Below, one piece after another: positions 1-64,000 of a DNA stretch of 64,000 bases. The notes under the pieces were generated by a model. That model was not told the DNA's origin. It saw nothing but the letters and a program-made list of their open reading frames with translations, and did no database searches. A program made the position numbers and the translations under genes. The stretch is from a virus: positions 1 through 64,000 of the IMG/VR virus record IMGVR_UViG_3300009509_000004; one strand, 5' to 3'. The stretch's first letter is position 1. Every line of letters starts with the position of its first letter.

Positions 1-286
1 CTGTGAGCTTGATCTTGCGCTTCTTGAGAAACGCCTTCACAAATGGGTGCTCCACAATCGGGTTGGCAGCTGGGTCAAGTGACACAACCATGGCGTTGTT
101 CTGACCAACCCCATAGTGCACTGCCGCCTCGATGTAGTTGGTGCCATCTGTAGGGTCATATTTGTCGTTTGTCCGACACTGCCCGTGGATGTACACCAAT
201 GTGTCTCCAACCTCTGGGGTCCAGAAGTCGCCACCCCTCTGGTGCGACTCATACCCCTTCTTCATCTTGTCCATATTGATGGCCAT
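1..286 (-). CDS. Partial CDS running off the left edge; possible single-stranded DNA-binding protein (gp32-like)
   Basis: Not in the ORF track; translated by hand: MAINMDKMKKGYESHQRGGDFWTPEVGDTLVYIHGQC..., with a GGAGG RBS at 292-296. The FWxP..G N-terminus and the position after the UvsY-like/HU/DnaE genes suggest SSB (inference). Confidence 0.5.
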   Translation of the reverse strand, partial: MAINMDKMKKGYESHQRGGDFWTPEVGDTLVYIHGQCRTNDKYDPTDGTNYIEAAVHYGVGQNNAMVVSLDPAANPIVEHPFVKAFLKKRKIKLT

Positions 287-313
287 GTCAACCTCCGTTC
301 ATTTGTGAGAGTT

Positions 314-853
314 TCAAGCCTTGGCCTTGGCCTTTTTGCCTTTGAAAATGTCCTTCATCGCAGCTTTGTTGGCAGCCCTCTTGCCTTCCAGGTCTGCCTG
401 CCGCCTGGTTTTTGGTTCATCGCCCTTGGTGTGCATGCTGGTTGAATCAAGCTCAGCACGCATCATCGCGCCTTTGCTCTGAAGCATGTTGGCCTTGGTC
501 CTGAAGCTCTCATAGACGGCACGACACAGCGTTGCGTTGCGTATCGCTGTTGCCAAGCCCTGCTTGATCTTCATGAACTTGGGGTCAGCCTCGATCTCCT
601 GCTTGGCTTTCCATTCGGCCAACTTGTCGTTGGTCTCCAACAGCTTCTTGCCAACGTCAGCACGCCACTGGCGATAGTAGGCATCAGCGCTTTCACGCTC
701 GCCCTCTGCCGCCGCCCAAACAGCGCCCCAGTATGCCATCTGGGCTGCTACCTTGTCCATGTCTTCCGACACATCGCCAATCTCCAGGATTTCATCCACG
801 TTGGCGTGAACAGGGTTGCCGTCCACCTTGATTTCTATTTCACCAAAGCCCAT
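314..853 (-). CDS. Helical coiled-coil protein, UvsY-like recombination mediator (tentative)
   Basis: GGAGG-type RBS; all-helical sequence with 'KQEIEADPKF' resembling UvsY; replication context. Confidence 0.4.
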   Translation of the reverse strand: MGFGEIEIKVDGNPVHANVDEILEIGDVSEDMDKVAAQMAYWGAVWAAAEGERESADAYYRQWRADVGKKLLETNDKLAEWKAKQEIEADPKFMKIKQGLATAIRNATLCRAVYESFRTKANMLQSKGAMMRAELDSTSMHTKGDEPKTRRQADLEGKRAANKAAMKDIFKGKKAKAKA

Positions 854-861
854 TGTTCACC

Positions 862-1254
862 TCACCCAGCCTTCTTGGCCTTCTTGCCCTTCTTGGCTGC
901 TGCTTTCTTGTTCCCCTTCTTGGCTGCCGCCGCCTTTTTCTCGCCTTCTGGCACAAACCCGTCGTTGAGCTTGCGCTTTGCTACCAACGACTGGTGGAAG
1001 CGCAACACCAGTTGGTCACCAAATGTGATCTCTCCATCCTCCAGAAGCGGTGACTTCAATGTGCGCCCCTTGTAGACACGCGCCTTGAACGTGCCAAAAT
1101 TCTTGATGCGCACAGTTTCACCGTTGCGGCAATGCTCGATGATCTTGTCAAAGAAGTCTTCAACGACCTCTGTGGTGTCGATCCTGATGCCGTGCTCATC
1201 ATCTCTGAGCGGGTTGAGTCCAGCTTCCTTTGCGATGTCGTGCAAACCTGCCAT
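862..1254 (-). CDS. HU/IHF-family DNA-binding protein with a Lys/Ala-rich tail
   Basis: 'GETVRIKNFGTFKARVYKGRTLKSP...LRFHQS' HU signature; C-terminal AAKK repeats. Confidence 0.85.
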   Translation of the reverse strand: MAGLHDIAKEAGLNPLRDDEHGIRIDTTEVVEDFFDKIIEHCRNGETVRIKNFGTFKARVYKGRTLKSPLLEDGEITFGDQLVLRFHQSLVAKRKLNDGFVPEGEKKAAAAKKGNKKAAAKKGKKAKKAG

Positions 1255-1291
1255 AACAAACCTCCTGTGGTTTTTGTCTGCTTGCTTTCTT

Positions 1292-4200
1292 CTATGCAGA
1301 CTTCACAATTGCGGCTGATTTTTTGTACCAATGTATCTTGCCGCCGTTGAAAAAATACTGCCACTTTGCTTTGTTTCTATTGTCTTTTTGCCTATCTAAC
1401 TCAATCAGCAGCAATCTCCCTGCCTTGATCACCTCCCTGACCTTCTTGGTCCAATTTGAAGCAAAGCAGATGCAATCCACATAATTGTTCGCCGCATCTA
1501 CCATGCCAAAGAACGCCATCTGATGATCGTTCTTGTCGTATTTGAGCATGACGTTGGTCACGACGCCTGTGAACCTGGCAGACTTCATGCCAAAGAACTT
1601 TGTGTTGTTCATCCTCTGATCGGCCACCTCTGCAGCCGTTGATTTGCTCGTTGCTTGCCAGCTCCTGGCCGCTGGGTGCTTGCCTGCCACCAATTTCTCC
1701 CACGTGGTCAGCTCGCCCTTTTCCTCCACCTTCTTGCGATAGGATTCAAGATTCACAGCAAAGTGCGCCTTCAAATTCTCAAAATGCTTGTTTGGCCTCA
1801 CATGCACTATGACTGGGGTGCCCACGCCCGCGTCAACGATCTCTCGCATGTCGTCAAAGATGTCGATGTCAAACTTGATGCGATTCTGTTTCCCACCAGC
1901 ATCCTCAACGTTGACGTTTGCATACCTCCTGCCCCAAAACATCTTGGCCCTATCTGCCTCAGTCGGCAAATCGCCCGTCCAAAAGTCCCCAATCTGATTG
2001 TATTTGACCTCAACGATGACCCCAGCGATGTACACGCCCTTGTCGTGGTTTTCCTCCCAGAAATTCTCATCAGACATGGCGACTATGGGCACCTTGACGT
2101 TCTTGGACATGAAGTCCTCATATGCGTCAATCGGGTGCCGCCCAAACGCCAATGGATTGACCTGCGATGCGATCAGTTGCCTCTCTTCAGGCGCATAGTC
2201 TGGCTCGCTGGCTGACTCAGCCAACATCTCCTTGGCCTTCTCAACAGATCTCTTGCTGTTCAGTTTCTTCCAAAAGTCATCCAGGTTGTCGATGAACCAC
2301 TTGACATTTGGCAACAGTTCATCGAGTGCGCCCGCCCTTGCTAGTGCCGCCACGACGCCCCTGTGAACCTTGCGCCTCTCAACCTTCTCAAAGAAGTCAA
2401 AGATGTCATCAAACGGCTGCTTTGCCATGATCTCTGCTGCTGCATTCTCGCCCACACCTTTGATGTCAACCAGGCTGCCTCGGATCGCCTTGTGCTTGGG
2501 GTCAATGGCAAATTCCTTCTTGCTCACCGACACATCTGGGGGCAACAACTCAATGTCGTGCTTCTTTGCATCCTTGGCAAACTGCTGGATGCGCAAACGT
2601 GTTGGCTCATTCTTGAGCAGCCCCCAATAGAATTCAATTGGGTAGTATGTCTTGAGCCACATCCCCCAGTATGCAATGATGCCATATGCAGTGGCGTGGC
2701 TCTTGTTGAAGCCATACGACCCAAAGAATGTGATGGCGTCCATCAGCTTGCCAGCTGTCTTTTCGTCCATCCCGATGGTTTTCTTGGCACCCTCAATGAA
2801 ATTCTTGCGCTCTTTGCCAATGGTCTCATCGCCCCATTTCTTGGCAATCTTCTTGCGCAGCGAGTCTGCTGTTGCAGGGGCAAAGCCTGCGATCTCTGTG
2901 AAGATGCGCAGCACGTGTTCCTGATACACGATGATGCCGAGTGTGTCAGCTGTGATCTCGCTGACCTTGGGGTGCAAATAGCCCTCCTTGCGCTTCTTGG
3001 GATCTTTCTTGCGTGCGACATATTGGGTGGCCAGACCGCTGCGCGCCGTCCCTGGCCTGTTCAACGCCGTCATTGCCGCGATGTCTTCAAAATGCTCAAA
3101 CTTGACGCCTGAGCAAATCTTGTCAGCCCCTGGCGAGTCATACTGGAAGATGCCCACATAGTCGTGGTCTGTGAAGCCCTGCAGCACCTTCTTGTCGTTG
3201 AGATCAACGTGCTCAAGGTCAACCTCGACCCCGTGCCGATCCTTGATCGCCCTCACGGCATCCTTCAGCACTGTGAGTGTGCGCAGACCCAGAACATCCA
3301 ACTTGAGCAACCCGTGAGCTTGGACACCGTACATGTCAACAGCCGACACGACAACATCCCTGCCGTCGTGTTTGCGCACCTCCAATGGCGTGATCTGTTC
3401 CAGCGGGGTTGGGCTTGTGACAACGCCTGCCGCGTGAATGCCCAGGTTCTTTGCCATCCCTTCCAGCTTTGCGGCATACTTCAGCACGTCAGGATATTTC
3501 TTGTCAAACTCCCGACACACCTTGAATTCCTTGAAACTGTCTGTGATGGTCATGCTGGCCCGCTCGTCACCACTTGATCTCTCGATGATGCTGTTGGTGA
3601 CCGCGTTGACTTCTGCATATGGAACTTTGAGCACCCGTGAAACGTCCTTGAGGCACTGCTTCCCTGACAGCTTACCAACGGTGGCGATCTGACACACTTT
3701 GTCCTCGCCATACTTCTCACGCAAATGCTCGATGATTTCCTGTCGCCTCACGTCTTCAAAATCCATATCAATGTCAGGCATGTCGATGCGGCTTGGGCTG
3801 ATGAACCTCTCGAACAACAACCCGTGCTCAATCGGATCCACTGACGTGATGCCAAGTAGGTATGACACAATGGAGCCTGCCGCTGAACCTCGACCTGGGC
3901 CGCACATGATGTCTTGTTTGCGCACCCAATTGTACAAGTCTCGCACCAACAAGAAGTAGCCCACAAACTTCTGGTGCTGTATCGCCTTCAACTCGCTCTT
4001 GAGCCTTGATTTGTAGATGTCCAGCGCCTCGCCCTCGCTGATTCCCTGCCTCTTTGCATGCACCTTGGCCCGATCTGGGATGTTGCGCCAGCTCCACCCG
4101 TGGATGCACAACGCTCTGATGTATGCAAAGTCATCTGTGTATTCTTCAGGGATCTCGATTGGCGGCATCAAGCACGCAAACCTGTCAATCTCAATGATCT

Positions 4201-5146
4201 TGTTGTCAACCCGCTCCGTGAATGCCAGCGTGTTGTTCAGCGCCTCCTTGATCAGCCCCTTCCCCATGTAGCTGTGATATTTCATGAAATCATGAAACAT
4301 TTCTGCTCTGCTTTTGAGCCACAACTGGCCGTCGCCAAACTTGAACCGATCTGGGTTGCTCAGGTGGTCGTTGGTGCCGATGCACAACAGCGCCTCGTGC
4401 GCTTCCCAATCGCTGTGTTCCACATAGTGCGCATCTTGCGTAGCCAGGAGCCTGACCTTGTTTTCCCATCTGCTCATCAGCTCGATGGCAAACTTGTTGG
4501 TCATCGCCTGCTCTTTGAGATTGTGAGGCATCACCTCCAACCAAAGATCCTCCCCAAACGCCTCATACAGCTTGTCTGCTTCTGCCATCGCCCGCTTGCG
4601 CTTGCCGATGGTGATATGGTCCATGACGATGCTGGACAGGCACCCTGTGGCGACCATCAACCCCTCTTTGTGCTTGATCAGCTCGTCAACATCGATGCGT
4701 GGCTTGTAGTAGAATCCCTCAAGCCACCCCTTTGACGACAGCTTGAATAGGTTTTCAAGCCCCGCCTTGTTCTTTGCCCAGACTGTGATGTGGTATCTAT
4801 CCCTGATGCCATGTCTGTCTTCATACTCCCTGATGGCATCCTTCCACTCTGTGCGCTTCAGCCCCTTGGTGATGTCTGCCTTCTCTTCAGGAGTCAGCCC
4901 CTTGCGATGCATGTCGTTTGCGACATAGAACTCAATGCCGTACACAGGCTTGATCTCGTGCGTTTGGCACTCCAACAGCTGTTGATAATATGCACGCATG
5001 GTGCCGTGCTCTGTGAGCGCAATTGCTGGGTGGCCCATCTCTTTGGCCTTCTTCACATACGCATCGATCTTGCCACAACCGTCCAGCTGGCTCATGTCGC
5101 TGTGAACGTGCAAGTGCACCATATCTTGTTTGGGTTTCTTGGCCAT
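1292..5146 (-). CDS. dnaE: DNA polymerase III alpha subunit (family C)
   Basis: PHP domain HLHVHS..LDG, GPGRGSAAGS, catalytic PDIDMDF, GIHAAGVV, LLKLDVLGL, YGFNKSHATAY; no intein seen. Confidence 0.97.
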   Translation of the reverse strand: MAKKPKQDMVHLHVHSDMSQLDGCGKIDAYVKKAKEMGHPAIALTEHGTMRAYYQQLLECQTHEIKPVYGIEFYVANDMHRKGLTPEEKADITKGLKRTEWKDAIREYEDRHGIRDRYHITVWAKNKAGLENLFKLSSKGWLEGFYYKPRIDVDELIKHKEGLMVATGCLSSIVMDHITIGKRKRAMAEADKLYEAFGEDLWLEVMPHNLKEQAMTNKFAIELMSRWENKVRLLATQDAHYVEHSDWEAHEALLCIGTNDHLSNPDRFKFGDGQLWLKSRAEMFHDFMKYHSYMGKGLIKEALNNTLAFTERVDNKIIEIDRFACLMPPIEIPEEYTDDFAYIRALCIHGWSWRNIPDRAKVHAKRQGISEGEALDIYKSRLKSELKAIQHQKFVGYFLLVRDLYNWVRKQDIMCGPGRGSAAGSIVSYLLGITSVDPIEHGLLFERFISPSRIDMPDIDMDFEDVRRQEIIEHLREKYGEDKVCQIATVGKLSGKQCLKDVSRVLKVPYAEVNAVTNSIIERSSGDERASMTITDSFKEFKVCREFDKKYPDVLKYAAKLEGMAKNLGIHAAGVVTSPTPLEQITPLEVRKHDGRDVVVSAVDMYGVQAHGLLKLDVLGLRTLTVLKDAVRAIKDRHGVEVDLEHVDLNDKKVLQGFTDHDYVGIFQYDSPGADKICSGVKFEHFEDIAAMTALNRPGTARSGLATQYVARKKDPKKRKEGYLHPKVSEITADTLGIIVYQEHVLRIFTEIAGFAPATADSLRKKIAKKWGDETIGKERKNFIEGAKKTIGMDEKTAGKLMDAITFFGSYGFNKSHATAYGIIAYWGMWLKTYYPIEFYWGLLKNEPTRLRIQQFAKDAKKHDIELLPPDVSVSKKEFAIDPKHKAIRGSLVDIKGVGENAAAEIMAKQPFDDIFDFFEKVERRKVHRGVVAALARAGALDELLPNVKWFIDNLDDFWKKLNSKRSVEKAKEMLAESASEPDYAPEERQLIASQVNPLAFGRHPIDAYEDFMSKNVKVPIVAMSDENFWEENHDKGVYIAGVIVEVKYNQIGDFWTGDLPTEADRAKMFWGRRYANVNVEDAGGKQNRIKFDIDIFDDMREIVDAGVGTPVIVHVRPNKHFENLKAHFAVNLESYRKKVEEKGELTTWEKLVAGKHPAARSWQATSKSTAAEVADQRMNNTKFFGMKSARFTGVVTNVMLKYDKNDHQMAFFGMVDAANNYVDCICFASNWTKKVREVIKAGRLLLIELDRQKDNRNKAKWQYFFNGGKIHWYKKSAAIVKSA

Positions 5147-5147
5147 G

Positions 5148-5627
5148 CTATCGCCTTCTGAACTTGTTTGTTCGCCTCAGCTGGTATTCACAGATGTTCT
5201 TCAACTCCTTGGGGAAGTCCTCACTGATGATCCAGCTCAAGTATCCTCTGTCAACCTCGGCAATATGCGACAGGTTGTTGCCGTCGTGCTTGCCAAAGTG
5301 CAACAATGCATCCCTTCCATCTGCGCTCACAACATATCTGCCGCCCTTGTGTCTGCCTTCCTTCTTGGCTTTGGCCTTGGCAGCCATGTTGTCAGCCCAG
5401 TTGCCTTTTGAATGCCTTGGGATCCAGCCGTGCCCCTCGCAAGCAACACAGATGTCTCCTGACCAATCGCCCGTTCCTTGACACCGCGCACACTGCTTTG
5501 CTGGCATGTTGAACGGGTTTTGCTTTGCCTCCCTGATCGGTTCAAGCGACCAACTGCCCTCCCTTTCCGGCAGCCCATCGACATCGTGGCCTTGAAGCCA
5601 CTTCCTCATTTCCTCAATGCTTGGCAC
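5148..5627 (-). CDS. Small protein with a DnaJ-like Zn finger and a C-terminal 'FGKH' (exonuclease X C-terminal-like) domain
   Basis: CxxCxGxG..CxxCxGxG motif; LHFGKHDG..LSHI..DRGYLSWI. Confidence 0.6.
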   Translation of the reverse strand: MPSIEEMRKWLQGHDVDGLPEREGSWSLEPIREAKQNPFNMPAKQCARCQGTGDWSGDICVACEGHGWIPRHSKGNWADNMAAKAKAKKEGRHKGGRYVVSADGRDALLHFGKHDGNNLSHIAEVDRGYLSWIISEDFPKELKNICEYQLRRTNKFRRR

Positions 5628-6225
5628 CGTTCAACTCTGGCACAACCAGATTGACAACACTCCTGACGCCATCCTCGATCTCGACATCACCCGTGTTGAT
5701 CTGGCGCTTGGTCAGCGTGACTGCCTGAAACATCTTCTTGTACCACGTGTCCAAAAGCGTGTACTGCTTCTTGTTTGGGCACCACCTCCCATAACACCTG
5801 CCCTGTGCTATGTGATATGGCGCTTTCAACCAGATGTACACGATTGGCCCGTTGCCTCGTTGGATGAGAGACAGCCAGAACTCCATCAATCTGCGTGCGA
5901 CGTACCGTTGCCCATACCATCCGTCATCATGGTTGTGTAACACACCATAGGCGACAGCAGACGGCACAGCACGATCCAAGATGGCGCTCACCTGGAATGT
6001 GGCCAAGAAGTCTGCTGCGTACAGATCGTCAACGTGCGTGTTGACCGGCACCTTCAACTCATCCCTGAGCATCTGGAACCGTTCTTGGCCCTTGTATCCC
6101 CAATGCAACTCCGTGTCGCCGTCCCTGAATGGCCTGACAATGGGCAATCCACCTAGCTGGTCTGATAATGCCTTTGCGTAGGTGGATTTGCCCACGCCAT
6201 TTGAGCCTTCAAGGATGATGATCAT
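5614..6225 (-). CDS. Deoxynucleoside monophosphate kinase (thymidylate kinase-like)
   Basis: IIILEGSNGVGKST P-loop; ILDR..PSAVAYG motif. Confidence 0.85.
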   Translation of the reverse strand: MIIILEGSNGVGKSTYAKALSDQLGGLPIVRPFRDGDTELHWGYKGQERFQMLRDELKVPVNTHVDDLYAADFLATFQVSAILDRAVPSAVAYGVLHNHDDGWYGQRYVARRLMEFWLSLIQRGNGPIVYIWLKAPYHIAQGRCYGRWCPNKKQYTLLDTWYKKMFQAVTLTKRQINTGDVEIEDGVRSVVNLVVPELNGAKH

Positions 6226-7526
6226 GTCGTTGCCAAAGTCCTGTGCGTCACCTCCAGGATCTGCAATGCAGCCTGGACCTCTGCCTCTGACACATTCAGA
6301 GGTGGCGTGAATCGGATCGGCCCATACTGCCGGTGCGTGGCCAAGGACAAGCCCAAGCGCCTCGCCTCGTGGATGAACCTGAACCCATCATAACCAAACT
6401 GCTCAAAATCTGGTGTGAACGCATTGAGCATCCCTGACCCGTCATGCTCTTTGACCCAGCTCATCTCAGCGAATGACGCCCTGATCATCGCCCCCTTCTT
6501 GCGCACCAACTCGATGTTCTTGTCCAACCACCTGTACATCTCAACTGCCATGTGACACACAAACGGTGAGCCTCCAAATGTGTTGAAGTGGACGCCTGGC
6601 GTGAACGCCTCTGCGACCTTGACCGATGCGAGCATCACGCTCATTGGGAATCCCATTGCGATGCCCTTGGCCAATGTCATGATGTCAGGCTTCACCTGGA
6701 TGTCTGGGTGTTGCCACGTTGCGAAGTATCCTGCGCGCCCCGACCCAGCCTGCACATCGTCATAGATGAGCAGCACGCCGTGTTCATCCCTGATGCGTTT
6801 CAACTCCTGCCAGAATGCCGGTTTGTATGTTTGGACAACGTTGTTGCCAAGCACTGGAGCAAGGATGATTGCTGCCACTTGATCCCAATTTGGTTCGCTT
6901 GGTTTGTGCTCGACTCCATCTGTGACAGTCTGTTTGAAATAGACCTTGCTGAAGTCTGCTTCCCAATCCAACACGCCAAACCCCTGCGACCCTGGGCCAA
7001 ATCCATGGCGGTGATATGGACTGACTCTGAAGTCTCCAGCCGCCATGCTGTTGGCCGTCCTGCCGTGGAAGTTGCCCTTGATGGTCAAGACCACGTGCCG
7101 CTTTGCCGTGTTCAGGATCTCCCCCTGCTCCTTGTCCCACCAATACTTGCGTGCCAGCTTGATTGCCGACTCGTTTGCCTCAGTGCCGCTGTTGGCAAAG
7201 AATGCGTGATCCATGCCTGTGCGGTCGCAAATGATCTCTGCAGCATCCCATCGCCGTTGGTTGGGATAGATGTCTGGCAACTGATGCGGGTGGCCACTCC
7301 CAAAGAACTTCATGACAGCCTGGATGACCTCTGGCGTGTTGTAGCCCAGCGAGCACACACCTTCATCTCCCCAATAGTCAAGAAGCGCTTTGTCATCGTG
7401 CTCTACATCAATGATGGTTGAGCCTTGACACGGCCCAATTGTCATGGGCATCCGCACAACATTGTTCATCAACCGCCTGTTGTACAACTCTGTGTTGACG
7501 GTTTTGTCTTCATTCGGGTTGGTCAT
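6222..7526 (-). CDS. Class III PLP-dependent aminotransferase (ArgD/GabT-like fold)
   Basis: FFANSGTEANESAIKLAR, FHGRT, YDDVQAGSGRAG, PDIMTLAKG (PLP lysine), HFNTFGGSP. Confidence 0.92.
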   Translation of the reverse strand: MTNPNEDKTVNTELYNRRLMNNVVRMPMTIGPCQGSTIIDVEHDDKALLDYWGDEGVCSLGYNTPEVIQAVMKFFGSGHPHQLPDIYPNQRRWDAAEIICDRTGMDHAFFANSGTEANESAIKLARKYWWDKEQGEILNTAKRHVVLTIKGNFHGRTANSMAAGDFRVSPYHRHGFGPGSQGFGVLDWEADFSKVYFKQTVTDGVEHKPSEPNWDQVAAIILAPVLGNNVVQTYKPAFWQELKRIRDEHGVLLIYDDVQAGSGRAGYFATWQHPDIQVKPDIMTLAKGIAMGFPMSVMLASVKVAEAFTPGVHFNTFGGSPFVCHMAVEMYRWLDKNIELVRKKGAMIRASFAEMSWVKEHDGSGMLNAFTPDFEQFGYDGFRFIHEARRLGLSLATHRQYGPIRFTPPLNVSEAEVQAALQILEVTHRTLATT

Positions 7527-8485
7527 CGCTTCAGCTCTCCTGTGTAGGGATCTCGACCCCAGAAGCGCCGATATTGCTCAGCGCGTTTGATCATTTCATC
7601 CTTGCGTGGCACATCCACGTGCGGCAACTGCAGCGGCAACATCCCACGTGCCGACTCGTCAACGTGATGGAAATTGAGGTGCAGCGGGCAAGGTGGAAGT
7701 GCGTCATCACCTGTCAAGCGCCGCCTGCACTCTTCCATGTAGATACACCCGCCAAACTTGTTTCCTTTCAGGCATGGCGGTGAGACCAGCTCTCTGAAGA
7801 TCGGGTGGATCTTCTCTGCTGCCTCGTTGATCATCCCCTCGATGATTGGCCCCCAAATGCCCAGCTGAAGAATCCAGCACCCACGCTTCCCAACAATATG
7901 GGCAAGGCTGCCGATGTTCAACCGCCAGCTGATTCTGTGTTGAGCGCCCAACGGTATGAGCTCACGCGCATCCTCCATTGGCACCCCTGCCGCCACCAGC
8001 TCGTTGTATGCCGACTCGATCACCTTCATCGTGTCGTGAAACAAGCTCTCTTTGCCCAGCTCGACAACCGTGGGTGGCAACCGATACTGCTTGTTGGTTG
8101 CATAATGGCCCATGTCCTGGATGCGCATCGACTGCGACCACCAACTGCTGTCTGCCAAATCAGGGATCTTGTCCACAACGATGTCCGACCCCAACCGCTC
8201 TGGGCTGGGTGTGACTCCGATGCGGTGACGCACAGCCTGCTCTCTCCAGCTGACTGAAACGTTCTCCATCATGTAGACCAGATCCACGTGTTCGCCAACT
8301 GGAATACGTTGAGCAATGACCGCCCTGAACAGCTCTTCAACCTCTTCATGCGGCACCTGCTCTTTGATTTCCTCTGGTGTGCGCAGCTTGTCCTCAGTCT
8401 TGGACGCCTCCCAGACGCTGTACACAGTCTCCAGCGGATCTTTCGTCCACGTCAACAATGTTACTTTTGGTGTTGGGTTGCTCAT
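7523..8485 (-). CDS. thyX: ThyX-like flavin-dependent thymidylate synthase homologue
   Basis: EH..(V)S..EQAVRHR...SQSMR, GVPMEDARELIP, NIGSLAHIVGKRGC. ATG at 8485 follows GGAGGA. Confidence 0.8.
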   Translation of the reverse strand: MSNPTPKVTLLTWTKDPLETVYSVWEASKTEDKLRTPEEIKEQVPHEEVEELFRAVIAQRIPVGEHVDLVYMMENVSVSWREQAVRHRIGVTPSPERLGSDIVVDKIPDLADSSWWSQSMRIQDMGHYATNKQYRLPPTVVELGKESLFHDTMKVIESAYNELVAAGVPMEDARELIPLGAQHRISWRLNIGSLAHIVGKRGCWILQLGIWGPIIEGMINEAAEKIHPIFRELVSPPCLKGNKFGGCIYMEECRRRLTGDDALPPCPLHLNFHHVDESARGMLPLQLPHVDVPRKDEMIKRAEQYRRFWGRDPYTGELKR

Positions 8486-8487
8486 CT

Positions 8488-9255
8488 TCAATCCTCCTTG
8501 AATGTCCTGATCACCTTGACAGGCACCTTGTCTTTCACCTCTTCAATTTCAAATCCGCCCCGCTCTGCGCCCTTCTTGAGCAGGAACATTGAAGACATGC
8601 GGTGCCAGATGACAACCGCAACAGTGCCAAAATCATACTTCTGCTTGTAGTGCAGGGCCACTGCCCTGAAATAGTCATACCAGTCATCAACGTCCATGCT
8701 GATTGATTCTGCGTATGACTCCCTGTTCTTCTTGAATCTTGCCAAACCAAACACCGCGCTGTCTGTCAGCGTCACCCACTCCCTGGACGCCCTGAAAATT
8801 GAGCTGACAGCATCTGAGTAGCGTGTTTCAGTCAGGTATCGGTTGAACGTGAGTTGATTGAAATCTGCATGCACCCAATCCCAAGACTTCTTTGCTTGCT
8901 TGGCGATGTATGCATATGAGTCAGCCTGCTTTGCCCTCACCATGGGCAGCGATCTCGTGATCGACTCGATGCAATCCTTGTTGACATCGAGCGCCAAGTG
9001 GCTCATCGGTTTGCACGCATCCTGAATCATGGAAGCGTGCCAACCTGACCCGCCAAACAACTCAATGACTGACTCGACCTTGCCCACCTTCTCAACAACC
9101 TTCTTGAATGCGGCAAGCTCTGCGTGAATCTCTTGACGCCTGATTGCATAATGGGCGTGCGGTGCATCCTTGCCGATCATCGCCCTTTCATCATCACTGG
9201 ATGAGTCACAGACGTACATCTGCTTGCTGCCAACTCTGACCTCTGTGATATTCAT
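8488..9255 (-). CDS. Class I SAM-dependent methyltransferase-fold protein
   Basis: VIELFGGSG (motif I), ALDVN (motif II), WDWVHADFN. ATG at 9255 forms an ATGA overlap with the upstream stop. Confidence 0.7.
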   Translation of the reverse strand: MNITEVRVGSKQMYVCDSSSDDERAMIGKDAPHAHYAIRRQEIHAELAAFKKVVEKVGKVESVIELFGGSGWHASMIQDACKPMSHLALDVNKDCIESITRSLPMVRAKQADSYAYIAKQAKKSWDWVHADFNQLTFNRYLTETRYSDAVSSIFRASREWVTLTDSAVFGLARFKKNRESYAESISMDVDDWYDYFRAVALHYKQKYDFGTVAVVIWHRMSSMFLLKKGAERGGFEIEEVKDKVPVKVIRTFKED

Positions 9256-10163
9256 GATGGCCTCCCAACCGCCTTGACGATTGATGGCCAATCTTCAACA
9301 CGTGTAATCAGCTTGTTGTCCTCGATGCCCTTGTTGTAATCCCAAGCCAATAGGAGCACAGGCACGCCAATGGCAGCGACCTCCTTTGCGTGCTTCTCTC
9401 GATCCTCGATGAAGTATGCTGGCCTGGCAGGGAAAATGAATTCATAGATGGCCTCAGCCTTGTCCTTGTTGAACAAGATCAAGTCATAGGTCATCCCGTG
9501 TTTCTGGAGCCATTCAACCGTGTCTCCATACACCCGCTTGTACTGCCAATATGGCCGTGCGCTGATGAGCACAATCTTCCATCCCGCCTCGCTGATTGCC
9601 TTCAGCCCTTCAGCCGCCCCCTCGATGGGTGGAAGATCCAAAAAGCCACCATCCCTGTAGAAGTCCTCTTTCAGCGACTCAAGCAGCTGCACCGTCCTGT
9701 CGTTCATCGGTGCGCCGCCACGCGCCTCATTGAGCTTGCTTTGCCACCCGCTGAGATCTGCGATGATGTTGTCCACATCGACGATGATCAGCTTTGTGTC
9801 TCGCTCAAGCTCAAGCCTCTCGCCCTTTGCCCTGTCGTCAACGACCTTGGACTTGCGCAAAAATGCCTCGTACAGCTCTGTGGCGGTCACGCCATACAGC
9901 TGTGCGATGCTGATGAGATATTTGAGCACGTCAGCCGCCCCGTCTGCCACGTTGACCTTCTCAACGGGTGGGCACCTCAAAATGTGTGCCTTGTATCTGG
10001 CCACGACCTGCGACAGCTCGCCTGCCTCTTCATACAAGCCCAAAGCAAGATCCTTTGCTGTCTGAGCCTTGGTGATTGCGTTCATCCCCTTGGGGTCCAT
10101 ATTGAACGCAACCTGTTGGTCGTGTTGTTTCTGCCACATCTCATTCCATTGGTCTGTCGTCAT
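9252..10163 (-). CDS. MazG-like NTP pyrophosphatase fused to a HAD 5'(3')-deoxyribonucleotidase
   Basis: N-terminal LYEEAGEL...DGAADVLKY; C-terminal IIVDVDNIIAD, LISAR, DK, FIEDR (HAD motifs I-IV). Confidence 0.8.
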   Translation of the reverse strand: MTTDQWNEMWQKQHDQQVAFNMDPKGMNAITKAQTAKDLALGLYEEAGELSQVVARYKAHILRCPPVEKVNVADGAADVLKYLISIAQLYGVTATELYEAFLRKSKVVDDRAKGERLELERDTKLIIVDVDNIIADLSGWQSKLNEARGGAPMNDRTVQLLESLKEDFYRDGGFLDLPPIEGAAEGLKAISEAGWKIVLISARPYWQYKRVYGDTVEWLQKHGMTYDLILFNKDKAEAIYEFIFPARPAYFIEDREKHAKEVAAIGVPVLLLAWDYNKGIEDNKLITRVEDWPSIVKAVGRPS

Positions 10164-11119
10164 ATGAACCACCTCTGAGCCAGGTCTGCTGCTTCTTCAA
10201 GTGTGACATCCGTTGTCGCTCTTGGATCCCATTTTGCAAACCTCCCAAGCAACTCAACGTTCTCTGGGAGTTTTGGTTGAGAATCCAAGGGCAACAGGTG
10301 CCCCTTCAATCCTTCACGTATGCTCTCTATGTACCAACCATCCCTGAAGATGAAATTGAGGTCAGAATACAGCGCCTGCTTGTTCAAATCTCCGTTCACC
10401 TCGACAGCGTATCCACCGCCCTCTGGCGATATTCTGTGGATGCAATCCTCTGGTGTGTATGGCGTGTAGACATAATCCCACTTGGCGTATTTGTCACGCT
10501 TTGGGTTGATCAAGGCCACATTCAATTTCATGGCCATCCCATCGGGCACATAGAACTTGACCACGCGCTGAATCACCCACAAAGGGACAGTCAGCACCAA
10601 GTAGTCATATGGCATCGTGGTGCCGCCCGCAAGGACAACATGGTCATCCTCGACACGCTCCAGCCCAGCCCTGATTATGTTTGCGTGCGCCGCCAGCTTG
10701 TTGATCATGTCTGGAAAATGGCACCTCAGCGCCCGTCTTGGCTTGATGCTCGCTGGGTCGTTCATTGCCTGGTTGCTGTGTTTGCCTGGTTCCATCCGCC
10801 TCGTTTTGCGGTAGTGATCGGCCTGGATGCGTGTTGCATCATCCTTGTTGAACTCCTGGAAGCACTTTGGGTATGGCAGCACCTCGCCTCTGAGCAAAAT
10901 GCCGCCTTGGACAGTGTAGTGGCTGTACATCACGCCGATCTTCCTGAACAACCATTCCATCATATCTGTGCTGTGGATGTACTTCAGTCCTCCAGCCAAG
11001 AATTCACCGCCGATGGTCCTGGGCTCCAGCACCTTTGTTTCAACGTTCTTGTGCTTGCTGAACACATATGCGCAGATCAACCCTGACACACCGCCGCCTG
11101 CGATGATCGCTTGTTTCAT
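10160..11119 (-). CDS. FAD-dependent oxidoreductase (UDP-galactopyranose mutase/amine oxidase-like fold)
   Basis: IIAGGGVSGLICA Rossmann motif, IGG, YDYLVLTVP, LLGRFAKW. ATG at 11119 follows GGAG. Confidence 0.85.
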   Translation of the reverse strand: MKQAIIAGGGVSGLICAYVFSKHKNVETKVLEPRTIGGEFLAGGLKYIHSTDMMEWLFRKIGVMYSHYTVQGGILLRGEVLPYPKCFQEFNKDDATRIQADHYRKTRRMEPGKHSNQAMNDPASIKPRRALRCHFPDMINKLAAHANIIRAGLERVEDDHVVLAGGTTMPYDYLVLTVPLWVIQRVVKFYVPDGMAMKLNVALINPKRDKYAKWDYVYTPYTPEDCIHRISPEGGGYAVEVNGDLNKQALYSDLNFIFRDGWYIESIREGLKGHLLPLDSQPKLPENVELLGRFAKWDPRATTDVTLEEAADLAQRWFI

Positions 11120-11136
11120 GCTATCTCCGATGTGGG

Positions 11137-11205
11137 AAAAAGTGGCGGCACCCCAGGAGAACGGACAGCCCGCTGACGCAGACAATCACGAATTGGGGTG
11201 CCGCC
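11137..11205 (-). terminator. Hairpin with 12-bp perfect stem, 38-nt loop and U-tract; candidate terminator/antisense RNA
   Basis: ggcggcacccca (11144-11155) / tggggtgccgcc (11194-11205), followed on the - strand by acttttt. Confidence 0.65.
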
Positions 11206-11242
11206 TGCCTCCGACAGCCTTGAACGACGGTTGGCAAGACCA

Positions 11243-12103
11243 TCAGCATGCCGGTGGCAAATCAATCTTACCTCGTTTCACTAGGTGCGCGATAGTCTGA
11301 GCAGCCAACGCAACCCCTTCTTTGTCCAGATTCATCATAACAGACCTGAACTTGCCGTCATCAATCGGTTGCGGCTTGATCTTGTCCATCGTCACCTTTC
11401 CAACTCCTATGTAGCTTGTGTGCTCCACAGGGATCTCGATGTCAAATGTCATTGAGCGCGTCTTGAACTTGATGACAGCCACAGGTGCATCCCTGCCTTT
11501 CGTCATCTTGCAGTACACACTCACATAGTTGCTGGTCCTCATCCTGTCAACGATGTAGAACCTGCCTGGCTTGACCGCCTCGCCTGGGGATGTGAACCTG
11601 TACACCTCCAGGTTCTCAACCATAACCGTCTTGAAGTGGTCAAACATCCTCTTCAGAATCTCTCTGCGCTCGATGGCCCGCTGTGTGATTGCCTTCCTGG
11701 CAAGCTCCTGGGCCTCCTTGCTGGGCCTGAGTGCCTTGCGGCCATCGTTCTCAGGTGCCTTCTTGGGCTTCTTGGGCCGTGTCGGATCTCTCGTGATCCT
11801 TCCTTCAACAACGCCATAGCGCTTGACTTGTTTCGCGCACAACCTCTCAAAGTGTCTCACACCCTTGATTGGGATACCCAACACGCCCTCTGGATGCGTT
11901 GGGTGCGGCTGCGCCTCGATAAAGTCATCAGCCTTCAGCTTGGTCTCTGCCAGGTATGCTTGGAATGCAACGCAATTGTCCCTGTACTTGCAGTGGTTGC
12001 GTTGAAACTCTGTATCAGCCTCTGGGTTGCCGTCACACGCCCCGTCGCCTGCCTCATATTCACCTGTGCAAAATGGCACATCGCGTTTTGGTTCTTCAGC
12101 CAT
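11243..12103 (-). CDS. Hypothetical protein with an N-terminal Cys cluster
   Basis: C..C..CxxxxxC N-terminus; overlaps the end of the sigma factor gene. Confidence 0.7.
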   Translation of the reverse strand: MAEEPKRDVPFCTGEYEAGDGACDGNPEADTEFQRNHCKYRDNCVAFQAYLAETKLKADDFIEAQPHPTHPEGVLGIPIKGVRHFERLCAKQVKRYGVVEGRITRDPTRPKKPKKAPENDGRKALRPSKEAQELARKAITQRAIERREILKRMFDHFKTVMVENLEVYRFTSPGEAVKPGRFYIVDRMRTSNYVSVYCKMTKGRDAPVAVIKFKTRSMTFDIEIPVEHTSYIGVGKVTMDKIKPQPIDDGKFRSVMMNLDKEGVALAAQTIAHLVKRGKIDLPPAC

Positions 12104-13238
12104 GCTTCAGCTCCTTCACCAACGTCTTGTACCAGCTGACTGGCACATCCTCGCGCATGCCATCCTCGCCAAAGACCTCTCCTGTCAGCGGGTTGAAACG
12201 TCCTTCAATAACCATTGTGACATATTCTTTGCCTCGCTTGAGGGTCACCTCTGACCCCCACGCATAGCGTTTGATCATCCTCACCCACTTGGGTTTTCCA
12301 TCTTGCCCGACCTCTCCAGCTGTCTGGAAGTGGTCTTGCTCTTGCATGTATCCGGCCAATGGGACGCTGTCCAAGCATCGCTTTTTGATGATTCTTTTCG
12401 CCCACTCGATGTCATGGTGCTCCCCACGTGTCATGTGTATCATTGGCCATCCCCTACCTATTACAACATCACCAAACAGATCGCTGAAATCATCGTCATA
12501 TTTGGCAATCTCTGTGAACAACTTTTTGACCTTGTGCATGGCCCAGTCCACAGCGTTCTTGTCGATTTTGATGTACTTGGCGATCTGCCTATTGGTCACC
12601 TGGAATCCTGGTTCAAGCGCCAACTCGCCCCCTTCATCCCTGTAGACAAACTCAACACCCTCTGTGTAGAGCATGTCCAACATTTCTGCCGGTGGATGCA
12701 CCTTGCACCTGAACACAAGCCGCTCCGTGCCTGTGAGCTTGTTGTACATCTTCATCGTGAACTTTCCGACATCAGACCTGAGCTGATGGTGCGTGATCTC
12801 CTGCTCAGGGCTGACCCACTTTTCGTCTGGTGGCTCGTATGGGCACACCTCGTCATCCGTTGGAGCAAGCATGGCGTCCAATGAAATGGGGAAGCGTGGC
12901 CGCTTCACCCAATTGCCATTCTCATCCTTGGCCATGACGTGTGGAACCTTGGATTGCGTCAGCGACTCGTACACCATGCAATGGTACGTGTTGATCAGGA
13001 CGCGCCCAACGTAGCTCTCCAGCTTCCCTTTGTTCTTGTTGAAATCAAACTTGGCCAGCGCTGACAAAAGCGCCAACCGCCCTTCCTGGATGGCATCGTC
13101 AAGCTCGATGCCTGGAAGCATGTGGGCGATCCTGCGTGAGCGCTGCTTGATGTATGGAAACACCCTGCGCTCGATCTCAGGGTACACCTCGTTGATGATG
13201 CCGTCGCACTTGAATCCAGCTGGGAATGAAACTGTCAT
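12096..13238 (-). CDS. Phage RNA polymerase sigma factor (sigma70 family) with a C-terminal extension
   Basis: Region 2 'DDAIQEGRLALLSALAKFD...LESYV'; region 4 HTH 'TNRQIAKYIKIDKNAVDWAMHKVKK'. Confidence 0.8.
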   Translation of the reverse strand: MTVSFPAGFKCDGIINEVYPEIERRVFPYIKQRSRRIAHMLPGIELDDAIQEGRLALLSALAKFDFNKNKGKLESYVGRVLINTYHCMVYESLTQSKVPHVMAKDENGNWVKRPRFPISLDAMLAPTDDEVCPYEPPDEKWVSPEQEITHHQLRSDVGKFTMKMYNKLTGTERLVFRCKVHPPAEMLDMLYTEGVEFVYRDEGGELALEPGFQVTNRQIAKYIKIDKNAVDWAMHKVKKLFTEIAKYDDDFSDLFGDVVIGRGWPMIHMTRGEHHDIEWAKRIIKKRCLDSVPLAGYMQEQDHFQTAGEVGQDGKPKWVRMIKRYAWGSEVTLKRGKEYVTMVIEGRFNPLTGEVFGEDGMREDVPVSWYKTLVKELKHG

Positions 13239-15265
13239 GCCGCCCTCCTTTTGGCGTCCAGGAGTTTGGCACGCATCAGCTTGTACACCTCAACTGCTAG
13301 CTTGGTCATGTCGTTGATGACCGCGCCACTCGCTCCGTGTTCTTTGTTGTAGAAGTCCTTGATGTGGTCGGTCATCGCCCCGATGCCCACGACCTCGATG
13401 CCCGCCTTGGTGATCTCGGTGATGACTTCCTCAAGGTGCTTGCAGAGCACCCCGCGATCAACCCCGCCGCCTGCCGGCATCCCATCGGACAATATGAACA
13501 TGATCTTGCGCGCCTCTGGCCTCTTTGCGAGCCTGAGTGCGCAAGCCATGATGGCCTCGCCGTCTGTGTTGTTGCCATCGCCCGTGATGGCGTTCATGCG
13601 GGTGCGCACCCGCTTGTACTTCTCTCCAAAATCCTTGAAGATGACATATTCAATCGGCTCACCACGCTGCGTCCCTGGCATGATGCTGACCGATGCGTTC
13701 CAATCGTTGTGGAATCCGATGACCTCAAAGGGCACGTTCAACGCGTCAAAAGTCTCGCTGAGTGCAATGGCCATGAGCTTGGCGTAATATGCCTTGTACT
13801 TTGGGTCATACCCTGGACCCATCGAGCCACTGAGATCGATGACGACGCTGATGGCCGTGTCCAGTGTCTCGCCTTCCTTCTCAACCTGAAACACGTTGAC
13901 GTTGCCGGTGGGAACCTGGGCCAGACGCGCCTTGTCGAGTTTGCCCTTGCGGTGGCCGCTTTCCATGCGGGATGCCGCCTTGGCTCTGATGACGTTGAGC
14001 AGCTTGCCTTTGAGACCTCTGATCTGCCCAGCGACAACTTCCTTGGCCTTGTTGTATTCTGCTTGGGCGTGTTCTGGGTTGCGGATGTGCGGCTTGACCC
14101 AGCGATCTCGCTTCAGGACGTTGGGGTTGGGGATGTAGCGCCGATGCGATCTGGCCTCGCCCTTGGCGATGTCCAGAACCTGATCCTTGACTTGCTTGAT
14201 CAGATCGTCTGTCTCTGCGTCCGTGCTTGCCTCGTCACCAGCCTGACACGCCTGGTCAAGCTCTTCATCGGTCAGCTCGCTTGAATCCTCGCCTTTGGGT
14301 GCGCCCGTTTTGGGTGCCTCGCTGCCGTCGCTGCCTGCCTCGCTGTCTCCCTCGTCATCCCCATCCTCGCCCTTGCTGGTGGACTGTTCCGTGCCTTCCT
14401 GCTCATCCTCGTCACTCTCGCCACTCTGGCCACCCTCGCCCTCTTGATCCTCTCCCTCGCTGTCGCTGCCGCTGTCACTCTGCTCCTGCTCGCCCTCGCT
14501 GCTGTCGCCCTCTTGCTCCTGGGCATCGCCCTCTTGCTTGTCTTGGCCGTCTTGCTTCTCTTGCTCTTGCTTCTGCTTTTCTTCTTGGCGCTGCTGGCGC
14601 TCTTGCTCCAGATCGTCAACCTTGTCGTTGATCTTGTCGATGACGCGCAACGCCAACTCGTGGCTGTCTTTGGCCCAGCTAGTCTTGGTGCTTTCCTCGA
14701 CCTCTGCTTGAACCGCGTCCAAGTATGGCTGGAACTTCTTGGGGAGCCACTCAACGCTGTAGCCTCTCGCCTTCATGATGATGGCGCTGCCGAGTGTGTG
14801 CCAGAAATTGACCCGCTTGCCTTTGCTGGTCTCGCCGTCAATCCCGTGGCGCTTCTTGAAGAGATCAACGCTGTTGACGTTTGCCTCGTGAAGATTCTCT
14901 GACACGCCCTTGTATTTGGCGCTGTACTTGTGCTCGATCCTGATGTCTTCAAAAACGTTGAGCAGCATGCGCTCTTTGGTGCTCTTGCAGTCGCGCATGA
15001 TTTTGAGCGGGGTGCGCTGGCCTGCCTCGGTGTGCTCCCTTTCCTCTGCGACGTGTGCGACCTCGTGATCGAGCAATCCGTGGAGAACTTTCTGGTTGGC
15101 CCCGTCAAGATAATCTGCGTTGAATGGATACTTGATGACCTCGCCGTCTGTGCTGCAGTCGTATCCCGATGGAACAACCTGAACGTTCCAGTTTCTCGAC
15201 ATAGCGCGTGCGATCTTCTGGAATGGTCCAAGGAGTGAATTGATTGCTTGCGTGGCTTTTTTCAT
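13235..15265 (-). CDS. cobT: CobT-like vWA protein (N-terminal HExxH domain, acidic linker, vWA domain)
   Basis: HEVAH...NVFEDIRIE; Q/E/D/S-rich linker; MIDAS DLSGS, NTDGEA, LSDGMP. Confidence 0.85.
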   Translation of the reverse strand: MKKATQAINSLLGPFQKIARAMSRNWNVQVVPSGYDCSTDGEVIKYPFNADYLDGANQKVLHGLLDHEVAHVAEEREHTEAGQRTPLKIMRDCKSTKERMLLNVFEDIRIEHKYSAKYKGVSENLHEANVNSVDLFKKRHGIDGETSKGKRVNFWHTLGSAIIMKARGYSVEWLPKKFQPYLDAVQAEVEESTKTSWAKDSHELALRVIDKINDKVDDLEQERQQRQEEKQKQEQEKQDGQDKQEGDAQEQEGDSSEGEQEQSDSGSDSEGEDQEGEGGQSGESDEDEQEGTEQSTSKGEDGDDEGDSEAGSDGSEAPKTGAPKGEDSSELTDEELDQACQAGDEASTDAETDDLIKQVKDQVLDIAKGEARSHRRYIPNPNVLKRDRWVKPHIRNPEHAQAEYNKAKEVVAGQIRGLKGKLLNVIRAKAASRMESGHRKGKLDKARLAQVPTGNVNVFQVEKEGETLDTAISVVIDLSGSMGPGYDPKYKAYYAKLMAIALSETFDALNVPFEVIGFHNDWNASVSIMPGTQRGEPIEYVIFKDFGEKYKRVRTRMNAITGDGNNTDGEAIMACALRLAKRPEARKIMFILSDGMPAGGGVDRGVLCKHLEEVITEITKAGIEVVGIGAMTDHIKDFYNKEHGASGAVINDMTKLAVEVYKLMRAKLLDAKRRAA

Positions 15266-15295
15266 GTGTCCGTTCTCCGTTTTTGCCTGATTCTA

Positions 15296-15356
15296 AGTCT
15301 AATGCCTCCTGGTCTTGAAGTCAAGGAAAAAGTTGCCTTGGAGGCAACTTTTTTTG
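15296..15356 (-). promoter_or_regulatory. Terminator-like inverted repeat plus sigma70 promoter for cobT
   Basis: - strand TTGACT (15324-15319), 17-bp spacer, TAGACT (15301-15296); inverted repeat aaaaagttgcct-tgg-aggcaacttttt immediately upstream. Confidence 0.8.
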
Positions 15357-15359
15357 GCT

Positions 15360-16550
15360 TCACACCTCCCCACCAAAATACCGCTGGATGATGCCGTCAA
15401 CAAACTTGGCATCGTCAGCGCCCAACTTGTTGATGACTGCTACGTTTGCGCCCTTGCGCACGTCGTTGTAGCGCTTGGCTTTCCTGGCCCAAGACAGAAG
15501 CCTGCGAGTGCCAAATGTGCAATAGCACTCTTCACGGTTGAGTGCGTCTCTGACCTTGGCCGCGATCTCGACCATCTTGCGCGCCCAATCGATCTTGACG
15601 CCAGTCTTTTGAACCAGGATCTGCGTCTCTGTCTCCTTGTCTGGGTAGTCAAACTTGATGATGGTACCAAAACGGTCAAGCGTTGCCTCGTTGAGAACGT
15701 TGGCGCCAGCGTACAGCCCCGTGTCGTCACCGCGCCCGTTGGTGTTGTCCGTCCCAAAGATGCGGGTGCGCGGGTGCTTCGCAACGACCTCGCCGCCATT
15801 CTCGATGAGGACAAGATCGTCACCCTCAAGACAACCTTGGAGGCGCATCAGAACGCCTGCCGGTGCCATGGTGATCTCGTCAAGGATGATGAAATATCCA
15901 TCCCGCCATGCGCGGGTGAACGCGCCATCCTTCCAGCGTGTGACCTGCTTGCCGGTTTCCTCGTCAACAACGATCTCCATCTGGCCGATGAAGTCTTCAA
16001 TGCTGATCTTCTGGCTGAACTGGAACCGAATACAAGGTGTGTTGACGATTGCTGCGAGCTGTTTGACGATGGTGGTCTTGCCGCCGCCTGTGGGCCCGAA
16101 AATGAAGATGTTGTCGTTGTCCTCGATGCCGACTGCGATGTGCTCCATGTGCTCCATTTCGCGCTTGCCTGGGAGCCACTTGGCGTCGTGCTTCGGCACC
16201 TCTGCCTTCTGAAGCGCCGTGAGGTCTGCGTCCTTGACGAGTTTGAGCCTGGCTACGCCAACCTTGAAATCCTCTGCCGACTCGGTGACGACCTCTGCCG
16301 CCTTGGGCTCTGGCCCTTTCGATGGCTCGATTGGCTTGGCCTTGACCGCCCGCTTCTGCCCTTTGCTCGCCATCTTGCGCGCCGCCTCGCTGATTGTTGG
16401 TTCGCCAGGATACTTGGCCTGATAATCTGCGAGAGACATCGAGTGCTCGACCTTGAGGTGGACTTCCAAACGATGGAACCAACACTCACAGATCCTGCAC
16501 TGGATTTTCTCTCTGCCCTTCTTGTCGAGTTTGGTGTGCTTGCTTCCCAT
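15360..16550 (-). CDS. cobS: CobS/MoxR-like AAA+ ATPase with an N-terminal Ros/MucR-like zinc finger
   Basis: GPTGGGKT, IILDE, TDNTNGRGD, NEATLDRF; N-terminal CRICECWFHRLEVHLKVEHSMSLADYQAKYP. Confidence 0.88.
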   Translation of the reverse strand: MGSKHTKLDKKGREKIQCRICECWFHRLEVHLKVEHSMSLADYQAKYPGEPTISEAARKMASKGQKRAVKAKPIEPSKGPEPKAAEVVTESAEDFKVGVARLKLVKDADLTALQKAEVPKHDAKWLPGKREMEHMEHIAVGIEDNDNIFIFGPTGGGKTTIVKQLAAIVNTPCIRFQFSQKISIEDFIGQMEIVVDEETGKQVTRWKDGAFTRAWRDGYFIILDEITMAPAGVLMRLQGCLEGDDLVLIENGGEVVAKHPRTRIFGTDNTNGRGDDTGLYAGANVLNEATLDRFGTIIKFDYPDKETETQILVQKTGVKIDWARKMVEIAAKVRDALNREECYCTFGTRRLLSWARKAKRYNDVRKGANVAVINKLGADDAKFVDGIIQRYFGGEV

Positions 16551-16600
16551 GTCCGTTCTCCTTTTTGAGTTGGATTTGCCCTTTCCAACTTTCAACTTAA

Positions 16601-16661
16601 ATTGTAACCGATCTGTTTCCAGAAGTCAAGAAAAAAATTGCCTTGGAGGCAACTTTTTTTG
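16601..16661 (-). promoter_or_regulatory. Terminator-like inverted repeat plus sigma70 promoter for cobS
   Basis: - strand TTGACT (16629-16624), 17-bp spacer, TACAAT (16606-16601); inverted repeat at 16631-16660; 16622-16661 is 38/40 identical to 15317-15356. Confidence 0.85.
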
Positions 16662-16674
16662 TTTCCTATTGAAT

Positions 16675-17673
16675 TCATTGATAGATTTTCTCCAACTTTT
16701 TTCTGCTCGCACCAACGATTGCACTCAATCTGCCACGCCTGTCACCAGTATATTTCACCGCGTTGTCGTATGCCTCCCATGCCTGCTTGCGCGTTGATGC
16801 CCCTGGGTCTGTGCCCATCGGCAACCGCGCAATCGACACGTGGTCAAAGCGACACAACAACTGCTCTGCGACCTTGTATGGCGCTTCTGCCTCTTCAGGG
16901 TCAAGCATGACGGTGATGGCTGCGTCGCTGGGCTTCATGATGAGCATCGCCAGTTGTTCTGGATGCAGCACCTTGCCCATGAGTGCGAGTGCGGGAATGC
17001 CGTGCTGCCACAACTTGATTGCGTCCAATGGCCCCTCGACAATGGCCACATCGCCCTCGATTTTGTGATGCTTCCACCCAAGCAAAAGTCTGGCGTGGTC
17101 GGCACCTTTTGGATTCAGGTATTTGGGCTGCTGTTGGCCTGTCGTGTCGCGTGCCGTGAACGATCTTCCATTGGGGCATTCCACTGGGATGACTATGCGC
17201 CCGCCATATCGCCCTGATCGACACCAACCGACTCCCCATTCACGCGCTGTGGCTTTCTTGATGCGCCTTTCCTTCAGGTACACAGGAAAACTCCAATGGC
17301 CATCCTTGTACACAGGGATGTATTCTGCCGGCAACGGGAAGTCAACCGCATCGTCTGGTGCGTCGCCCTCCCTGAGCGCCAGCACCTTCTCAACCAACGT
17401 CTGCGGTGTCTCCTTGCGTCTGAACTCGACCTCGTTGCGCATGATGTAGCGCTGCGCCTCGCCCCTGCTGATCCCCTCCACTTGGGCAATCAGCCCGATC
17501 ATGAAGCGCCCTGCTTCTTCACACTTGAAACAGATGTAGTGGCCCTTTTCGCCATCCACATAAAAGTGGCCATCTTTGGAACACCAAGGACACACCGCGA
17601 TGATCTGGCCTGTGCTGCCCAAGCGCACTCTGTCCAGATTGTCTCGGCACCAGCCCTCGATGTCAAATTTCAT
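16675..17673 (-). CDS. DNA primase (Zn finger + TOPRIM)
   Basis: CPWC...CFKC, RIVIP, PKYLNP, AIVEGPLDAI, MLDPE. Confidence 0.88.
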   Translation of the reverse strand: MKFDIEGWCRDNLDRVRLGSTGQIIAVCPWCSKDGHFYVDGEKGHYICFKCEEAGRFMIGLIAQVEGISRGEAQRYIMRNEVEFRRKETPQTLVEKVLALREGDAPDDAVDFPLPAEYIPVYKDGHWSFPVYLKERRIKKATAREWGVGWCRSGRYGGRIVIPVECPNGRSFTARDTTGQQQPKYLNPKGADHARLLLGWKHHKIEGDVAIVEGPLDAIKLWQHGIPALALMGKVLHPEQLAMLIMKPSDAAITVMLDPEEAEAPYKVAEQLLCRFDHVSIARLPMGTDPGASTRKQAWEAYDNAVKYTGDRRGRLSAIVGASRKKLEKIYQ

Positions 17674-18473
17674 GCGCGACTCCCTTTCAGAATCTCCTTC
17701 AGTTGCTCGTGGCGTTGCTCATTCTGCTCTTTTGCCTTCAGTATCGCCTTGGGCGTCCATGGCTTGATCTCGCCTCTCAACGTCATCGCCAACATCTTCT
17801 TTGCCGACACGTCCAGCGCCTTCTGGTCTGTGTCGATGCCAATGTAGGCGCAACCGTGAAGCCTCGCTGCTCGCCCCGTGGATGAGCTTCCACAGAACGG
17901 ATCGCACACGACCTCGCCTGGCGTCGTGCTATTTGTGACCAGCACCTCGCACAACGGCACTGGCTTCTCAGCTGGGAATCCCTTTGCGATGCGCTTGAAC
18001 CGCAACACAGATGGGATGCCCAGGTTGTTCAGACGCCTCTTGCCCTTCTCCAAGAACACGATGAACTCATGTTGGTTCCTGTAATGGTAGCCCATGCCCA
18101 TGACTTCTTTGTCCCAGACAATCCGCTTCCACCACGTGAATCGCCTTCCCTTTGGCATCATCGAGACATACTGGCGCAACACATCGCTGGTCTCATCGTC
18201 ACAAAAGATGTAGCAGTGGCGACCCTTCTTGAGCACACGATACAGCTCTGTGAGCAATTGCGGGAATCTGTCATTGGGGAACACATTGAACCACGGATTG
18301 CTGCTGCCGTCTGACACCTTCAACCGCGTCGTGGAACCGACTGCCCTGTGTTTCTCCAAACTCTCATATGGCGGATCTGTGCAAAACATATCCACAGATT
18401 CAGCCTCCATCTTGCTGAGCACTTCCACGGCATCGCCGCATATGAGCTCAAATCCTGTCGCTGTAGTATTCAT
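17670..18473 (-). CDS. DNA N6-adenine/N4-cytosine methyltransferase (beta class)
   Basis: TDPPY precedes FPAEKP and VCDPFCGSSST; no adjacent restriction endonuclease seen. Confidence 0.9.
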   Translation of the reverse strand: MNTTATGFELICGDAVEVLSKMEAESVDMFCTDPPYESLEKHRAVGSTTRLKVSDGSSNPWFNVFPNDRFPQLLTELYRVLKKGRHCYIFCDDETSDVLRQYVSMMPKGRRFTWWKRIVWDKEVMGMGYHYRNQHEFIVFLEKGKRRLNNLGIPSVLRFKRIAKGFPAEKPVPLCEVLVTNSTTPGEVVCDPFCGSSSTGRAARLHGCAYIGIDTDQKALDVSAKKMLAMTLRGEIKPWTPKAILKAKEQNEQRHEQLKEILKGSRA

Positions 18474-18753
18474 TCCACATCTCTGTCCAATGTTCGCACC
18501 ACATCTCCATGTGCTCGTCACACAAGATAGGTGGCAGGTTTGGATCTTTCCCTTTGCCATCCCACTCATATGCTGTCATGACGGGTGCCCGTTTTCCCCA
18601 GCGCTCTGAGCCATCGTCGTGCTTGCACTGCTCGCAATATCCCTCATCCTGAAGCCTGCTGAACTGGGCAGACCTCGGTGGCTTGGGATGCGATGGCAAC
18701 CCCTCGACATCGTGGCCTCTGAACCAGTCTCTGAGCGCCTCAAGACTTGGCAT
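18448..18753 (-). CDS. Small Cys-containing hypothetical protein
   Basis: Starts MPSLEALRDWFRGHDVEGLP; CxxC and CxxH motifs; overlaps both neighbours. Confidence 0.65.
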   Translation of the reverse strand: MPSLEALRDWFRGHDVEGLPSHPKPPRSAQFSRLQDEGYCEQCKHDDGSERWGKRAPVMTAYEWDGKGKDPNLPPILCDEHMEMWCEHWTEMWNEYYSDRI

Positions 18754-19234
18754 TGCCGCCCTTCTCAAGCATCAGCTCGATGCTTGTCATCAACTCCCGC
18801 ATCGCTGCGTTGGTTGATGCGCAATCCCACTTGGCGTTTGCCGCGTCAATGAGCTTGTACAGCGCCTCTTTTTCGATGTACTGGCCATTTGGCTGGAAGG
18901 GTTGGCCCAAGCATGCAACATTCGGGCACCCAGTATCGCCCACTGGCCCGCCGCACTTCTTGCAGTGGCCTCCCTTTTTGGTGAACACATGGTCAGGCAG
19001 AATCTCGCTGACCAACTTCACCCTGCACGCCTCGCAAGCGATGTACAGGCACGTGTCACACTCTTGCGGGATCTCTGCCGAGCAATCAAAGTCTGGCTCA
19101 TACGTTGAGCAGTCATACCCGTAGCATGGCCCGTCTGCGTCGTGCTCACCGCACTTGGGGCACGGCCTGGGTGCCGCCTCCTGCTTCGCATCCTTGAGCC
19201 CCTTGAGCGCTTCCTGCAGGTTGAACTTTGCCAT
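18740..19234 (-). CDS. Cys-rich (Zn ribbon) hypothetical protein
   Basis: Several CxxC pairs; TGATG overlap with the upstream ORF at 19234. Confidence 0.65.
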   Translation of the reverse strand: MAKFNLQEALKGLKDAKQEAAPRPCPKCGEHDADGPCYGYDCSTYEPDFDCSAEIPQECDTCLYIACEACRVKLVSEILPDHVFTKKGGHCKKCGGPVGDTGCPNVACLGQPFQPNGQYIEKEALYKLIDAANAKWDCASTNAAMRELMTSIELMLEKGGNAKS

Positions 19235-19470
19235 CACAGTGTCTCGCTGTACTTCTTGACTGACACCCGTGCTTCCTCTTGGCTGCCATATGGCCCAAAG
19301 CAACCTGCCCATGTCTCATCCCACCAGTACCAACCGCTGTTGTACTGAGTGACAGGATCGTTGGTCTCTTGGTGCAGGGGTTGCCCCAGCATGTCGATCT
19401 CATCGTTGCTCAGCCAATGTGGCGTGTTCACCGACATGACCACTGTGTTCATGATGTCTGATTCGCTCAT
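19234..19470 (-). CDS. Small hypothetical protein
   Basis: GWYWWDETW...GPY motif; overlaps both neighbours. Confidence 0.6.
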   Translation of the reverse strand: MSESDIMNTVVMSVNTPHWLSNDEIDMLGQPLHQETNDPVTQYNSGWYWWDETWAGCFGPYGSQEEARVSVKKYSETL

Positions 19471-19706
19471 AGCTCCACCTCGTCAAAATCATCTGGCGGA
19501 TCCAACGTCTGGCTCTTGTCGTCCCTGACGTCGCATTCCTCACACATGACAAATACAGGCTCACCGCCGTCATACGGCATCTCATTGAGCCTGGCCGCCG
19601 TCACGTCTGCTCCGCACCAGTCGCACTCGGCAACGATCTCGTTGTCATCCTCATCCATCTGCTCCAACATGATTTGCTTTGAAATTCCCATGTCATTCCT
19701 CGTCAT
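19467..19706 (-). CDS. Small acidic Zn-ribbon protein
   Basis: CDWC...CEEC; overlaps the end of dnaB. Confidence 0.6.
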   Translation of the reverse strand: MTRNDMGISKQIMLEQMDEDDNEIVAECDWCGADVTAARLNEMPYDGGEPVFVMCEECDVRDDKSQTLDPPDDFDEVEL

Positions 19707-21087
19707 CCTCTGCTTCTGTTATGTACATCCTGCTGAACTGAGCATCCATCGGGATGGTGATCTTGTCCTCGCCATCCCGATACTTGCCCAAATGCAATTC
19801 CATGTATTTGCCGCGTGTGTACGCCTCTGGCCCCGCTGCGCCCCCGCCGCTGCCGCTTTCCTCTTCATCGTCATCATCGTCTGTGGTGACCTTGGTGCTC
19901 CTGCTCTTTTTCTCTGGCGTGTTCAAGCTGATGACGATGGAAGCGATGCGCCCCTTGTCATAGCTCTCGCTGACCGCCTCAGCACCCGCCACCTTGTCTT
20001 TGTACTCTTTGCCCGCTTGCGATGATGACCAAACGGCATATGGCCCTTGCTGGGCCATGAATGACAGCCCCCAAAACACCTCTGCCTGCTCAAGCCTGAA
20101 TGACTCATAGCGCCTCGTGGCGCTCATGTGGTCGCCAGAATCCACCACGACCAGCTTGGGGTGAAAGTCATATTCTTCAGCTAGGTCATCGAGGCATCTG
20201 ATGAGGTCATTGACGGTGGTCTTGCGCACTGGCGACTCGATGATCATCAGCTTGTTGCCCAGCCGCGTCGTGGCGTGCTTGTATTTGGTGTCCAGCAGCC
20301 TCAGCTCGCTGGGCAGGAAGTCGAATTGCTTGAACTTGGCATACTCCATCTGGCTCCAGCGTGAGTCAATCCGCTGCGCGATCTGCTTTGCCGGCATCTC
20401 CATCGTGAAGTAGGCTGTGGGGAATCCGCTGGCTGCCGACCAATATGCCAGGTTGCCCAGGGTGATTGACTTCCCCTTCCCTGTCGTGGCGATGACCAGC
20501 CCCAACTCGCTCGTTTCGATGCCGCCGCCCAGCACGTGGTCAAGTTGCTTGAAGCCTGTCGGGATGCGCACGATGTGGCCTGGATGCTCTTTGTTGTATT
20601 TGCGCTCCAGCTGCCTGTCCTTGAATTCCTCAATCCACTTCACAACGTGGTAGTCTCGTGGCTTGACGTCCTGTCGGGATGCCTTGTTGAGCACCTCCCA
20701 CATCTTGTCCACATCGCCCTTTTCCAGCTCCTTGGCTGCTTCCTCAATCACCCTCTGCCCGTTGACGCCCCTGACAAACGTCTCAAGCTCCTTGAGGATG
20801 GCGTGCGCCGCCTTTGCCTTGCGTTGGGCGATCTTCTTGATCAGCTCCAAGTGCACCTTGCGCTCTTCATCCTTGGGGAAGTCGCGTTGCGCTCTGGCCA
20901 CCAGGATCTTGCCGTTGGGTTTCTCCCTGTATGTGTCCCAGACCTGCCTGATTGTCTTCCAAATCCAAGCGTGCTGGGCCGTTCCAAAGTGGTGGGCCTC
21001 CAGCAATGGGGCTGCCTTCTTCAAAAATTGTGGGTCACGCAAACAGCGTGACAAGATGTCTTCTTCAAAGCCCCTGTCAAATTTCAT
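19693..21087 (-). CDS. dnaB: Replicative DnaB-like helicase
   Basis: IPTGFKQLDHVLGGG, ATTGKGKS, FTMEM, VVVDSGD, SSQ, LGKYRDGE. Confidence 0.92.
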   Translation of the reverse strand: MKFDRGFEEDILSRCLRDPQFLKKAAPLLEAHHFGTAQHAWIWKTIRQVWDTYREKPNGKILVARAQRDFPKDEERKVHLELIKKIAQRKAKAAHAILKELETFVRGVNGQRVIEEAAKELEKGDVDKMWEVLNKASRQDVKPRDYHVVKWIEEFKDRQLERKYNKEHPGHIVRIPTGFKQLDHVLGGGIETSELGLVIATTGKGKSITLGNLAYWSAASGFPTAYFTMEMPAKQIAQRIDSRWSQMEYAKFKQFDFLPSELRLLDTKYKHATTRLGNKLMIIESPVRKTTVNDLIRCLDDLAEEYDFHPKLVVVDSGDHMSATRRYESFRLEQAEVFWGLSFMAQQGPYAVWSSSQAGKEYKDKVAGAEAVSESYDKGRIASIVISLNTPEKKSRSTKVTTDDDDDEEESGSGGGAAGPEAYTRGKYMELHLGKYRDGEDKITIPMDAQFSRMYITEAEDDEE

Positions 21088-21802
21088 CGTTGTAGCCCAT
21101 TTCCTTGGTCATTTCCTCATGTATCTTCTCTCTGTAATCCCCTGGCTCCATCGTGATGGCTTGGAACTTCCCTGCCAGCATCGAGGCAACGGTTGCGCCA
21201 TAGGCTTGGCCCATCTTCTCAAAGTCCATGTTGGTCGCCAGCAACATCGGGTTGCTGTCGTCCAGCCGCCTCTTGAGGATGCGCTCAACCTGCGCGTCCA
21301 TGTACTTGTTGTCAGCCTTGGCCCTCTCCTTGCCCATCTCGTCAATCGCCAGGAAGTCTGAGGTGAGCATCCAATACAGACGTTCCTCAATCTCTGATTG
21401 CTTGAAGCCTCGCTTGATGTTGAAGTCAAGATCGGGCATCGTGGTGTAGTACACCGTGCGCCCCCTCTTGATTGCCTCCATGAGCACATAGCTGATGAAG
21501 TAGGTTTTGCCAACTCCGTTGTCACCCAGGAACAACAGACCATAGCCCCTCTTGAGCGCCCTGTTCATGTTGTTGACGTACTGCTGCACAACCTGCTTGA
21601 AAATCTCGTTGTTGTGCGTGATGTCTGATGGCTTGATGTGCCAGAAGTCCTGCGGCACACATCCTTCATAGGCTGACACAGCGATGTCAAACTTGCGCCT
21701 ACATTGGCACGTGAAGTCGTTGCCCTTGCACTCCTTGCAAGCCACAATGTATTTATGGAACGCCCTTGACTTGAAGTCGTTCACTTCATCTTCTGTCCTC
21801 AT
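21077..21802 (-). CDS. DnaC/IstB-like helicase loader
   Basis: N-terminal CxxC..CxC, GDNGVGKT, LAIDEMGKE, LATN. Confidence 0.88.
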   Translation of the reverse strand: MRTEDEVNDFKSRAFHKYIVACKECKGNDFTCQCRRKFDIAVSAYEGCVPQDFWHIKPSDITHNNEIFKQVVQQYVNNMNRALKRGYGLLFLGDNGVGKTYFISYVLMEAIKRGRTVYYTTMPDLDFNIKRGFKQSEIEERLYWMLTSDFLAIDEMGKERAKADNKYMDAQVERILKRRLDDSNPMLLATNMDFEKMGQAYGATVASMLAGKFQAITMEPGDYREKIHEEMTKEMGYNDEI

Positions 21803-23461
21803 CTATTTGCCCCCGCCATACAGATGCGTGACGGCCCATTTCACCATGGCTCTGATGGGCTCGCTCACAAATAGCTTGTGGCCTGCAGCGATGGTCTTGG
21901 CGGTTTGCTGGATGGTCATCAGGTATCTGTCATCACATGCGCGCACGTCAAACCCAGCCTCCACGAGTCCACGCCTCAGTCTTTTGTCCAGACTGCCAGT
22001 GTCGCTGAAAGAGTGCGCGTCATCCTTGTGCCGCTTGAAGTTGCCAGGCTTCCACTTCTTTTGGCCACCCTGTGTGTCTTCAAAGAGTGCGTTGGCCACC
22101 TTCTCTGCCGCATACGGGGCAGCCAGGAAGCTCAACGATGGATATTTCATATCCTTGTCTGCGAAGTCGGTGACGTGCTCCTGCCAATATTCCAAGAGCT
22201 GTCGCGGGGTGATCTCGTTGTACAGGCACTCCACCGCGATGAGGCCACAGTAGCGATCCCTCAGCTTGGGCGATAGCTTGAACGTTGGCTCATGGTTCTT
22301 TGACTTCTGAAGCATGATCCTGAATCGGGTGTAAATGCGGCCCATCTCGCTGATCAGCTTCTTCATGACCGCCTGCCGCCTCTTGTCCTTGGGCTTGCGG
22401 TCCAGGATCTCCATGATTGCCGCCCGCTCCTTGGACCTGGGCTCAAACGATATTGACGGGTGCCCTCTCAGGTCCAGCTGCTCCCACTCCATTGGCTTCT
22501 GTGGCAGCTTCTTTTTATCATTGCGCGCCTTGGTGCGCGCCGCCTTGACAGCAGCATGTTTCTGGGCCAGTCTCTCAGACAGCTCTGTGCGCTTGGCCTT
22601 GGGCTCATCTTCTTTTGTGCTTTCCTGCTTGCTGTGCCCCTCCCCATTATGGGTAACGTCCTTTGCCTGTTCTTTGATCTCTGATGATGTATATTCCCTA
22701 TAAGGCACACCATTTTTCGCCCCAGTCTCTGTTTTCGAGCGTTGGGACGCTACCACTGTGTCAGAGCCATATTTGATTCTGCCCTTTGCCAGCATTTTGC
22801 TGCGAAGTGACTGTGTGTTTTCCTTGTCCAATTTCTGGAAATTTCCGAAAAACTGTGCAACCCCAGCCACCTTCTCCGGTGTGTGATTCCTCAATGATAA
22901 CAAACCGCTAGGTGCAATATGTGGTGCACTTCCACACATACAAGTTGGATCCAATACAGCAAATTGACCAGGTAGGTTACAAGCTCCCATATCCGACCTT
23001 TCCCTACTTTGCTGCATATCTGTAACCACTTCTGGAAAGTGGTCAAGATAGATGATCGGTTGGGGATGCCTGTTGTGATCTTCCTGTGATGCTTGATGGA
23101 CTTCTGGACTGGCTATTTGCTCAAAATCTGGATCTGCGAGTAGGTGGTTGGACAGTCGGATGAAGTGGCTGCGACCTGCAAGGATGGCTCTGCGCGCAAG
23201 AACGATTGATGTTGGTTTCCCAACCATGGCGTTCTTTTCAAGCCCGATGTACCCTTTGTTGTAAAGCTCCTTCAGGATGTAGTCAAAGCGCCCTCTGGAG
23301 TATCCCATCAGCGTTGCCAGTCTCTCTCGACCTGAGCTGAGGTGATGCCTGGGGGTGACCATCAACCTCATCCACACGGCAAACCCTGGTTTTGTCAATT
23401 CATCATACGCCTGTTCTATCGTGGCGTGCCCACCTGTTTCCACGCCATCGCCTGATTTCAT
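21803..23461 (-). CDS. Putative replication initiator (N-terminal wHTH)
   Basis: RERLATLMGYSRGRFDYILKELYNKGYI helix-turn-helix; directly upstream of DnaC/DnaB; ATG at 23461 follows GGAGG. Confidence 0.6.
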   Translation of the reverse strand: MKSGDGVETGGHATIEQAYDELTKPGFAVWMRLMVTPRHHLSSGRERLATLMGYSRGRFDYILKELYNKGYIGLEKNAMVGKPTSIVLARRAILAGRSHFIRLSNHLLADPDFEQIASPEVHQASQEDHNRHPQPIIYLDHFPEVVTDMQQSRERSDMGACNLPGQFAVLDPTCMCGSAPHIAPSGLLSLRNHTPEKVAGVAQFFGNFQKLDKENTQSLRSKMLAKGRIKYGSDTVVASQRSKTETGAKNGVPYREYTSSEIKEQAKDVTHNGEGHSKQESTKEDEPKAKRTELSERLAQKHAAVKAARTKARNDKKKLPQKPMEWEQLDLRGHPSISFEPRSKERAAIMEILDRKPKDKRRQAVMKKLISEMGRIYTRFRIMLQKSKNHEPTFKLSPKLRDRYCGLIAVECLYNEITPRQLLEYWQEHVTDFADKDMKYPSLSFLAAPYAAEKVANALFEDTQGGQKKWKPGNFKRHKDDAHSFSDTGSLDKRLRRGLVEAGFDVRACDDRYLMTIQQTAKTIAAGHKLFVSEPIRAMVKWAVTHLYGGGK

Positions 23462-23473
23462 TATAACCTCCGC

Positions 23474-23553
23474 AAAAAAAAGCCCCGCACCTCCATCGAT
23501 GGCTGTGCAGGCCAAACAGGACGTTTGACCCCATCGGTGGAGGTGCGTCAGGC
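23474..23553 (-). promoter_or_regulatory. Structured leader (long hairpin + U-tract) before the initiator RBS
   Basis: gcacctccatcgatgg (23487-23502) / ccatcggtggaggtgc (23531-23546); inner stem ggccaaac/gtttgacc; U-tract on the - strand. Confidence 0.6.
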
Positions 23554-23598
23554 AACTTCTCTTTGCTGATTGACGGTGCACAGCAACCAGCGATCATC

Positions 23599-23627
23599 GT
23601 TCTAACTCGACCCAGACTTCAGGTCAA
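23599..23627 (-). promoter_or_regulatory. Putative sigma70 promoter for the replication block
   Basis: - strand TTGACC, 17-bp spacer, TAGAAC. Confidence 0.5.
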
Positions 23628-23637
23628 GAAATTTCTC

Positions 23638-25113
23638 TCATTCAACTATTCTAATCATGAACGCATGTTCTGACCGATACGTTGCCAAGCGCTCTGCCGA
23701 GTGCGTGGCGAAGTATTTGTTGGTCATGTCCATGAAGTCCACGAACACCGCTTCAGTCTTGCCGGCAGCTGGGGTCATGTTTCTCATCCGCTGGATGGCT
23801 GCCTTGACATCCCTGCCGCCCTCTGCGTTGATGACGCACTCGATCTCAGGGATGTCCACGCCCTCTCCAAACACTGTCCCCAAAAGCACGCTCACCTCGC
23901 CGTCCAAGAACGCCTGAACCTTTGCCTTGCGTTCATCCATCCTGTCATTCCCGATGACGATGGCGTGCGGCACATCTTCAGCAACCAGCATCTCGTGTAG
24001 CGCTGCAAGCTGATTGTGTCTGTTGCTGACGATGAGCACCTTGAGTCCTTGGGCGATCTTCTCTTGGGCCTTGGACACAGCCTTGCGGTTGCGCCACTCA
24101 TTCTCGTATATGAGCGCGTCACGCAGCTCCTGACACCACTTCCAATCCTCATATCCTTCTGGCTGATCGCACACGACAAGCTCCACCTTCTGCTGCATCA
24201 GGTAGCCCTGTTCAATCAGGAAGCTCGTGCCGACCTCGTGTTTGATGTCGCCACAACACGCTTTGAGCCAGATCACGCCCCGCTCATTCTCTCTGTCGTT
24301 GTCGAGGTGGATGGTGGCACTCAACCCGATCCTGTACCTGCAGTTGAAGTCCATGAACACCTTGTGCCAAACATCACCTCGCAGATGATGGCACTCATCG
24401 AAAATGACCAGGTCAAAGTGCTTGACGATCTCCTTGTACTGCTGCGTGGGTGGGACGCGCATGGTGCGCTTGCCCACCTTCTTGACGCCTCCTGCGTTCT
24501 TCGCCAGCGTCTGTATCGTCGCCACAGTGATGTCGTCAACGCGCCACTCGCTGTCTCCTATCATGCCGACAGTGACACCTTCCAGGGTTTCTTCAAGCGA
24601 TGCCTTGGTCTGGTGCAACAACATCTGGGATGGAACGATGAACAGTGCTCTGCGTTTGATTTTGTGGATGATGCCTGCGGCTGTCTTGGTCTTGCCGGAT
24701 CTGATGGGCATTTTGAGCAGACCACTTCCATAGTCCCAAGTGCCATCCTGGCAGATTGCTTCCACCGCCTCGACCTGGTATGGCCTGAGCACCACGTCAG
24801 GATTCCACCCGACCTCGATGACAGGCCCATTCAGTGATCTCCCTGACGTGTCCATGTCGTATCGCTTGCCCATCTCGTTGAGCGTGCGCACGATGTCGCC
24901 AAGCAGACCGATGGGTGCCTTGTAGCCCTTCTTGGGGCTGAACTTCAACAGATGCTCTCGCCCGTCCCAGCGTCTGGGTCTGGCCCTGTATGCTGGTGAG
25001 AACATGTAGCCAGCCACCAAGTAGCTTGTGACATGTTCAAGCGCACGCAGTGTATTTGGGCTTGCGCCCTTGATGTACACGTGCCTGTTGTCTATGTTCA
25101 GTCTGATGCCCAT
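23638..25113 (-). CDS. SF2 DEAD/DEAH-box helicase (UvsW/XPB-like)
   Basis: LRPYQ, PIRSGKT, DECHH, GLSAT, FGEGVDIP, QRMR. Confidence 0.9.
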   Translation of the reverse strand: MGIRLNIDNRHVYIKGASPNTLRALEHVTSYLVAGYMFSPAYRARPRRWDGREHLLKFSPKKGYKAPIGLLGDIVRTLNEMGKRYDMDTSGRSLNGPVIEVGWNPDVVLRPYQVEAVEAICQDGTWDYGSGLLKMPIRSGKTKTAAGIIHKIKRRALFIVPSQMLLHQTKASLEETLEGVTVGMIGDSEWRVDDITVATIQTLAKNAGGVKKVGKRTMRVPPTQQYKEIVKHFDLVIFDECHHLRGDVWHKVFMDFNCRYRIGLSATIHLDNDRENERGVIWLKACCGDIKHEVGTSFLIEQGYLMQQKVELVVCDQPEGYEDWKWCQELRDALIYENEWRNRKAVSKAQEKIAQGLKVLIVSNRHNQLAALHEMLVAEDVPHAIVIGNDRMDERKAKVQAFLDGEVSVLLGTVFGEGVDIPEIECVINAEGGRDVKAAIQRMRNMTPAAGKTEAVFVDFMDMTNKYFATHSAERLATYRSEHAFMIRIVE

Positions 25114-25154
25114 GCCCCCTTCTACTGCTTTTTGGGGCTAAGGGCTGAGAATTT

Positions 25155-25436
25155 TCAGTTGGCTGGCTCTGGTTCAGGAGCTGTAGCGGATGTTGCGGCC
25201 TGGTTATTTTTGGCCGCTTTCAGCTTCTGAATTTTCTCTTTGGCCTCTTTGAGCTTGACGATGTGCTTGTCCATCTCATCATATTTGCGCTTTGATTGTT
25301 CATCAGCGCGTTTGATGAGATCAACTTGGATCGGCGGCATCGACCTCCGCAACGATCTGTTGTACTCTTTTTCATCCCACTCGCTGGCTGCCGGTGGAAT
25401 TGACGGACCAAAAAGCCACCTGAGTAGACCCATCAT
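25155..25436 (-). CDS. Hypothetical protein in the lysis region
   Basis: ORF with GGAGG RBS; C-terminal coiled coil. Confidence 0.6.
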   Translation of the reverse strand: MMGLLRWLFGPSIPPAASEWDEKEYNRSLRRSMPPIQVDLIKRADEQSKRKYDEMDKHIVKLKEAKEKIQKLKAAKNNQAATSATAPEPEPAN

Positions 25437-25442
25437 GGCCTC

Positions 25443-25733
25443 CTACTTGACCTCAACTGCATCAACAAGCTCCTTCAAGGTGTCGTTGAGCGCCTCAGCC
25501 AACTCATGATATTTTGTGGCATCCTTCTCAGCCTTCTCAATGAGCCTGATGTACAAAGCGTTGACTTGGCGATCCTTCCTGACCAATGCTATTGTGAGCG
25601 CGATGACGCACAGCCCCAGCACGCCATATTCTGCGAAGCCAAACAGCGGGTTGCCGGTCACAGCCTCAGCGCCGTTGGCCGCAAGCACAGCGCCGCTCGT
25701 GAACAATGTTACTGTGACAAGTTTACCTATCAT
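25443..25733 (-). CDS. Holin-like membrane protein
   Basis: One or two hydrophobic segments followed by a charged coiled coil; lysis context. Confidence 0.5.
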   Translation of the reverse strand: MIGKLVTVTLFTSGAVLAANGAEAVTGNPLFGFAEYGVLGLCVIALTIALVRKDRQVNALYIRLIEKAEKDATKYHELAEALNDTLKELVDAVEVK

Positions 25734-26103
25734 TGCCGCTGGCCTTCACAATCTGGGCACCTCCATACACAGCCAAGGCTGTGACCACGATGCCTATTGT
25801 AAAACCAAACCAGCGGTTTGCGCTAGGTGTTTCCCACCACTTGGGTGGTTTCGTTGCCTCTGCAAGTTGCAGCTTGTACATAGTCTCCATGCTGAGCATG
25901 TACTTTTCGTCAACTTTTTGCTGCTTCTTGAGCTTTTCAAGCTCAAGCTCTGCCTCAAGCAACTCGGTCAGACGCGCCTCTGGAACAAGTAGGGCTGTGA
26001 AGGGTGCTGCGTCCCCAGCTTTCAGCGGCACAACCTTCTCTTGCGCCCATGCCGGCATCGACATGAACAGGATGACCGCAACTGTGAAAGCAGCGCCCCT
26101 CAT
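25723..26103 (-). CDS. Exported protein with C-terminal TM segment (spanin-like, tentative)
   Basis: Signal peptide AWA|Q, coiled coil, C-terminal hydrophobic helix. Confidence 0.45.
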   Translation of the reverse strand: MRGAAFTVAVILFMSMPAWAQEKVVPLKAGDAAPFTALLVPEARLTELLEAELELEKLKKQQKVDEKYMLSMETMYKLQLAEATKPPKWWETPSANRWFGFTIGIVVTALAVYGGAQIVKASGNDR

Positions 26104-26396
26104 TTGCCCCTCCGATTGGCAAACTCTGCAAGACGTTTCAGCCGTTCATCCTCATCCTTGATGGCCTTGATCTCAATCAGCTCGTTGATGCGCCCTTCCA
26201 TCTCTTCAACGATGGCCTTGTGTTCTTGTGCGCGTTCATCCTTGAGCTTTTTGGCCTTCTCTTTGGTCTCATTCAGGATGTTGGACTTGTCGCTGGCCTT
26301 GGGGAACAGGCAGGAGACAGCGAAAATGACCAGCGCACCCAAGAGTAGGATCCACAGCCAATATCGCTTGAACCAGTCCTGTAGCCCATTGGCCAT
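26100..26396 (-). CDS. i-spanin-like protein (N-terminal TM + coiled coil)
   Basis: YWLWILLLGALVIFAVSC followed by a coiled coil. Confidence 0.5.
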   Translation of the reverse strand: MANGLQDWFKRYWLWILLLGALVIFAVSCLFPKASDKSNILNETKEKAKKLKDERAQEHKAIVEEMEGRINELIEIKAIKDEDERLKRLAEFANRRGK

Positions 26397-26617
26397 CAGC
26401 TGATGCCCTCAACCTTGGCGATGCTGGCCATCATCCCTGCCCAAAATGCATTGGACTTTTCGGTGTAGTCAGGCTCATTTTCAGGCCTGAACTTCTTGGG
26501 TGCCTCCGCAAGATCGCCGTCAACAACGCGATACTCGCACCAGCACTCTTTTGGTCCAAGGTTTGCATCGCCGGTGAACACCACTCTGGTTGGTCCTTTT
26601 TCAAATTCGCGTGCCAT
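26396..26617 (-). CDS. Small hypothetical protein (paralogue of 26627-26842)
   Basis: GGAGG RBS; shared motifs with its neighbour. Confidence 0.65.
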   Translation of the reverse strand: MAREFEKGPTRVVFTGDANLGPKECWCEYRVVDGDLAEAPKKFRPENEPDYTEKSNAFWAGMMASIAKVEGIS

Positions 26618-26626
26618 GGTGCCCTC

Positions 26627-26842
26627 CTACTTGATGCCTTCTGCGGTCTTGATTGCCTTCACGGCATCAGCCCACAGGGTTTTGGGTGACTTTTTCTCGT
26701 GATCTGGCTCTTCCACGTGATAGACCTTCCCTTCAGAAACAGCTGGCCCGTCACAGACGTCATATGTGAACATGACATCCGATGGCCCGCCTGCCGGATC
26801 ACCGCTCTGAAACATGACTACATTTGCAACCATCTTTGGCAT
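26627..26842 (-). CDS. Small hypothetical protein (paralogue of 26396-26617)
   Basis: Likely start MPKMV at 26842. Confidence 0.65.
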   Translation of the reverse strand: MPKMVANVVMFQSGDPAGGPSDVMFTYDVCDGPAVSEGKVYHVEEPDHEKKSPKTLWADAVKAIKTAEGIK

Positions 26843-26843
26843 T

Positions 26844-27437
26844 TCATGCCTCCCGTTTCTCTGGCTGGAACAGTTTGTTGACCAGCTCATTCCAGCCGAC
26901 TGAGGTGATCCCAACCATCAAACCTGCGACAACGCTGTTGAGCACCCCCGCCCCTGTGGTGTAGGTGCTGAAGCCGCCCAGCAACGCCCCGATGCCTGCA
27001 GCGATGTATGGCTTGAGCCATTTCTTCTTGTTGACTCTGAACCACTCATCAACAGGGCCAAACTTCAGGATCTTCATCAGCAGCTGGAGCAGCGCAATGA
27101 TGCCTGCGAGCCATCCAAGTGTCTTCCAGTCGTTGACTGTCTTCTGGACTGCCACCAACAGATCGCTGGGCTGACTCGGTGCTTCATCGGTGACGGCATC
27201 CTTCACCTCGGTGGTGGTCGGTGCGTCAACCTTTGGTTTTGCCTCCGATGCGTTTTCTGGTGTGTTTGCAGCTGTGGATGGACCCTCGGATGGGGTTGCA
27301 GCATCCGCTGCCGTAGTGGTGTGTTCTGCTGCCGCTGCTGCTGGTTTCGGAGCATCCTGTGCGCTCAAATACGGTGGGAACGCTATCAGCGCCCCAAACA
27401 GCAACGCCGTCATCATCAGATACTTTCTCATGACCAT
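26844..27437 (-). CDS. Membrane protein with signal peptide and about 3 TM helices (holin/antiholin-like)
   Basis: N-terminal signal, Ala/Pro/Thr linker, C-terminal hydrophobic helices; directly after the endolysin. Confidence 0.55.
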   Translation of the reverse strand: MVMRKYLMMTALLFGALIAFPPYLSAQDAPKPAAAAAEHTTTAADAATPSEGPSTAANTPENASEAKPKVDAPTTTEVKDAVTDEAPSQPSDLLVAVQKTVNDWKTLGWLAGIIALLQLLMKILKFGPVDEWFRVNKKKWLKPYIAAGIGALLGGFSTYTTGAGVLNSVVAGLMVGITSVGWNELVNKLFQPEKREA

Positions 27438-27452
27438 GCCTCCTTGTTTGGG

Positions 27453-28136
27453 TCAATATCCTTTGCAGTACTGAAAGTGCATGTCATCGCGGGTGCGCCA
27501 TCTGCCGCCCCATACAAAGCCATGCCTCTCAAATGTGTCCACGATTGCTGGATTCATGTCACCGACTCGGCCAACAGGGTTTGTGGCCCAGTTGATGTCG
27601 CATGCGATGGCCCAGCTGTGTGTGGACAATCCCCTCGTGGGATCGTGCATTTTGTGTCGTGGACACCAGCACCCAAACTGCATGATCTCACCGTCCAGCC
27701 CCTTGTCGATGACCTCCTGGAGCACTGCCTTGAAAACAGACTCCATCTTGCTGTGGATGTATTGGATGCCCACAATGGGAAGATCGGCCTTGATGATGTT
27801 CTGGTCCACCCAGTCGTTGGTGATGACGATGTTGCCGCCCTCGGCATTGTCATACACGATGGCGCCAAATGCATCCTCAACCGCCTTGTACCCGACTGGA
27901 ACAGGCATGAGCAGGCTCTTTTCGGTCTTTGCCCATGCGCTGACCGCCTTGTCGATTGCCTGAAGTGTCACATCATCGGCGATGCCGTCAACCAAGTATG
28001 CTTGCTGGAAAGCAACCACTGCCGCTTGAGTCTTGCGGCCATAGTCGCCATCCACTTTGCTGTTGAGATAGCCAAGCTGCTTCAAGTGTGATTGAAGCTG
28101 CTCAACTGATTTTCCTTTTGAACCTTTTGTGAGCAT
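27453..28136 (-). CDS. Endolysin: PG-binding domain + M15 (L-Ala-D-Glu-type) peptidase
   Basis: GSKGKSVEQLQ..LGY...DGDYGRKTQAAV..FQ; LSTHSWAIACDIN, FVWGGRW..DDMHFQ. Confidence 0.9.
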   Translation of the reverse strand: MLTKGSKGKSVEQLQSHLKQLGYLNSKVDGDYGRKTQAAVVAFQQAYLVDGIADDVTLQAIDKAVSAWAKTEKSLLMPVPVGYKAVEDAFGAIVYDNAEGGNIVITNDWVDQNIIKADLPIVGIQYIHSKMESVFKAVLQEVIDKGLDGEIMQFGCWCPRHKMHDPTRGLSTHSWAIACDINWATNPVGRVGDMNPAIVDTFERHGFVWGGRWRTRDDMHFQYCKGY

Positions 28137-28144
28137 CCTGACTC

Positions 28145-28654
28145 CTATGCGTTGGCTTCAGCGCCTTTCCCCTTGGCCTTGGCCTTGATGTTGGTCACCT
28201 TGCCATTGCCTTTGGTTTCACCCTTTGCTTCTTCATGTGGAGCATCAGGTGGAGCACATGGCCTCTCTTTGCCATCTGGCCCGATCTCGGTGGGCGGTGG
28301 CAACGGGCCAGGGTCTGGCAGGGCATCCGTGGCGACAAATGCTTCATAGCCTCGCCGCTCGCCCTCTGCTGCGATGAGCAGCTGCGCATATGCAGCCATC
28401 TGGCCGCTGAGACCATCCAAGTCTCTGTCTGCGTTCTTGACCTGCTCTTGCAGCCTCTCGATCTGCTTCTGCGCATTGTCGCGTTGCGTCTGGAGTTGGT
28501 TGGCTTGCTTCTGAAGCCCAACAAAATTCTGATGGGCTTTTGCCTCCAAGAATGAGGCATCCTGGGTCAACTTGATGCGCCCCTGAGTCAGCTTCTGAAG
28601 ATACTCTTGGGCCTCTGCGGTCTGCTCAAACTTCTGTGCCTTCTGTGGTTCCAT
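28145..28654 (-). CDS. Coiled-coil hypothetical protein
   Basis: AAGGAG RBS; Q-rich heptads. Confidence 0.7.
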   Translation of the reverse strand: MEPQKAQKFEQTAEAQEYLQKLTQGRIKLTQDASFLEAKAHQNFVGLQKQANQLQTQRDNAQKQIERLQEQVKNADRDLDGLSGQMAAYAQLLIAAEGERRGYEAFVATDALPDPGPLPPPTEIGPDGKERPCAPPDAPHEEAKGETKGNGKVTNIKAKAKGKGAEANA

Positions 28655-28734
28655 TGTCTTTCTCCTTGTTGTGCCGCCTTGGTGCGGCCAATTGGATGGT
28701 GAATAATAGCCTCGCCATGCCTCGTTTCAAAATC

Positions 28735-29067
28735 CTAGACCAGCGTGCCTGCGAAATGCCCGTTGTCCAGGAGCCATTGATACAAGGCGTTGGCCACTTC
28801 ATCGTACACACGGACACCAGCCGCTGTGGTCAGCGTGTTGGCGACTATGTTGTCAAAATCAGCCTCGTGAATCCCAAACGTCTTGTTTGTCTCCATGACC
28901 TCCATCGCGCCCCATTGATATTCGCCGCCAACGAGGTATCCCCCATTGCAAGCAAAATTCAGGTTCCTGCTTTCCAGGTAGATGTCAAGGTGCGCGATCT
29001 TGATGTGCGTGTATGTCTTCCCAGGATCGTGCGCCCCTGGATCAACTGGCGTTGTGAGCAATATCAT
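28735..29067 (-). CDS. Putative tail fibre assembly protein
   Basis: Directly follows the tail fibre; YxWL near the C-terminus. Confidence 0.5.
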   Translation of the reverse strand: MILLTTPVDPGAHDPGKTYTHIKIAHLDIYLESRNLNFACNGGYLVGGEYQWGAMEVMETNKTFGIHEADFDNIVANTLTTAAGVRVYDEVANALYQWLLDNGHFAGTLV

Positions 29068-29079
29068 TTGGACCTCCTT

Positions 29080-32000
29080 TCAGACTGCGATGACCGCAAC
29101 CTTCATGTTTGTTGTGTCCACCCTGGTGAACGATGAATTGTAGAAGTAGATGTCAACATACGTTGTGGCCAGATTGTATGCAATGGCGATGTACGGTGGA
29201 TACATAGCATGCGCAATCCACGCCGTGTATGAACTGGACAACGCTGTGTCCAGATAGAGTCTGAACAGTCCAACCCCTGTGCGCGTGGCATGCCCAGTTG
29301 TCGCCGTGTTCCACTTGTAATTGCTGTAAAAAGTGGGGTTGGCTGTGCCGTTTGTCACAATCAAGAACTTGGCCTTGATCGTGTTGTTGTAGACGGTGGC
29401 ATGGATTCCAACCGCGTCTGTGGTGTTGGGTCTGTTGAGCAAGTAGCTGGTGTAATTGTTCCATGGGCCCCAACCAAAACCACACGCCCAACGATTTGTG
29501 CTCAGCCCCAGTGCTGGATTCTGAGCGCTGCCGTTTGTATCCACAGTCGGATACACGCCCCTGGAAATGTAGGTTGTCCCAGAGTTGTCCAGGTAGACAA
29601 ATGTGCCGCCGCTGTTGCCCAACCGATTGGCGTACACATAGTTGAAATATCCGCTGGAACTGCTGGCTGAGATTGAACTTGATGACGTCAACCCAGCAAA
29701 GTATGCATACCACTCATAGCTGGAGTTGCCCAGAACCAATGCGCCGCCGCTCGATGTCGGCACGATGTCCGTGGACACACCCTCGCCCGCTGCTGTGCTC
29801 AAGGCAAGCGTGTCGATATTGGCTGTGCCATCGATGAACAGATCGCGCCATTCTCTCGCAGATCCTCCCAAATCATATGTGTCATCAGTCGTTGGCTTCC
29901 AGTGCCCTGCACAACCTTGCCCGTCAGTGGTCCCTGGGGTCAAAGTTGTGATGGCCGCCGTTGACACCCCTGTGAGCGCTGTGATGGCCGCCGTTGCGCA
30001 CCCTGCGATTGCGTCAAGGTTTGCCGTCCCATCGATGTACAGATCGCGCCACTGATATGATGCGCCACCCAAGTCATAGGCGTTGCTGGTCCCTGGCACA
30101 AAGTGGTTGGTTGACCCCTCGCCCGCCCCGCTTGCAACGCTGAGGTAATCACATGTCACAGTCCCATCAAAATAGGCGTTGCGCCATTGGTATGTGGCGC
30201 TGCCCAAATCGTAGGTATTGTTGGTGATTGGGTTCATGTGCGAGCTGACGCCCTGCCCAGCTCCTGATTGCAATGCCAGGTAAGTTGTACTCACCCAACC
30301 AGAGACATAGACATCCCTCCACATGTAGCTGAGGCTGCCCAAGTCGTATGTGTTGTTCGCTGATGGATACAGGTGCGAGTCAAATCCTTGCCCCGCGCCC
30401 GTGGGCATCGTGAAAGTGCCGCCCGTGAGGTCAATTGACGTTGTGACATCAAGATTGACCAGGCTTGACGTGCCGCTGATGTTGACGTTGGTGCCATAGA
30501 TCGTTGACCAGCGTGCCGCTGATGAGCCAAGCTCAAAGGAGTTGTTGGCCAGCGGATACAGCGATCTGCTGTATGTTCCAATTGGCCCCGTCTTGAAGGC
30601 AACGGTGTCGTTGACGCCCGTGCCGCTGTTTGCTGAAGAATATGTGACGCCAAACGCATCGTTGTTGTCGTTGTTCTTGAGCGCGACCTCCAGGTGCGCA
30701 GATGGATTGCCAAAGATGACAGCGCCCGTCGTTGAACCGCCAAATAGGTTGTTGAAGCCGCTGCTGGCAGCATCGAAATGGATGCTGCTTGCATACACAT
30801 CTCGCCACGTCCTGCCGGTGCTGCCCAGGTCATAGACGTTGGTTGTCGTTGGCTTCCAATGCGCCGTGACGCCATATCCATCTGTGGTGCTCCAAGGCCT
30901 GAAGTAGTATCCTTGGATGTCGTCAGCATACAAGTAGCTCCAACGGTATGCTGCGCTGCCCAGGTTGTACGTGTTGTTCAACCTCGGCACAAGATGCTCG
31001 GTGCCTTCCCCTGCTGCTGAACTCAATGACAACGTGTCGATATATGCCGTGCCATCGAGGTACAGATCGCGCCATTCTCTCGCCGCTTGGCCAAGATCGA
31101 TGGTGCCGTCAGCCGATGGCCTGACCACATCGCCAAACTCCACGATGCCTGCAGCCGTTCTGATCGCCCAGTTGTTGACCGCCCTCGTTTGCGAGCCGAT
31201 GTAAAGGCCATATGCATTTGTGAGCGTGCCGGTGATTGCCAATGGCTGGCTGATGTCGATGCCAACGCCGCTGTTCAACGTGCCGCCGCCGTGCGTCCCT
31301 GCCACCCTCACGCTGAGGCTGTCGATCCAATCGACCGATCCTGTGCCGGTGAGTTTGGCGTCCATGTGCGCTGTCGCGTACCAACCGCCTGCGCTGTTGT
31401 TTTGCGCAATGGCAACCTCTGTTCCAAAATAGGTGTTCCACACCCCTGAGCCTGCCGCGTGCGTCCCATTCAGGCTGTCAACCCTGCTGATGAAGTTGGT
31501 TGCAACATCCCACGTCCCATCAGCCATGTTGGTGTACACATAATTCCAGTTGTTGCGCGAGCCAATGGGGTCACCAACGTGGAACGGGTTGATCGGCGAT
31601 GTGACGTTGCCGATCATCACACCGTCAGACATGTACAATTTCTTCCAACGGTACAATGCCTGGCCAAAATCGTGGGCGTTGTCGGTGTGCGGCTTGACCA
31701 AACCGCCAAGCTCGTGGTCGCCTCCCAACGTGTAAAGCGCCCAATTTTGCACACCTCGATCTACAGGATCGATGTATATGCCATAAGATTTTGTGTATGT
31801 CCCTACGGTTGCAGGGGCATGATAGATGCCAAGGCCAACGCCAGTGGACAATGTCCCGCCGCCAATACAACCTGGGACATTCACAGCAATTGAGTCATTC
31901 CAATCAACAGCGCCCAGCCCCTCGTGGGTCGTGTGCGAATAGATGCCAGCCATCCATGGGTGTGTATTTGCACTGTGTGTCGAATGAGCCTTGACCATCA

Positions 32001-34017
32001 GGCCTGTTGACCACGCGCCCGTTGGCGTGGCAGCGACAGTCGTGATGTCGTGCTCGATGTATGCGCTGTGAAGCCTGTCTGACGCATCCAGCGTCCTGTC
32101 CTTCCAATTGTCCACCATCAACGTTGAGTCAGTCCCATAGGTTGAGTGGAACGTGCCATCAGACCCAAAACGCGCCAATTGCGATACATGAAGCTCTGCC
32201 CACCTTTGGGTTGGGCTTCCAAGATCCTGCACGTTGTCAAATTGCGGCAGGAAGTCGCCTGTGAAGTTGAGGTTGTACACATAGACGTTTGCCCAACGTC
32301 TGCTGTTTGACCCGATGTCATATGTGTTGTCTGCCGTAGGCACGATGTCACTGCTGACACCATATCCGGCAACGTTGGACAACTCCAGCGTCCTTGTGAA
32401 CACCTTGTTGATGCGATATGCTGCGCTGCCGATGTTCCTGGTGACATCGCTGTCTGGGATCATGTTCGACCCCAGCCCCTCGCCTGGGGAAACACCCAAG
32501 CTGATTTCATCAATGTAGGCTGTGCGATTGACCCAAAGATCGCGCCACTCAAACCCACTTGCGCCCAAATCCCAAGTGTTGTTGGCCCTGGGTGTGAGGT
32601 GGGAATTTGTGGTCATGCGCGTGTTGGTTCTGTCTGACGCAAGCCAATATCGGTTTGTGCTGAAATCCCCTGCTGCCGCAAGGTTTTCTTCCAAGCGCCA
32701 ATCGCCCGTGTCATTGATGGTGCGCCAGCGCCCGCCCGCCGTGTAGGCAACGCCTGTCTCGGTCATGCGTATTTCAGGCGCACCCCATTCCAGATCAACT
32801 CTGTTCTCAAACAGCGACTCGCCGTTGACAGCAAGCCTATGGCTGCCTGAATGTGTTCTGTTGATGCCAATGCGCCCTGTGACGCCATCGATGTACAGGA
32901 AGTTGGCCGTGCCAGCGTTGTCGGTTTGCCGCCACGTCCCTTTGATCAGGTGGCTGTCCGTGCCTACATCATCGCCAGCCGTCAGGTTGTCCGTGATGGT
33001 CTCACTCGCGTTGACCTGGACATAATCCTGTTGCGTTGTGGTGCCCAGAACTTCCAGGTCACCGCCAATGTATGTGTCGCCATCCTCATCGATCCAGAAT
33101 TTGATGTTGCCGCCCGTATCACGGACAATGATCTGCTTCTCTTCATCCTCGCCGATGATGGGCTTGACATCGATCTTCAACCTGCCGTTGCTGGCCACTC
33201 TCGTGATGTGGTTGAGCTTGGACAATGATGCGGTGACGATCTCTTGGTCATAGTGATCGAAGCTCGATGGCGGGTTGCCCGCGCCTGCTCCGGTGATGAT
33301 GCCCAGGAAACAATGCTCAGGTGACAGGCGCAAGTCGGTGTTGCGCTTGACCGATGGGCCAAGCAACATGACTGTGTAGTCACTCGCTGTGGTGGACACG
33401 GTTTCTTGCCCAAATTGGGCTGCAGTCTCAATTCGGTTTTGGCCTCCAGACCAGACCACTGTGCAGACTTCAATGGCAACGCCCTCGGTGGTTGCATTCT
33501 TGCCTGCTGTGTTCTTGTACACCAAGACCTTGCGCCCTGCATTGCTGACGCCTGCCTCGGTGACGCTGTCAACGACAAATCTCAGCGTGGCACCAAGATC
33601 GGTGACGCTGTCTGGCTCGCCCTTTTCGCCAATTTCCTCTTGCCACGTCTTGTATTCTGGCCATCCGGTGCGCGGGTTGATGGCGATGCCAACAGGCCTC
33701 ACATTGTGCTTGAGCGCAACGTAATATGGGACGCTGACCACGTTCTCAAATTGCAACCCACTGTTTTCAGCCGCGTTGTCGATGTCCATGATGTGGCCAT
33801 CGCCGTCTGATGACAACGATGTGCCTGTGATCTGGAACTTGTCAGCCCCGTCAGCCGCCAATGTCAGCTGGGTGCCGTGGACGCATCCCACATCCCACAC
33901 ACGCTCAGACTGCTCGCGCACGGATTCACGGATGTAATCCAAGAGCGTGTCTTTGAAATCTTGATACCCAAGCAGCTTCTTGGGTGTGATGCTGGTGTAT
34001 TCAGCGCCTGTTGACAT
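29080..34017 (-). CDS. Long tail fibre / receptor-binding protein
   Basis: Follows the baseplate genes; about 15 copies of PxxxNxYDLGSxxxxWRDLY; G/S/T/N-rich. Confidence 0.85.
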   Translation of the reverse strand: MSTGAEYTSITPKKLLGYQDFKDTLLDYIRESVREQSERVWDVGCVHGTQLTLAADGADKFQITGTSLSSDGDGHIMDIDNAAENSGLQFENVVSVPYYVALKHNVRPVGIAINPRTGWPEYKTWQEEIGEKGEPDSVTDLGATLRFVVDSVTEAGVSNAGRKVLVYKNTAGKNATTEGVAIEVCTVVWSGGQNRIETAAQFGQETVSTTASDYTVMLLGPSVKRNTDLRLSPEHCFLGIITGAGAGNPPSSFDHYDQEIVTASLSKLNHITRVASNGRLKIDVKPIIGEDEEKQIIVRDTGGNIKFWIDEDGDTYIGGDLEVLGTTTQQDYVQVNASETITDNLTAGDDVGTDSHLIKGTWRQTDNAGTANFLYIDGVTGRIGINRTHSGSHRLAVNGESLFENRVDLEWGAPEIRMTETGVAYTAGGRWRTINDTGDWRLEENLAAAGDFSTNRYWLASDRTNTRMTTNSHLTPRANNTWDLGASGFEWRDLWVNRTAYIDEISLGVSPGEGLGSNMIPDSDVTRNIGSAAYRINKVFTRTLELSNVAGYGVSSDIVPTADNTYDIGSNSRRWANVYVYNLNFTGDFLPQFDNVQDLGSPTQRWAELHVSQLARFGSDGTFHSTYGTDSTLMVDNWKDRTLDASDRLHSAYIEHDITTVAATPTGAWSTGLMVKAHSTHSANTHPWMAGIYSHTTHEGLGAVDWNDSIAVNVPGCIGGGTLSTGVGLGIYHAPATVGTYTKSYGIYIDPVDRGVQNWALYTLGGDHELGGLVKPHTDNAHDFGQALYRWKKLYMSDGVMIGNVTSPINPFHVGDPIGSRNNWNYVYTNMADGTWDVATNFISRVDSLNGTHAAGSGVWNTYFGTEVAIAQNNSAGGWYATAHMDAKLTGTGSVDWIDSLSVRVAGTHGGGTLNSGVGIDISQPLAITGTLTNAYGLYIGSQTRAVNNWAIRTAAGIVEFGDVVRPSADGTIDLGQAAREWRDLYLDGTAYIDTLSLSSAAGEGTEHLVPRLNNTYNLGSAAYRWSYLYADDIQGYYFRPWSTTDGYGVTAHWKPTTTNVYDLGSTGRTWRDVYASSIHFDAASSGFNNLFGGSTTGAVIFGNPSAHLEVALKNNDNNDAFGVTYSSANSGTGVNDTVAFKTGPIGTYSRSLYPLANNSFELGSSAARWSTIYGTNVNISGTSSLVNLDVTTSIDLTGGTFTMPTGAGQGFDSHLYPSANNTYDLGSLSYMWRDVYVSGWVSTTYLALQSGAGQGVSSHMNPITNNTYDLGSATYQWRNAYFDGTVTCDYLSVASGAGEGSTNHFVPGTSNAYDLGGASYQWRDLYIDGTANLDAIAGCATAAITALTGVSTAAITTLTPGTTDGQGCAGHWKPTTDDTYDLGGSAREWRDLFIDGTANIDTLALSTAAGEGVSTDIVPTSSGGALVLGNSSYEWYAYFAGLTSSSSISASSSSGYFNYVYANRLGNSGGTFVYLDNSGTTYISRGVYPTVDTNGSAQNPALGLSTNRWACGFGWGPWNNYTSYLLNRPNTTDAVGIHATVYNNTIKAKFLIVTNGTANPTFYSNYKWNTATTGHATRTGVGLFRLYLDTALSSSYTAWIAHAMYPPYIAIAYNLATTYVDIYFYNSSFTRVDTTNMKVAVIAV

Positions 34018-34032
34018 GGTTCACTCTCCCAT

Positions 34033-35283
34033 CTACGAATTGATGTCCACCAGCTCCGTGTCCAAAGGTAGCTGAAACATCTCAATTTCGTCTAGTTTTG
34101 CTGTGCTCCCAGCGGCATGGTACAAACCGATATTGCCTTGGCTGAGGTCAGGATCTGTTGTATTTATGATCTCATCGCCATCGAAAAACACCTTGATTCT
34201 GTTGGTCGCCCCTTCTGTGACGATCTCGACCCTGATGCCGTACCAAATCTCATCAAGGATTGGCCCTGCCGGTGACGGTGGCGTCCAACTTGCAATCGTG
34301 GATGTCGTGCCCCCGACCTTTTTGCCCAACTCGATGGCATTGATGTCAGGCCTGATGCTGGCAAAATAGTAGTTGCTGGCATCCTGCACATAGAACAAGC
34401 ACCCGCAATCAGTGCCGCTCAATTTGATGCGCCAGTAGGTGACGCAATCATGCCACTGGAATGCGTCTGTTCTTGACGTGATGACCGACTCGATCTGTGA
34501 TGTGTCCAGGAGTTGCCCCTGGCCCTCTGCCACTGTCAGATATTCTGACCCCTGAAGCGTTTGCCACTGGGACAAGTCATCATCGACCAAGAACTGATCC
34601 AAAAAGTCGATGTATGCGACCTCGACACGCTCACCGACTGGTCTCATGAATTGGACCAAATTGGCCACAAGCTCTCTGTTCAGCGAGCCATCATCCACAA
34701 TCCTCAGCGTGCTGTAATACTCCGTGAGCGTGGGTGGGCCAGGCAGCTCGATGATCCACGGATCTCTCCCCTCGTGCTGCTCTCCCAGATTGGTCTCATC
34801 AAGCACCCACCTGTAGTCAAACCAATTCCAGATGCGGCATCGTGTGCCGGTGGCGAGTCTCAGAACGTCCAAAAGCGCCTGTTCACGCCCTCGTTTCTTC
34901 CACAGCGGTATTGACGCCGCAATCAACCGCCTGAGCGCATCATTGCTGAGCGCCTCTGTGATGTAGTTGAGGTCATTGGTCCAACCAACGATGTTCTTGA
35001 GGTATTTCAAGAACTCATCAGGGCACTCTGTGATTGACCACAACTTCTTGATGTTGAAGATTGACTCCTGCGTCTGTAGCCAGATCGCCTGTGGCCCTTG
35101 CAGATAGCGCTTGACAAAGAACGCCCCTTCACGCTTGGCATCTTCTTGGCGTATCGGCTCCAGCAGGAATCTGTACATGTCCAGCGGCAACACCTCTTCA
35201 GGTGCCGGTGGCTCGATGTACCCGATCATCTGGCCTGCTGCGCCAGTTGCTATCGGGTTGCCTGCAAGATCCTGTATCGCCAT
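34033..35283 (-). CDS. Baseplate wedge (P2 gpI-like) with a C-terminal LamG-like domain
   Basis: FLKYLKNIVGW, RRLI...LWKKRG, MRPVGE; C-terminal WYGIRV...IKVFFDG...GNIGL. Confidence 0.7.
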   Translation of the reverse strand: MAIQDLAGNPIATGAAGQMIGYIEPPAPEEVLPLDMYRFLLEPIRQEDAKREGAFFVKRYLQGPQAIWLQTQESIFNIKKLWSITECPDEFLKYLKNIVGWTNDLNYITEALSNDALRRLIAASIPLWKKRGREQALLDVLRLATGTRCRIWNWFDYRWVLDETNLGEQHEGRDPWIIELPGPPTLTEYYSTLRIVDDGSLNRELVANLVQFMRPVGERVEVAYIDFLDQFLVDDDLSQWQTLQGSEYLTVAEGQGQLLDTSQIESVITSRTDAFQWHDCVTYWRIKLSGTDCGCLFYVQDASNYYFASIRPDINAIELGKKVGGTTSTIASWTPPSPAGPILDEIWYGIRVEIVTEGATNRIKVFFDGDEIINTTDPDLSQGNIGLYHAAGSTAKLDEIEMFQLPLDTELVDINS

Positions 35284-35291
35284 GTCTCCAC

Positions 35292-36020
35292 CTATGGATT
35301 GAGCGTGAGCGTGTACAGCGTCCCTGGAACCTGATTTGATGTCACCAACTTGACCGTTTGCCCATCAAACTCCAACACGTCAATCACGCTCAGACCGTTG
35401 TCAAAGCTGTATTTGCTTGGATTGCGGATGTCTGCGTTGTCCTTCATGGTCTCGCTGTACACCACGTCAATCCTGTTTTCACTCACCGCAACGACCTGAC
35501 TGACTGTCGGGGCAATCCCGATGCCTGTGTAGTCGTCATAGTTGTAGCCTGGGTCCATTGGCACACCCTCTGGATCAACAGGCCCATCTGGGTTCACCTC
35601 GCCCCTGTAAGTGGCCGCGTCAGTCATCTCTGAGATGATGAGGTCCACAAACTCTGGGTGAAGCCTGTTTTCTGGCTCCACTGAATCAACAAAGATTGTG
35701 GCAGCCCCTGGCGTTTGTGGCGTCACCTGGTAGTTGTACCTGCTCAATAGCGCCGCATCCTTTTTCATCGGTCGGTCAAATGTGATGCGGATGCGCGTTG
35801 CCGTGATCGCCTCGACCAATGCGATCTTCACCAGCTGTACAACTTGCCCCAGCCCTGTCATCAATGAAGAGCATAGGCCAGGGGTGCCAAACAGGTTGTT
35901 GCCACGGGCCAGCGCTGTCAGCTCTGCCGCTGAACGTGCGCCTGGGCTGATGATGAGCGCCCCTTTGCCTTGAGGCGTGAGTTGCCCAGACGATATGCCG
36001 CCTACACTGATGAGCGCCAT
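35292..36020 (-). CDS. Baseplate-associated Ig-like repeat protein
   Basis: Two Big-like repeats (IRITFDRPM / IDVVYSETM). Confidence 0.6.
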   Translation of the reverse strand: MALISVGGISSGQLTPQGKGALIISPGARSAAELTALARGNNLFGTPGLCSSLMTGLGQVVQLVKIALVEAITATRIRITFDRPMKKDAALLSRYNYQVTPQTPGAATIFVDSVEPENRLHPEFVDLIISEMTDAATYRGEVNPDGPVDPEGVPMDPGYNYDDYTGIGIAPTVSQVVAVSENRIDVVYSETMKDNADIRNPSKYSFDNGLSVIDVLEFDGQTVKLVTSNQVPGTLYTLTLNP

Positions 36021-36022
36021 GA

Positions 36023-36436
36023 TCAATCCAGACTGATTCTCAGCTTTCCAGCCAAGAACCTGAATGTGTCTCCATCATTCACTTGTCGCGGGGTTGGCGT
36101 GCCCGCCCCGTCATCGATCTCGCCATACAACTTCATCACACCTGAATCGTACATGGCCCAGTGGCTGATCAGCCCCCAGTTGCCGCCAGACGCCTGCGGA
36201 AATGTGATGTTGTTGAGGTTGGACTTCACGCCCCCAGATGCCGCGCCCCACTCGCCCCCGTCGTTGTTGACGGTGACTCGTGCATAGCCTGCGCCAGATG
36301 GTTCTGTGATGCCCGTCCCATCCTCGCCTGGGTTGGTCGTGGACAAAGCGATGTCCACAGACGCCCCCAGCATGGTTGCGCTGACACCCAACAGGGCATC
36401 AAGTATTGCGTTCTCAAGATTGTTTGCAAATGACAT
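36023..36436 (-). CDS. Tail fibre/baseplate protein
   Basis: GYARV, NITFPQA..NWG.ISHWAMYD motif common in phage tail proteins. Confidence 0.65.
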   Translation of the reverse strand: MSFANNLENAILDALLGVSATMLGASVDIALSTTNPGEDGTGITEPSGAGYARVTVNNDGGEWGAASGGVKSNLNNITFPQASGGNWGLISHWAMYDSGVMKLYGEIDDGAGTPTPRQVNDGDTFRFLAGKLRISLD

Positions 36437-36446
36437 GACCGACCTC

Positions 36447-38606
36447 CTATGGCTCAATAACTGTGATGCTGACCGTCCCCAACATGGGCAACTCCCTCGG
36501 CAACAAAGGCACATCTGCTGCTGGGCTGTTCAGCACAACTTTTGTGATTGTTTCTGATGTCTCAAATATCTCGTGCATGATGCGTGAGCGCGGCACCTCG
36601 CCGCCAAATTCCCATTCCCACGTCACGCCATCTTCCTTCAGCGCCTCTGGTTGGACCACCCTCTGAAGCCTGTTGATGACCGCCTCGACCTCGACAATGC
36701 CTGTCACAACAGCGTCGATGTCGATGATCTTGGGCGTGTAGTTGAGCGCTGTGACTTCCTGATTGGCAATCAGGTGCTTGTCAATCGGTGGGTGGGCATA
36801 CGGGTTGCCATTGAAGTATTCTTCAAGGGCAGCAATCTGCTCTGCGCTTGCGATGCCCGCGCCTTTGGCAACCACAACCAACTCGATGGTCTTTGGCCCA
36901 AACCCCTCTTCAAACGCCCTCGCCCTGCTGTATGGGATCGCCCCGTCCTCATCAACAAATGCGACAGCCAAATTTTCAACGTCATTTGGGCTGACTGCAA
37001 CGTCCTTGATTCTGAGGCTTGCTGGCCCCTCGATCTTGGCCTTCTCCAAGCTCTCTTCAGACGCACCCTGGGCCTCTGCCCAGCCTGTCGCCTGTCTTGG
37101 ATTCCAAACCTTGTTGATGAACGTCAGCCCAGTCTTGTCGATGGTGATCGTGTTTGCGCCCACATTGCCATCGTTGGCCGCCCCGTGGCGATAGCTGATG
37201 GCGACATTGCCCACGCCCAATGGCGGGATGCGCCCTGTCACGCCGTCGCCAAACACGACTGTAGCCCTGTCGTTTGCCCCCAGCTCGATTGTGTAGTGCT
37301 TGTCTCCAGGCAAGCTGGACAGGAAGTTGTCAACCCGCGTCCATGGTTCGCCGTCAACTGTGACCTCATCTGTGTCGTTGATGAAGTAGTCTTGTGTGGT
37401 CTGGAAGCGTTGGTTGGCCAGCCCAGTCGATGAACCCAGCGGATCGTCCGTGCGACTCCTGCCTTGCGTCGCAAGCCTGATGACATACTGCTTGCCCTCA
37501 TCCATCCTGCAATTGATGAACGTGGGAGCTGTGGGCGTGGACACAGACACAATCCTGTATCTGAGCCAAAAAGCCTCATACCCGTTGACAGCGTTTTGCT
37601 TCCAATATTGCGTCTGCGTCTGTGGAAGTGGGTATGCCACCTTGCCGTTTTGTGTGAAGTTGGTAGGCTCATCCTCTGCATCTTCCAGGATGGACCAGTT
37701 GGATCCGATGCTGTAGTCAGCCTGATCCACAGATGGCGCAGTCTGACCAAGCAGCCCCGTCGTTGCGATGTTCTTTGAACCATCCCAGACGCTGAGCACG
37801 TTCTGATATGCGGTTGTCTCGTTGAGTTGGACACGCACCTCAGTGCCTTGCCTGTTCTGCGCTCCCAAAAGGCTGGTCAGGTCAAACTCCAGCTGGCCCC
37901 CGCCGATGTCTGTGACGGTGCTTGGTGCCGTCTTGCGCCACTCGCCGTCATAGAACTCAAACACCCCAACGATGTTTGACGCTGGGGATGACAGCGCCGC
38001 TGACAGTTTGTTCCACATGACCTGTTTGTGGCCCCAGTAGATGCAGTCACCAACGGCAGGGGTTGCCCATGGCGTCCAATCATCTGCTGGCGTGGTTGGG
38101 CTGTTTGCCTTTGTTGTGAAGTCGGTGAAAGCGCCATCCTCGCAGCCATACACATAACTGAATTGGTCAGTCCTGTCGATGGTCAGCGCCTCAAGCGCCT
38201 CAAAGTACACAATGGGGTTGCTGCCTTCTTTCTTGATCGCCGATTGCGCCGCCGCGCTGATGATCGTGTATGGTGCGACAAAGACCTTGCTCAGCTCATA
38301 TACCAGATCTGCCTGTGCCGGTGACGCTGGTCTCATCTCATAGTCGATGAGCCGCAGCATGTTTCTTACAGTCTCTGCGAGTTTGGCGGTGGGCAAGGTA
38401 GACTCGTTGGCAACCAAGTCGATGAGCGTGTTGTTGACGTGTCCAACCAAAGCAAACGCCCTGAGCAGCTGGATGAATGGCTCATATGGCAGCTCTTCAG
38501 TCAACTCCGGCACATTGCGCCGCTTGTATTGGATCAGCGCCTCCAGCAACTCTGGATAGTAGAATGCGCTGAAGTCAAAATCAGGTATGGTCACCCTGGT
38601 TGCCAT
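36447..38606 (-). CDS. Baseplate J-like wedge protein
   Basis: ANESTLPTA, SSTGLANQRF, VFGDGVTGRIPP, GNVGANTI. Confidence 0.88.
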   Translation of the reverse strand: MATRVTIPDFDFSAFYYPELLEALIQYKRRNVPELTEELPYEPFIQLLRAFALVGHVNNTLIDLVANESTLPTAKLAETVRNMLRLIDYEMRPASPAQADLVYELSKVFVAPYTIISAAAQSAIKKEGSNPIVYFEALEALTIDRTDQFSYVYGCEDGAFTDFTTKANSPTTPADDWTPWATPAVGDCIYWGHKQVMWNKLSAALSSPASNIVGVFEFYDGEWRKTAPSTVTDIGGGQLEFDLTSLLGAQNRQGTEVRVQLNETTAYQNVLSVWDGSKNIATTGLLGQTAPSVDQADYSIGSNWSILEDAEDEPTNFTQNGKVAYPLPQTQTQYWKQNAVNGYEAFWLRYRIVSVSTPTAPTFINCRMDEGKQYVIRLATQGRSRTDDPLGSSTGLANQRFQTTQDYFINDTDEVTVDGEPWTRVDNFLSSLPGDKHYTIELGANDRATVVFGDGVTGRIPPLGVGNVAISYRHGAANDGNVGANTITIDKTGLTFINKVWNPRQATGWAEAQGASEESLEKAKIEGPASLRIKDVAVSPNDVENLAVAFVDEDGAIPYSRARAFEEGFGPKTIELVVVAKGAGIASAEQIAALEEYFNGNPYAHPPIDKHLIANQEVTALNYTPKIIDIDAVVTGIVEVEAVINRLQRVVQPEALKEDGVTWEWEFGGEVPRSRIMHEIFETSETITKVVLNSPAADVPLLPRELPMLGTVSITVIEP

Positions 38607-38616
38607 GTATCACCTC

Positions 38617-38997
38617 TCAATCGCTGCTCGTGAATGCTCGCCTGAACAGCACGTCTTCATCACTCTCCAAGTTGACATATTTGAATTCAAGCGTCAGCTC
38701 CTGCTTGTCTGCATCTTCTGTCCACTTGAGCGTTTCCTTCTTCAACTTGAAGCGCTTTTGAACTCTGAATTCATCAAAAATCCTGTACACACGTCGCAGT
38801 ATTCTAGCCCTGAGCGTGGGATCGTTCAAATCGAACACCATACCAACGTCCAAACTGATGTCCTGCTGAAATGCATTTTCGCTGTCGTCGCTGCCAAGTG
38901 ACACCTTGATGATCTTGGCGTCGTTGTCGTCGCCTTCAACAAGTGCAGCCCCGCCGTTTGGCCCCACTCCAACTGGTATTTTGAGCCCTTTTGGCAT
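38617..38997 (-). CDS. gp25-like baseplate wedge protein
   Basis: Size and position before baseplate J; GMVFD motif. Confidence 0.65.
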   Translation of the reverse strand: MPKGLKIPVGVGPNGGAALVEGDDNDAKIIKVSLGSDDSENAFQQDISLDVGMVFDLNDPTLRARILRRVYRIFDEFRVQKRFKLKKETLKWTEDADKQELTLEFKYVNLESDEDVLFRRAFTSSD

Positions 38998-39005
38998 GTG
39001 TCACC

Positions 39006-39494
39006 TCACAATATCGGCTGTGGCCCGATGCCAGCCGGTGGCGGTGGGAAGTTGGCGATGCCTCCCAAATGCGTCGTGTGTATCGCCGCTGCTACAGCTT
39101 GTGCTGATGCAGCAAGATCCAATTGCCCCGCCGTGTTTGCTGCGAATACAGGTGCCAGCGCCGCCGCAATACCTCCAATGCCTGGAGGTGGTACAGCCGC
39201 CACTGCCGGTGGCCAAATTGAAGCAGCCGCGCCTGCCACGACTCCCCAAGCAGCTCCGATGCCGCCTGAGATCGCCCCTGCCGCCGCTCCATCTGCTGAC
39301 ATCCCTGTCATCGCTCCTTTCATGCTGCTGACTGCTCCAGCAAACGACCCTGGCGTGGCTGGTACTGGGCCTGCAACCGACCCTTCCATGTACTTTTCCC
39401 ACGCAGCTGCAAATGCGTTGATGGCATCGATCTCCTTGTCTGTCGGTTCCATCTTCTCAAGCTCTGCAGCGAGCGTTGCTGGTAACAATGGCAT
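39006..39494 (-). CDS. Ala/Gly/Pro-rich baseplate protein
   Basis: Lies between the spike and the gp25-like gene. Confidence 0.6.
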   Translation of the reverse strand: MPLLPATLAAELEKMEPTDKEIDAINAFAAAWEKYMEGSVAGPVPATPGSFAGAVSSMKGAMTGMSADGAAAGAISGGIGAAWGVVAGAAASIWPPAVAAVPPPGIGGIAAALAPVFAANTAGQLDLAASAQAVAAAIHTTHLGGIANFPPPPAGIGPQPIL

Positions 39495-39505
39495 CCTTGT
39501 ATCTC

Positions 39506-40510
39506 CTATCCGTCAGGGAACACCAACTTGCTTGAAGTGATGTTGCTTTCGTATGGGTCCAACGGTTTTGTCGGTGGCCCGCTTGGCCCCATGCCTGTCG
39601 GGTGTATGTGCGTATCAAACGCGATCTTCACCTTGTTGTCAATGTACTCTTGGAGGTGTTCTGCGATTGCTGCGCTGACTGCGCCATCTCCAAGGGTTGT
39701 TGTTGCGTCTGCGTCTTTGCCGGCAACGTCCACACCAGCCCCGCCGCCTGTGTTCGCGGTAAATTGCCCATCATTGAGCTTGACGTTGTGGTCTCCATTC
39801 GCAAGGTTCACCTCCAGGCTTGGTGCCGACCCATCCATCACAACGGTGTGCTCGCCTTCTGCCAGGCTGACCTCGATCTTGGGTGTTTCAGCGTCCAACT
39901 CGATCTTGTGCTTCTGCTCATCCACCTCGATGAGCAACTTGTTGCCCTCGGTTTGAAAGTGGATTGTGTGCTTGTTGAGCAATGTGATCTTGAGACTGCC
40001 GTCAGGCTCGATCTCAAGTCTGCTGTACTTTTCTGGCTCTGGTGTCGCCCCGACCTCCAGCTGCTCTTTCATCCACGTGAGCCACATCGTGGGAGCATCT
40101 GGGGTGTCATCCATCATGAAGATGTGACCAAATGGCGTGGCAAATCCTCGCCGTTTGCCATACACCTCCAGGAAGTCTGGGTGGATTGGCCTCGCCTCTG
40201 TGTTCTCGCCCTCTGGTTCATCCACCGTGTAGTAGCGCTTGCCCCTCCAGTGGATGTCCATGTTGTCAATCGACATCTGGCCCTGCACTTCATCCTCGTC
40301 AGAGCCAACTATGACTTCCACCTCGACAGTCTCACCGACATCAGGCACATAGAACCAGCCCCAATCATGCAGCGGTTCAACCCACATCGGCAGCTCTGTC
40401 TCTTCATCGCCCAACAGCTGTGCGCATGCTACCTTGATGCGCCCTCTGTTCTCATCATCCTCGTTTGAGGTGACGGTTGCTGAATATCTTTCAGTGATCA
40501 CGCCCATCAC
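39506..40510 (-). CDS. Baseplate spike (gpV/gp5-like OB fold + beta-helix)
   Basis: DDENRGRIKV, FYVPDVGETVEVE, C-terminal HIHPTGMGPSGPP. Confidence 0.85.
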   Translation of the reverse strand: MMGVITERYSATVTSNEDDENRGRIKVACAQLLGDEETELPMWVEPLHDWGWFYVPDVGETVEVEVIVGSDEDEVQGQMSIDNMDIHWRGKRYYTVDEPEGENTEARPIHPDFLEVYGKRRGFATPFGHIFMMDDTPDAPTMWLTWMKEQLEVGATPEPEKYSRLEIEPDGSLKITLLNKHTIHFQTEGNKLLIEVDEQKHKIELDAETPKIEVSLAEGEHTVVMDGSAPSLEVNLANGDHNVKLNDGQFTANTGGGAGVDVAGKDADATTTLGDGAVSAAIAEHLQEYIDNKVKIAFDTHIHPTGMGPSGPPTKPLDPYESNITSSKLVFPDG

Positions 40511-41667
40511 GGCACCACCTTTCTGGCGGCAAAGTCAATCACATAGCCCTCTGTCTTGGAGCACATGTGCTTGACTTTTGTGAAGTAGTAATCACCATTG
40601 TATGTGTTGCCCACGCCATCCAGCGAGTGCGTCTGCCTCGCTCTCAGGTTTCCGACACCGATCAAGCGCCCCCTGCTGAGGATGAAATTCTCACGCATGC
40701 GCCTGAACCACTGCTTGGCCCACTCTTCAACTTCCTTCTGTGTCTTGAATCGCCTGTTGGTGTTCACATTGAAGCTGAAGTCGTTGAAGAACAATTTGAC
40801 ATCGCTGGCAGTGGTCAACTCATCGGTGACCTCGCCAGTTGGGTTTCCTGCCGCCTGGATGTCTGGTGACTTGTTGCTTTCCTCCTTGACTTCTGCCTTG
40901 AGCACCTTGCCTGTGCGGTTGTCCTTGACCACAACCTCCATGTCGGTGATTGCGCCTTTGATCAAGAACTCAGGCTGGAAAGACAGCAACGTGCTGTTAT
41001 CTCCCTCGTTGTATTTGAATGTGTATTTCTTGTCTTGGAGCGATGCCAATGACTCAGGCTTCTTGAAGTACAGCACCCACGTGCCATCCTCAAGCCCCTC
41101 GACCCAGAACACATATCCATTCAGGTTGGCCAACCCCTGCACAAACTCATAGTCAGACACGCCTGGCCGTTGGATGAAATTGTGCGGCTGATCTGCTGTG
41201 TCGTCAATCTCAGGCCCCAGGTCATAGTCATTCGCCCTGTCGGCAACCGCCTCAGCAAATGTGGCATCCTTGAACACGCGCCCGCCCTTGCCGCCTTCCT
41301 TCTTGGGCTTCTTGGGTTCATTGTCCATCATCTTGCTGTCCTTGGTGTAGCCAACGACCTGTATGGTGGGCATCCCGCTTTGCGGGAAGTTGGGCACCTG
41401 CTTTGCGATGATGACTCGCCCAACATATTCAAGCTCTGACCCGTATCCCATCCAGATCGCCATCTCGTTTCCTGGCTGAAACACCTTGGCATTGCTGAGC
41501 AGGAAGTCTGGGTTGACAGCCCTGATTCTGGCAACATCTGCCATCCCATCAGCGCTCTCATACTCCACAGATTCACAGAACTGCATGACACCATATTCCA
41601 ATTCCTTGCCCTCGACCTCGACAGCAAAGGTGGGTGCCAAATAGTCTGTGCCTCCAAACAATCCCAT
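40507..41667 (-). CDS. Baseplate hub (gpD/late control-like)
   Basis: IWMGY, SDYEFVQGLA, GVGNTYNGDYYFTKVKH. Confidence 0.82.
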   Translation of the reverse strand: MGLFGGTDYLAPTFAVEVEGKELEYGVMQFCESVEYESADGMADVARIRAVNPDFLLSNAKVFQPGNEMAIWMGYGSELEYVGRVIIAKQVPNFPQSGMPTIQVVGYTKDSKMMDNEPKKPKKEGGKGGRVFKDATFAEAVADRANDYDLGPEIDDTADQPHNFIQRPGVSDYEFVQGLANLNGYVFWVEGLEDGTWVLYFKKPESLASLQDKKYTFKYNEGDNSTLLSFQPEFLIKGAITDMEVVVKDNRTGKVLKAEVKEESNKSPDIQAAGNPTGEVTDELTTASDVKLFFNDFSFNVNTNRRFKTQKEVEEWAKQWFRRMRENFILSRGRLIGVGNLRARQTHSLDGVGNTYNGDYYFTKVKHMCSKTEGYVIDFAARKVVP

Positions 41668-41674
41668 GTTCCCC

Positions 41675-42442
41675 TCAATCAGCGATGATCACATGGCTGA
41701 CATACGTCCTGTTGCGTCGCTCAAACATCTCCCTGCGCAAATCTCTCTGCGGGGTTTGCTTCTTGCCATATGCCGTCTGCAATGCAACGCTCTTGGTTTC
41801 AACTTTGTCCTTGCGGATCGCCTCGATGCTGGGCAGCTTGATGACGTCACCCGTCTGAACGTTGGGCTTTGTCGGGTGCCGCTTTCTGATGACATCCCCC
41901 AGCATGGGGTTGCCATATTCCTTCTGCGTCAACATCTCATAGTAGTCACGCACCGCTGCCCTGTGGTAGCGTGTCTCACCCGCCGCCTTTGACTCCAAAT
42001 CAAATGCTGTGTACTTCCTGAGCGTGATGGATGCTTGAACGCTGCGGATGTTGCCAAACCACGTGGGCCTGCCAAACTTCGGTGACAGCGACTCGATGAC
42101 ACAGTCCATCATCTCCCACCCAGTGCCGACCCAGAAGGTCAGAACGGGTGGACGGTTGCCATATATCTCATCTGGTTTTGCCCACGATTCCAGCAAATAG
42201 TAATCCTCTTCAGCGTTGCTGAACACTGAATCCCTGTCATACAGCACGATGTCGAATGACACCGTGTCAGCACTCTGATTCAAGAACTGCAGGATCTCAT
42301 TGGCCCTGTTCAGCGCTGTGTGTCCAACCCAATTGGGCTTCACATTCTTGGACATATTCACAGGCTCAAATTGGCCCTGCATGATCTGGAATGTGGTCTG
42401 ATTCTGCAGGAACCATGACCTGAAGTTGGGGAACAAACCCAT
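41675..42442 (-). CDS. Tail tube initiator with a LysM-like domain
   Basis: PPVLTFWVG...CVIESL; YGNPML...VQTGDVIKLP. Confidence 0.75.
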   Translation of the reverse strand: MGLFPNFRSWFLQNQTTFQIMQGQFEPVNMSKNVKPNWVGHTALNRANEILQFLNQSADTVSFDIVLYDRDSVFSNAEEDYYLLESWAKPDEIYGNRPPVLTFWVGTGWEMMDCVIESLSPKFGRPTWFGNIRSVQASITLRKYTAFDLESKAAGETRYHRAAVRDYYEMLTQKEYGNPMLGDVIRKRHPTKPNVQTGDVIKLPSIEAIRKDKVETKSVALQTAYGKKQTPQRDLRREMFERRNRTYVSHVIIAD

Positions 42443-45400
42443 TATGCCACCCCCTTCATCGGAGCAGCGCCGTGCTCAAGCATCGCCCTGCGTTGCCACG
42501 GGGTGGACTTGAACCCTGACCTGTCCTGAATCTCCTGCTTGTGTCTTGCGCTCGCAACGTTGATCGACTCGCCGTCAACGCACATCTTGTTGTTGATGTC
42601 GATGGTGCGCTTGTCCTCAAGCTGAATCTCTGCTTTGACCTCTGGCTTTTGCGCCTGCCGTTGTTTCTCCATCGCCTTGAGATCGCCGATTGCCGCAACT
42701 TGATCCTTGAGCAGCGCGATCTGTTCAGCCGTCCCTGCCTGTGCTTGGGTCTGGGCTGCCTGAACCTGCGGTTGTGCTGCCGCCGCTGCCGCTTTTGCCG
42801 GCTCTGCGCCTTTTAGAGTTGCTGCAACAGTAGGTACAGCCTTGTCCAGTTGCGCAGCAATTTCGTCACTCTGAATGCCTCCCTCCATCCATTTCTGAAG
42901 GGAACCAAGATCAACTCCCAGCTTCCCTGCGAGCGTATCAGCACCAGGGATCTTGCGGATGAGTTTGATCACCACGCCCATGACTGCCCTCAGCGGCATG
43001 GTCAGCGCGTTGAAGATGCCGATGCCGACCCGTTTGAGGCCACCCAGGAAGTCGCCTTGGAACATCTGGATGATGCCGCCAAACACGTCCTGAAACACCC
43101 TCTTGATTGTGATGATGGGCGTCTTGAACAGCGGGATCAAGAATGACACGATCTTGCCGATTGTGTTGACCACAAAGCCAACGACCTCGATGAGAGCAAT
43201 CAACATTGCTGAAATGAAGTTGCCGATGGTCGTGCCGACCTCGACCCAATTGACCTCGACCGTGCTGCCACCAGACGTGAACTCTGCCACGACATCGTTG
43301 ATCTCTGCCTTGATTTCTGCCACCACCCCGCTGAACGTCTCAACGATGGTGTTCCAGACGTTCATGAAGGTGTTTTTGATCTCTGTCCAATTTGCCATCA
43401 GGGCATCGCCCGCCGCCTTCAGCGCGGTGAGTGGCCCCTCGATGAATCCCCATACTGTGTCCATCAACCAGACAAACACATCAATGACCATGCCAAAGGC
43501 ATCAGCAGCGACACTGGCAACCCAGAGAACGCCGTTGGCGATTGCTCCGCCAACTTCATCCCACTTGATCTCCATGTCGTCCAAGCCCTGGAACCATGAC
43601 CCAAAGATGGCGTTGAACCTCTCTTTGATTTTGGCAACTGTGGTCTCGATTTTCTGAACTGCTTGGTCCCAAACCGCCTTCCACTTGTCAATGACCGCCC
43701 CGATGCCTTCATCCCACTTCTGCTTGAACCCGTCAATGAACGGTGTCCAAACGTTGTTGTAGAAGTCCATCACGGCCTGCTTGATGTTGCCCCACACCCT
43801 GACCAGGGTGTCGCCAATTGACTCGCCTTCCTTCCTGATGAACAAGAATGCAAGGGCAACCGCCCCCGCAACGATGACGATGGGCCAGAACGCCCCTGCG
43901 AGCAACGCCAGCCCGCCCTTGATGACCGCAAACGCCCCAAGCGCGATGGTCTTGAATGCCGCAAACGCCTGAATCAACCCGCTGACCATGAAACCAAAGG
44001 TCACAAGGCCAAGAATGATGGGCACCATCGCGCCTGCCACAATCGCAAAGATGGTGGCATATTTGGCAATCTTGCGCACGCCGTCCTTGCCAAACTTGTC
44101 CTCAAGCGTCTTGCCCAGCTCCTTGACTTTGGCCACAACGCTGTCCCACGCATCCCTGAGCGTGTCGATGGCATCTTGCAGCCCCAGCGCGATCTGCAGG
44201 GCTGTGCTCCCGTGTTCCTCTTCAATCTTCTGCAGTGTCTCCATCTCAAAGATTTGAGAACGGATCTTGTCAGCATCCCTGGCTCTGGCCGCCTCGACCT
44301 CTGACATTGCAGCGATCTCTTGCTCAATCTGCCTGCGCTGCGCCTGGCTCAATTTCTTGTTGCTGTCCAGCGCCTCTTGCAATACCTGGGTGCGCAACTG
44401 CCTCTGAGCGTCAGCCGCCCCCGCCGCGCCGCTGAATGCAAGGTCAATCTGCTGCTTGGAAGCATCCCGCCTCGCCTTGACCATCTCGTTGATCTGCTGA
44501 AGCATCATGTTCTTGCGCTTCTCAGACAGATCGCTGATGGATTTGACTCCAGCCGCTTCCAAGTGCCGTGTCTTGAGCGCTTCTGCTCGCCTCTTGGTCT
44601 CAGCCTCGATGGCAGACTCAACCGCCCTCTTGCGCGCCTCGACCTGCGCTGATGACAACTGCTCTTCACCTATCTGCATGCGGGAAATCACCTGAAGTGC
44701 TCCCAGCATTGAACTCCTGTATTTGTCCGTGACGCCAGCCGCCTCAAGCCGCTTGCTCGACTCACGTGCAATGGCCTGAGCGCTCTTGGCGTTCTCCATG
44801 TTCTCCTTTTGTCTGATCTCGTTGAGCCCTTCCAGGCTGAACAGCACGCCGTTCAAGCTGTTGGTCATCTGCTCGATGACTGGCGTGAAGCTCTTGAGCA
44901 GCGGTCCAAAAATGCCGATGCTCACCGACTCGACTGATGCCCCAAACAGTGTTAGTCTGCCCAGGAAGTTGTCAAGCCGCTTGTTGGCCATCTCTGTGGC
45001 CGCCCCAACGCCAGCACTGGATGCGACAAGCTCATCTTGCAACTTGTCCATCGACTCCTTGCCAGCAACTGCCAGAGCGTTGTATGCACGCGCACCCCTG
45101 ATGCCAAACAGCTCAGTGGCGATGCGCGCCCGCTCCGTGGCGCTTGGGATCTTGGCCATCCTCCTGCTGACCTGGTCAACGATGTCGCTCACCTTCCTGA
45201 GCGTTCCATCTGCGTTGGTCAGTGACAGCCCCCAATCGTTGATGATCTTCTTGCCCTCTCGCCCTGGCTTGGATAGCTTCACCATCATGTTGGTGAATGC
45301 CGTTCCAGCCAGCGATCCCTTCAGGCCTGCATCCGCCAGCTTGCCAAAGATGGCAGTTGTTTCCTCAAGGGACATCCCAAGTGATTTGGCCTGGGACACG

Positions 45401-46068
45401 CCATATTTGAATGATTCTCCAAGCCCTGTGATATTGGTGTTTGACCTCGCTGAAGCAAGGGCCAGCACGTCTGCGACGTGTGAAGCCTCGCCCCATTCCA
45501 TGGCCATGCCCTTGACGACCTGGGCAACGATGTCGGATGCTGTCGCCAAGTCGATGGCGTCAGCCGCCGCTGCATTCATCGTGCCTTGGAGTGCTGCGAT
45601 GATCTGGTCTGAGTTTGCGCCCGCCCGCCCCAAATACTCCATCGCCTCGCCTGCCTGAGTAGCACTGAACACGGACACGATGCCCATGCGCTTTGCTTCC
45701 TTGGTCAGCTTGGCCATGTCCTCTTCATTGGCTCGCGTGATCGCGCCAACGCCAGACATCTGCTGCTCAAACTTGGCTGCCTTTGCTACGCCAGCCCCTA
45801 CTGCAGCTGTGAGTGGGAGTGCTCCCAGCGCTGCGTTGCGCAGCCCCGCTCCCATCTGTTTGACGCCAGCTCCAATCTGCTTGAAGCCAGACATCATCTG
45901 GTTTGTGGCTTGTTGTACCGATCTCGCCATGCGCTGCATGGCAGGTGGGGTGCGGTCAGCAGTCTGGATGAACTGTCCCAAGGCATTGCGCGCACGATTG
46001 CTTGCTTGGACAAATTGTTTGTCGTCTGCTGTGAGCGTAGCTCCCAAACCGTATCGCTCAAGTGCCAT
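42442..46068 (-). CDS. Tail tape measure protein
   Basis: TP901-type core (FSATQAGEAMEYLGRAG, GLKGSLAGT), TM segments, W/F-spaced repeats. Confidence 0.93.
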   Translation of the reverse strand: MALERYGLGATLTADDKQFVQASNRARNALGQFIQTADRTPPAMQRMARSVQQATNQMMSGFKQIGAGVKQMGAGLRNAALGALPLTAAVGAGVAKAAKFEQQMSGVGAITRANEEDMAKLTKEAKRMGIVSVFSATQAGEAMEYLGRAGANSDQIIAALQGTMNAAAADAIDLATASDIVAQVVKGMAMEWGEASHVADVLALASARSNTNITGLGESFKYGVSQAKSLGMSLEETTAIFGKLADAGLKGSLAGTAFTNMMVKLSKPGREGKKIINDWGLSLTNADGTLRKVSDIVDQVSRRMAKIPSATERARIATELFGIRGARAYNALAVAGKESMDKLQDELVASSAGVGAATEMANKRLDNFLGRLTLFGASVESVSIGIFGPLLKSFTPVIEQMTNSLNGVLFSLEGLNEIRQKENMENAKSAQAIARESSKRLEAAGVTDKYRSSMLGALQVISRMQIGEEQLSSAQVEARKRAVESAIEAETKRRAEALKTRHLEAAGVKSISDLSEKRKNMMLQQINEMVKARRDASKQQIDLAFSGAAGAADAQRQLRTQVLQEALDSNKKLSQAQRRQIEQEIAAMSEVEAARARDADKIRSQIFEMETLQKIEEEHGSTALQIALGLQDAIDTLRDAWDSVVAKVKELGKTLEDKFGKDGVRKIAKYATIFAIVAGAMVPIILGLVTFGFMVSGLIQAFAAFKTIALGAFAVIKGGLALLAGAFWPIVIVAGAVALAFLFIRKEGESIGDTLVRVWGNIKQAVMDFYNNVWTPFIDGFKQKWDEGIGAVIDKWKAVWDQAVQKIETTVAKIKERFNAIFGSWFQGLDDMEIKWDEVGGAIANGVLWVASVAADAFGMVIDVFVWLMDTVWGFIEGPLTALKAAGDALMANWTEIKNTFMNVWNTIVETFSGVVAEIKAEINDVVAEFTSGGSTVEVNWVEVGTTIGNFISAMLIALIEVVGFVVNTIGKIVSFLIPLFKTPIITIKRVFQDVFGGIIQMFQGDFLGGLKRVGIGIFNALTMPLRAVMGVVIKLIRKIPGADTLAGKLGVDLGSLQKWMEGGIQSDEIAAQLDKAVPTVAATLKGAEPAKAAAAAAQPQVQAAQTQAQAGTAEQIALLKDQVAAIGDLKAMEKQRQAQKPEVKAEIQLEDKRTIDINNKMCVDGESINVASARHKQEIQDRSGFKSTPWQRRAMLEHGAAPMKGVA

Positions 46069-46071
46069 GAG

Positions 46072-46287
46072 CTAATGCCTCCTGGGCTTTTTCACCCTTG
46101 AGCCTCGCTTCATTTGCTCGGCTTCCTTCTTGAGCTGCTTGTGTAACCGTCTCAAATACCACTCACGGTCAACACTCAGCATACGCTCAACGTCACCGTA
46201 TGTCATCCCCTCCATGCAATAGGTTAGCGCAAACACCTCTTCCCGCAAATCATCCGTTGACCTTAGCGGGAAGAATCGCCGAAAAAA
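46072..46287 (-). CDS. -1 frameshift extension of the tail assembly chaperone
   Basis: Slippery T TTT TTC at 46287-46281; the -1 frame is open for 72 codons to TAG at 46072. Confidence 0.75.
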   Translation of the reverse strand, partial: FFRRFFPLRSTDDLREEVFALTYCMEGMTYGDVERMLSVDREWYLRRLHKQLKKEAEQMKRGSRVKKPRRH

Positions 46288-47165
46288 TTGTCATATCCCC
46301 AGTCAATTGCCAGCTTGTACTGGTATCGACAGCGTTGACAATTCCCTTCGACAGACATGTTGGGGCCAATCGCGTGTTCATCAACCCGATTGGTGATCGC
46401 CTCGATGTCTCGTTTGCCCATCTCATCCAACTCAGACTCGGCAAGGGCAACCTGCTGTGGTTTCCCTTCCTTGTCCTTCCAGTTGGCGATCCCGTGAATG
46501 GAACCAAGGATGACGCTTGCCTTTGCTGCTCCTGTGTTCAGACCTCCAACGCCCTGCATGTTTTCCAATGAAGTCCAACGTGCTGGGCCCATGAGCAGGT
46601 CTGTCACCTCTTTTCCCCTGATGCTGAATGGCTCCCTGAGCTTATACTCCCACAGGGAATCGCCCAACTTCTCACAGACGTCAACCTCAACGGTTTCCAA
46701 GTCTGCTGTGAACGGGAATTTGAAGCCACAGTTTGGGCACCTCAAGTTGAGGTGCAGCTCGTTGCCCAAGGCCTGCATGCGCAACCAGACATAGGCATAG
46801 AACACATCACCCATGAACATCTGTGAGATGTGGATGCGCCTTTCCTCTGGCTTCATGCCCTCAAATTTGTGTTGCCCGACCTGGGTGCACATCGTGGCCA
46901 GAACCATGCCAACAAACTGCGCAACGTTGGCATCTCGGTTCTTGTCCCTCAGATCGCCCAACTCGCGTTCTTCAGCCATGCGCCATCGCCTCACAGCGAT
47001 GTCCTTGGCATAGCTGCCGTCAGTTGTGACAAGACCAAGGGGCAGCCTTGGCCCCTGCTCTTTGAGCACAACTCGCTTCAGATGGGCAACGCCCTTGTCG
47101 GAAACAGAATTGGCCGTTTCATCGGCCTGTGGATCCACACCTTGCGGTGTTTCTGGCTGGATCAC
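46263..47165 (-). CDS. Tail assembly chaperone (T4 gp26-like Zn ribbons)
   Basis: Between the tube and tape measure genes; CPNC, CQRC; ends DNFF. Confidence 0.75.
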   Translation of the reverse strand: MIQPETPQGVDPQADETANSVSDKGVAHLKRVVLKEQGPRLPLGLVTTDGSYAKDIAVRRWRMAEERELGDLRDKNRDANVAQFVGMVLATMCTQVGQHKFEGMKPEERRIHISQMFMGDVFYAYVWLRMQALGNELHLNLRCPNCGFKFPFTADLETVEVDVCEKLGDSLWEYKLREPFSIRGKEVTDLLMGPARWTSLENMQGVGGLNTGAAKASVILGSIHGIANWKDKEGKPQQVALAESELDEMGKRDIEAITNRVDEHAIGPNMSVEGNCQRCRYQYKLAIDWGYDNFFGDSSR

Positions 47166-47235
47166 GGTTCACCTCCAATCAGCAGTGCCCTTGTTAGGCC
47201 CAACCGTGGTATGTGTTATGAATCTTGTCGTCTGT

Positions 47236-47673
47236 TTAGATCGGCAAGATGTCGTCCACGCTCAAAGTCCATTCAACCAGCGCCAGCTCGCCCTCGTTTT
47301 CCATCTCACGGTCAGGCATGACCCGCTTGGTGGGGAACACGCCAACCAGTGACTTGGTCACGGTGGTGTTGCCGCTGATCGATTGGCTGATCATGCTGCC
47401 GACCTTCTTGTAGGTGGGCAAAACAGGGTCTTGTGACTCCCTGTACCACGCCTCCATTGCGGCCTGCTCCACAAGGTGGTGCTCTGGGAGCATGATCGTG
47501 AATTCACTTGGCCCTCGATTGCCGCCAGAGACACGAGTGCGGTCAGGCATCTCTGCCGTCTGCAACTCATCCTCAAGCCCGCTCACCTCGGTTGGGGTGA
47601 GTGGGGGCAATCCAAGGATCAACAGTTGGTACTTGTTGACCGGAATGTGGTCAGCCTGGATGGCACCTTTCAT
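47236..47673 (-). CDS. Tail tube protein
   Basis: Follows the sheath; EVSGL, EAWY, FPTK, VEWTLSVD. Confidence 0.8.
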   Translation of the reverse strand: MKGAIQADHIPVNKYQLLILGLPPLTPTEVSGLEDELQTAEMPDRTRVSGGNRGPSEFTIMLPEHHLVEQAAMEAWYRESQDPVLPTYKKVGSMISQSISGNTTVTKSLVGVFPTKRVMPDREMENEGELALVEWTLSVDDILPI

Positions 47674-47725
47674 GTCATCAACCTCCTTGGGTCAAAGAAT
47701 CCGCTTGTTGCGGCCTTCCCAGTTG

Positions 47726-47935
47726 CTATTCGACCTCAACCCCAGCGACCACATCCGTGGCCGCAGTCGGTGTCGTGGCCGCGTCATAATCCGCCTTGAG
47801 TTGATTGAACTGCGCCACCAGATCGCCCTGCGTTTCGACAAGCCCCTTCAGGACATCGTACAGGACGTCAAACCCATGGGATTCATCGAGGCCAGCGCCA
47901 GCCTCGCCCATCAATCTCTTCAACTTGACTGCCAT
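47726..47935 (-). CDS. Small hypothetical virion protein
   Basis: GGAGG RBS; between the sheath and tube genes. Confidence 0.6.
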   Translation of the reverse strand: MAVKLKRLMGEAGAGLDESHGFDVLYDVLKGLVETQGDLVAQFNQLKADYDAATTPTAATDVVAGVEVE

Positions 47936-47999
47936 AATTGCCTCCGTTTATGGTGAGTAGGGCCAGGCCCAAACTTGCTCACACGTTCTTTGGCACCCC

Positions 48000-50279
48000 T
48001 TAGCCTACAGACTCAAAGATGCCCTGCTTGCCGATGCGGATGATGAACCGCTCAACCGTGTCTGCGAGTCTGAGCTTGATCTCTGAGATCATGTCGCCGT
48101 TGGCCCGCGTTGCGTCGGTGTTCAATTCCTCATCCAACTTGATGATGCACGCTTCCTCAAACTTGGCACCTCTCAGCGCCCGCTTGGTGAACTCCGGCAA
48201 GAAGAATGACTTGAGAGCTGACAGCGCCAGCTTCTCAGTGACTGGATCGTTGATTGCGAACACAATCCAGTCAAAGCTCTCTTGGAGCACGTGCTCATAG
48301 TAGGACATCTGCTCACGCTGATGCTTCCACTTCCATGTGGGGTCTGTGTTGACCGTGCGGTCACCCCAGATGATGAAGTTGCCCTTGAGCTTCTTGATCA
48401 CAGCGATGCCCGCTGGATTGAGCACTTCCTCGTTGAGCAAGGCATCCTTTGTCGGGATGTCGAGCAACTTGGGCAACTTGGCATCTAGGCCAGCTTCAGC
48501 CTTGTGATAGCCATCATAGTCAGCTGCGATGCGCGCCTCTCGCCCATGGATCATGCCGGTGACCGGCACCAGCTTGGTCTTGCCCTCGCTGCTGAACGGA
48601 TCGGGCACCTCACCGTAGCTGGGGAATGCCACGACAGCATAGTCAGACCGACCCAGCGTGTCATTGACCTGCGTCAATGCGCCATCCTCGGTGACCACGT
48701 TGTCAGGGATCTCGTATCTGAACTGGTGATTCTTGGCATCCGCAAATGCCACACCAGCTTTCTGGACTGCGGTGGAAGTGATGCCTGGGCACGCATACTT
48801 GATCAGGCCCATGTTCTTGCCGATGACTCGGTTGAATGGGCTGAGACCAACATCCCACGCTTGCTGGATGTAGTCTGCATCGACCAAATCTGAAATGCCG
48901 TCCCTGCCGCCTTCCATCTCCAGCGGTGCCTCGACCATGAACTCATCTGCCGGTGCGCCGTCCACGGTGAGGTCAGAACCGTCTGCGACCGTGATGCTGT
49001 CATGGTCGTTGTCAACGATTCTGAATTTGGTGTTCTTGGCGTTGGGCTTGTCGGGGTACAGATAACCGCCAATGAGCGCGTCAGGGGTGAATGGCTTGTA
49101 GTTGATGACCAGAGTGTCGCCCGCCGCAACCGCTGTGATGCCTGCGGTCACTGTGAACTCAGGAGTCCACTTGTTGTTGGGGACAAATGCTACACCCAAA
49201 GTCACCGTGCCCAAAGCCCCAAACTTGTCACTCACAGCCGCGCCGCTCGTGGCATCGGCCATGGTGATGGTGATCTTCTGGGCCACCATATCATCGTCTG
49301 TGACGTCCAGCGCAAACGTGGGATCGCCCCCGCCAGCGCTGTTGACGGTGAAGTCATGGATGACTGCTGTGAGCACCGTTGCCGTCACGGTGTCGATGAG
49401 GCCCCAATGGTTGGCTGGCCGCACTGCTGCGGTGTGAGCGCCCGTCCAAAGATCGGTTGCCCAAATCTCATCGTTGCCGCCGTCCTTGTTGATGACATCC
49501 ACCCAATAGCGTGGGTCATTCGGATCGGTGGCCAGATTGGCATACTTCTTGACAAAGTCGCCATCCACGTACACGCTGATGCTGAACTCGCTGTCAGCCT
49601 TTTCCTCGCCGTCACCGATGAGGATGCTCAGCGCCTTGCCCTCGTTTTCCAGCACGAGGTAATAGCGCAAGCTGCTGCCAGACAGCGCGTTGTAGTCATC
49701 GAGCATCGTTTGATCAGCTGCAACCGTGACGATGCCAGCATCGTCGTTGCCAACGATGGGATAGCGCTTGTTGGGTACATCTTCAAGCTCAACCCAACCG
49801 CCCTTCCACTCATCTGTCTTCATAGCCAGACCAGTGTCCAGGGTGATGTTGGTGAGATCGCCGATTGCACTCATGTCATCTGTGAGCCGATTGAGCTTGC
49901 CGCCCCAGCGCCCGCCATTCTTGGCTTTCAACGTGCCCATCGGCGTGAGCAGCGAGCCATAGCGCGCATACAGAGTCATCCCAGCGGCAAGCTCGTTGCC
50001 GTCTGTGACCCTGATGAGCATGAGACCACCAGCCCCGTTTGCCAGGTCATAGTAGTCAAAAGCGCAGTCAGGAAGCAAGGAATCAGGGATGATTCCACCA
50101 CACTTCTTCTGGAACTGCTTTTTGTTTTGTGCGAAAATGAGCTCACCGACTGGGCCCTTTTCCATGACCCCAGCATAAGCCGCCCAACCAAGGGCACCTG
50201 GCTCAATGCCTTTTTCGCCTTCAAGCTCGATGATGGTGACGCCCGCGCCTCTTGTCGGGCCAAACCGCCGTTGTGCCAT
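48000..50279 (-). CDS. Contractile tail sheath protein
   Basis: GVTIIE, KGPVGE, IWGDRT, VFAINDP, ERFIIRI. Confidence 0.92.
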   Translation of the reverse strand: MAQRRFGPTRGAGVTIIELEGEKGIEPGALGWAAYAGVMEKGPVGELIFAQNKKQFQKKCGGIIPDSLLPDCAFDYYDLANGAGGLMLIRVTDGNELAAGMTLYARYGSLLTPMGTLKAKNGGRWGGKLNRLTDDMSAIGDLTNITLDTGLAMKTDEWKGGWVELEDVPNKRYPIVGNDDAGIVTVAADQTMLDDYNALSGSSLRYYLVLENEGKALSILIGDGEEKADSEFSISVYVDGDFVKKYANLATDPNDPRYWVDVINKDGGNDEIWATDLWTGAHTAAVRPANHWGLIDTVTATVLTAVIHDFTVNSAGGGDPTFALDVTDDDMVAQKITITMADATSGAAVSDKFGALGTVTLGVAFVPNNKWTPEFTVTAGITAVAAGDTLVINYKPFTPDALIGGYLYPDKPNAKNTKFRIVDNDHDSITVADGSDLTVDGAPADEFMVEAPLEMEGGRDGISDLVDADYIQQAWDVGLSPFNRVIGKNMGLIKYACPGITSTAVQKAGVAFADAKNHQFRYEIPDNVVTEDGALTQVNDTLGRSDYAVVAFPSYGEVPDPFSSEGKTKLVPVTGMIHGREARIAADYDGYHKAEAGLDAKLPKLLDIPTKDALLNEEVLNPAGIAVIKKLKGNFIIWGDRTVNTDPTWKWKHQREQMSYYEHVLQESFDWIVFAINDPVTEKLALSALKSFFLPEFTKRALRGAKFEEACIIKLDEELNTDATRANGDMISEIKLRLADTVERFIIRIGKQGIFESVG

Positions 50280-50289
50280 GAGTGTCCTC

Positions 50290-51534
50290 CTAACTAATAA
50301 CAGCGTTCATGTCGCCCGTCAAGTTCATTCTCTCAACGGCAAACACGTCTTCAGCTTCACGTTCAAAGAATAACGCCTTGACGAGCAAAAAGCGAAGTCT
50401 CCCAGCATGTACTTCAGCGATATTGGCTTCAGTTTGGCCGTTGTATTCCTCAATCAGCCAAAGTCTGAACATTTCGTCAAGACCTTTTGATGTTATTGTT
50501 GGGTTATTTCTGAAAAACCGTTTCAGCTCGTCAGCCAATCTTACTTGGTCCCTTGCGCTGTCAGTTAGGCCATTGAGCACGACCTCGATGTCAGCTTGAA
50601 GTGGGCCTGGAACTTTGACTGCGCTCCTGTTAGACTTGTTGATCACCCAGTCATCTTGCCCACTTTCTGCAGAGTTGATTAGGTTGACATCTGTGAGAAT
50701 CAAAGCTGGCACTTTGGCCACCTCGTGATACTCCTGGCCGGTGGTAACTGCCACCTCTGGTTCCCATATGAAGCGCACCCAAAGCAACTTCCCAGCAGCA
50801 ATTGATGTGCTTAGTGTGATGATTTGGGTGTTTTGGTCATATGATTGATACAAGTCTGTGAAATGGTCAGGATCGTCCGTGTGATTGAAGCATGCATCAA
50901 TCCCAACAACGTTGTATGGCGTTTCCAGCTTGTAATCATTCTTCAAGTCAATCGTAGCTGATGCGACATTGATCTTGATCGGGAAGTCTGAGATGGGTCT
51001 GACCTGCTCTCTCAGCTGCCTGACGATGGTCCTGTACACATAATCCTCTTGGTGTTCAACGCTGGATGAATACAACACCTTGACAGCGCTGATCTCTGGC
51101 GTGACACCTCCGTCAGTCGTGTACGGGTTGAGGATCACCTGCAGCTTCTTGCTGGTGGCTGGGAAGTCTGCGATGTGATTGGCAACATCCGCCTCGCTGT
51201 TCCAATCCGACACATTGACCACCCAATCCGCGCCATCCCACCAATATTCATTTGTGCCGTCTGACAGCCTGAACTTGACTCCAGTCAGGTCTTGCCCAAG
51301 ATCGTCCTTTGCGTTGACGACCTCGCACTCAAACCCAAGCCATTGTCGCACGCTGTCTGGGATGGTCACCCACGTCTTTGCATACAGGTCTGTGTCAAGT
51401 GGGTATCCGCCGCCGCCCTCTTTCAACTGAATCTTGTGCGTCTCTGGATTCAACCGCACATCTGCGCCCAGCTCGATCCTGTAACGGTTGTCGTTGCTGA
51501 AGTTGAATCGCTTGATTAGCCTCTTGAGTCTCAT
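50290..51534 (-). CDS. Putative tail terminator/neck protein with an N-terminal extension
   Basis: Position immediately before the sheath; KVPALIL motif. Confidence 0.55.
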   Translation of the reverse strand: MRLKRLIKRFNFSNDNRYRIELGADVRLNPETHKIQLKEGGGGYPLDTDLYAKTWVTIPDSVRQWLGFECEVVNAKDDLGQDLTGVKFRLSDGTNEYWWDGADWVVNVSDWNSEADVANHIADFPATSKKLQVILNPYTTDGGVTPEISAVKVLYSSSVEHQEDYVYRTIVRQLREQVRPISDFPIKINVASATIDLKNDYKLETPYNVVGIDACFNHTDDPDHFTDLYQSYDQNTQIITLSTSIAAGKLLWVRFIWEPEVAVTTGQEYHEVAKVPALILTDVNLINSAESGQDDWVINKSNRSAVKVPGPLQADIEVVLNGLTDSARDQVRLADELKRFFRNNPTITSKGLDEMFRLWLIEEYNGQTEANIAEVHAGRLRFLLVKALFFEREAEDVFAVERMNLTGDMNAVIS

Positions 51535-52160
51535 TGCGATGACAACTCCTTCATGGCCGCAGCCATCGCTTGGTCCCAGAACTTCCTTGCCATGGACTGC
51601 ATCTCGCCTTTATTCCATGCTTGCCTGATGAATGGCCTGCCTGGGATGATGATTGCCTTTGTGCTTTCTTTCAGTGGACGCCAACCGCCTGGCATTTTGT
51701 CCCACAGCTCTTGCGCACGCTCGCTGAGGGCAATGGTTGGGTCCATCTCTTTGCGCCATAGCACATAGAACATGCCACGCATCTTTGCCGTGACCCCGAT
51801 GACTGTGCCCTCGTGGAGCATGACTGCCAAGTCATATTCCTTGTGCTTCTGCAGGATGCCCACAAACACTGTGATGTCGTCAATGACCTTGGATGTGATC
51901 GCCTTGAACAGAGGTGAGCCTGGCCTGTCGCCGATCAATGGTTCATTCTTGCCGCCCTTCAGGGCAACAGTGAGGGGTGCGTTTGGCTCAAAACTGCCTG
52001 ACGCGATCTCCTGCCTGATCAGTGCCTCGCCCTTTTTGCCAATGAACTGGGACGCCCGCCTCAGATGCTTGCGCAACGTTGGTCGTACAACACCTGGCCC
52101 AAGCTGCTTCTCAAGCCGCTTCCAGCGCTTGTCCAGCTTGAATTTGGCTGCCCCTGGCAT
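51531..52160 (-). CDS. Neck/tail completion protein
   Basis: PNAPLT, PLI, IIIPGRPFIRQAW. Confidence 0.7.
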   Translation of the reverse strand: MPGAAKFKLDKRWKRLEKQLGPGVVRPTLRKHLRRASQFIGKKGEALIRQEIASGSFEPNAPLTVALKGGKNEPLIGDRPGSPLFKAITSKVIDDITVFVGILQKHKEYDLAVMLHEGTVIGVTAKMRGMFYVLWRKEMDPTIALSERAQELWDKMPGGWRPLKESTKAIIIPGRPFIRQAWNKGEMQSMARKFWDQAMAAAMKELSSQ

Positions 52161-52561
52161 CAGTCTTCAACCCCTCTCGATGGCGCTCTGTCTGTGAAAT
52201 ATGCCTTGACCAATGATGCGCCGTTTTGGTCAGGGTAGTGCCCAATTGGTTTCAAGGCAATGATGTAGACATCCGTGTCAAGGTGCCCCATCTTGATGAA
52301 CCTGTCCTGCCTCTTGAGCGTGATCCCTTGGGCATTCAAGTCGATGTATCTGAACAACACATATCCAGACGCATCCTGCTCGACACCGCCCTTGGTGCTT
52401 GATGCTTCTTGCAAATCCCAATTGGGCTGCCCCTTCACCACCTTGGTCTCGACTCTGGCAGCCTGTTGGACAGGCTCCCTGAAGTCGTCATCATAGATGG
52501 TCTCACCCTCGCTCCATTGCTCGATTGTGATGTTGATCGGGTGGATGAGATTGGGCAACAT
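52160..52561 (-). CDS. Head closure/stopper protein
   Basis: YDDDFREP motif; neck context. Confidence 0.6.
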   Translation of the reverse strand: MLPNLIHPINITIEQWSEGETIYDDDFREPVQQAARVETKVVKGQPNWDLQEASSTKGGVEQDASGYVLFRYIDLNAQGITLKRQDRFIKMGHLDTDVYIIALKPIGHYPDQNGASLVKAYFTDRAPSRGVED

Positions 52562-52570
52562 GCGCGCCTC

Positions 52571-53680
52571 CTACCTGAATGAAGGATGCGCTGGGGTTGC
52601 GCAACCGATTGGTGCCCTGTACATCTTGATGATCTCGATGATCTCTTGATCGTCAGTGATGCCAGCCATGTACGGTGAGCGCTCGCTTACCTCTGCCCCT
52701 GTTTTGCCATACTTGATCTTGTGCCCATCAGTCCACTCTTCAAGCACATCTCCGATCACTGGTGGAGGTGGCGTTGGCGGATCTGATGGATCAGCCAAGT
52801 AGATGGGTGACTTGGTCAGCTTTTCGATGACCAACTTGAGCAGCGCCCGCTGGATGAGCTTGGGCACACTCATGTCCTCTTCAACAAATCCAAACGTGCC
52901 CTTGACCTCTTGGTTTTGCCTCCCTTTGTCAAACCACAGCCTGCCAATCCTGATTGGCGCTGTGTAGATGTCCCTGTACTCTGTTGGCCCAACCAACTTG
53001 ATGCGCGGGTTGCGCCTGTCGTCAGGGTATCTGATGCCGTTGTAGACCTTGTACAGCTCTGCGTCAAGCTCAGATGGGTCTCTGTTCAGCTTCACATAGT
53101 CGATGCTGATGATCGGCACGCCAAAGTGAAGCGCATCTGAGTCAGTCCCATCAATGGACAAGATCATTGACTTTGGGATGAACCACTGACGGCACGCCCT
53201 TTCCAAGAACGCCTGCCATGTCTCGATGTAGGACAAGACAAGCGTGTCTGGGAATTTGGTTGTGTCTGTGAGGCCTGCGTCACGCACATCCTGGATGTTG
53301 ATGTATGTGTCAACGGTTGAACCCGCTGACTGGACCAACACCTCAAAGTCCTCTTGCCCAGCTTGGTATGGCGCACCAGCGCTGATCTTCCAGCGCCATT
53401 CAATGCGGTGTGTGCCTATGGGCTCTGTAAGCTCTGGTGTCCAGCCCTTTGCTGCCGCATTGTCATATGCGAAATATGACCCAACACCAAAGTGCCCAGC
53501 GCCGCTGCCAACAGGCTCATAGCCACCACCAGATGGGAACACTTGAACGCCAGGCAGACCTCCTGTGATGTCAAAAATCCTGAATCCAACTTCATAGGCA
53601 TCAGTCAGGACGCCATTGACGGTGATGAACCAATTCAGGATCGCCTGTGTGTTCTCCTGTCCTCTGGAGAGTGCTGGCAT
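52571..53680 (-). CDS. Head-tail adaptor with an N-terminal beta domain
   Basis: YINIQDVR, FLERACRQWF, GTFGF...VPKLIQRALLKL. Confidence 0.7.
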   Translation of the reverse strand: MPALSRGQENTQAILNWFITVNGVLTDAYEVGFRIFDITGGLPGVQVFPSGGGYEPVGSGAGHFGVGSYFAYDNAAAKGWTPELTEPIGTHRIEWRWKISAGAPYQAGQEDFEVLVQSAGSTVDTYINIQDVRDAGLTDTTKFPDTLVLSYIETWQAFLERACRQWFIPKSMILSIDGTDSDALHFGVPIISIDYVKLNRDPSELDAELYKVYNGIRYPDDRRNPRIKLVGPTEYRDIYTAPIRIGRLWFDKGRQNQEVKGTFGFVEEDMSVPKLIQRALLKLVIEKLTKSPIYLADPSDPPTPPPPVIGDVLEEWTDGHKIKYGKTGAEVSERSPYMAGITDDQEIIEIIKMYRAPIGCATPAHPSFR

Positions 53681-53692
53681 GTTGGCCTCCTG

Positions 53693-54472
53693 TTACAGCA
53701 CGCCCATCCAGAAGCTCTTTGTGGTCTGTTTCCAGCCTTCAAACTCTTCAGGCGCACTCTTGTTGACTTCAAATTCCTCAATCCCCTTCTTGACCTTGTC
53801 ACCGCAAGCCTTCTCAGCAGCCTTCTTGGGCTTCTGAGCAGCCGCGCTGCTGGGCAAGTTGGTCTTGGCAGCCGCCTCCAGCTTGCGTTTGGCCTCAGCC
53901 ATTGCGCTTGCAGGGAGATCTGACTGTGACAACCTCGCCAGCGCGTTGCGCAGATGCGGCAGGTCAACCTTGCCATTGGCATCCTTGAACGGCAGCTTGC
54001 GCAACGACCTCGGCACCGTCTTGCCATCCTTGTCTTTCTTGCCGCCAGGCAAGATGACCGCGAATGACGAGTCAGGCAGGTCATTGATCGCTGCAGCGGT
54101 CCAAACCGCCTTCTCAACATCGACGCCCTTGGTCACGCTCATGTCACTCTTGGGCTTGAAGCTCGTGACTCGCTCCACCTCGATGACTCCGCCAAATTCA
54201 AAATCACCACTCTTGTTGCGAGTGTATTTGAATGCGAAGTGCTTGGTTGGCTCCTGCCCCTTGTAGGTGGAGAACACCGCACGATCCTGGAACGCCTCGA
54301 CCAGCCATGCTCCACCATCCTTCTCTGTGATGTTGAGCTTGCGCAGGACGTGAGCACGCCCCGCTTGACTCAACTTGTTGGTGAACATGTTGATCGACTC
54401 GCCCTTCATCATGGGCACGTTTTGCTTATGGACGATGACCTCCATGGTCGTTGTCTCTTGCGCGTCAGCCAT
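53693..54472 (-). CDS. Head-associated protein sharing the scaffold C-terminal motif
   Basis: WTAAAINDLPDSSFA...LPHLRNALARLSQ domain; ends KSFWMGVL. Confidence 0.65.
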   Translation of the reverse strand: MADAQETTTMEVIVHKQNVPMMKGESINMFTNKLSQAGRAHVLRKLNITEKDGGAWLVEAFQDRAVFSTYKGQEPTKHFAFKYTRNKSGDFEFGGVIEVERVTSFKPKSDMSVTKGVDVEKAVWTAAAINDLPDSSFAVILPGGKKDKDGKTVPRSLRKLPFKDANGKVDLPHLRNALARLSQSDLPASAMAEAKRKLEAAAKTNLPSSAAAQKPKKAAEKACGDKVKKGIEEFEVNKSAPEEFEGWKQTTKSFWMGVL

Positions 54473-54482
54473 TTTGGGCCTC

Positions 54483-54791
54483 CTATGGATACAAATCAGT
54501 TGGGTGAAATGGAGAACCAACAACAATGTCCTCCCCACCAGTCGTTGTGTCCTTCTCTTTGTAGTACGCCTGCAGGACATCGCCCGTCCTTGGCGCTCTT
54601 TTCAACTCAATTGTTGAGTCGCTGGTCTCTGTCCAGCCCCATTTGTCATCATCCGGTTCATACACCTGGCCATTCCAGATGAGCCTCAGCGTTGTCTCAA
54701 CGTACCTGGATGGCGTAGTGAACTGCTTGTTCACGCCATTCACGACGCCTGTCAACGCCAAGATGGATGATTCATGAAACTGACCAGCCAC
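54483..54791 (-). CDS. Small beta-sandwich virion protein
   Basis: GVVNGVNKQFT, NGQ, APRTGD.L.AYY. Confidence 0.6.
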   Translation of the reverse strand: MAGQFHESSILALTGVVNGVNKQFTTPSRYVETTLRLIWNGQVYEPDDDKWGWTETSDSTIELKRAPRTGDVLQAYYKEKDTTTGGEDIVVGSPFHPTDLYP

Positions 54792-54794
54792 TCT

Positions 54795-55208
54795 TCATCT
54801 CCACTTTGCTCTGATCTGTGGCCAGCCCCAATGGCCTGCCACAACCCCTCCAGCCAACATAGCTGCAGGATGTGCTGTTAGCTTACCTGCCATGTCCAAA
54901 ACTAGCAAAAGAACGGCAGCAGCCAGCAATATCACAAGCGCCACGATCTGGTAGGTTTTCCAATGTACGGACACAGCAACGAATGGAATTGGAAACACGT
55001 TTTTGTCGCACAACTGCATCGGCCAAAATAGGTGACCGCAAAGAATGCCTGCGGCAAATGACGCAAAGGGGTGCCTCATCGCAAAGCTCAACACGATCAC
55101 GCTGATGGTGTCGCTTGGCGTAGGCTCGATGGCGACCCAGATGTCATACGCAATCAACCCTGCAATTGTTGCGATGACGATGATGGTGGTGAGCAATTTT
55201 GTGTTCAT
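54795..55208 (-). CDS. Membrane protein (about 4 TM segments)
   Basis: Hydrophobic helices; duplicated G...GH..WP motif. Confidence 0.65.
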   Translation of the reverse strand: MNTKLLTTIIVIATIAGLIAYDIWVAIEPTPSDTISVIVLSFAMRHPFASFAAGILCGHLFWPMQLCDKNVFPIPFVAVSVHWKTYQIVALVILLAAAVLLLVLDMAGKLTAHPAAMLAGGVVAGHWGWPQIRAKWR

Positions 55209-56011
55209 CACTCGCCCTCTGACACGCCATACAAAGTTGCAATTGCAACCGTCCCTGTGAACTTTGTGTCATTTTCCAACTTGATTGCCAGCTCCATCCC
55301 CTTTGATGCGTACAGGTCAAGCGTGCCACGCTCGTTGTACGGCCATCTGAAAATGTGGATCGGCTGCGTCATGCCTCTCCACCCGCTGCCTCCCAGGGCT
55401 GGCATGACTGGGTATGATGCTGATGCTTGGTTGATGAAGTCCATGATTGTCTGATAGACGTTCTGGGCAACTGCTTGCCCTCCTACCAGGATCTGGAATA
55501 ACACTGTGTCCGTCAGCTCGATGTCGCCGCTGAATTGGACCTCGACCGATGACAACCTGATGACCTTCCCTGCTGCTGGCGTGACCTTCCACTGCGAACC
55601 ATTTGACTTGTGGTAGGTTGCTGTTGCCGCGCCCGTCTGCGAGCTGTTGAATGTCACCGTGCCATTCTGGTAGTTGATGGTGTAATCCCCATCGCTCTGC
55701 CCTGGGCTGTTCTCTGCCTTCTCAACGCCTGCGACCTTGATCACAGGCTTGTACACGGCACGCAACGTTCTTTCGCCTGTGAGCTTGCCGTGCGTCACGT
55801 CAATCCACTTCTGATTTGCGGAATTGAACGTTGTTTGATCGCCGCTGTCGGTCAGTGTTTCATCCGATACCTGCTCAGCGCTTCCATACCACGTTGTCTC
55901 ATCGCACCAATTGGGCGATATGACATCAAGCCTGCTCCCTTCTGGGAGCGCCATGACACGGTGGCCTTCAGCGATGGCCTTCTGTGCTCTTGTGAGAACT
56001 ATCTCACCCAT
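55208..56011 (-). CDS. Virion accessory protein
   Basis: DYTINYQNGTVTF beta-sandwich motif. Confidence 0.65.
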   Translation of the reverse strand: MGEIVLTRAQKAIAEGHRVMALPEGSRLDVISPNWCDETTWYGSAEQVSDETLTDSGDQTTFNSANQKWIDVTHGKLTGERTLRAVYKPVIKVAGVEKAENSPGQSDGDYTINYQNGTVTFNSSQTGAATATYHKSNGSQWKVTPAAGKVIRLSSVEVQFSGDIELTDTVLFQILVGGQAVAQNVYQTIMDFINQASASYPVMPALGGSGWRGMTQPIHIFRWPYNERGTLDLYASKGMELAIKLENDTKFTGTVAIATLYGVSEGE

Positions 56012-56207
56012 TGTTCTCTCCTGGATCGCCCTTGACCTTGTAGTTCAAGATCGTGTTTGTGCCATATGTCTCCAGTGGGCATATCCACAGGGCAATCCCG
56101 TGTACCTCGCTCTTTTCATGCCCAGCAAGCGCCTTCTCACCGACCAAGACCATGTCCGTGGTCGGATGGTTTGGGCACTTGGGCGGAATTGGTCTTGCCA
56201 ACGCCAT
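56004..56207 (-). CDS. Small hypothetical protein (CxxH...WxC)
   Basis: Fills the gap and overlaps both neighbours. Confidence 0.5.
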   Translation of the reverse strand: MALARPIPPKCPNHPTTDMVLVGEKALAGHEKSEVHGIALWICPLETYGTNTILNYKVKGDPGENNG

Positions 56208-57400
56208 TATGGCCCCTGCTGTATGATGCCACGCTTCAGCTCATAGAAACCATTTGCGTTGACACCGACAACCGCCGCATTGGCGGATTTGTTTGAAACT
56301 GTCGCAACCAGGAAGTGGCCTGCGTCCCTCTCCAACTTGATTGGAGCGCCAAACTGCATCGCTTGTGATGCGCTGGCCTGGACAAATGCAATGAGCACAC
56401 GCAGCATGGCATCGTATGTGACCACGATTGCCGCCCCGTTTGCTGGTGCGGCCTTGAACTCAAGGATGTGCTTGTCAGGGCTGTCTCCATCCTCGATGGT
56501 GTAATCAGGCCCCAAACTCTTGGGCACCCCTCCAACCGTTACAGAGACATATGACGCAATCTCGACACAGTTGTGGGCAAGCTCATATTGCTCTGTCGCC
56601 CCGTCGCCTGTGAAATTCTCAACGCGATCTCGTTCCAACCCCTTGTACAGCCGCAACTCGCCACCAACGTCATCGGCAACGAGCACATCTGTGATGAAGG
56701 CCAAGTCGATGTTGGGGTCAGTTGCCAGGTCTGTGACATCCCTGTCAAAGAACAATGTTTCAGCACCAGTGGCCAACGTCTTGCGCACACTCAAGAAGAT
56801 CGGGTTGTCAGCCCGCGTGCGCGTGCCGACCTCGCCAAACACTCCGATCCGACCCACGCGCCAATCCTCTTCATCGACCTCGACCAAGATGCGCTTGAAC
56901 ATCTTTTGCAAAGTGCTGGGTGGGTCTGTGTCACTTGTGACCGCCGACATGTCCAGCCCCGCCGCCGTCCCTTGCTCGACCAACACAGTCAGAGCATCAT
57001 TTGCGTGCTCATCTCCCTGCTCCAGAGATCTGACAAATGTCAAATTCTGGTATGCCCTGGCAAGATAATCAGCCTTGAAGGTGGAATCTGCCTCAAATAG
57101 CGTGGCCACCTCTGATGCGATATCATACAGCGTGTCGCCCGCTTGAACTGTGTACACCTTTTGGACGGTGCCCACCGTCACGGTGACGGTGTTTCCCTCT
57201 GCAGGTGTCCCGCTGTAGATGACCCATCCAGACGGGTTGTTGTCAAAACCAAAGATGTTGCCGACTCCTGAGATGTCGGCAATCAAGTTGATCATCGTCT
57301 GCAGCTCGCCCCCTGGCCCCGTTGCAAGCGGGTTGCCATCTGGGCCCAGCAGCTGAACGCCCATCTCACCATTCGCGCCTAACTTTGGCAAGAACGTCAT
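56207..57400 (-). CDS. Virion accessory protein
   Basis: FTGDGAT...DYTI...APANGAAIVVTY module. Confidence 0.7.
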   Translation of the reverse strand: MTFLPKLGANGEMGVQLLGPDGNPLATGPGGELQTMINLIADISGVGNIFGFDNNPSGWVIYSGTPAEGNTVTVTVGTVQKVYTVQAGDTLYDIASEVATLFEADSTFKADYLARAYQNLTFVRSLEQGDEHANDALTVLVEQGTAAGLDMSAVTSDTDPPSTLQKMFKRILVEVDEEDWRVGRIGVFGEVGTRTRADNPIFLSVRKTLATGAETLFFDRDVTDLATDPNIDLAFITDVLVADDVGGELRLYKGLERDRVENFTGDGATEQYELAHNCVEIASYVSVTVGGVPKSLGPDYTIEDGDSPDKHILEFKAAPANGAAIVVTYDAMLRVLIAFVQASASQAMQFGAPIKLERDAGHFLVATVSNKSANAAVVGVNANGFYELKRGIIQQGP

Positions 57401-58089
57401 GGCTGAATCTCCTTTGCGAACATCAGGATGGATGCATGTTCCAACTTGGACAAATCATCCCTGACTGTCGCCTTCACATAGTCATCCGTCGCAAATGTGC
57501 CTTGCTTCCTGAGAATCAGCCCACCAACTCCAAAGTAGCCTTTGACCACATTGGGGCTTGCCACGATCACTTCAAAGCCGCCTGGTGCCGCGTCCTGCAA
57601 TACCTCCCTCGTGCGTCTCAAATTGGTGATTTGGTACACAACGTCACCGGCCTTGATCTCGATGAGCATCCCATTGGGCAACGTCGTCTCACCCATGAAA
57701 TTCTCGCCAAACTTGATGCTGCCGTCCTCAAGGATCAGACTGAGCGCCGATGTCTCAACATCGTAGGTCGCCCCTGGTGACCACGAATACACAACTGGAG
57801 TTGTGCTACCGTCAACCGCCATCTCGTTTGTCGGGGTTGTGTCTTCCAGGTATGCGATGATCGCCCCAGCGCCCGCTGTTGAGATCTGTGCATCGACCAA
57901 CAACCTGTTTGCGTTGTTGACACCTGCCAACCTGACCCCAGCGCCGTCCCTGATTTTGACCTCAGTGGCGGCACCTCCTGCTGGGGTGGACACCGCCACT
58001 GCCAACTTGTAAACACCGCCATCCAGGATGACGTTGACAGGGTTTCCCGCCGCATCATACAGTATGGCAGCTGGTGATTCGCCCGCCAT
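57397..58089 (-). CDS. Virion accessory protein
   Basis: MAVDGSTTPVVY motif; coupled ORF. Confidence 0.65.
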   Translation of the reverse strand: MAGESPAAILYDAAGNPVNVILDGGVYKLAVAVSTPAGGAATEVKIRDGAGVRLAGVNNANRLLVDAQISTAGAGAIIAYLEDTTPTNEMAVDGSTTPVVYSWSPGATYDVETSALSLILEDGSIKFGENFMGETTLPNGMLIEIKAGDVVYQITNLRRTREVLQDAAPGGFEVIVASPNVVKGYFGVGGLILRKQGTFATDDYVKATVRDDLSKLEHASILMFAKEIQP

Positions 58090-58577
58090 CAGCTGATCGT
58101 CCTTGTGCGCGCTGTCTCAAACACGCCACTGTAAGTGATGGCATCGCTGACCGTAGCCAAAACTGTTGTGCCATCTGTGTCGTACACCTGCCACACAATC
58201 GGCGTTGGCGTGACATTTGTCGCCCCGCCCCCTGTGCGCGTGATTGTCTTTTCAACTATTTTCTTGAGCTTGGCCGCTGACTCCCACCAAATCACACTGG
58301 TTGGGAATGGGCTGGCTGCCGGCAGCACCTCTTTGTAGGCACCGCTCAAGAAGCCATCGCCTGGCCCCTCGTCAATGAAGTGAATGAGTTGCCTGACAAC
58401 GCCATGGCGGGTGTTTTCCCTCCCCAATGGCGTGTGCACGCCGTCGTTGTCCCTGAGTCGGAAGTATCCACTGACGTTTCGCATCGCCCCGACAGTGGTT
58501 GGATCGGTGCTCTCAGGATCTAGCTTGAGCTCATCTTCCTCCCGTGTGCCAGGGAATCTGTCTGGTGTCCGTGGCAT
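58089..58577 (-). CDS. Virion accessory protein
   Basis: Beta-rich coupled ORF in the head region. Confidence 0.65.
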   Translation of the reverse strand: MPRTPDRFPGTREEDELKLDPESTDPTTVGAMRNVSGYFRLRDNDGVHTPLGRENTRHGVVRQLIHFIDEGPGDGFLSGAYKEVLPAASPFPTSVIWWESAAKLKKIVEKTITRTGGGATNVTPTPIVWQVYDTDGTTVLATVSDAITYSGVFETARTRTIS

Positions 58578-58578
58578 A

Positions 58579-59163
58579 TCATCCCTTTTTGTGAGCTTTG
58601 ACTCTCGTCACTTTCTTGGTGTGTTTTTGGTCTTGCGCAGGCATAGACACAGGGGTGTCCTCTTTTTTGCCGTCCTGCTCACCCTCGGCAGCCTCGCGCC
58701 CCAATTCATCTGCCTCTTCATCCTGAACTCGCTGCCACCTCTCAAATTTGGCAGCAGTCTCTGCAAATTTGGAGCTGATTGATTTGACCGCTCGCTCCAG
58801 CCCCTGAATCTGCCCTCTCAGTGCCATCACATTGTCAGCCGCTTCCTTGGCGATGGTGTTGCACAGCTCTGACATCTTCATGATGGTGTCGATGCGGATC
58901 TTGGCCTCAGCAGGCTCCATCTGCTCATCATCGACCAGCTTGTTGATTGGGTTGCACTCCTGGACCATTCTACCTGCCATCAGCTTGGCCGCTTCTGCGA
59001 CCCCTCGCCTGTGGTCCAGCTCTTTGTGCGCCTTCAGGATCTCATTGTCTGCGGCAAACACAGCCTCTTGTAGCCCCTCCAACCTGGAACGGCTGACTGG
59101 ATCTTTGATCTCCGACAGGGTATCATTGTTGACCATCATTTCCTCCAGCGTTATGTGCCCCAT
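58579..59163 (-). CDS. Coiled-coil hypothetical protein
   Basis: Helical ORF consistent with the coding strand. Confidence 0.65.
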   Translation of the reverse strand: MGHITLEEMMVNNDTLSEIKDPVSRSRLEGLQEAVFAADNEILKAHKELDHRRGVAEAAKLMAGRMVQECNPINKLVDDEQMEPAEAKIRIDTIMKMSELCNTIAKEAADNVMALRGQIQGLERAVKSISSKFAETAAKFERWQRVQDEEADELGREAAEGEQDGKKEDTPVSMPAQDQKHTKKVTRVKAHKKG

Positions 59164-59194
59164 TGCGGGCCATTTACGCTATGACGCGCAGCAA

Positions 59195-60760
59195 TTATTG
59201 CTGCAAGCCCAGTGTGATGATGACGTCCCCAGACTTGACGCCCTTGGGGAAGTCCACCATGATGTCACCTGATGCTGGGGTTGTCCCAACATAGACATCA
59301 TTTTTGGTTGTGACGTTGCCACCGTACAGCAACCGACCGTTCAAGAAGATGAAGGCATCCACCGTCCCTGGCGTGTTCATATCGATGCTGAACGCCGTCA
59401 AGTCCAACGTGGCCGCTGGGATGTTGACCCCTTGGCCATAGTTGGTGGCTGCCACAAATATCTTGAGGCTCAAATCGACACCACCCATTTGGATGGCATA
59501 CTTGATCGCATCAGAAATTGATACAAACGTCCCTGAGCCTTCAAACACAGTCTTGAGTGCGCTGATCGAACCATTCGTTGCGTCGTCCAACGGCAATGGC
59601 GTTGTCTCACGCACCGTCTGAAACTTCACATCAGCAGAAGCTCTGACCGTATTGTCGCCAGCAGTCGCCCTGGTCTCGATGCTCGATGAGTCGATGACCC
59701 CAAGCGCCGTTTTGCCAACATTGATCGACTGCCCAGAGGTGTCAACTGAAATCCCCTCGGCAAAGTCGCTGTCTGCGGCATCGTTGTTGAACACATCGAC
59801 TGCCGACCCGACCTGAACTTGGGTCGTGCCCCCGTCGTTGCGCACAACTTGCCACAAGACGCTGCCGCCGCTTCCTGCTCTGAAAACCCACGCTTTGGTG
59901 TCAGCGAGTCTGATGTCAACGTCACCTGCGTCAACTTCCATGTACTCGCCGCCATCATACGCCCGATCCAACCCGCCAAATCCTGGGCTGATTGGGTCTG
60001 CCTCGCTCAAGTCGCCCCGATAGGCATCCTCACTCAAGCTGGCAAGGTCGTTCCTGTCCGTGTAGCTGAACACGATTTTCTTGCCCTGGATGTCTGCCGC
60101 TGGCACAGCTTCCAGATCGTCATACGTGGCATTGGGCCGCACAAAACTGATCTGCGCTTGATCGTTGCCGGTGAGCGTGAAGCTGTTTCCATCCGTTGCT
60201 GCGCTGCCGACCTGGAGCAATCCCCAGATACGTCTGTCAGAAGACAACAGCGGATCTCCTGAATCGCCATCAAAGACAGCAACCAGGTTCTTGGGCTTCA
60301 GGGCATTCTCGCCTGAATTTTCTGTGAGCGAATGAGTTGGAGGGCTGGTGAGCGGTGCCGCCAGCTGGGCAACTACTGCGCCCTTGCTGGTATTTGCGAT
60401 GGCAATGGGCCTGCTCGGTGGCTGGCCTGCGGATGCAAGCAGGACAGCGTTGTGCGTGGCCCCGACAGTGACGTCAGTGAGGTTCAACGTCCACTTGAGT
60501 GCATTCTTTTCCTCACATGAAGTCTGGCTGAACAGACCATACAATGACGCATCACCGCCAAAGACTGATGCCGGATCGTCGTGCCAATTCCCAGCCTGGT
60601 TGCCATGAATGACCCGCTTCATCTGCGAGATCAAAAATTCATGGTAATCAGCCATGTCAACGCTGGTTGTTTCAGCTGTTGCGATGGCTGCTGCTGACTT
60701 TGTATCGTCAAAGGTATCTGGCTTGTGGATCTGGTCAAGCCGCTGAAGTGAAACTGTCAT
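59195..60760 (-). CDS. Virion structural protein (head fibre/decoration-like)
   Basis: AAGGAGG RBS before ATG 60760; C-terminal IFLNG...DV.....IMVDFP..VKSGDVI. Confidence 0.7.
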   Translation of the reverse strand: MTVSLQRLDQIHKPDTFDDTKSAAAIATAETTSVDMADYHEFLISQMKRVIHGNQAGNWHDDPASVFGGDASLYGLFSQTSCEEKNALKWTLNLTDVTVGATHNAVLLASAGQPPSRPIAIANTSKGAVVAQLAAPLTSPPTHSLTENSGENALKPKNLVAVFDGDSGDPLLSSDRRIWGLLQVGSAATDGNSFTLTGNDQAQISFVRPNATYDDLEAVPAADIQGKKIVFSYTDRNDLASLSEDAYRGDLSEADPISPGFGGLDRAYDGGEYMEVDAGDVDIRLADTKAWVFRAGSGGSVLWQVVRNDGGTTQVQVGSAVDVFNNDAADSDFAEGISVDTSGQSINVGKTALGVIDSSSIETRATAGDNTVRASADVKFQTVRETTPLPLDDATNGSISALKTVFEGSGTFVSISDAIKYAIQMGGVDLSLKIFVAATNYGQGVNIPAATLDLTAFSIDMNTPGTVDAFIFLNGRLLYGGNVTTKNDVYVGTTPASGDIMVDFPKGVKSGDVIITLGLQQ

Positions 60761-60799
60761 GCGCGCATCCTCCTTGTCGCCTTTGTCGCTCGCTGGCAA

Positions 60800-61264
60800 C
60801 TACTCAACAAGTGGATTATAGCGCTGCTTGCCTATCCTTCGCAAAGTTACCCTGGCTGCTGGCTGTTGAGCATGTGCCATTATTGTGAGCTGGACATCCC
60901 CTGCAAAACACACAAGTCTTTCACCGCCTTTCATGTTGACGGCATCATCTCGCTCCAGCCCCTCAGCTGAGAAGCTCACTTTGTCAAAAGTGTCAGGACG
61001 CGCCAATGTATATTGCACGCCCATGTAGCTGAACACGCCGCCGTCATCAATCTCGCCGCACTTGGGGCACACCAATTTTGCAGGACGTTTGCACTCAGGG
61101 TTGGGACAGCGGTGCCGCCTCGTGTAACGACGCAGCACCGTGATCCCTGATATGTCTTGTTGGAATTTGTGACTTTTCAGCAGCGTCAATAGCCTTTTGG
61201 CTTGCTCTTCATCATTGACATCTAGCTTGAAAGTGTCACCATTCGCTGTGTTGATCCGAAACAC
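60800..61264 (-). CDS. Hypothetical protein with a Zn ribbon
   Basis: CPNPEC...CPKC. Confidence 0.6.
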   Translation of the reverse strand: MFRINTANGDTFKLDVNDEEQAKRLLTLLKSHKFQQDISGITVLRRYTRRHRCPNPECKRPAKLVCPKCGEIDDGGVFSYMGVQYTLARPDTFDKVSFSAEGLERDDAVNMKGGERLVCFAGDVQLTIMAHAQQPAARVTLRRIGKQRYNPLVE

Positions 61265-61340
61265 AACATGGCCCCCTTATTGGCTTACAGCCAAGCAAAG
61301 GAATTTGGCCCCAGGTCAGGTTGTCATCCGATTGCTCGGA

Positions 61341-61787
61341 TCAACCTCCCCACTTCTTTTTCTTGCCCTTCTTGTCCTCAGCGTCTGAGTCAGGCTCCGG
61401 TTCAGGCTCTGGGGTTGGCTCTGGTGCCGGTTCTGCCTTCGCCTTGGGCTTGGCAGGTGCCGGTGCCTTCTTGGCCTCTCCCTTCAGAAGCGCCGCCGCC
61501 CTCTGCTTTGCCTTGGACACATTGTCCTTGGGCCGCTTTGGTTGTTCAGCGGGTGCCTCTGCAGCCTTCTGCTTGGCCAGACGCCCCTTTGACTCGTCAA
61601 AGGGCAAGATGACCAACGCAGCTGCAAGCTGCTTGTGATGCTTCTTGATCCACTCCAGCTCTCCCTCAGTGATCTTCTTGGTTGAGCCAGGAGTGAAGTA
61701 CAACGCCCCTGGTTTGGAGCGTTCAACGCCCTCTCCAAATTCAATCTGGCAAGGGCGCACGCTTTGCGGTATCTGAATCAACGGCAT
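61341..61787 (-). CDS. Hypothetical protein with a Lys/Ala/Pro-rich C-terminus
   Basis: GGAGG RBS; PEPEPE tract. Confidence 0.7.
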   Translation of the reverse strand: MPLIQIPQSVRPCQIEFGEGVERSKPGALYFTPGSTKKITEGELEWIKKHHKQLAAALVILPFDESKGRLAKQKAAEAPAEQPKRPKDNVSKAKQRAAALLKGEAKKAPAPAKPKAKAEPAPEPTPEPEPEPDSDAEDKKGKKKKWGG

Positions 61788-61826
61788 GTCAACCTCCTGT
61801 CAACAGTTTGAGGTGCCCTTGCGCCC

Positions 61827-62180
61827 CTATTGGGTCTCCAAAATTCTGTCGATCAGCTCGTTGACGGTGCCTTCGGTGTCCAGCTCCAGCTCTTCAGCGA
61901 TCTCGACCAGCTCTGCCTTCTTCATCTTTCGCAGATCAGCTTCGCTGTACTCTACAAGATCATCTCCGTCCTCATCCACATCGGTTGCGGCTGGGGTTGC
62001 GGCTGCTTTGGCTTTTGCTTTGTCACCTTCCAGCACAGTCACGGCAAACCCTGCTTGACCTTGATAATACTTGATCTCTGCAGGGTTGGTCAGAATCTGT
62101 GGCGACCCTTTCTTGAAAACGCGCCCGCCATGATCATGGGTCAGGCTGCCCCTCAGTTCAACTCGTGCTCTCAGTGCCAT
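61827..62180 (-). CDS. Protein with a C-terminal Rho-N/HeH-like domain
   Basis: LRKMKKAELVEIAEEL...ELIDRIL; typical position after the MCP. Confidence 0.7.
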   Translation of the reverse strand: MALRARVELRGSLTHDHGGRVFKKGSPQILTNPAEIKYYQGQAGFAVTVLEGDKAKAKAAATPAATDVDEDGDDLVEYSEADLRKMKKAELVEIAEELELDTEGTVNELIDRILETQ

Positions 62181-62225
62181 TTTTGTGTCCTCCAATCAAT
62201 GGCTAGTGGTTCACCTAGTGGATGA

Positions 62226-62246
62226 CGGGGCACATTCAGTGCCCCG
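62226..62246. other. GC-rich stem-loop downstream of the MCP
   Basis: cggggcac-attca-gtgccccg; no clear U-tract. Confidence 0.45.
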
Positions 62247-62262
62247 CTTCACCACAGATGTG

Positions 62263-63459
62263 TTAGACTCCCTGGCCGATGTTTCGCACCTTGACCAGCG
62301 CGTCCAGCTCTTCAAACTCCACCGCAACCTTGGCCGTGATGGCGTACTGGTTGACACCCTTGAAGATGTCACGATCTTTCTCGATCCTGACATCCCGCCC
62401 GATGCCGACCACAAAGTTGTTCTGGTGGGTGAGAATGAGCTGAGGATTGGACTTGTACGTCACCTTGACGGTGTCGCCGTCGCCAATCGCACCAAGTGCA
62501 ACACGTGCGATGGTACCAGCCGCCGCGTCCAGCACATAGTCGGTGGTCTCCACATATGGAGTCTGCGGAGCACCAGCAAGATCGCTCTTGCTGACCACGA
62601 CGTTCTGGACAGGGCCGTTCTTGAGAGCAACGGCAGTGGTGCCGTTGAGCTGAACGTGCTCAACCACCATCGGCAAGAAGTCCCACAGCGGCACTGGCAC
62701 TGCAGGGATGCCGAATGGCCCATGGCTCGCTCCACCTGCAGCCTGATCACCCAACGCTGTGGCGCGGGTGGACAGCTTCTCCAGGTAGATCTGCCACAGA
62801 TCGGGGGACATGAACCAACGCAACATGGACTTGTTGCGTCGGAATTTGGTGGGCATTGCACGGATGGCCTTGCTGAACAGGCTCAACCCGATGTTGGCCC
62901 CAGCCGCGTCCACAATGTGGCCGCCGTCTGCCAGCTTCTGCCAGCCGTCTTGGAGCGCCAGATACGTGTCCTTGACGTATCCGGTGGAGCTGCCACCGTC
63001 CAAGATGTCCGACTCCAGCTGGGCAGGGCCCAACTTGTCGCCGTTGACATACAGCTCTTCCATGTCGTTGGCGGTCTGCGTGGCCATCATCTGAATGATG
63101 TGTTCCTCCACGCTGTCGCCCTCGATGTTGAGCTCACGGAAGTTGTCGCCGATCTCGAACGGCACCATGAGCTCAGACGGCTTGAGGGTGACCTTGGACG
63201 TGGTGACTCCACGTCGCACGCCAGGATCACGTGCCTCTGCCTTGGGCACCGCCATGCGTTTGCCGATGCCGATCTTGTCGATTTCCAACGTCTCATTGCG
63301 GAAACGCACCACACGAGCGTTGTTGCGCAGCACCGTCTCATCGATCACGAAGTCGATGAAGCGATCACTCTGCGCGGGATTCAACTTGCCTGCACTGGCC
63401 AGCGCGTCAGCTGTGATGACTGCTTTCTGGACCAGCTCTTCATTGGAGATACCAGCCAT
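62263..63459 (-). CDS. Major capsid protein (HK97 fold)
   Basis: GKLNPAQSDRFID, ELNIEG, ANDMEELYVNGD, IRAMPTKF, RDVRIEKDRD. Confidence 0.9.
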   Translation of the reverse strand: MAGISNEELVQKAVITADALASAGKLNPAQSDRFIDFVIDETVLRNNARVVRFRNETLEIDKIGIGKRMAVPKAEARDPGVRRGVTTSKVTLKPSELMVPFEIGDNFRELNIEGDSVEEHIIQMMATQTANDMEELYVNGDKLGPAQLESDILDGGSSTGYVKDTYLALQDGWQKLADGGHIVDAAGANIGLSLFSKAIRAMPTKFRRNKSMLRWFMSPDLWQIYLEKLSTRATALGDQAAGGASHGPFGIPAVPVPLWDFLPMVVEHVQLNGTTAVALKNGPVQNVVVSKSDLAGAPQTPYVETTDYVLDAAAGTIARVALGAIGDGDTVKVTYKSNPQLILTHQNNFVVGIGRDVRIEKDRDIFKGVNQYAITAKVAVEFEELDALVKVRNIGQGV

Positions 63460-63519
63460 GTTCTTTCCTCCTGAATCGCAACCTTCTGGTTACTTGTTTG
63501 CTGTCACCCCTGAGCAGTC

Positions 63520-63999
63520 CTACAGGACGCCTGCCCAAAAGCTCTTTTTCGTTTCCTGAGTGTCGGTTCCACCCTCGCCCTCCAAACTCGTGGACGGGTT
63601 GCGGGTTTTCTCGATACTCTCCAGCCGCTCGCCCAAGCCCTTGGTGACCTCTTGGACTTCATCCAGCTTTGCCTTCAGGATGTCCTTGAGCTCAGTCAAG
63701 CTCTTGGTCAACTCGACCACCCCACTGCCTCCAAACTTGGTGCCTGCGGGCACACTGGACTTGGGATTGCCGCCAACAGGGATCTCCTGCATGGACAGCT
63801 CCTTCATGAGCCCAGACAGTGTCTCGATGGCCTGCTTGAGAGCAGCCTCACGCTTGGGCGTGAATGCCTTGGCCTTCTGGACGCCCACGGCCAGCACCTC
63901 CAGCATCTTCTGCACGGTGGCCTCGCCGTCATCGCCCTCGTCACCACCCTCGCCCTCACCGCCATCGGCGTTCTTTTGGGTTTTCTTGAGGGGTGGTTG
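63520..63999 (-). CDS. Partial scaffold/prohead protein (C-terminus; runs off the right edge)
   Basis: Frame is open to the window edge; acidic linker, coiled coil, ends KSFWAGVL; directly before the MCP. Confidence 0.65.
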   Translation of the reverse strand, partial: QPPLKKTQKNADGGEGEGGDEGDDGEATVQKMLEVLAVGVQKAKAFTPKREAALKQAIETLSGLMKELSMQEIPVGGNPKSSVPAGTKFGGSGVVELTKSLTELKDILKAKLDEVQEVTKGLGERLESIEKTRNPSTSLEGEGGTDTQETKKSFWAGVL

Positions 64000-64000
64000 C

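Follow-up and report, generated by a model that had tools for sequence, protein, structure and literature searches.

Six enzyme genes run on the minus strand through positions 5614-11119 of a 64,000-nucleotide window (the whole stretch of DNA that was analyzed) from an uncultured 107-kb phage, adjoining its DNA polymerase gene region, and from their sequences they look built to provide what would be a new route to modified phage DNA. Our main reading, to which we give a probability of about one-half, is that this operon encodes a nucleotide-level (i.e., pre-replicative) route to an amine-bearing C5-substituted dU that would replace thymidine while dTTP and dTMP are destroyed. The direct basis for this proposal is a set of family and fold assignments, retained catalytic motifs, and a conserved gene set, and from these we infer the whole of the pathway's flow.

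A sequence-only reading of this DNA had proposed six minus-strand ORFs here, and all are present just where it placed them, as are the ATGA start/stop overlaps that it described at four junctions (10163/10160, 9255/9252, 7526/7523, and 6225/6222). At the fifth junction, from the methyltransferase gene to the ThyX gene, there is a TTGA overlap if ThyX starts at the TTG at 8491; the sequence makes it more likely that the start is the ATG at 8485, after a GGAGGA Shine-Dalgarno, with a 2-nt gap to the methyltransferase gene. The five core genes, which are all but the methyltransferase, co-occur before DnaE in ~25 other phage lineages, even where identity has fallen to 25-30% for the flavoprotein and 45% for DnaE, and their order is shuffled in relatives while they are always packed before DnaE. 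With its recurrence in ~25 other independent contig lineages, the arrangement is not due to chance; the view that the six genes form a translationally coupled operon conserved over a deep phage clade is supported. The expected co-occurrence of all six genes in relatives thus held in our synteny check for the five core genes and failed for the methyltransferase. In two relatives (L055 and L058), the flavoprotein gene lies before DnaE with no ThyX, aminotransferase, or MazG-HAD gene within 8 kb, and we found no cultured phage that carries the operon.

The ThyX homolog (7523..8491, minus strand; likely start ATG 8485) is a predicted flavin-dependent pyrimidine C5 transferase of 320-322 aa that matches Pfam Thy1 (PF02511, 6.5e-18, 65.6 bits versus a cut-off of 24.8; 63.3 bits in the genome scan) and scores 44.8 bits against TIGR02170, below the cut-off of 87.9. 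The arginines that bind dUMP are kept: R88, R90, R123, R176, and R203 are invariant among 12 homologs, and by alignment R176 equals Tm R147 and R203 equals Tm R174 (Tm set tested: R78, R80, R90, R147, and R174). RHR and S121 are also invariant, and C240, C249, C268, and H271 are conserved in a Cys-rich C-terminal tail. The compact RHR-x7-S signature is absent, with ~25 extra residues between RHR and SQSMR, and a phmmer search gave no match to any solved ThyX at E<0.01. Thy1 matches no other gene of the genome, and this is the sole thymidylate-synthase-type gene both here and in five complete relatives; neither ThyA nor a second ThyX was found in the complete genome.

The 434-aa aminotransferase (6222..7526, minus strand; PF00202, 4.6e-64) has a class III (omega) fold, is ArgD-derived, and conserves the PLP lysine K287 together with D256 and Q259. 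It falls under every NCBIfam ArgD cut-off (220 bits versus 410 for TIGR00707), and in its viral clade, G1, the ArgD pocket motifs are changed from EPIQGE to APVLGN, from LGH to LGY, and from HGSTFGG to HFNTFGG. In the tree, G1 is a long-branch clade apart from a second viral clade, G2, and from cellular ArgD, and the two viral clades, which retain the PLP residues, have derived changes in the substrate pocket in common when compared with cellular ArgD. The last gene of the run encodes a 203-aa P-loop kinase of the thymidylate kinase/deoxynucleoside kinase superfamily (5614..6225, minus strand; phrog_761, 1.2e-9) with the motifs GxNGxGKS and LDRxxxSA. A profile of 17 homologs matches SPbeta YorR at 4e-10, thymidylate kinase (TMPK) at 1e-7, and deoxynucleoside kinase (dNK) at 5e-5, a likeness that holds at the profile level only; 11 of the 17 family members match Pfam Thymidylate_kin, where this phage's protein taken alone is below the cut-off.

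The remaining nucleotide enzyme is a 303-aa fusion (9252..10163, minus strand) of an N-terminal MazG-type NTP pyrophosphatase and a C-terminal HAD 5′(3′)-deoxyribonucleotidase of the NT5C type, in which the motifs EE, ExxD, DxD, K, and ED are invariant or nearly so in 15 homologs. The HAD domain matches the NT5C Pfam family (PF06941, 3.8e-11, 43.6 bits versus a cut-off of 24.8), with D129, D131, K235, E253, and D254 invariant or nearly so in the same number of homologs, and its best PDB matches are the cytosolic (cdN) and mitochondrial (mdN) deoxyribonucleotidases at 1e-5. The human mitochondrial enzyme is, we take it, a member of the NT5C family, like this domain. The MazG domain scores 18.5 bits against PF03819 (0.0025), under the Pfam cut-off of 22, with its EExxE and ExxD motifs conserved, and the fusion profile matches small MazG structures at 8e-5. 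Pfam or profile matches and motifs therefore bear out the earlier family calls of class III aminotransferase, ThyX-like, MazG-HAD, and kinase, the MazG call weakly and the kinase call at the profile level only.

We also searched the complete genome of 106.7 kb. It encodes a dCMP deaminase (genome 96626-96961) and, as in 5/5 complete relatives, a family-4 uracil-DNA glycosylase (UDG) with both catalytic motifs. Two models were of particular relevance: HMUDK_hel (PF18723), the model for 5-hmdU DNA kinase, and ADDT (PF18724), which judging by its name is an amino acid:DNA transferase model. Neither had a match at E<=0.1 in the complete genome, where phage-side controls for both models were uninformative; with that limit, the observation that this pair is unrecognizable now extends from the window to the whole genome. 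UDG is recognized as accompanying T-modified genomes in phages (PMC13697223). Palindromes, T-containing ones included, are strongly avoided in this genome (6-mer O/E of 0.55; AAGCTT, CTCGAG, and GTCGAC absent), and therefore any T modification is no blanket shield against restriction.

The main rival explanation is ordinary thymidylate supply, with dTMP produced by ThyX and phosphorylated by the kinase, MazG acting as a dUTPase or in house-cleaning, and uracil exclusion completed by dCMP deaminase and UDG; the aminotransferase, flavoprotein, and methyltransferase would then serve unrelated auxiliary metabolism. The whole canonical dTTP-supply and uracil-exclusion gene set is indeed present and coherent, the dUMP-binding residues of ThyX are intact, and the palindrome avoidance suggests that the DNA is not broadly protected. 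However, a dTMP/dUMP-type 5′-nucleotidase in the same operon would undo dTMP synthesis, the aminotransferase and flavoprotein are kept in the operon despite repeated shuffling of its order across the ~25 other lineages, and ThyX has a rebuilt catalytic loop and the aminotransferase a rebuilt pocket, so that we consider this explanation unlikely.

Another explanation is that the DNA contains uracil, with dU in place of dT after breakdown of dTTP and dTMP and phosphorylation of dUMP. The MazG-NT5C fusion, kinase, and dCMP deaminase are similar to the set of enzymes of the PBS1 type (PMC12697855), in which a proven dTMP phosphatase, with a structure reported to be similar to that of human mitochondrial deoxyribonucleotidase, depletes thymidine nucleotides. 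Among the dU-DNA enzymes of PBS1/PBS2 and DSS3_VP1 (Dcd, Dtm, and Dtt; PMC12697855), this PBS1 phosphatase is like the HAD domain here in its NT5C-type structure and in the logic of depleting thymidine nucleotides; the systems differ in that the nucleotidase here is fused to MazG and in that a ThyX homolog, which would consume dUMP, and a UDG predicted to be active are kept. Because the phage keeps both, we conclude that uracil-DNA is not the product, a possibility to which we give almost no weight.

The first gene of the run encodes a 319-aa flavoprotein with a GxGxxG dinucleotide fold (10160..11119, minus strand), whose family within the amine-oxidase/PPO/UGM superfamily is confined to viruses. 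It has >186 metagenomic homologs, its Atlas clusters are virus-only, and its conserved basic and aromatic residues are K105, R107, Y216, Y218, R229, H274, R293, and R300. Searches gave no significant Pfam match, no PF01593 (Amino_oxidase) at E<=0.01, and no sequence-level match to UDP-galactopyranose mutase (UGM). In its AF2 model (pLDDT of 91.6), the best predicted fold match is nevertheless UGM (Z of 27.2, rmsd of 2.8 over 318 aa), at 14-16% identity and with 319 aa versus 367-510 aa, followed by protoporphyrinogen oxidase (PPO; Z of 23.6) and MAO/LAAO (Z of ~20.6); proteins of the PF01593 type are similar in fold (Z of 20-24), with the dinucleotide-binding motif being the sole alignable part. 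By fold, then, the protein has no resemblance to an alcohol oxidase or an MnmC-type DAO enzyme, being closest to UGM, PPO, and amine oxidases, and so a CH2OH-to-CHO step would lack a family precedent.

A further explanation is that the C5 chain is sugar- or aldehyde-derived rather than folate one-carbon, as in the dihydroxypentyl-dU of SP-15 or the sugar-alcohol thymidines of Pbunavirus; the UGM-like flavoprotein would then work on the aldose, and a carbonyl of the chain would receive its amino group from the aminotransferase to give an amino-polyol dU nucleotide. UGM, the best fold match, forms a flavin N5-sugar iminium, and the cultured-phage ThyX proteins nearest to this one are those of Pbunavirus and, nearest of all, the single divergent ThyX of Listeria phage LIS04, whose record places it in the species of SP-15. 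SP-15 contains the hypermodified dihydroxypentyl-dU, made at the triphosphate level before replication (PMC5977210), and, going by the title of Walker & Mandel 1978 as it stands in the reference list of that paper, ribose label enters its side chain. The T adducts of Pbunavirus also look sugar-derived, with genes not yet assigned (PMC12191111), and an SDR epimerase/dehydratase takes the methyltransferase's place in L003/L022. On the other hand, the UGM identity is low and its lead in score over PPO and amine oxidases is small, LIS04 and Pbunavirus are without flavoprotein or aminotransferase homologs, and no such flavin chemistry is known for ThyX, and we regard this origin of the chain as quite improbable.

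Far less probable, in our view, is that the aminotransferase and UGM-like flavoprotein, with the SDR in some phages, produce an NDP-amino-sugar for later transfer to DNA or another target. Here too the UGM-like fold and the SDR of L003/L022 are suggestive, and Rhizobium phage RL38J1 uses a phage-encoded UGM for DNA glycosylation (PMC13326640). However, a search of the ORFs of >=90 aa in the complete genome for glycosyltransferase families gave none at E<=1e-4, which weakens the amino-sugar alternative, while sugar aminotransferases are normally DegT-type and the operon's enzyme is ArgD-derived, and the SDR occurs in one lineage only.

The methyltransferase gene (8488..9255, minus strand) encodes a 255-aa class I SAM-methyltransferase-fold protein with FGGSG and HADFN motifs, where FGGSG, D90, and D112 are conserved. 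Its AF2 model (pLDDT of 89.5) is predicted to be most like RlmO, Trm5a, TYW2, TrmM, Trm1, and RsmC (Z of 14-16), and a Pfam search gave no significant match; for this protein and the FAD oxidoreductase, it is the fold of the predicted structures that confirmed the initial calls. It has 10 homologs among 5.8 billion proteins. The gene is present in ~6 lineages, occupies any of four junctions, and always accompanies the same one of the two aminotransferase clades; it is a mobile accessory outside the conserved core. Close relatives also swap in a second methyltransferase family (L073) or a second aminotransferase (L014), and such swapping of accessory genes is the pattern expected of a diversifying DNA modification.

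In the amine-bearing dU reading, dCMP deaminase would supply dUMP, and the divergent ThyX, with its dUMP arginines kept and its catalytic loop rebuilt, would add a C5 carbon substituent that is not finished to methyl. The flavoprotein and omega-aminotransferase would then turn the alcohol or carbonyl carbon of the substituent into a primary amine, and in this phage the accessory methyltransferase may methylate the product. Phosphorylation by the TMPK-like kinase would give the diphosphate, which host NDP kinase would convert to the triphosphate that the phage DnaE presumably uses, while the MazG-NT5C fusion would take dTTP to dTMP to thymidine, and perhaps degrade dUTP too, and the UDG would clear stray uracil from DNA. 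The leading candidate for the product is 5-aminomethyl-dU, N-methylated in this phage, as in the 5-methylaminomethyl-dU of the sequence-only reading; a longer, sugar-derived amino side chain is a second candidate.

As we weigh the sequence evidence, the ATGA coupling, core co-occurrence, MazG-NT5C fusion, rebuilt ThyX, LIS04/SP-15 kinship, aminotransferase pocket changes, TMPK/dNK-like kinase, lack of HMUDK_hel, ADDT, and glycosyltransferase matches, UDG, and gene swapping count for this reading. Against it count the coherent ordinary set formed by dCMP deaminase, MazG (possibly a dUTPase), ThyX, kinase, and UDG, a flavoprotein whose modeled fold points to a non-redox mutase and C-N/C-C oxidases rather than to known alcohol oxidases, the redundancy of an amine oxidase and an aminotransferase on the same carbon, the L055/L058 loci, the palindrome avoidance, and the lack of a cultured carrier. 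What is supported of the original idea of a pre-replicative pathway is a coupled, conserved operon with a pyrophosphatase-nucleotidase and a dedicated kinase beside a thymidylate-synthase-type enzyme; what lacks support is the methyltransferase as a core gene and a family precedent for the FAD oxidation step. A more specific version, which we hold only tentatively and think somewhat doubtful, is that the clade swaps thymidine for a cationic amine-dU (5-aminomethyl-dU, N-methylated here, or amino-polyol dU) assembled wholly as a nucleotide by a ThyX-family C5 transferase that has lost dTMP synthesis, a flavoenzyme of the UGM/amine-oxidase fold, and an omega-transaminase. To our knowledge, none of these three has previously been seen in DNA base biosynthesis. 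If this is true, the swappable tailoring genes (two aminotransferase clades, two methyltransferase families, and the SDR) would give different bases in sister phages.

The proposed alcohol, aldehyde, amine logic for the flavoprotein and omega-aminotransferase may be likened, by reaction logic alone, to that of NeoQ/NeoB (BtrQ/BtrB) in neomycin/aminoglycoside synthesis, where an FAD-dependent enzyme oxidizes a primary alcohol to the aldehyde and a PLP aminotransferase then gives CH2NH2; NeoQ is a GMC oxidoreductase, and the substrate is a pseudo-oligosaccharide rather than a nucleotide. Synthesis of tRNA mnm5U (by MnmEG, then the FAD and methyltransferase domains of MnmC) is similar in its flavin-dependent one-carbon transfer to uracil C5 and in the action of a flavoenzyme and a SAM methyltransferase on an aminomethyl group, but it takes place on RNA polymers with no aminotransferase, the MnmC FAD domain is of another fold family, and the methyltransferase is optional here. 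The Bacillus phages SPO1, SP8, and phi-e (5-hmdU) and SP-15 (dihydroxypentyl-dU triphosphate) are alike in having a thymidylate-synthase-type enzyme on dUMP, a nucleotide kinase, dTTP/dTMP-destroying activities, dCMP deaminase, and an adjoining phage polymerase. However, SPO1-type phages use ThyA-family hydroxymethylases where this operon has a ThyX-family enzyme, and no use of an aminotransferase or of this flavoprotein is known from any of these phages.

In the literature that we examined, those thymidine hypermodifications for which the enzymes have been established are completed post-replicatively, on the DNA polymer. ViI, M6, and PaMx11 use 5-HMUDK and an amino acid:DNA transferase, a pair unmatched here within the limits of the controls given above, and PaMx11 makes 5-aminomethyl-dU and then acetylates it (PMC8989533). 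The likely product class and the involvement of a flavoenzyme are the same, whereas the PaMx11 flavoenzyme is MnmC/DAO-like and the operon's is UGM/PPO-like, and none of the three uses an aminotransferase. Pbunavirus (PB1-like) DNA contains a hypermodified T with a biosynthesis not worked out (PMC12191111), and this modification is partial and specific to the TG motif, which suggests a post-replicative step. The Pbunavirus ThyX (305 aa, 24% identity) has part of the C-terminal Cys/FWG tail in common with ours, and the gene order ThyX, HAD phosphatase, exonuclease, DnaE-type polymerase is similar; it differs in that its RxR...SxR motif lacks the insert and in that Pbunavirus has no homolog of the aminotransferase or flavoprotein.

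SP-15 is the one classical nucleotide-level case, with its enzymes not yet assigned, and the operon offers a concrete, clonable gene set for such a route that could also explain the role of the divergent ThyX in SP-15-like phages and Pbunavirus. If confirmed, the new chemistry would comprise transamination of a nucleotide and flavin-dependent C5 transfer with a product other than dTMP, giving enzymatic access to amine-functionalized dNTPs, and a whole clade of sediment and soil phages, with ~25 lineages found, would be flagged as carrying non-canonical DNA.

DnaE, a DnaE-type replicative polymerase (1292..5146, minus strand; 33-35% identity to phage DnaE-like Pol III alpha), is downstream of the operon in all evaluable relatives, and the one small gene said to part it from the kinase is indeed there (5148..5627, minus strand). 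This gene encodes a 159-aa Zn-ribbon protein with a DnaJ-type CxxC motif and an ExoX-like C-terminal motif (PF20600, 1.7e-5); it is conserved in relatives, yet its position within the cluster shifts, and its product is probably a replication accessory, not a pathway enzyme. On the other side, a gene for a 286-aa four-Cys Zn-finger protein with a basic linker (11243..12103, minus strand) is always directly upstream of the flavoprotein gene, an adjacency seen in 46 loci, and the protein, in which C12, C23, C38, and C44 are invariant in an alignment of 19 homologs, is likely regulatory or DNA-binding.

The six genes of the operon occupy 5614–11119 on the minus strand, which carries nearly all genes of this virus, and inspection of the ORFs and their junctions bears out the arrangement that had been described from the sequence alone. 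ATGA overlaps couple the flavoprotein gene to MazG-HAD, MazG-HAD to the methyltransferase, ThyX to the aminotransferase, and the aminotransferase to the kinase, while the stop of the methyltransferase is separated by a 2-nt gap from the probable ThyX start (ATG at 8485, preceded by GGAGGA). A scan for promoters and terminators inside the operon gave nothing decisive. The virus record (106,758 bp, with the window as its first 64 kb) has direct terminal repeats and is rated complete, and the operon lies within its replication module, which encodes, in order, a DEAD/ResIII helicase, DnaB, a DnaC-like loader, a DNA N6/N4 methylase, primase, CobS/CobT-like AAA+ and VWA proteins, a sigma factor, a 286-aa zinc-finger protein, the six-gene run, a 159-aa zinc-ribbon protein and DnaE.

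The CobT-like VWA protein and CobS/MoxR-like AAA+ ATPase (13235–16595, minus strand) form a pair beside the sigma factor gene that is conserved clade-wide, and the N6/N4 DNA methyltransferase (17670–18569, minus strand; PF01555, 8e-28) is found in some relatives only, with L072 having an MT-A70 protein instead. The zinc-ribbon protein, encoded between the kinase and DnaE (5148–5627, minus strand), has an ExoX-like C-terminal motif and may assist the polymerase or the clamp; its relatives are longer (283–375 aa) or shifted within the cluster. DnaE itself is 1284 aa in the window and 1545–1623 aa in many relatives (L004:15507–20378, L005:14827–19587, L010:14937–19574 and others), where the longer genes carry a ~0.9-kb insertion near residue 810–823 that looks like an intein and that the window gene does not have.

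Searches of viral and metagenome contigs with alignments as queries gathered more than 80 related loci. The sequence-only reading took all six genes as one pathway. Five of them, coding for the flavoprotein, MazG-HAD, the ThyX homologue, the aminotransferase and the kinase, occur together just before DnaE in ~25 independent lineages besides the window, whereas the methyltransferase is present in ~6. The order of the core genes is shuffled among the ~25 lineages, and the core is kept even in a distant clade in which flavoprotein identity is 25–32% and DnaE identity 45%. The methyltransferase always accompanies one of the two viral aminotransferase clades, G1, sits at four different junctions across its ~6 lineages, and is present in one and missing from the other of two sister contigs (L021/L041). 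Other accessory genes are confined to single lineages: an SDR epimerase/dehydratase (L003/L022), a second aminotransferase (L014/L049), an unrelated Methyltransf_11 enzyme (L073), and an MT-A70 protein between the kinase and DnaE (L072). In the phage collection, no cultured phage matches the operon DNA, the flavoprotein or the kinase. No relative was found in 185,579 prokaryote species genomes, so these give neither a host clue nor a prophage copy, and structure comparison against BFVD did not find a close relative with an informative name.

On the most economical reading, the operon would make an amine-bearing, C5-substituted dU at the nucleotide level, and the MazG-HAD fusion would remove dTTP/dTMP; each chemical step is one that we infer. 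The specific route suggested earlier, in which a one-carbon unit at C5 is oxidized, aminated by transfer and N-methylated, is possible, and its methyltransferase step would be limited to a subset of phages. The MazG-HAD fusion (9252–10163, minus strand) retains the acidic motifs of MazG and the full set of four HAD motifs, and its HAD half is closest to two human 5′(3′)-deoxyribonucleotidases, the cytosolic and the mitochondrial one. A dTMP phosphatase of phage PBS1 that strips thymidine nucleotides from the pool was reported to resemble the mitochondrial deoxyribonucleotidase in structure (PMC12697855). The kinase (5614–6225, minus strand) belongs to the thymidylate-kinase/deoxynucleoside-kinase superfamily. 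The methyltransferase (8488–9255, minus strand) is a class I SAM-dependent enzyme by fold (pLDDT 89.5, Z 14–16), and its fold neighbors are mostly RNA methyltransferases that modify nucleobases.

The aminotransferase (6222–7526, minus strand) is ArgD-derived, with its cofactor-binding residues intact. An unrooted tree separates G1, G2 and cellular ArgD into three well-supported groups, and the window protein, a member of G1, has in common with G2 a set of derived substrate-pocket replacements by which both differ from cellular ArgD. Judged from these residues, we favor a single viral origin for G1 and G2. A single-protein search of viral contigs returned no match for the aminotransferase, but alignment-based searches did find relatives; its matches in the phage collection are bacterial-type ArgD/AstC proteins in contaminated records.

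The ThyX homologue (7523–8491, minus strand) scores above the Pfam threshold and below the NCBIfam equivalog cut-off. It retains RHR, S-x-R and two arginines that align to R147 and R174 of the Thermotoga maritima enzyme, carries ~25 extra residues within the signature motif, and has a C-terminal extension in which C240, C249, C268 and H271 are conserved. Among cultured phages, its nearest counterpart is LIS04_124 from Listeria phage LIS04, with 24.5% identity across 91% of the protein (E 2e-18). LIS04_124 is the sole Thy1 gene of that phage and has clade-specific motifs in common with the window protein. In its record, LIS04 is assigned to Thornevirus SP15. In SP-15, about half of the thymine is replaced by dihydroxypentyluracil, which is made before DNA synthesis, and the divergent ThyX of that phage has been proposed as the modifying enzyme (PMC5977210). 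More distantly related is the ThyX of Pbunavirus, which has part of the C-terminal tail in common; Pbunavirus DNA was recently found to contain hypermodified thymidines for which no biosynthetic route is known (PMC12191111). In the Pbunavirus Pseudomonas phage Ab27 (L095:5845–11711), ThyX is followed by a small ORF, a HAD_PNKP phosphatase protein, an RNase T-type exonuclease and DNA polymerase, a layout that echoes the window cluster.

The flavoprotein (10160–11119, minus strand) has more than 186 metagenome homologues, many of them on ~100-kb contigs, and falls in virus-only clusters of the protein atlas. Against Pfam it gives nothing significant except a dinucleotide-binding motif. For its confident model (pLDDT 91.6), the best fold match is UDP-galactopyranose mutase (Z 27.2, rmsd 2.8 Å over 318 residues), followed by protoporphyrinogen oxidase (Z 23.6) and the monoamine and L-amino-acid oxidases (Z ~20.6). 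An MnmC-type flavoenzyme, the analogy drawn in the sequence-only reading, was dropped, since the 50 best fold matches listed include no DAO-family protein. The modeled fold also offers no precedent for alcohol oxidation. Conservation across 47 family members is highest at basic and aromatic residues (K105, R107, Y216, Y218, R229, H274, R293 and R300), which would fit an anionic substrate, for instance a nucleotide. A serious variant is that the C5 side chain is derived from a sugar, and both the mutase-like fold of the flavoprotein and the SP-15 and Pbunavirus connection speak for it. The flavoprotein gene is always immediately preceded by that of the 286-aa protein, a four-Cys zinc-finger protein with a basic linker (11243–12103, minus strand). 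In two distant contigs, L055 (7087–8969) and L058 (2684–4473), these two genes stand directly before DnaE, with no other operon gene nearby; ThyX, the aminotransferase and MazG-HAD are missing from the vicinity.

The rest of the genome bears on what the operon could supply. There is no ThyA and a single ThyX, here and in five complete relatives. A dCMP deaminase (genome 96626–96961) and a canonical deoxynucleoside kinase (genome 75368–75877, minus strand; PF01712, 1e-41) lie outside the window, the latter in addition to the TMPK-like kinase of the operon; with this kinase and the NT5C domain, the phage could therefore interconvert deoxynucleosides and dNMPs. Ordinary dTTP supply would account for four genes, but it leaves the nucleotidase, the aminotransferase and the flavoprotein unexplained. 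The sequence-only reading recognized neither a post-replicative 5hmdU DNA kinase nor an amino acid:DNA transferase in the window, and the complete genome has no match to the Pfam models tried for them, HMUDK_hel for the kinase and ADDT, going by its name, for the transferase. PF18725 was also tried and is an unrelated family, and searches of the ORFs of at least 90 aa turned up no glycosyltransferase family. Adjoining the deaminase is a family-4 uracil-DNA glycosylase (genome 97324–97923, minus strand; 15324–15923 of L092, a part of the same genome) with both catalytic motifs, GEGPG and HPSYL. It is kept in all five complete relatives, and we reject uracil-containing DNA because of this conservation. 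Uracil-DNA glycosylases have been associated with T-modified phage genomes (PMC13697223), which the conserved enzyme here matches.

Across the whole 106,758-bp genome, 6-mer palindromes are very strongly avoided (mean O/E 0.51 vs. 1.00 for non-palindromes). CTCGAG, CGATCG, AAGCTT, GTCGAC, ACCGGT and CGCGCG have zero copies where 9–40 are expected. In a comparison aimed at T-specific protection, GC-only sites, of which there are just 7, have an O/E of 0.25 compared with 0.55 for A/T-containing sites. T-containing palindromes are avoided as well, and hence whatever modification the DNA may carry does not protect it generally against restriction enzymes. Many of these enzymes still cut hmU DNA, so a small C5 group would be compatible with the avoidance. 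One of the minus-strand ORFs of the genome has an Acb2/Tad1 hairpin domain (8e-11), and its product is a candidate sponge for cyclic-nucleotide defense signals.

Follow-up and report, generated by a model that had tools for sequence, protein, structure and literature searches.

Genes at the locus

The window, i.e., the whole analysed stretch of 64,000 nucleotides, covers the first 64 kb of a phage genome of 106,758 bp with direct terminal repeats. All 132 genes, called with a simple in-house caller, are located on the minus strand. Table 1 collects the coordinates. In the direction of transcription, genes for a primase, a cobS-like AAA+ protein, a cobT-like VWA protein and a sigma factor are followed by ORF286 and, after a gap of 123 nt, by the gene of an FAD/NAD-binding protein (FAD gene). 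Further downstream we find MazG-NT5C, a methyltransferase-like gene and ThyX. The sigma-factor gene is syntenic in 16 of the 16 related loci that we compared (see below). ORF286 encodes four invariant N-terminal cysteines; its AF2 model is poor (pLDDT 52). A protein atlas search gave no match. The FAD gene has its own RBS, i.e., GGAG at 11128-11125, and its ATG at 11119 is found about 20 nt past the ACUUUUUCCC that directly follows the hairpin described below on the minus strand.

The phage is not of the T4 type. Its capsid protein reaches no more than 31% identity with Streptomyces phage proteins, matches of capsid and cobT in cultured phages are at most 37% identical, and blastn/tblastn searches of cultured phages with the region, ORF286, the sigma-factor gene and the FAD gene returned no matches. 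Neither a gene for Hfq/Sm-like or other chaperones nor a RegB homologue was found in the phage with Pfam support, and the search for a shared promoter motif of the middle or late operons gave no clear result. No lysogeny genes were seen in the annotated parts of the phage.

Table 1. Features of the source phage (positions in the window or, where indicated, in the genome) and shared leaders of the source phage and its relatives.
Feature	Position	Strand	Basis or remark
Primase gene	16675-17673	minus	gene order
cobS-like AAA+ (MoxR/CbbQ type) gene	15360-16550	minus	Pfam AAA_5 4e-22, CbbQ_C 8e-10
cobT-like VWA protein gene, 676 aa	13235-15265	minus	Pfam CobT_C 9e-21
Sigma-factor gene, 380 aa	12096-13238	minus	Pfam Sigma70_r2 1.9e-5, above cut-off
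ORF286, function unknown	11243-12103	minus	no Pfam match; homologues exist; hairpin in 3'UTR
FAD/NAD-binding protein gene	10160-11119	minus	first gene downstream of hairpin; 186 homologues
Shared leader (SD plus spacer) GGAGAACGGACA of cobS	16561-16550	minus	exact match; last A is A of ATG
Shared leader (SD plus spacer) GGAGAACGGACA of cobT	15278-15267	minus	exact match
Anti-leader hairpin, 62 nt	11205-11144	minus	sequence and fold
Anti-leader UGUCCGUUCUCC	11167-11156	minus	exact complement of GGAGAACGGACA
Second loop segment UGAUUGUCUGCGU	11176-11188	minus	proposed partner: cobT codons 5-9 (15253-15241)
U-tract UUUUU, terminator-like tail	11137-11141	minus	2 nt past stem (A-C-UUUUU)
Anti-leader copy 1	in hairpin loop, 11205-11144	minus	core complement
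Anti-leader copy 2, within CAUCCGUUCUCCAUUUGCCC	genome 94723-94715 (L126 10715-10723)	transcribed strand	core complement
Anti-leader copy 3	genome 65252-65244 (L127 1244-1252)	transcribed strand	core complement
Leader of G000 (source phage)			GGAGAACGGACA; 13 genes
Leader of G004			GGA(A/G)GUCAGCCAUG; 6 genes
Leader of G006			GGAGUCCAAA; 3-4 genes in a fragment
Leader of G009			GGAGAACCGGCC; 13-17 genes
Leader of G010			GGAGAUCGA; at least 7 genes
Leader of G011			CCUGGAGAUCAG; 7 genes
Leader of G012			GGAGAUCAGCCA; 5 genes

Structure of the hairpin

The RNA between ORF286 and the FAD gene folds into a hairpin with a 12-bp basal stem, i.e., GGCGGCACCCCA (11205-11194) paired with UGGGGUGCCGCC (11155-11144) on the minus strand, 10 of these pairs being G-C. 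The 38 nt between the basal arms (11193-11156), described as the loop by the first-pass annotation, are not a free loop: in both the MFE fold and the ensemble, an asymmetric internal loop (3 nt 5', 6 nt 3') separates the basal stem from an upper stem of 11 bp, three of them G.U, which is capped by a GUCA tetraloop. The folding energy is -40 kcal/mol (z-score -6.7) for the minus strand and -29.9 kcal/mol for the plus-strand version. That is, the plus-strand fold is weaker by about 10 kcal/mol, which indicates that selection acts on the fold of the gene-strand RNA.

With regard to known element types, the hairpin has the G+C-rich stem followed by a U-tract on the transcribed strand that characterizes intrinsic terminators. 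It does not have the short loop of 3-8 nt, given the 38 nt between the arms that fold into a second stem, and it was not called in a consensus terminator scan. T7 RNase III sites of the R1.1 type show about two helical turns of dsRNA between genes, interrupted by an asymmetric internal loop; the 12 + 11 bp with a 3/6 internal loop fit this by shape, and the hairpins of the relatives differ considerably in their inner structure. An Rfam search of positions 10900-11500 (E up to 10) gave only chance snoRNA/lncRNA matches far below threshold, and a search of 88 kb gave no match at the gathering score, the C4 antisense RNA family included. The 5' arm of the hairpin shows a 14-nt similarity to genome position 87862.

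An anti-leader within the hairpin

The loop 12-mer had been described as exactly complementary to the RBS of both cobT and cobS, and we can confirm this for all sites. Burial of the loop in a stable alternative fold had been named as a refuting condition. Here, the segment UUCUCC (11161-11156) constitutes the 3' side of the internal loop and stays unpaired in the MFE fold as well as in the ensemble (unpaired probability about 1.0). On the other hand, 5-6 of the 12 anti-leader bases, including GUCCG, are paired within the upper stem, which counts against a repressive function. This is also reflected in the opening costs, i.e., 0.03 kcal/mol for the UUCUCC seed and 5.1 kcal/mol for all 12 nt. 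The net pairing energies of the genome's anti-leaders with leaders range from -8 to -27 kcal/mol when accessibility is included. As a test of membership among trans-acting anti-RBS antisense RNAs (c4-like in mechanism), exposed loop bases should be complementary to the SD/start region of target mRNAs, which is fulfilled.

A genome scan identified the hairpin loop as the sole site complementary to the 12-mer. By chance, such a complement is expected 0.0005-0.002 times on the whole transcribed strand. We use this figure in place of the earlier estimate of 1e-6, which was post hoc.

Two further pairings or readings of the loop were rejected. Pairing with the RBS of the downstream FAD gene is ruled out with only 5 bp. 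The plus-strand copy cannot serve as RBS of a plus-strand gene, i.e., no start codon follows 11156 or 65244, and the absence of any called plus-strand gene is in accordance with this.

The second loop segment had been proposed to pair with the first codons of cobT. The pairing exists as described (11 Watson-Crick pairs, one G.U and one mismatch with 15253-15241); its significance is not clearly above chance. The segment makes up one half of the upper stem. We discarded it as a target site in its own right: taken alone, cobT ranks only 86 of 132 start regions, and 70% of the genome windows pair equally well. As collinear extension anchored to the 12-mer, it reaches P-values of 0.005-0.024, and 1 of the 12 other leader genes does equally well. 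We thus do not count the second segment as evidence and regard the anchored extension as marginal.

The shared leader and its genes

Searching for further copies of the RBS revealed that the leader precedes 13 genes. That is, cobS and cobT are targets as claimed by the first-pass annotation, and its restriction to these two genes does not hold. The core GGAGAACGG, i.e., SD plus spacer, occurs in 12 gene-strand copies, each 1-4 nt before a start codon, and one near copy (GGAGAACGC) adds the thirteenth gene. Beside cobS and cobT, the leader genes comprise eleven genes at 84.9-96 kb of the genome. The remaining genes (about 120) show ordinary AGGAGG-type SDs.

Most leader genes are part of a repeated cassette of about 10 copies, composed of an A-tract terminator, a TTGACT-17-TATAAT promoter and the leader. 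The copies are found in the early region at about 88-96 kb of the genome as well as at cobS and cobT, where the leader is preceded by a terminator and then by TTGACT-17-TACAAT (cobS) or TTGACT-17-TAGACT (cobT). The operon ending at the hairpin starts with cobT. One cassette is inverted (genome 94133), and leader copies without promoter are located before internal genes, e.g., those with starts at genome 92341 and 91297. A strict sigma70-like promoter within 130 nt is present for 7/12 leader genes compared to 4/120 other genes. Given this enrichment, the leader genes are probably early, as far as this can be read from promoter-like sites, which support it only in the source phage and weakly in one relative (G009). 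The conservation of the leader within the genome could owe much to cassette recombination as in PeSL (promoter-early stem-loop) elements rather than to an RNA.

Three anti-leaders in one genome

The complement of the core, CCGUUCUCC, occurs in three copies on the transcribed strand, and all of them are located in 3'UTRs beside U-tract terminators. While copy 1 is that of the hairpin, copy 2 is located 9 nt past a stop codon, and an 11-bp terminator hairpin with U-tract follows after 1 nt. Copy 3 is found 6 nt past the stop of an 82-aa gene (after a MuF-like gene) and 22 nt before a terminator, on a late-region transcript without leader upstream. All three seeds are predicted to be largely single-stranded. 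What the copies have in common is the SD-plus-spacer core only (intact in 27/27 nt); their flanks differ. Under Markov models of order 0-2, the expected number of core complements is 0.03-0.18 for the whole strand and 0.006-0.015 for the 9.5 kb of non-coding sequence, such that three non-coding copies correspond to P of about 1e-7.

Covariation in related phages

To compare the locus between phages, we used an alignment of 33 of the 186 FAD homologues, many of which are located on contigs of 95-115 kb, and thereby reached 16 loci in IMG/VR. Whole genomes were used for eight records and incomplete contigs for another five. The compared set includes neither the closest ORF286/FAD homologues (80-88% identity, JGI and Logan) nor the other FAD homologues of 67-88% identity. 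Other routes did not lead to relatives: ORF286 (as single sequence or alignment) found none in viral, metagenome and genome contigs, cobT found none in viral contigs, and leader/cassette DNA patterns gave only single chance matches without related proteins in viral and metagenome contigs.

The order primase-cobS-cobT-sigma-ORF286-FAD-MazG-ThyX is kept in the 16 loci, with the exception of L136, which has neither cobS nor cobT. The identity of their FAD proteins to that of the source phage is 44-58% and their G+C content ranges from 39 to 63%. A long G+C-rich hairpin between ORF286 and FAD gene is present in 12 distinct phages including the source phage. It is always found directly before the FAD gene, whose RBS follows 10-35 nt past the hairpin, and a U-tract follows in 8/12 phages.

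In 11 of the 12 phages, the hairpin carries the complement of the phage's own leader, while the leaders differ (Table 1; further examples are GGAAGUCAGCCAUG and CAGGAGAUCAAA beside GGAGAACCGGCC, GGAGUCCAAA and CCUGGAGAUCAG). In L139, the anti-leader is located outside the hairpin, immediately 5' of it, in a 12-nt segment that overlaps the stop codon of ORF286. For the twelfth phage (L132, a 25-kb fragment) no target was found; this locus and L133 (464-nt gap) were left unresolved. The cognate duplexes comprise 10-17 bp with energies of -16 to -28 kcal/mol and always cover SD and spacer up to or into the start codon.

We compared the cognate pairs of hairpin and cobS/cobT start regions with shuffled pairs. 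Both run length and energy favour the cognate pairs (P about 1-2e-5), although cobS and cobT of two phages are without leader. Allowing at most one mismatch or G.U, a genome scan for leader complements yields the hairpin as the only non-coding match in 7/8 genomes and as one of two in G004. When the duplexes are anchored at the SD, columns 1-3 are invariant, and columns 4, 5, 6, 8, 9, 10, 12 and 13 each show 2-3 Watson-Crick pair types. Among the about 114 duplex cells, we observe one mismatch, one bulge and four G.U pairs. A second test of membership among the c4-like antisense RNAs, i.e., that pairing is kept by compensatory change in relatives, is thus met.

The rule can also be used for prediction. 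The loop of L136, GGCCGGUUUCC, predicted a leader GGAAACCGGCC, and the record shows GGAGACCGGCC-AUG (AAAAAAAAGGAGACCGGCC-AUG) before the sigma-factor gene and after a TATAAT, which corresponds to 12 pairs including one G.U. In the two complete relatives without hairpin (G013 and G016), ORF286 and FAD gene overlap, and neither a spacer-type shared leader nor an anti-leader was found. The same holds for a relative with a 464-nt gap between the two genes (G017), in which no shared leader or anti-leader was found.

Membership in the regulon is partly conserved although the leader sequence is not. The local leader is found in several phages before cobS, cobT and the orthologues of a 337-aa (88926-89939) and a 277-aa protein (90464-91297), and in three relatives before ThyX. 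Since the phages are related, the eleven cases are not fully independent; they represent at least nine distinct leader sequences.

Given the covariation, the permutation P of about 1e-5 and the hairpin-less relatives without shared leader, we are highly confident that the pairing of loop and leader is under selection. The covariation of loop and RBS, which had been named as a check, was found in 10 related phages with different leaders and strongly supports the earlier idea of a regulatory RNA-RNA contact. Very probably, the contact of hairpin and leader is a real RNA-RNA switch of a kind undescribed for lytic phages, as judged from sequence comparison, without any expression data for this uncultured phage.

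Inferred repression of the leader genes and alternative explanations

Complementarity, accessibility, uniqueness in the genome and covariation across phages are observed; a processed sRNA and silencing as the direction of the effect are inferred. The two mechanisms put forward by the first-pass annotation, i.e., silencing and control of read-through, still lead among the possible readings. The reading that we prefer, if with only a slight lean in its favour, is that the hairpin 3' end represses the leader genes, which involves the further inferences that the RNA accumulates and acts in trans. In this reading, the hairpin would constitute the 3' end either of the cobT-sigma-ORF286 transcript itself or of a small RNA processed from this transcript. 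Its exposed UUCUCC would seed pairing on the SD of mRNAs with the leader GGAGAACGG(ACA)UG, and the duplex may grow to 12 bp up to the start codon, thereby excluding the 30S subunit. By analogy, a block of 30S binding is the default expectation for a duplex covering SD and start codon, and aSD-like sequences far from the RBS are known to repress in vivo, in cis over long distances (PMC12697547). With the 3' end accumulating, all 13 leader genes, including the cobT of the same transcript, would thus be translated less.

Since the anti-leader RNA would be made together with the sigma factor, its accumulation would turn down the leader genes at the switch of transcription class. The linkage to the sigma-factor gene therefore suggests, at about the same modest level of belief, a post-transcriptional shut-off of the leader genes that is coupled to the transcriptional switch. 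In the source phage, leader genes and anti-leader are under the same kind of promoter, such that this timing logic is a guess. Trans action would be needed at least in G010 and G012, where the start regions of cobS and cobT are without leader and 5-14 genes elsewhere carry it, and also for copy 3 of the source phage given its late-region transcript. Beside the partly paired anti-leader bases, relatives with loops of 10-11 nt count against repression, i.e., their full-length duplex is impossible with a closed stem. The lack of an identified gene for Hfq or another chaperone and the possible role of cassette recombination in leader conservation count against it as well.

These small loops are directly relevant for the main rival, which we consider unlikely but which is not mutually exclusive with repression. 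Here, the hairpin would be the terminator before the FAD/nucleotide-metabolism/replication operon. Leader RNA, provided by early mRNAs in trans or by the transcript's own 5' end, would pair with the nascent loop ahead of synthesis of the 3' arm, hinder stem closure and allow read-through. That is, pairing would switch on the downstream operon instead of silencing the leader genes. In several relatives the whole 10-11-nt loop (in L134 plus one stem base) is complementary to the leader, such that full pairing and a closed stem are mutually exclusive, and in the source phage the anti-leader abuts the 3' arm. The position of the hairpin directly before the FAD gene, with no room for a promoter and the RBS 10-35 nt later, fits such an attenuator, as do the U-tract in 8/12 phages and the leader of ThyX, a gene of the downstream operon, in three relatives. 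The ORF286/FAD overlap of the two hairpin-less relatives adds to this, since the genes are thus co-transcribed there (translationally coupled). The mechanism is challenged by the two extra anti-leaders of the source phage, which are located in single-stranded 3'UTR before ordinary terminators and not inside them, by the L139 anti-leader outside the hairpin and by the lack of a U-tract at 4/12 hairpins. Furthermore, G+C-rich stems of 12-20 bp close fast, and an RNA acting in trans must win this kinetic race.

Pairing could also be confined to one molecule. In this scenario, for which we see still weaker grounds, the 3'UTR pairs as in icaR with the 5'UTR of its own first cistron only (the cobT leader in the source phage, the sigma leader in L136) and sets translation and decay of this mRNA, and the other leader genes are unaffected. 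The necessary layout, i.e., an operon that ends with the hairpin and starts with a leader gene, is present in G000, G004, G007, G009 and G011 as well as in L136, where in the absence of cobS and cobT the sigma-factor gene itself carries the leader. It is absent in G010 and G012, whose leaders are found at other genes; transcript boundaries are unknown. The scenario can draw on the icaR precedent (PMC3868564), on documented long-range aSD effects (PMC12697547) and on the marginal complementarity extending into the cobT codons (P of 0.005-0.024). It neither accounts for the same spacer being kept at 5-17 genes per genome nor for copy 3, which has no leader upstream on its transcript.

Very improbable in our view is a by-product at the DNA level, i.e., that the anti-leaders are inverted cassette fragments from PeSL-like recombination without RNA function and that the copy-1 hairpin is merely a terminator or an RNase III-type processing site. 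Its two-stem shape with asymmetric internal loop does resemble T7 RNase III sites, the leader belongs to a cassette with about 10 copies, one cassette is indeed inverted (genome 94133), and PeSL cassettes recombine between -10 and SD (PMC2839356). Fragments of this origin would not explain why only the SD-plus-spacer core is common to the three copies with differing flanks, or why the complement is found in the same syntenic hairpin of 11 phages with differing leaders. Moreover, 4/5 departures from complementarity (bulge aside) are G.U pairs, which match only in the gene-strand RNA. With 10-14 bp, the duplexes are also too short for gene conversion to keep them in step.

Finally, inspecting many hairpins will turn up some 12-mer coincidences, but a chance match in an ordinary terminator loop is already refuted by the expectation figures for the 12-mer (0.0005-0.002 per genome) and the three core copies (about 1e-7), by the cross-phage permutation and by the duplex column table.

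Comparison with known systems

Within the compared phages, one structured RNA matches the leader of 5-17 genes, and leader and complement have been rewritten together many times. Where only sequences are available, few kinds of evidence for an RNA-RNA contact are as strong as such covariation between two separate molecules. The loop/leader pairs of different phages represent natural compensatory mutants that can be tested without the unknown host, and they offer a set of orthogonal RNA repressor/RBS pairs. They also raise the evolutionary question of how a leader of many genes changes in concert with its regulator. Intermediates that combine two leader types with two anti-leaders may be represented by G000 and G004.

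By analogy, the c4 RNA of P1/P7 and the icaR 3'UTR are nearest in mechanism, while the leader array resembles PeSL cassettes. RNA c4 is made from the same transcript as its target, and its specificity differs between phages via matched changes of RNA and target, both of which has a counterpart in the phages compared here. Like the hairpin, c4 is a phage-encoded structured RNA (P1/P7 immunity region) with loops complementary to a ribosome-binding region. The c4 loops block translation, which is only inferred for the hairpin; for P1, they pair with an RBS (PMC12197685). In contrast, c4 controls one operon (icd-ant) of a temperate phage from upstream of its target, whereas the phages compared here have a 3'-end hairpin that matches a leader common to 5-17 scattered genes. 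The hairpin shows no sequence or Rfam similarity to c4.

The icaR mRNA of Staphylococcus aureus has an anti-SD motif in its 3'UTR as well: a pyrimidine-rich motif pairs with the mRNA's own SD, such that initiation is blocked and a substrate for RNase III arises (PMC3868564). This concerns a single bacterial gene and a 7-nt UCCCCUG motif that acts intramolecularly or between copies of the same mRNA, compared to a complement of 10-14 nt including a phage-specific spacer, a terminator-like loop and many genes in our case. Further bacterial RNAs directed at SDs are sRNAs derived from 3'UTRs or with C-rich loops, e.g., CpxQ, DapZ and RsaE/RoxS. Their seed is located within or close to the Rho-independent terminator hairpin that forms the 3' end of an mRNA, and one RNA addresses the RBSs of several mRNAs. 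They are host regulators whose targets have unrelated leaders. The phage targets, on the other hand, share one engineered-looking leader, such that the RNA is matched to its regulon and both turn over together from phage to phage.

PeSLs of T4-type phages combine a repeated terminator, a sigma70 promoter and an SD before small early genes (PMC2839356, PMC4122927). The source phage has a cassette of this make-up, i.e., repeated stem-loop terminator, promoter and SD, while the phage itself does not belong to the T4 type. PeSLs are described as recombination linkers, and to our knowledge no complementary RNA is known for them. In the source phage, SD plus spacer also occurs without promoter and has a conserved antisense partner.

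The inferred inactivation of many early mRNAs after transcription, via a motif at the SD, is shared with RegB/RegA of T4, and the first 7 nt of GGAGAACGGACA fit the GGAGRAY of the RegB consensus GG*AGRAYARAA (PMC3014915). These effectors are proteins, in contrast to the RNA element of the source phage. As far as we know, what has been described of early-gene shut-off in large lytic phages mostly concerns proteins (T4 RegB, RegA), transcription factors and ADP-ribosylation, and the known phage antisense RNAs control single genes of temperate phages. In a full-text literature search, we found no comparable case of an RNA that shuts off phage early genes at their SD. New are one RNA that matches a leader regulon of many genes, the linkage of a 3'-end hairpin to a sigma operon, and the co-evolution of leader and anti-leader throughout the regulon within a phage family.

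Taken further, and as a speculation that we would not yet bet on, the family of ~100-kb phages with direct terminal repeats may carry a two-part RNA "address system" for a code-like early shut-off. It would consist of a phage-specific extended leader on partly conserved genes of host takeover, cobS/cobT and nucleotide metabolism, and of a single sigma-linked anti-leader hairpin. If true, this would provide a scheduled shut-off of the phage's own early programme and the first case, in apparently lytic phages, of a covarying RNA that shuts off early genes regulon-wide. A superinfecting phage could likewise have its early genes silenced if it is of the same type, whereas other types would escape. 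Since the address differs between relatives and the addressed gene set is partly the same, the pair may act as a specificity code, which would be comparable to the heteroimmunity of P1 and P7.

Further anti-leaders in the phage genome

Beyond the window, two additional sites complementary to the leader, i.e., to the SD and spacer common to 13 presumed early genes including cobS and cobT, are found in the genome of the same phage. Their positions are listed together with those of the other features in the table below.

The second anti-leader lies 9 nt past the stop codon of the gene at genome 94736-95344 and is followed, 1 nt further on, by an 11-bp terminator. Complementarity to the cassette leader GGGCAAAGGAGAACGG is interrupted by one bulge; to GGAGAACGGAUG of the gene starting at 93786 it is exact. 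In the RNAfold prediction for read-through RNA, this anti-leader pairs with the leader that comes next, at 150 nt downstream.

For the third site only a core is present, 6 nt past the stop of an 82-aa gene and 22 nt ahead of a U-tract terminator. Since this gene is located behind a MuF-like head gene, the core is inferred to be part of a late-region transcript.

Features in the phage genome (L126 and L127: stretches beyond the window)
Feature	Window	Genome	Stretch	Strand
PeSL-like cassette copies	15266-15359, 16551-16674	88400-96030		
Second anti-leader, CAUCCGUUCUCCAUUUGCCC		94707-94726	L126:10707-10726	minus
Third anti-leader core, CCGUUCUCC		65244-65252	L127:1244-1252	minus
3'UTR hairpin		87840-87893	L126:3840-3893	minus
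Hairpin-bearing leader region of 552-aa gene	23462-23637			minus
Weak sigma70-like site with extended -10 (ATGACG-16-TG-TATGAT), within ORF286 3' end	11334-11361			minus

Leader cassettes, hairpins and promoter-like site

The PeSL-like cassette is repeated about 10 times and comprises, in this order, an A7 tract, a bidirectional terminator, TTGACT-17-TATAAT, GGCAAA and the leader. A single inverted copy was observed at genome 94133, with ORF-free DNA in front of it.

Upstream of the 552-aa gene, a TTGACC promoter-like site is followed by a 16-bp stem with a structured 28-nt loop, U8, GGAGG and the ATG, i.e., the same layout as for the anti-leader hairpin (window 11205-11144, minus strand). The 5' arm of the stem, CACCUCCA, resembles the 16S anti-SD. 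For the 3'UTR hairpin, the 3' arm and tail, CGGCACCCCCAAUUC, are near-identical to a part of the anti-leader hairpin, namely its 5' arm and the start of its loop; further downstream come CCACCUCC, which is a canonical anti-SD, and a long tract rich in C and A. The sigma70-like site, if active, would yield an RNA of about 185 nt that ends at the anti-leader hairpin.

Related phages

ORF286 (window 11243-12103) adjoins the sigma gene in all related loci (16/16) at 25-39% identity. Its four N-terminal cysteines are invariant; there was no match in Pfam, and AF2 gave a poor model (pLDDT 52).

In the related phage G004, we observed two extra sites (oriented 76118 and 32966), namely a second non-coding near-complement of its own leader, AUGGCUGUCUCC, and the loop sequence, AUGGCUGACUUC, which recurs unchanged in the FAD coding region.

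The ThyX gene, part of the operon that follows the anti-leader hairpin, has the shared leader of the respective phage in three relatives, i.e., G011, G012 and G010 (loci L139, L140 and L135), but not in the phage studied here. None of the cultured phages in the INPHARED collection is close to any member of the family to which these phages belong. Across this family (80-116 kb, G+C of 39-63%), the FAD-MazG/NT5C-(methyltransferase)-ThyX block (window 5614-11119 and relatives) is kept.
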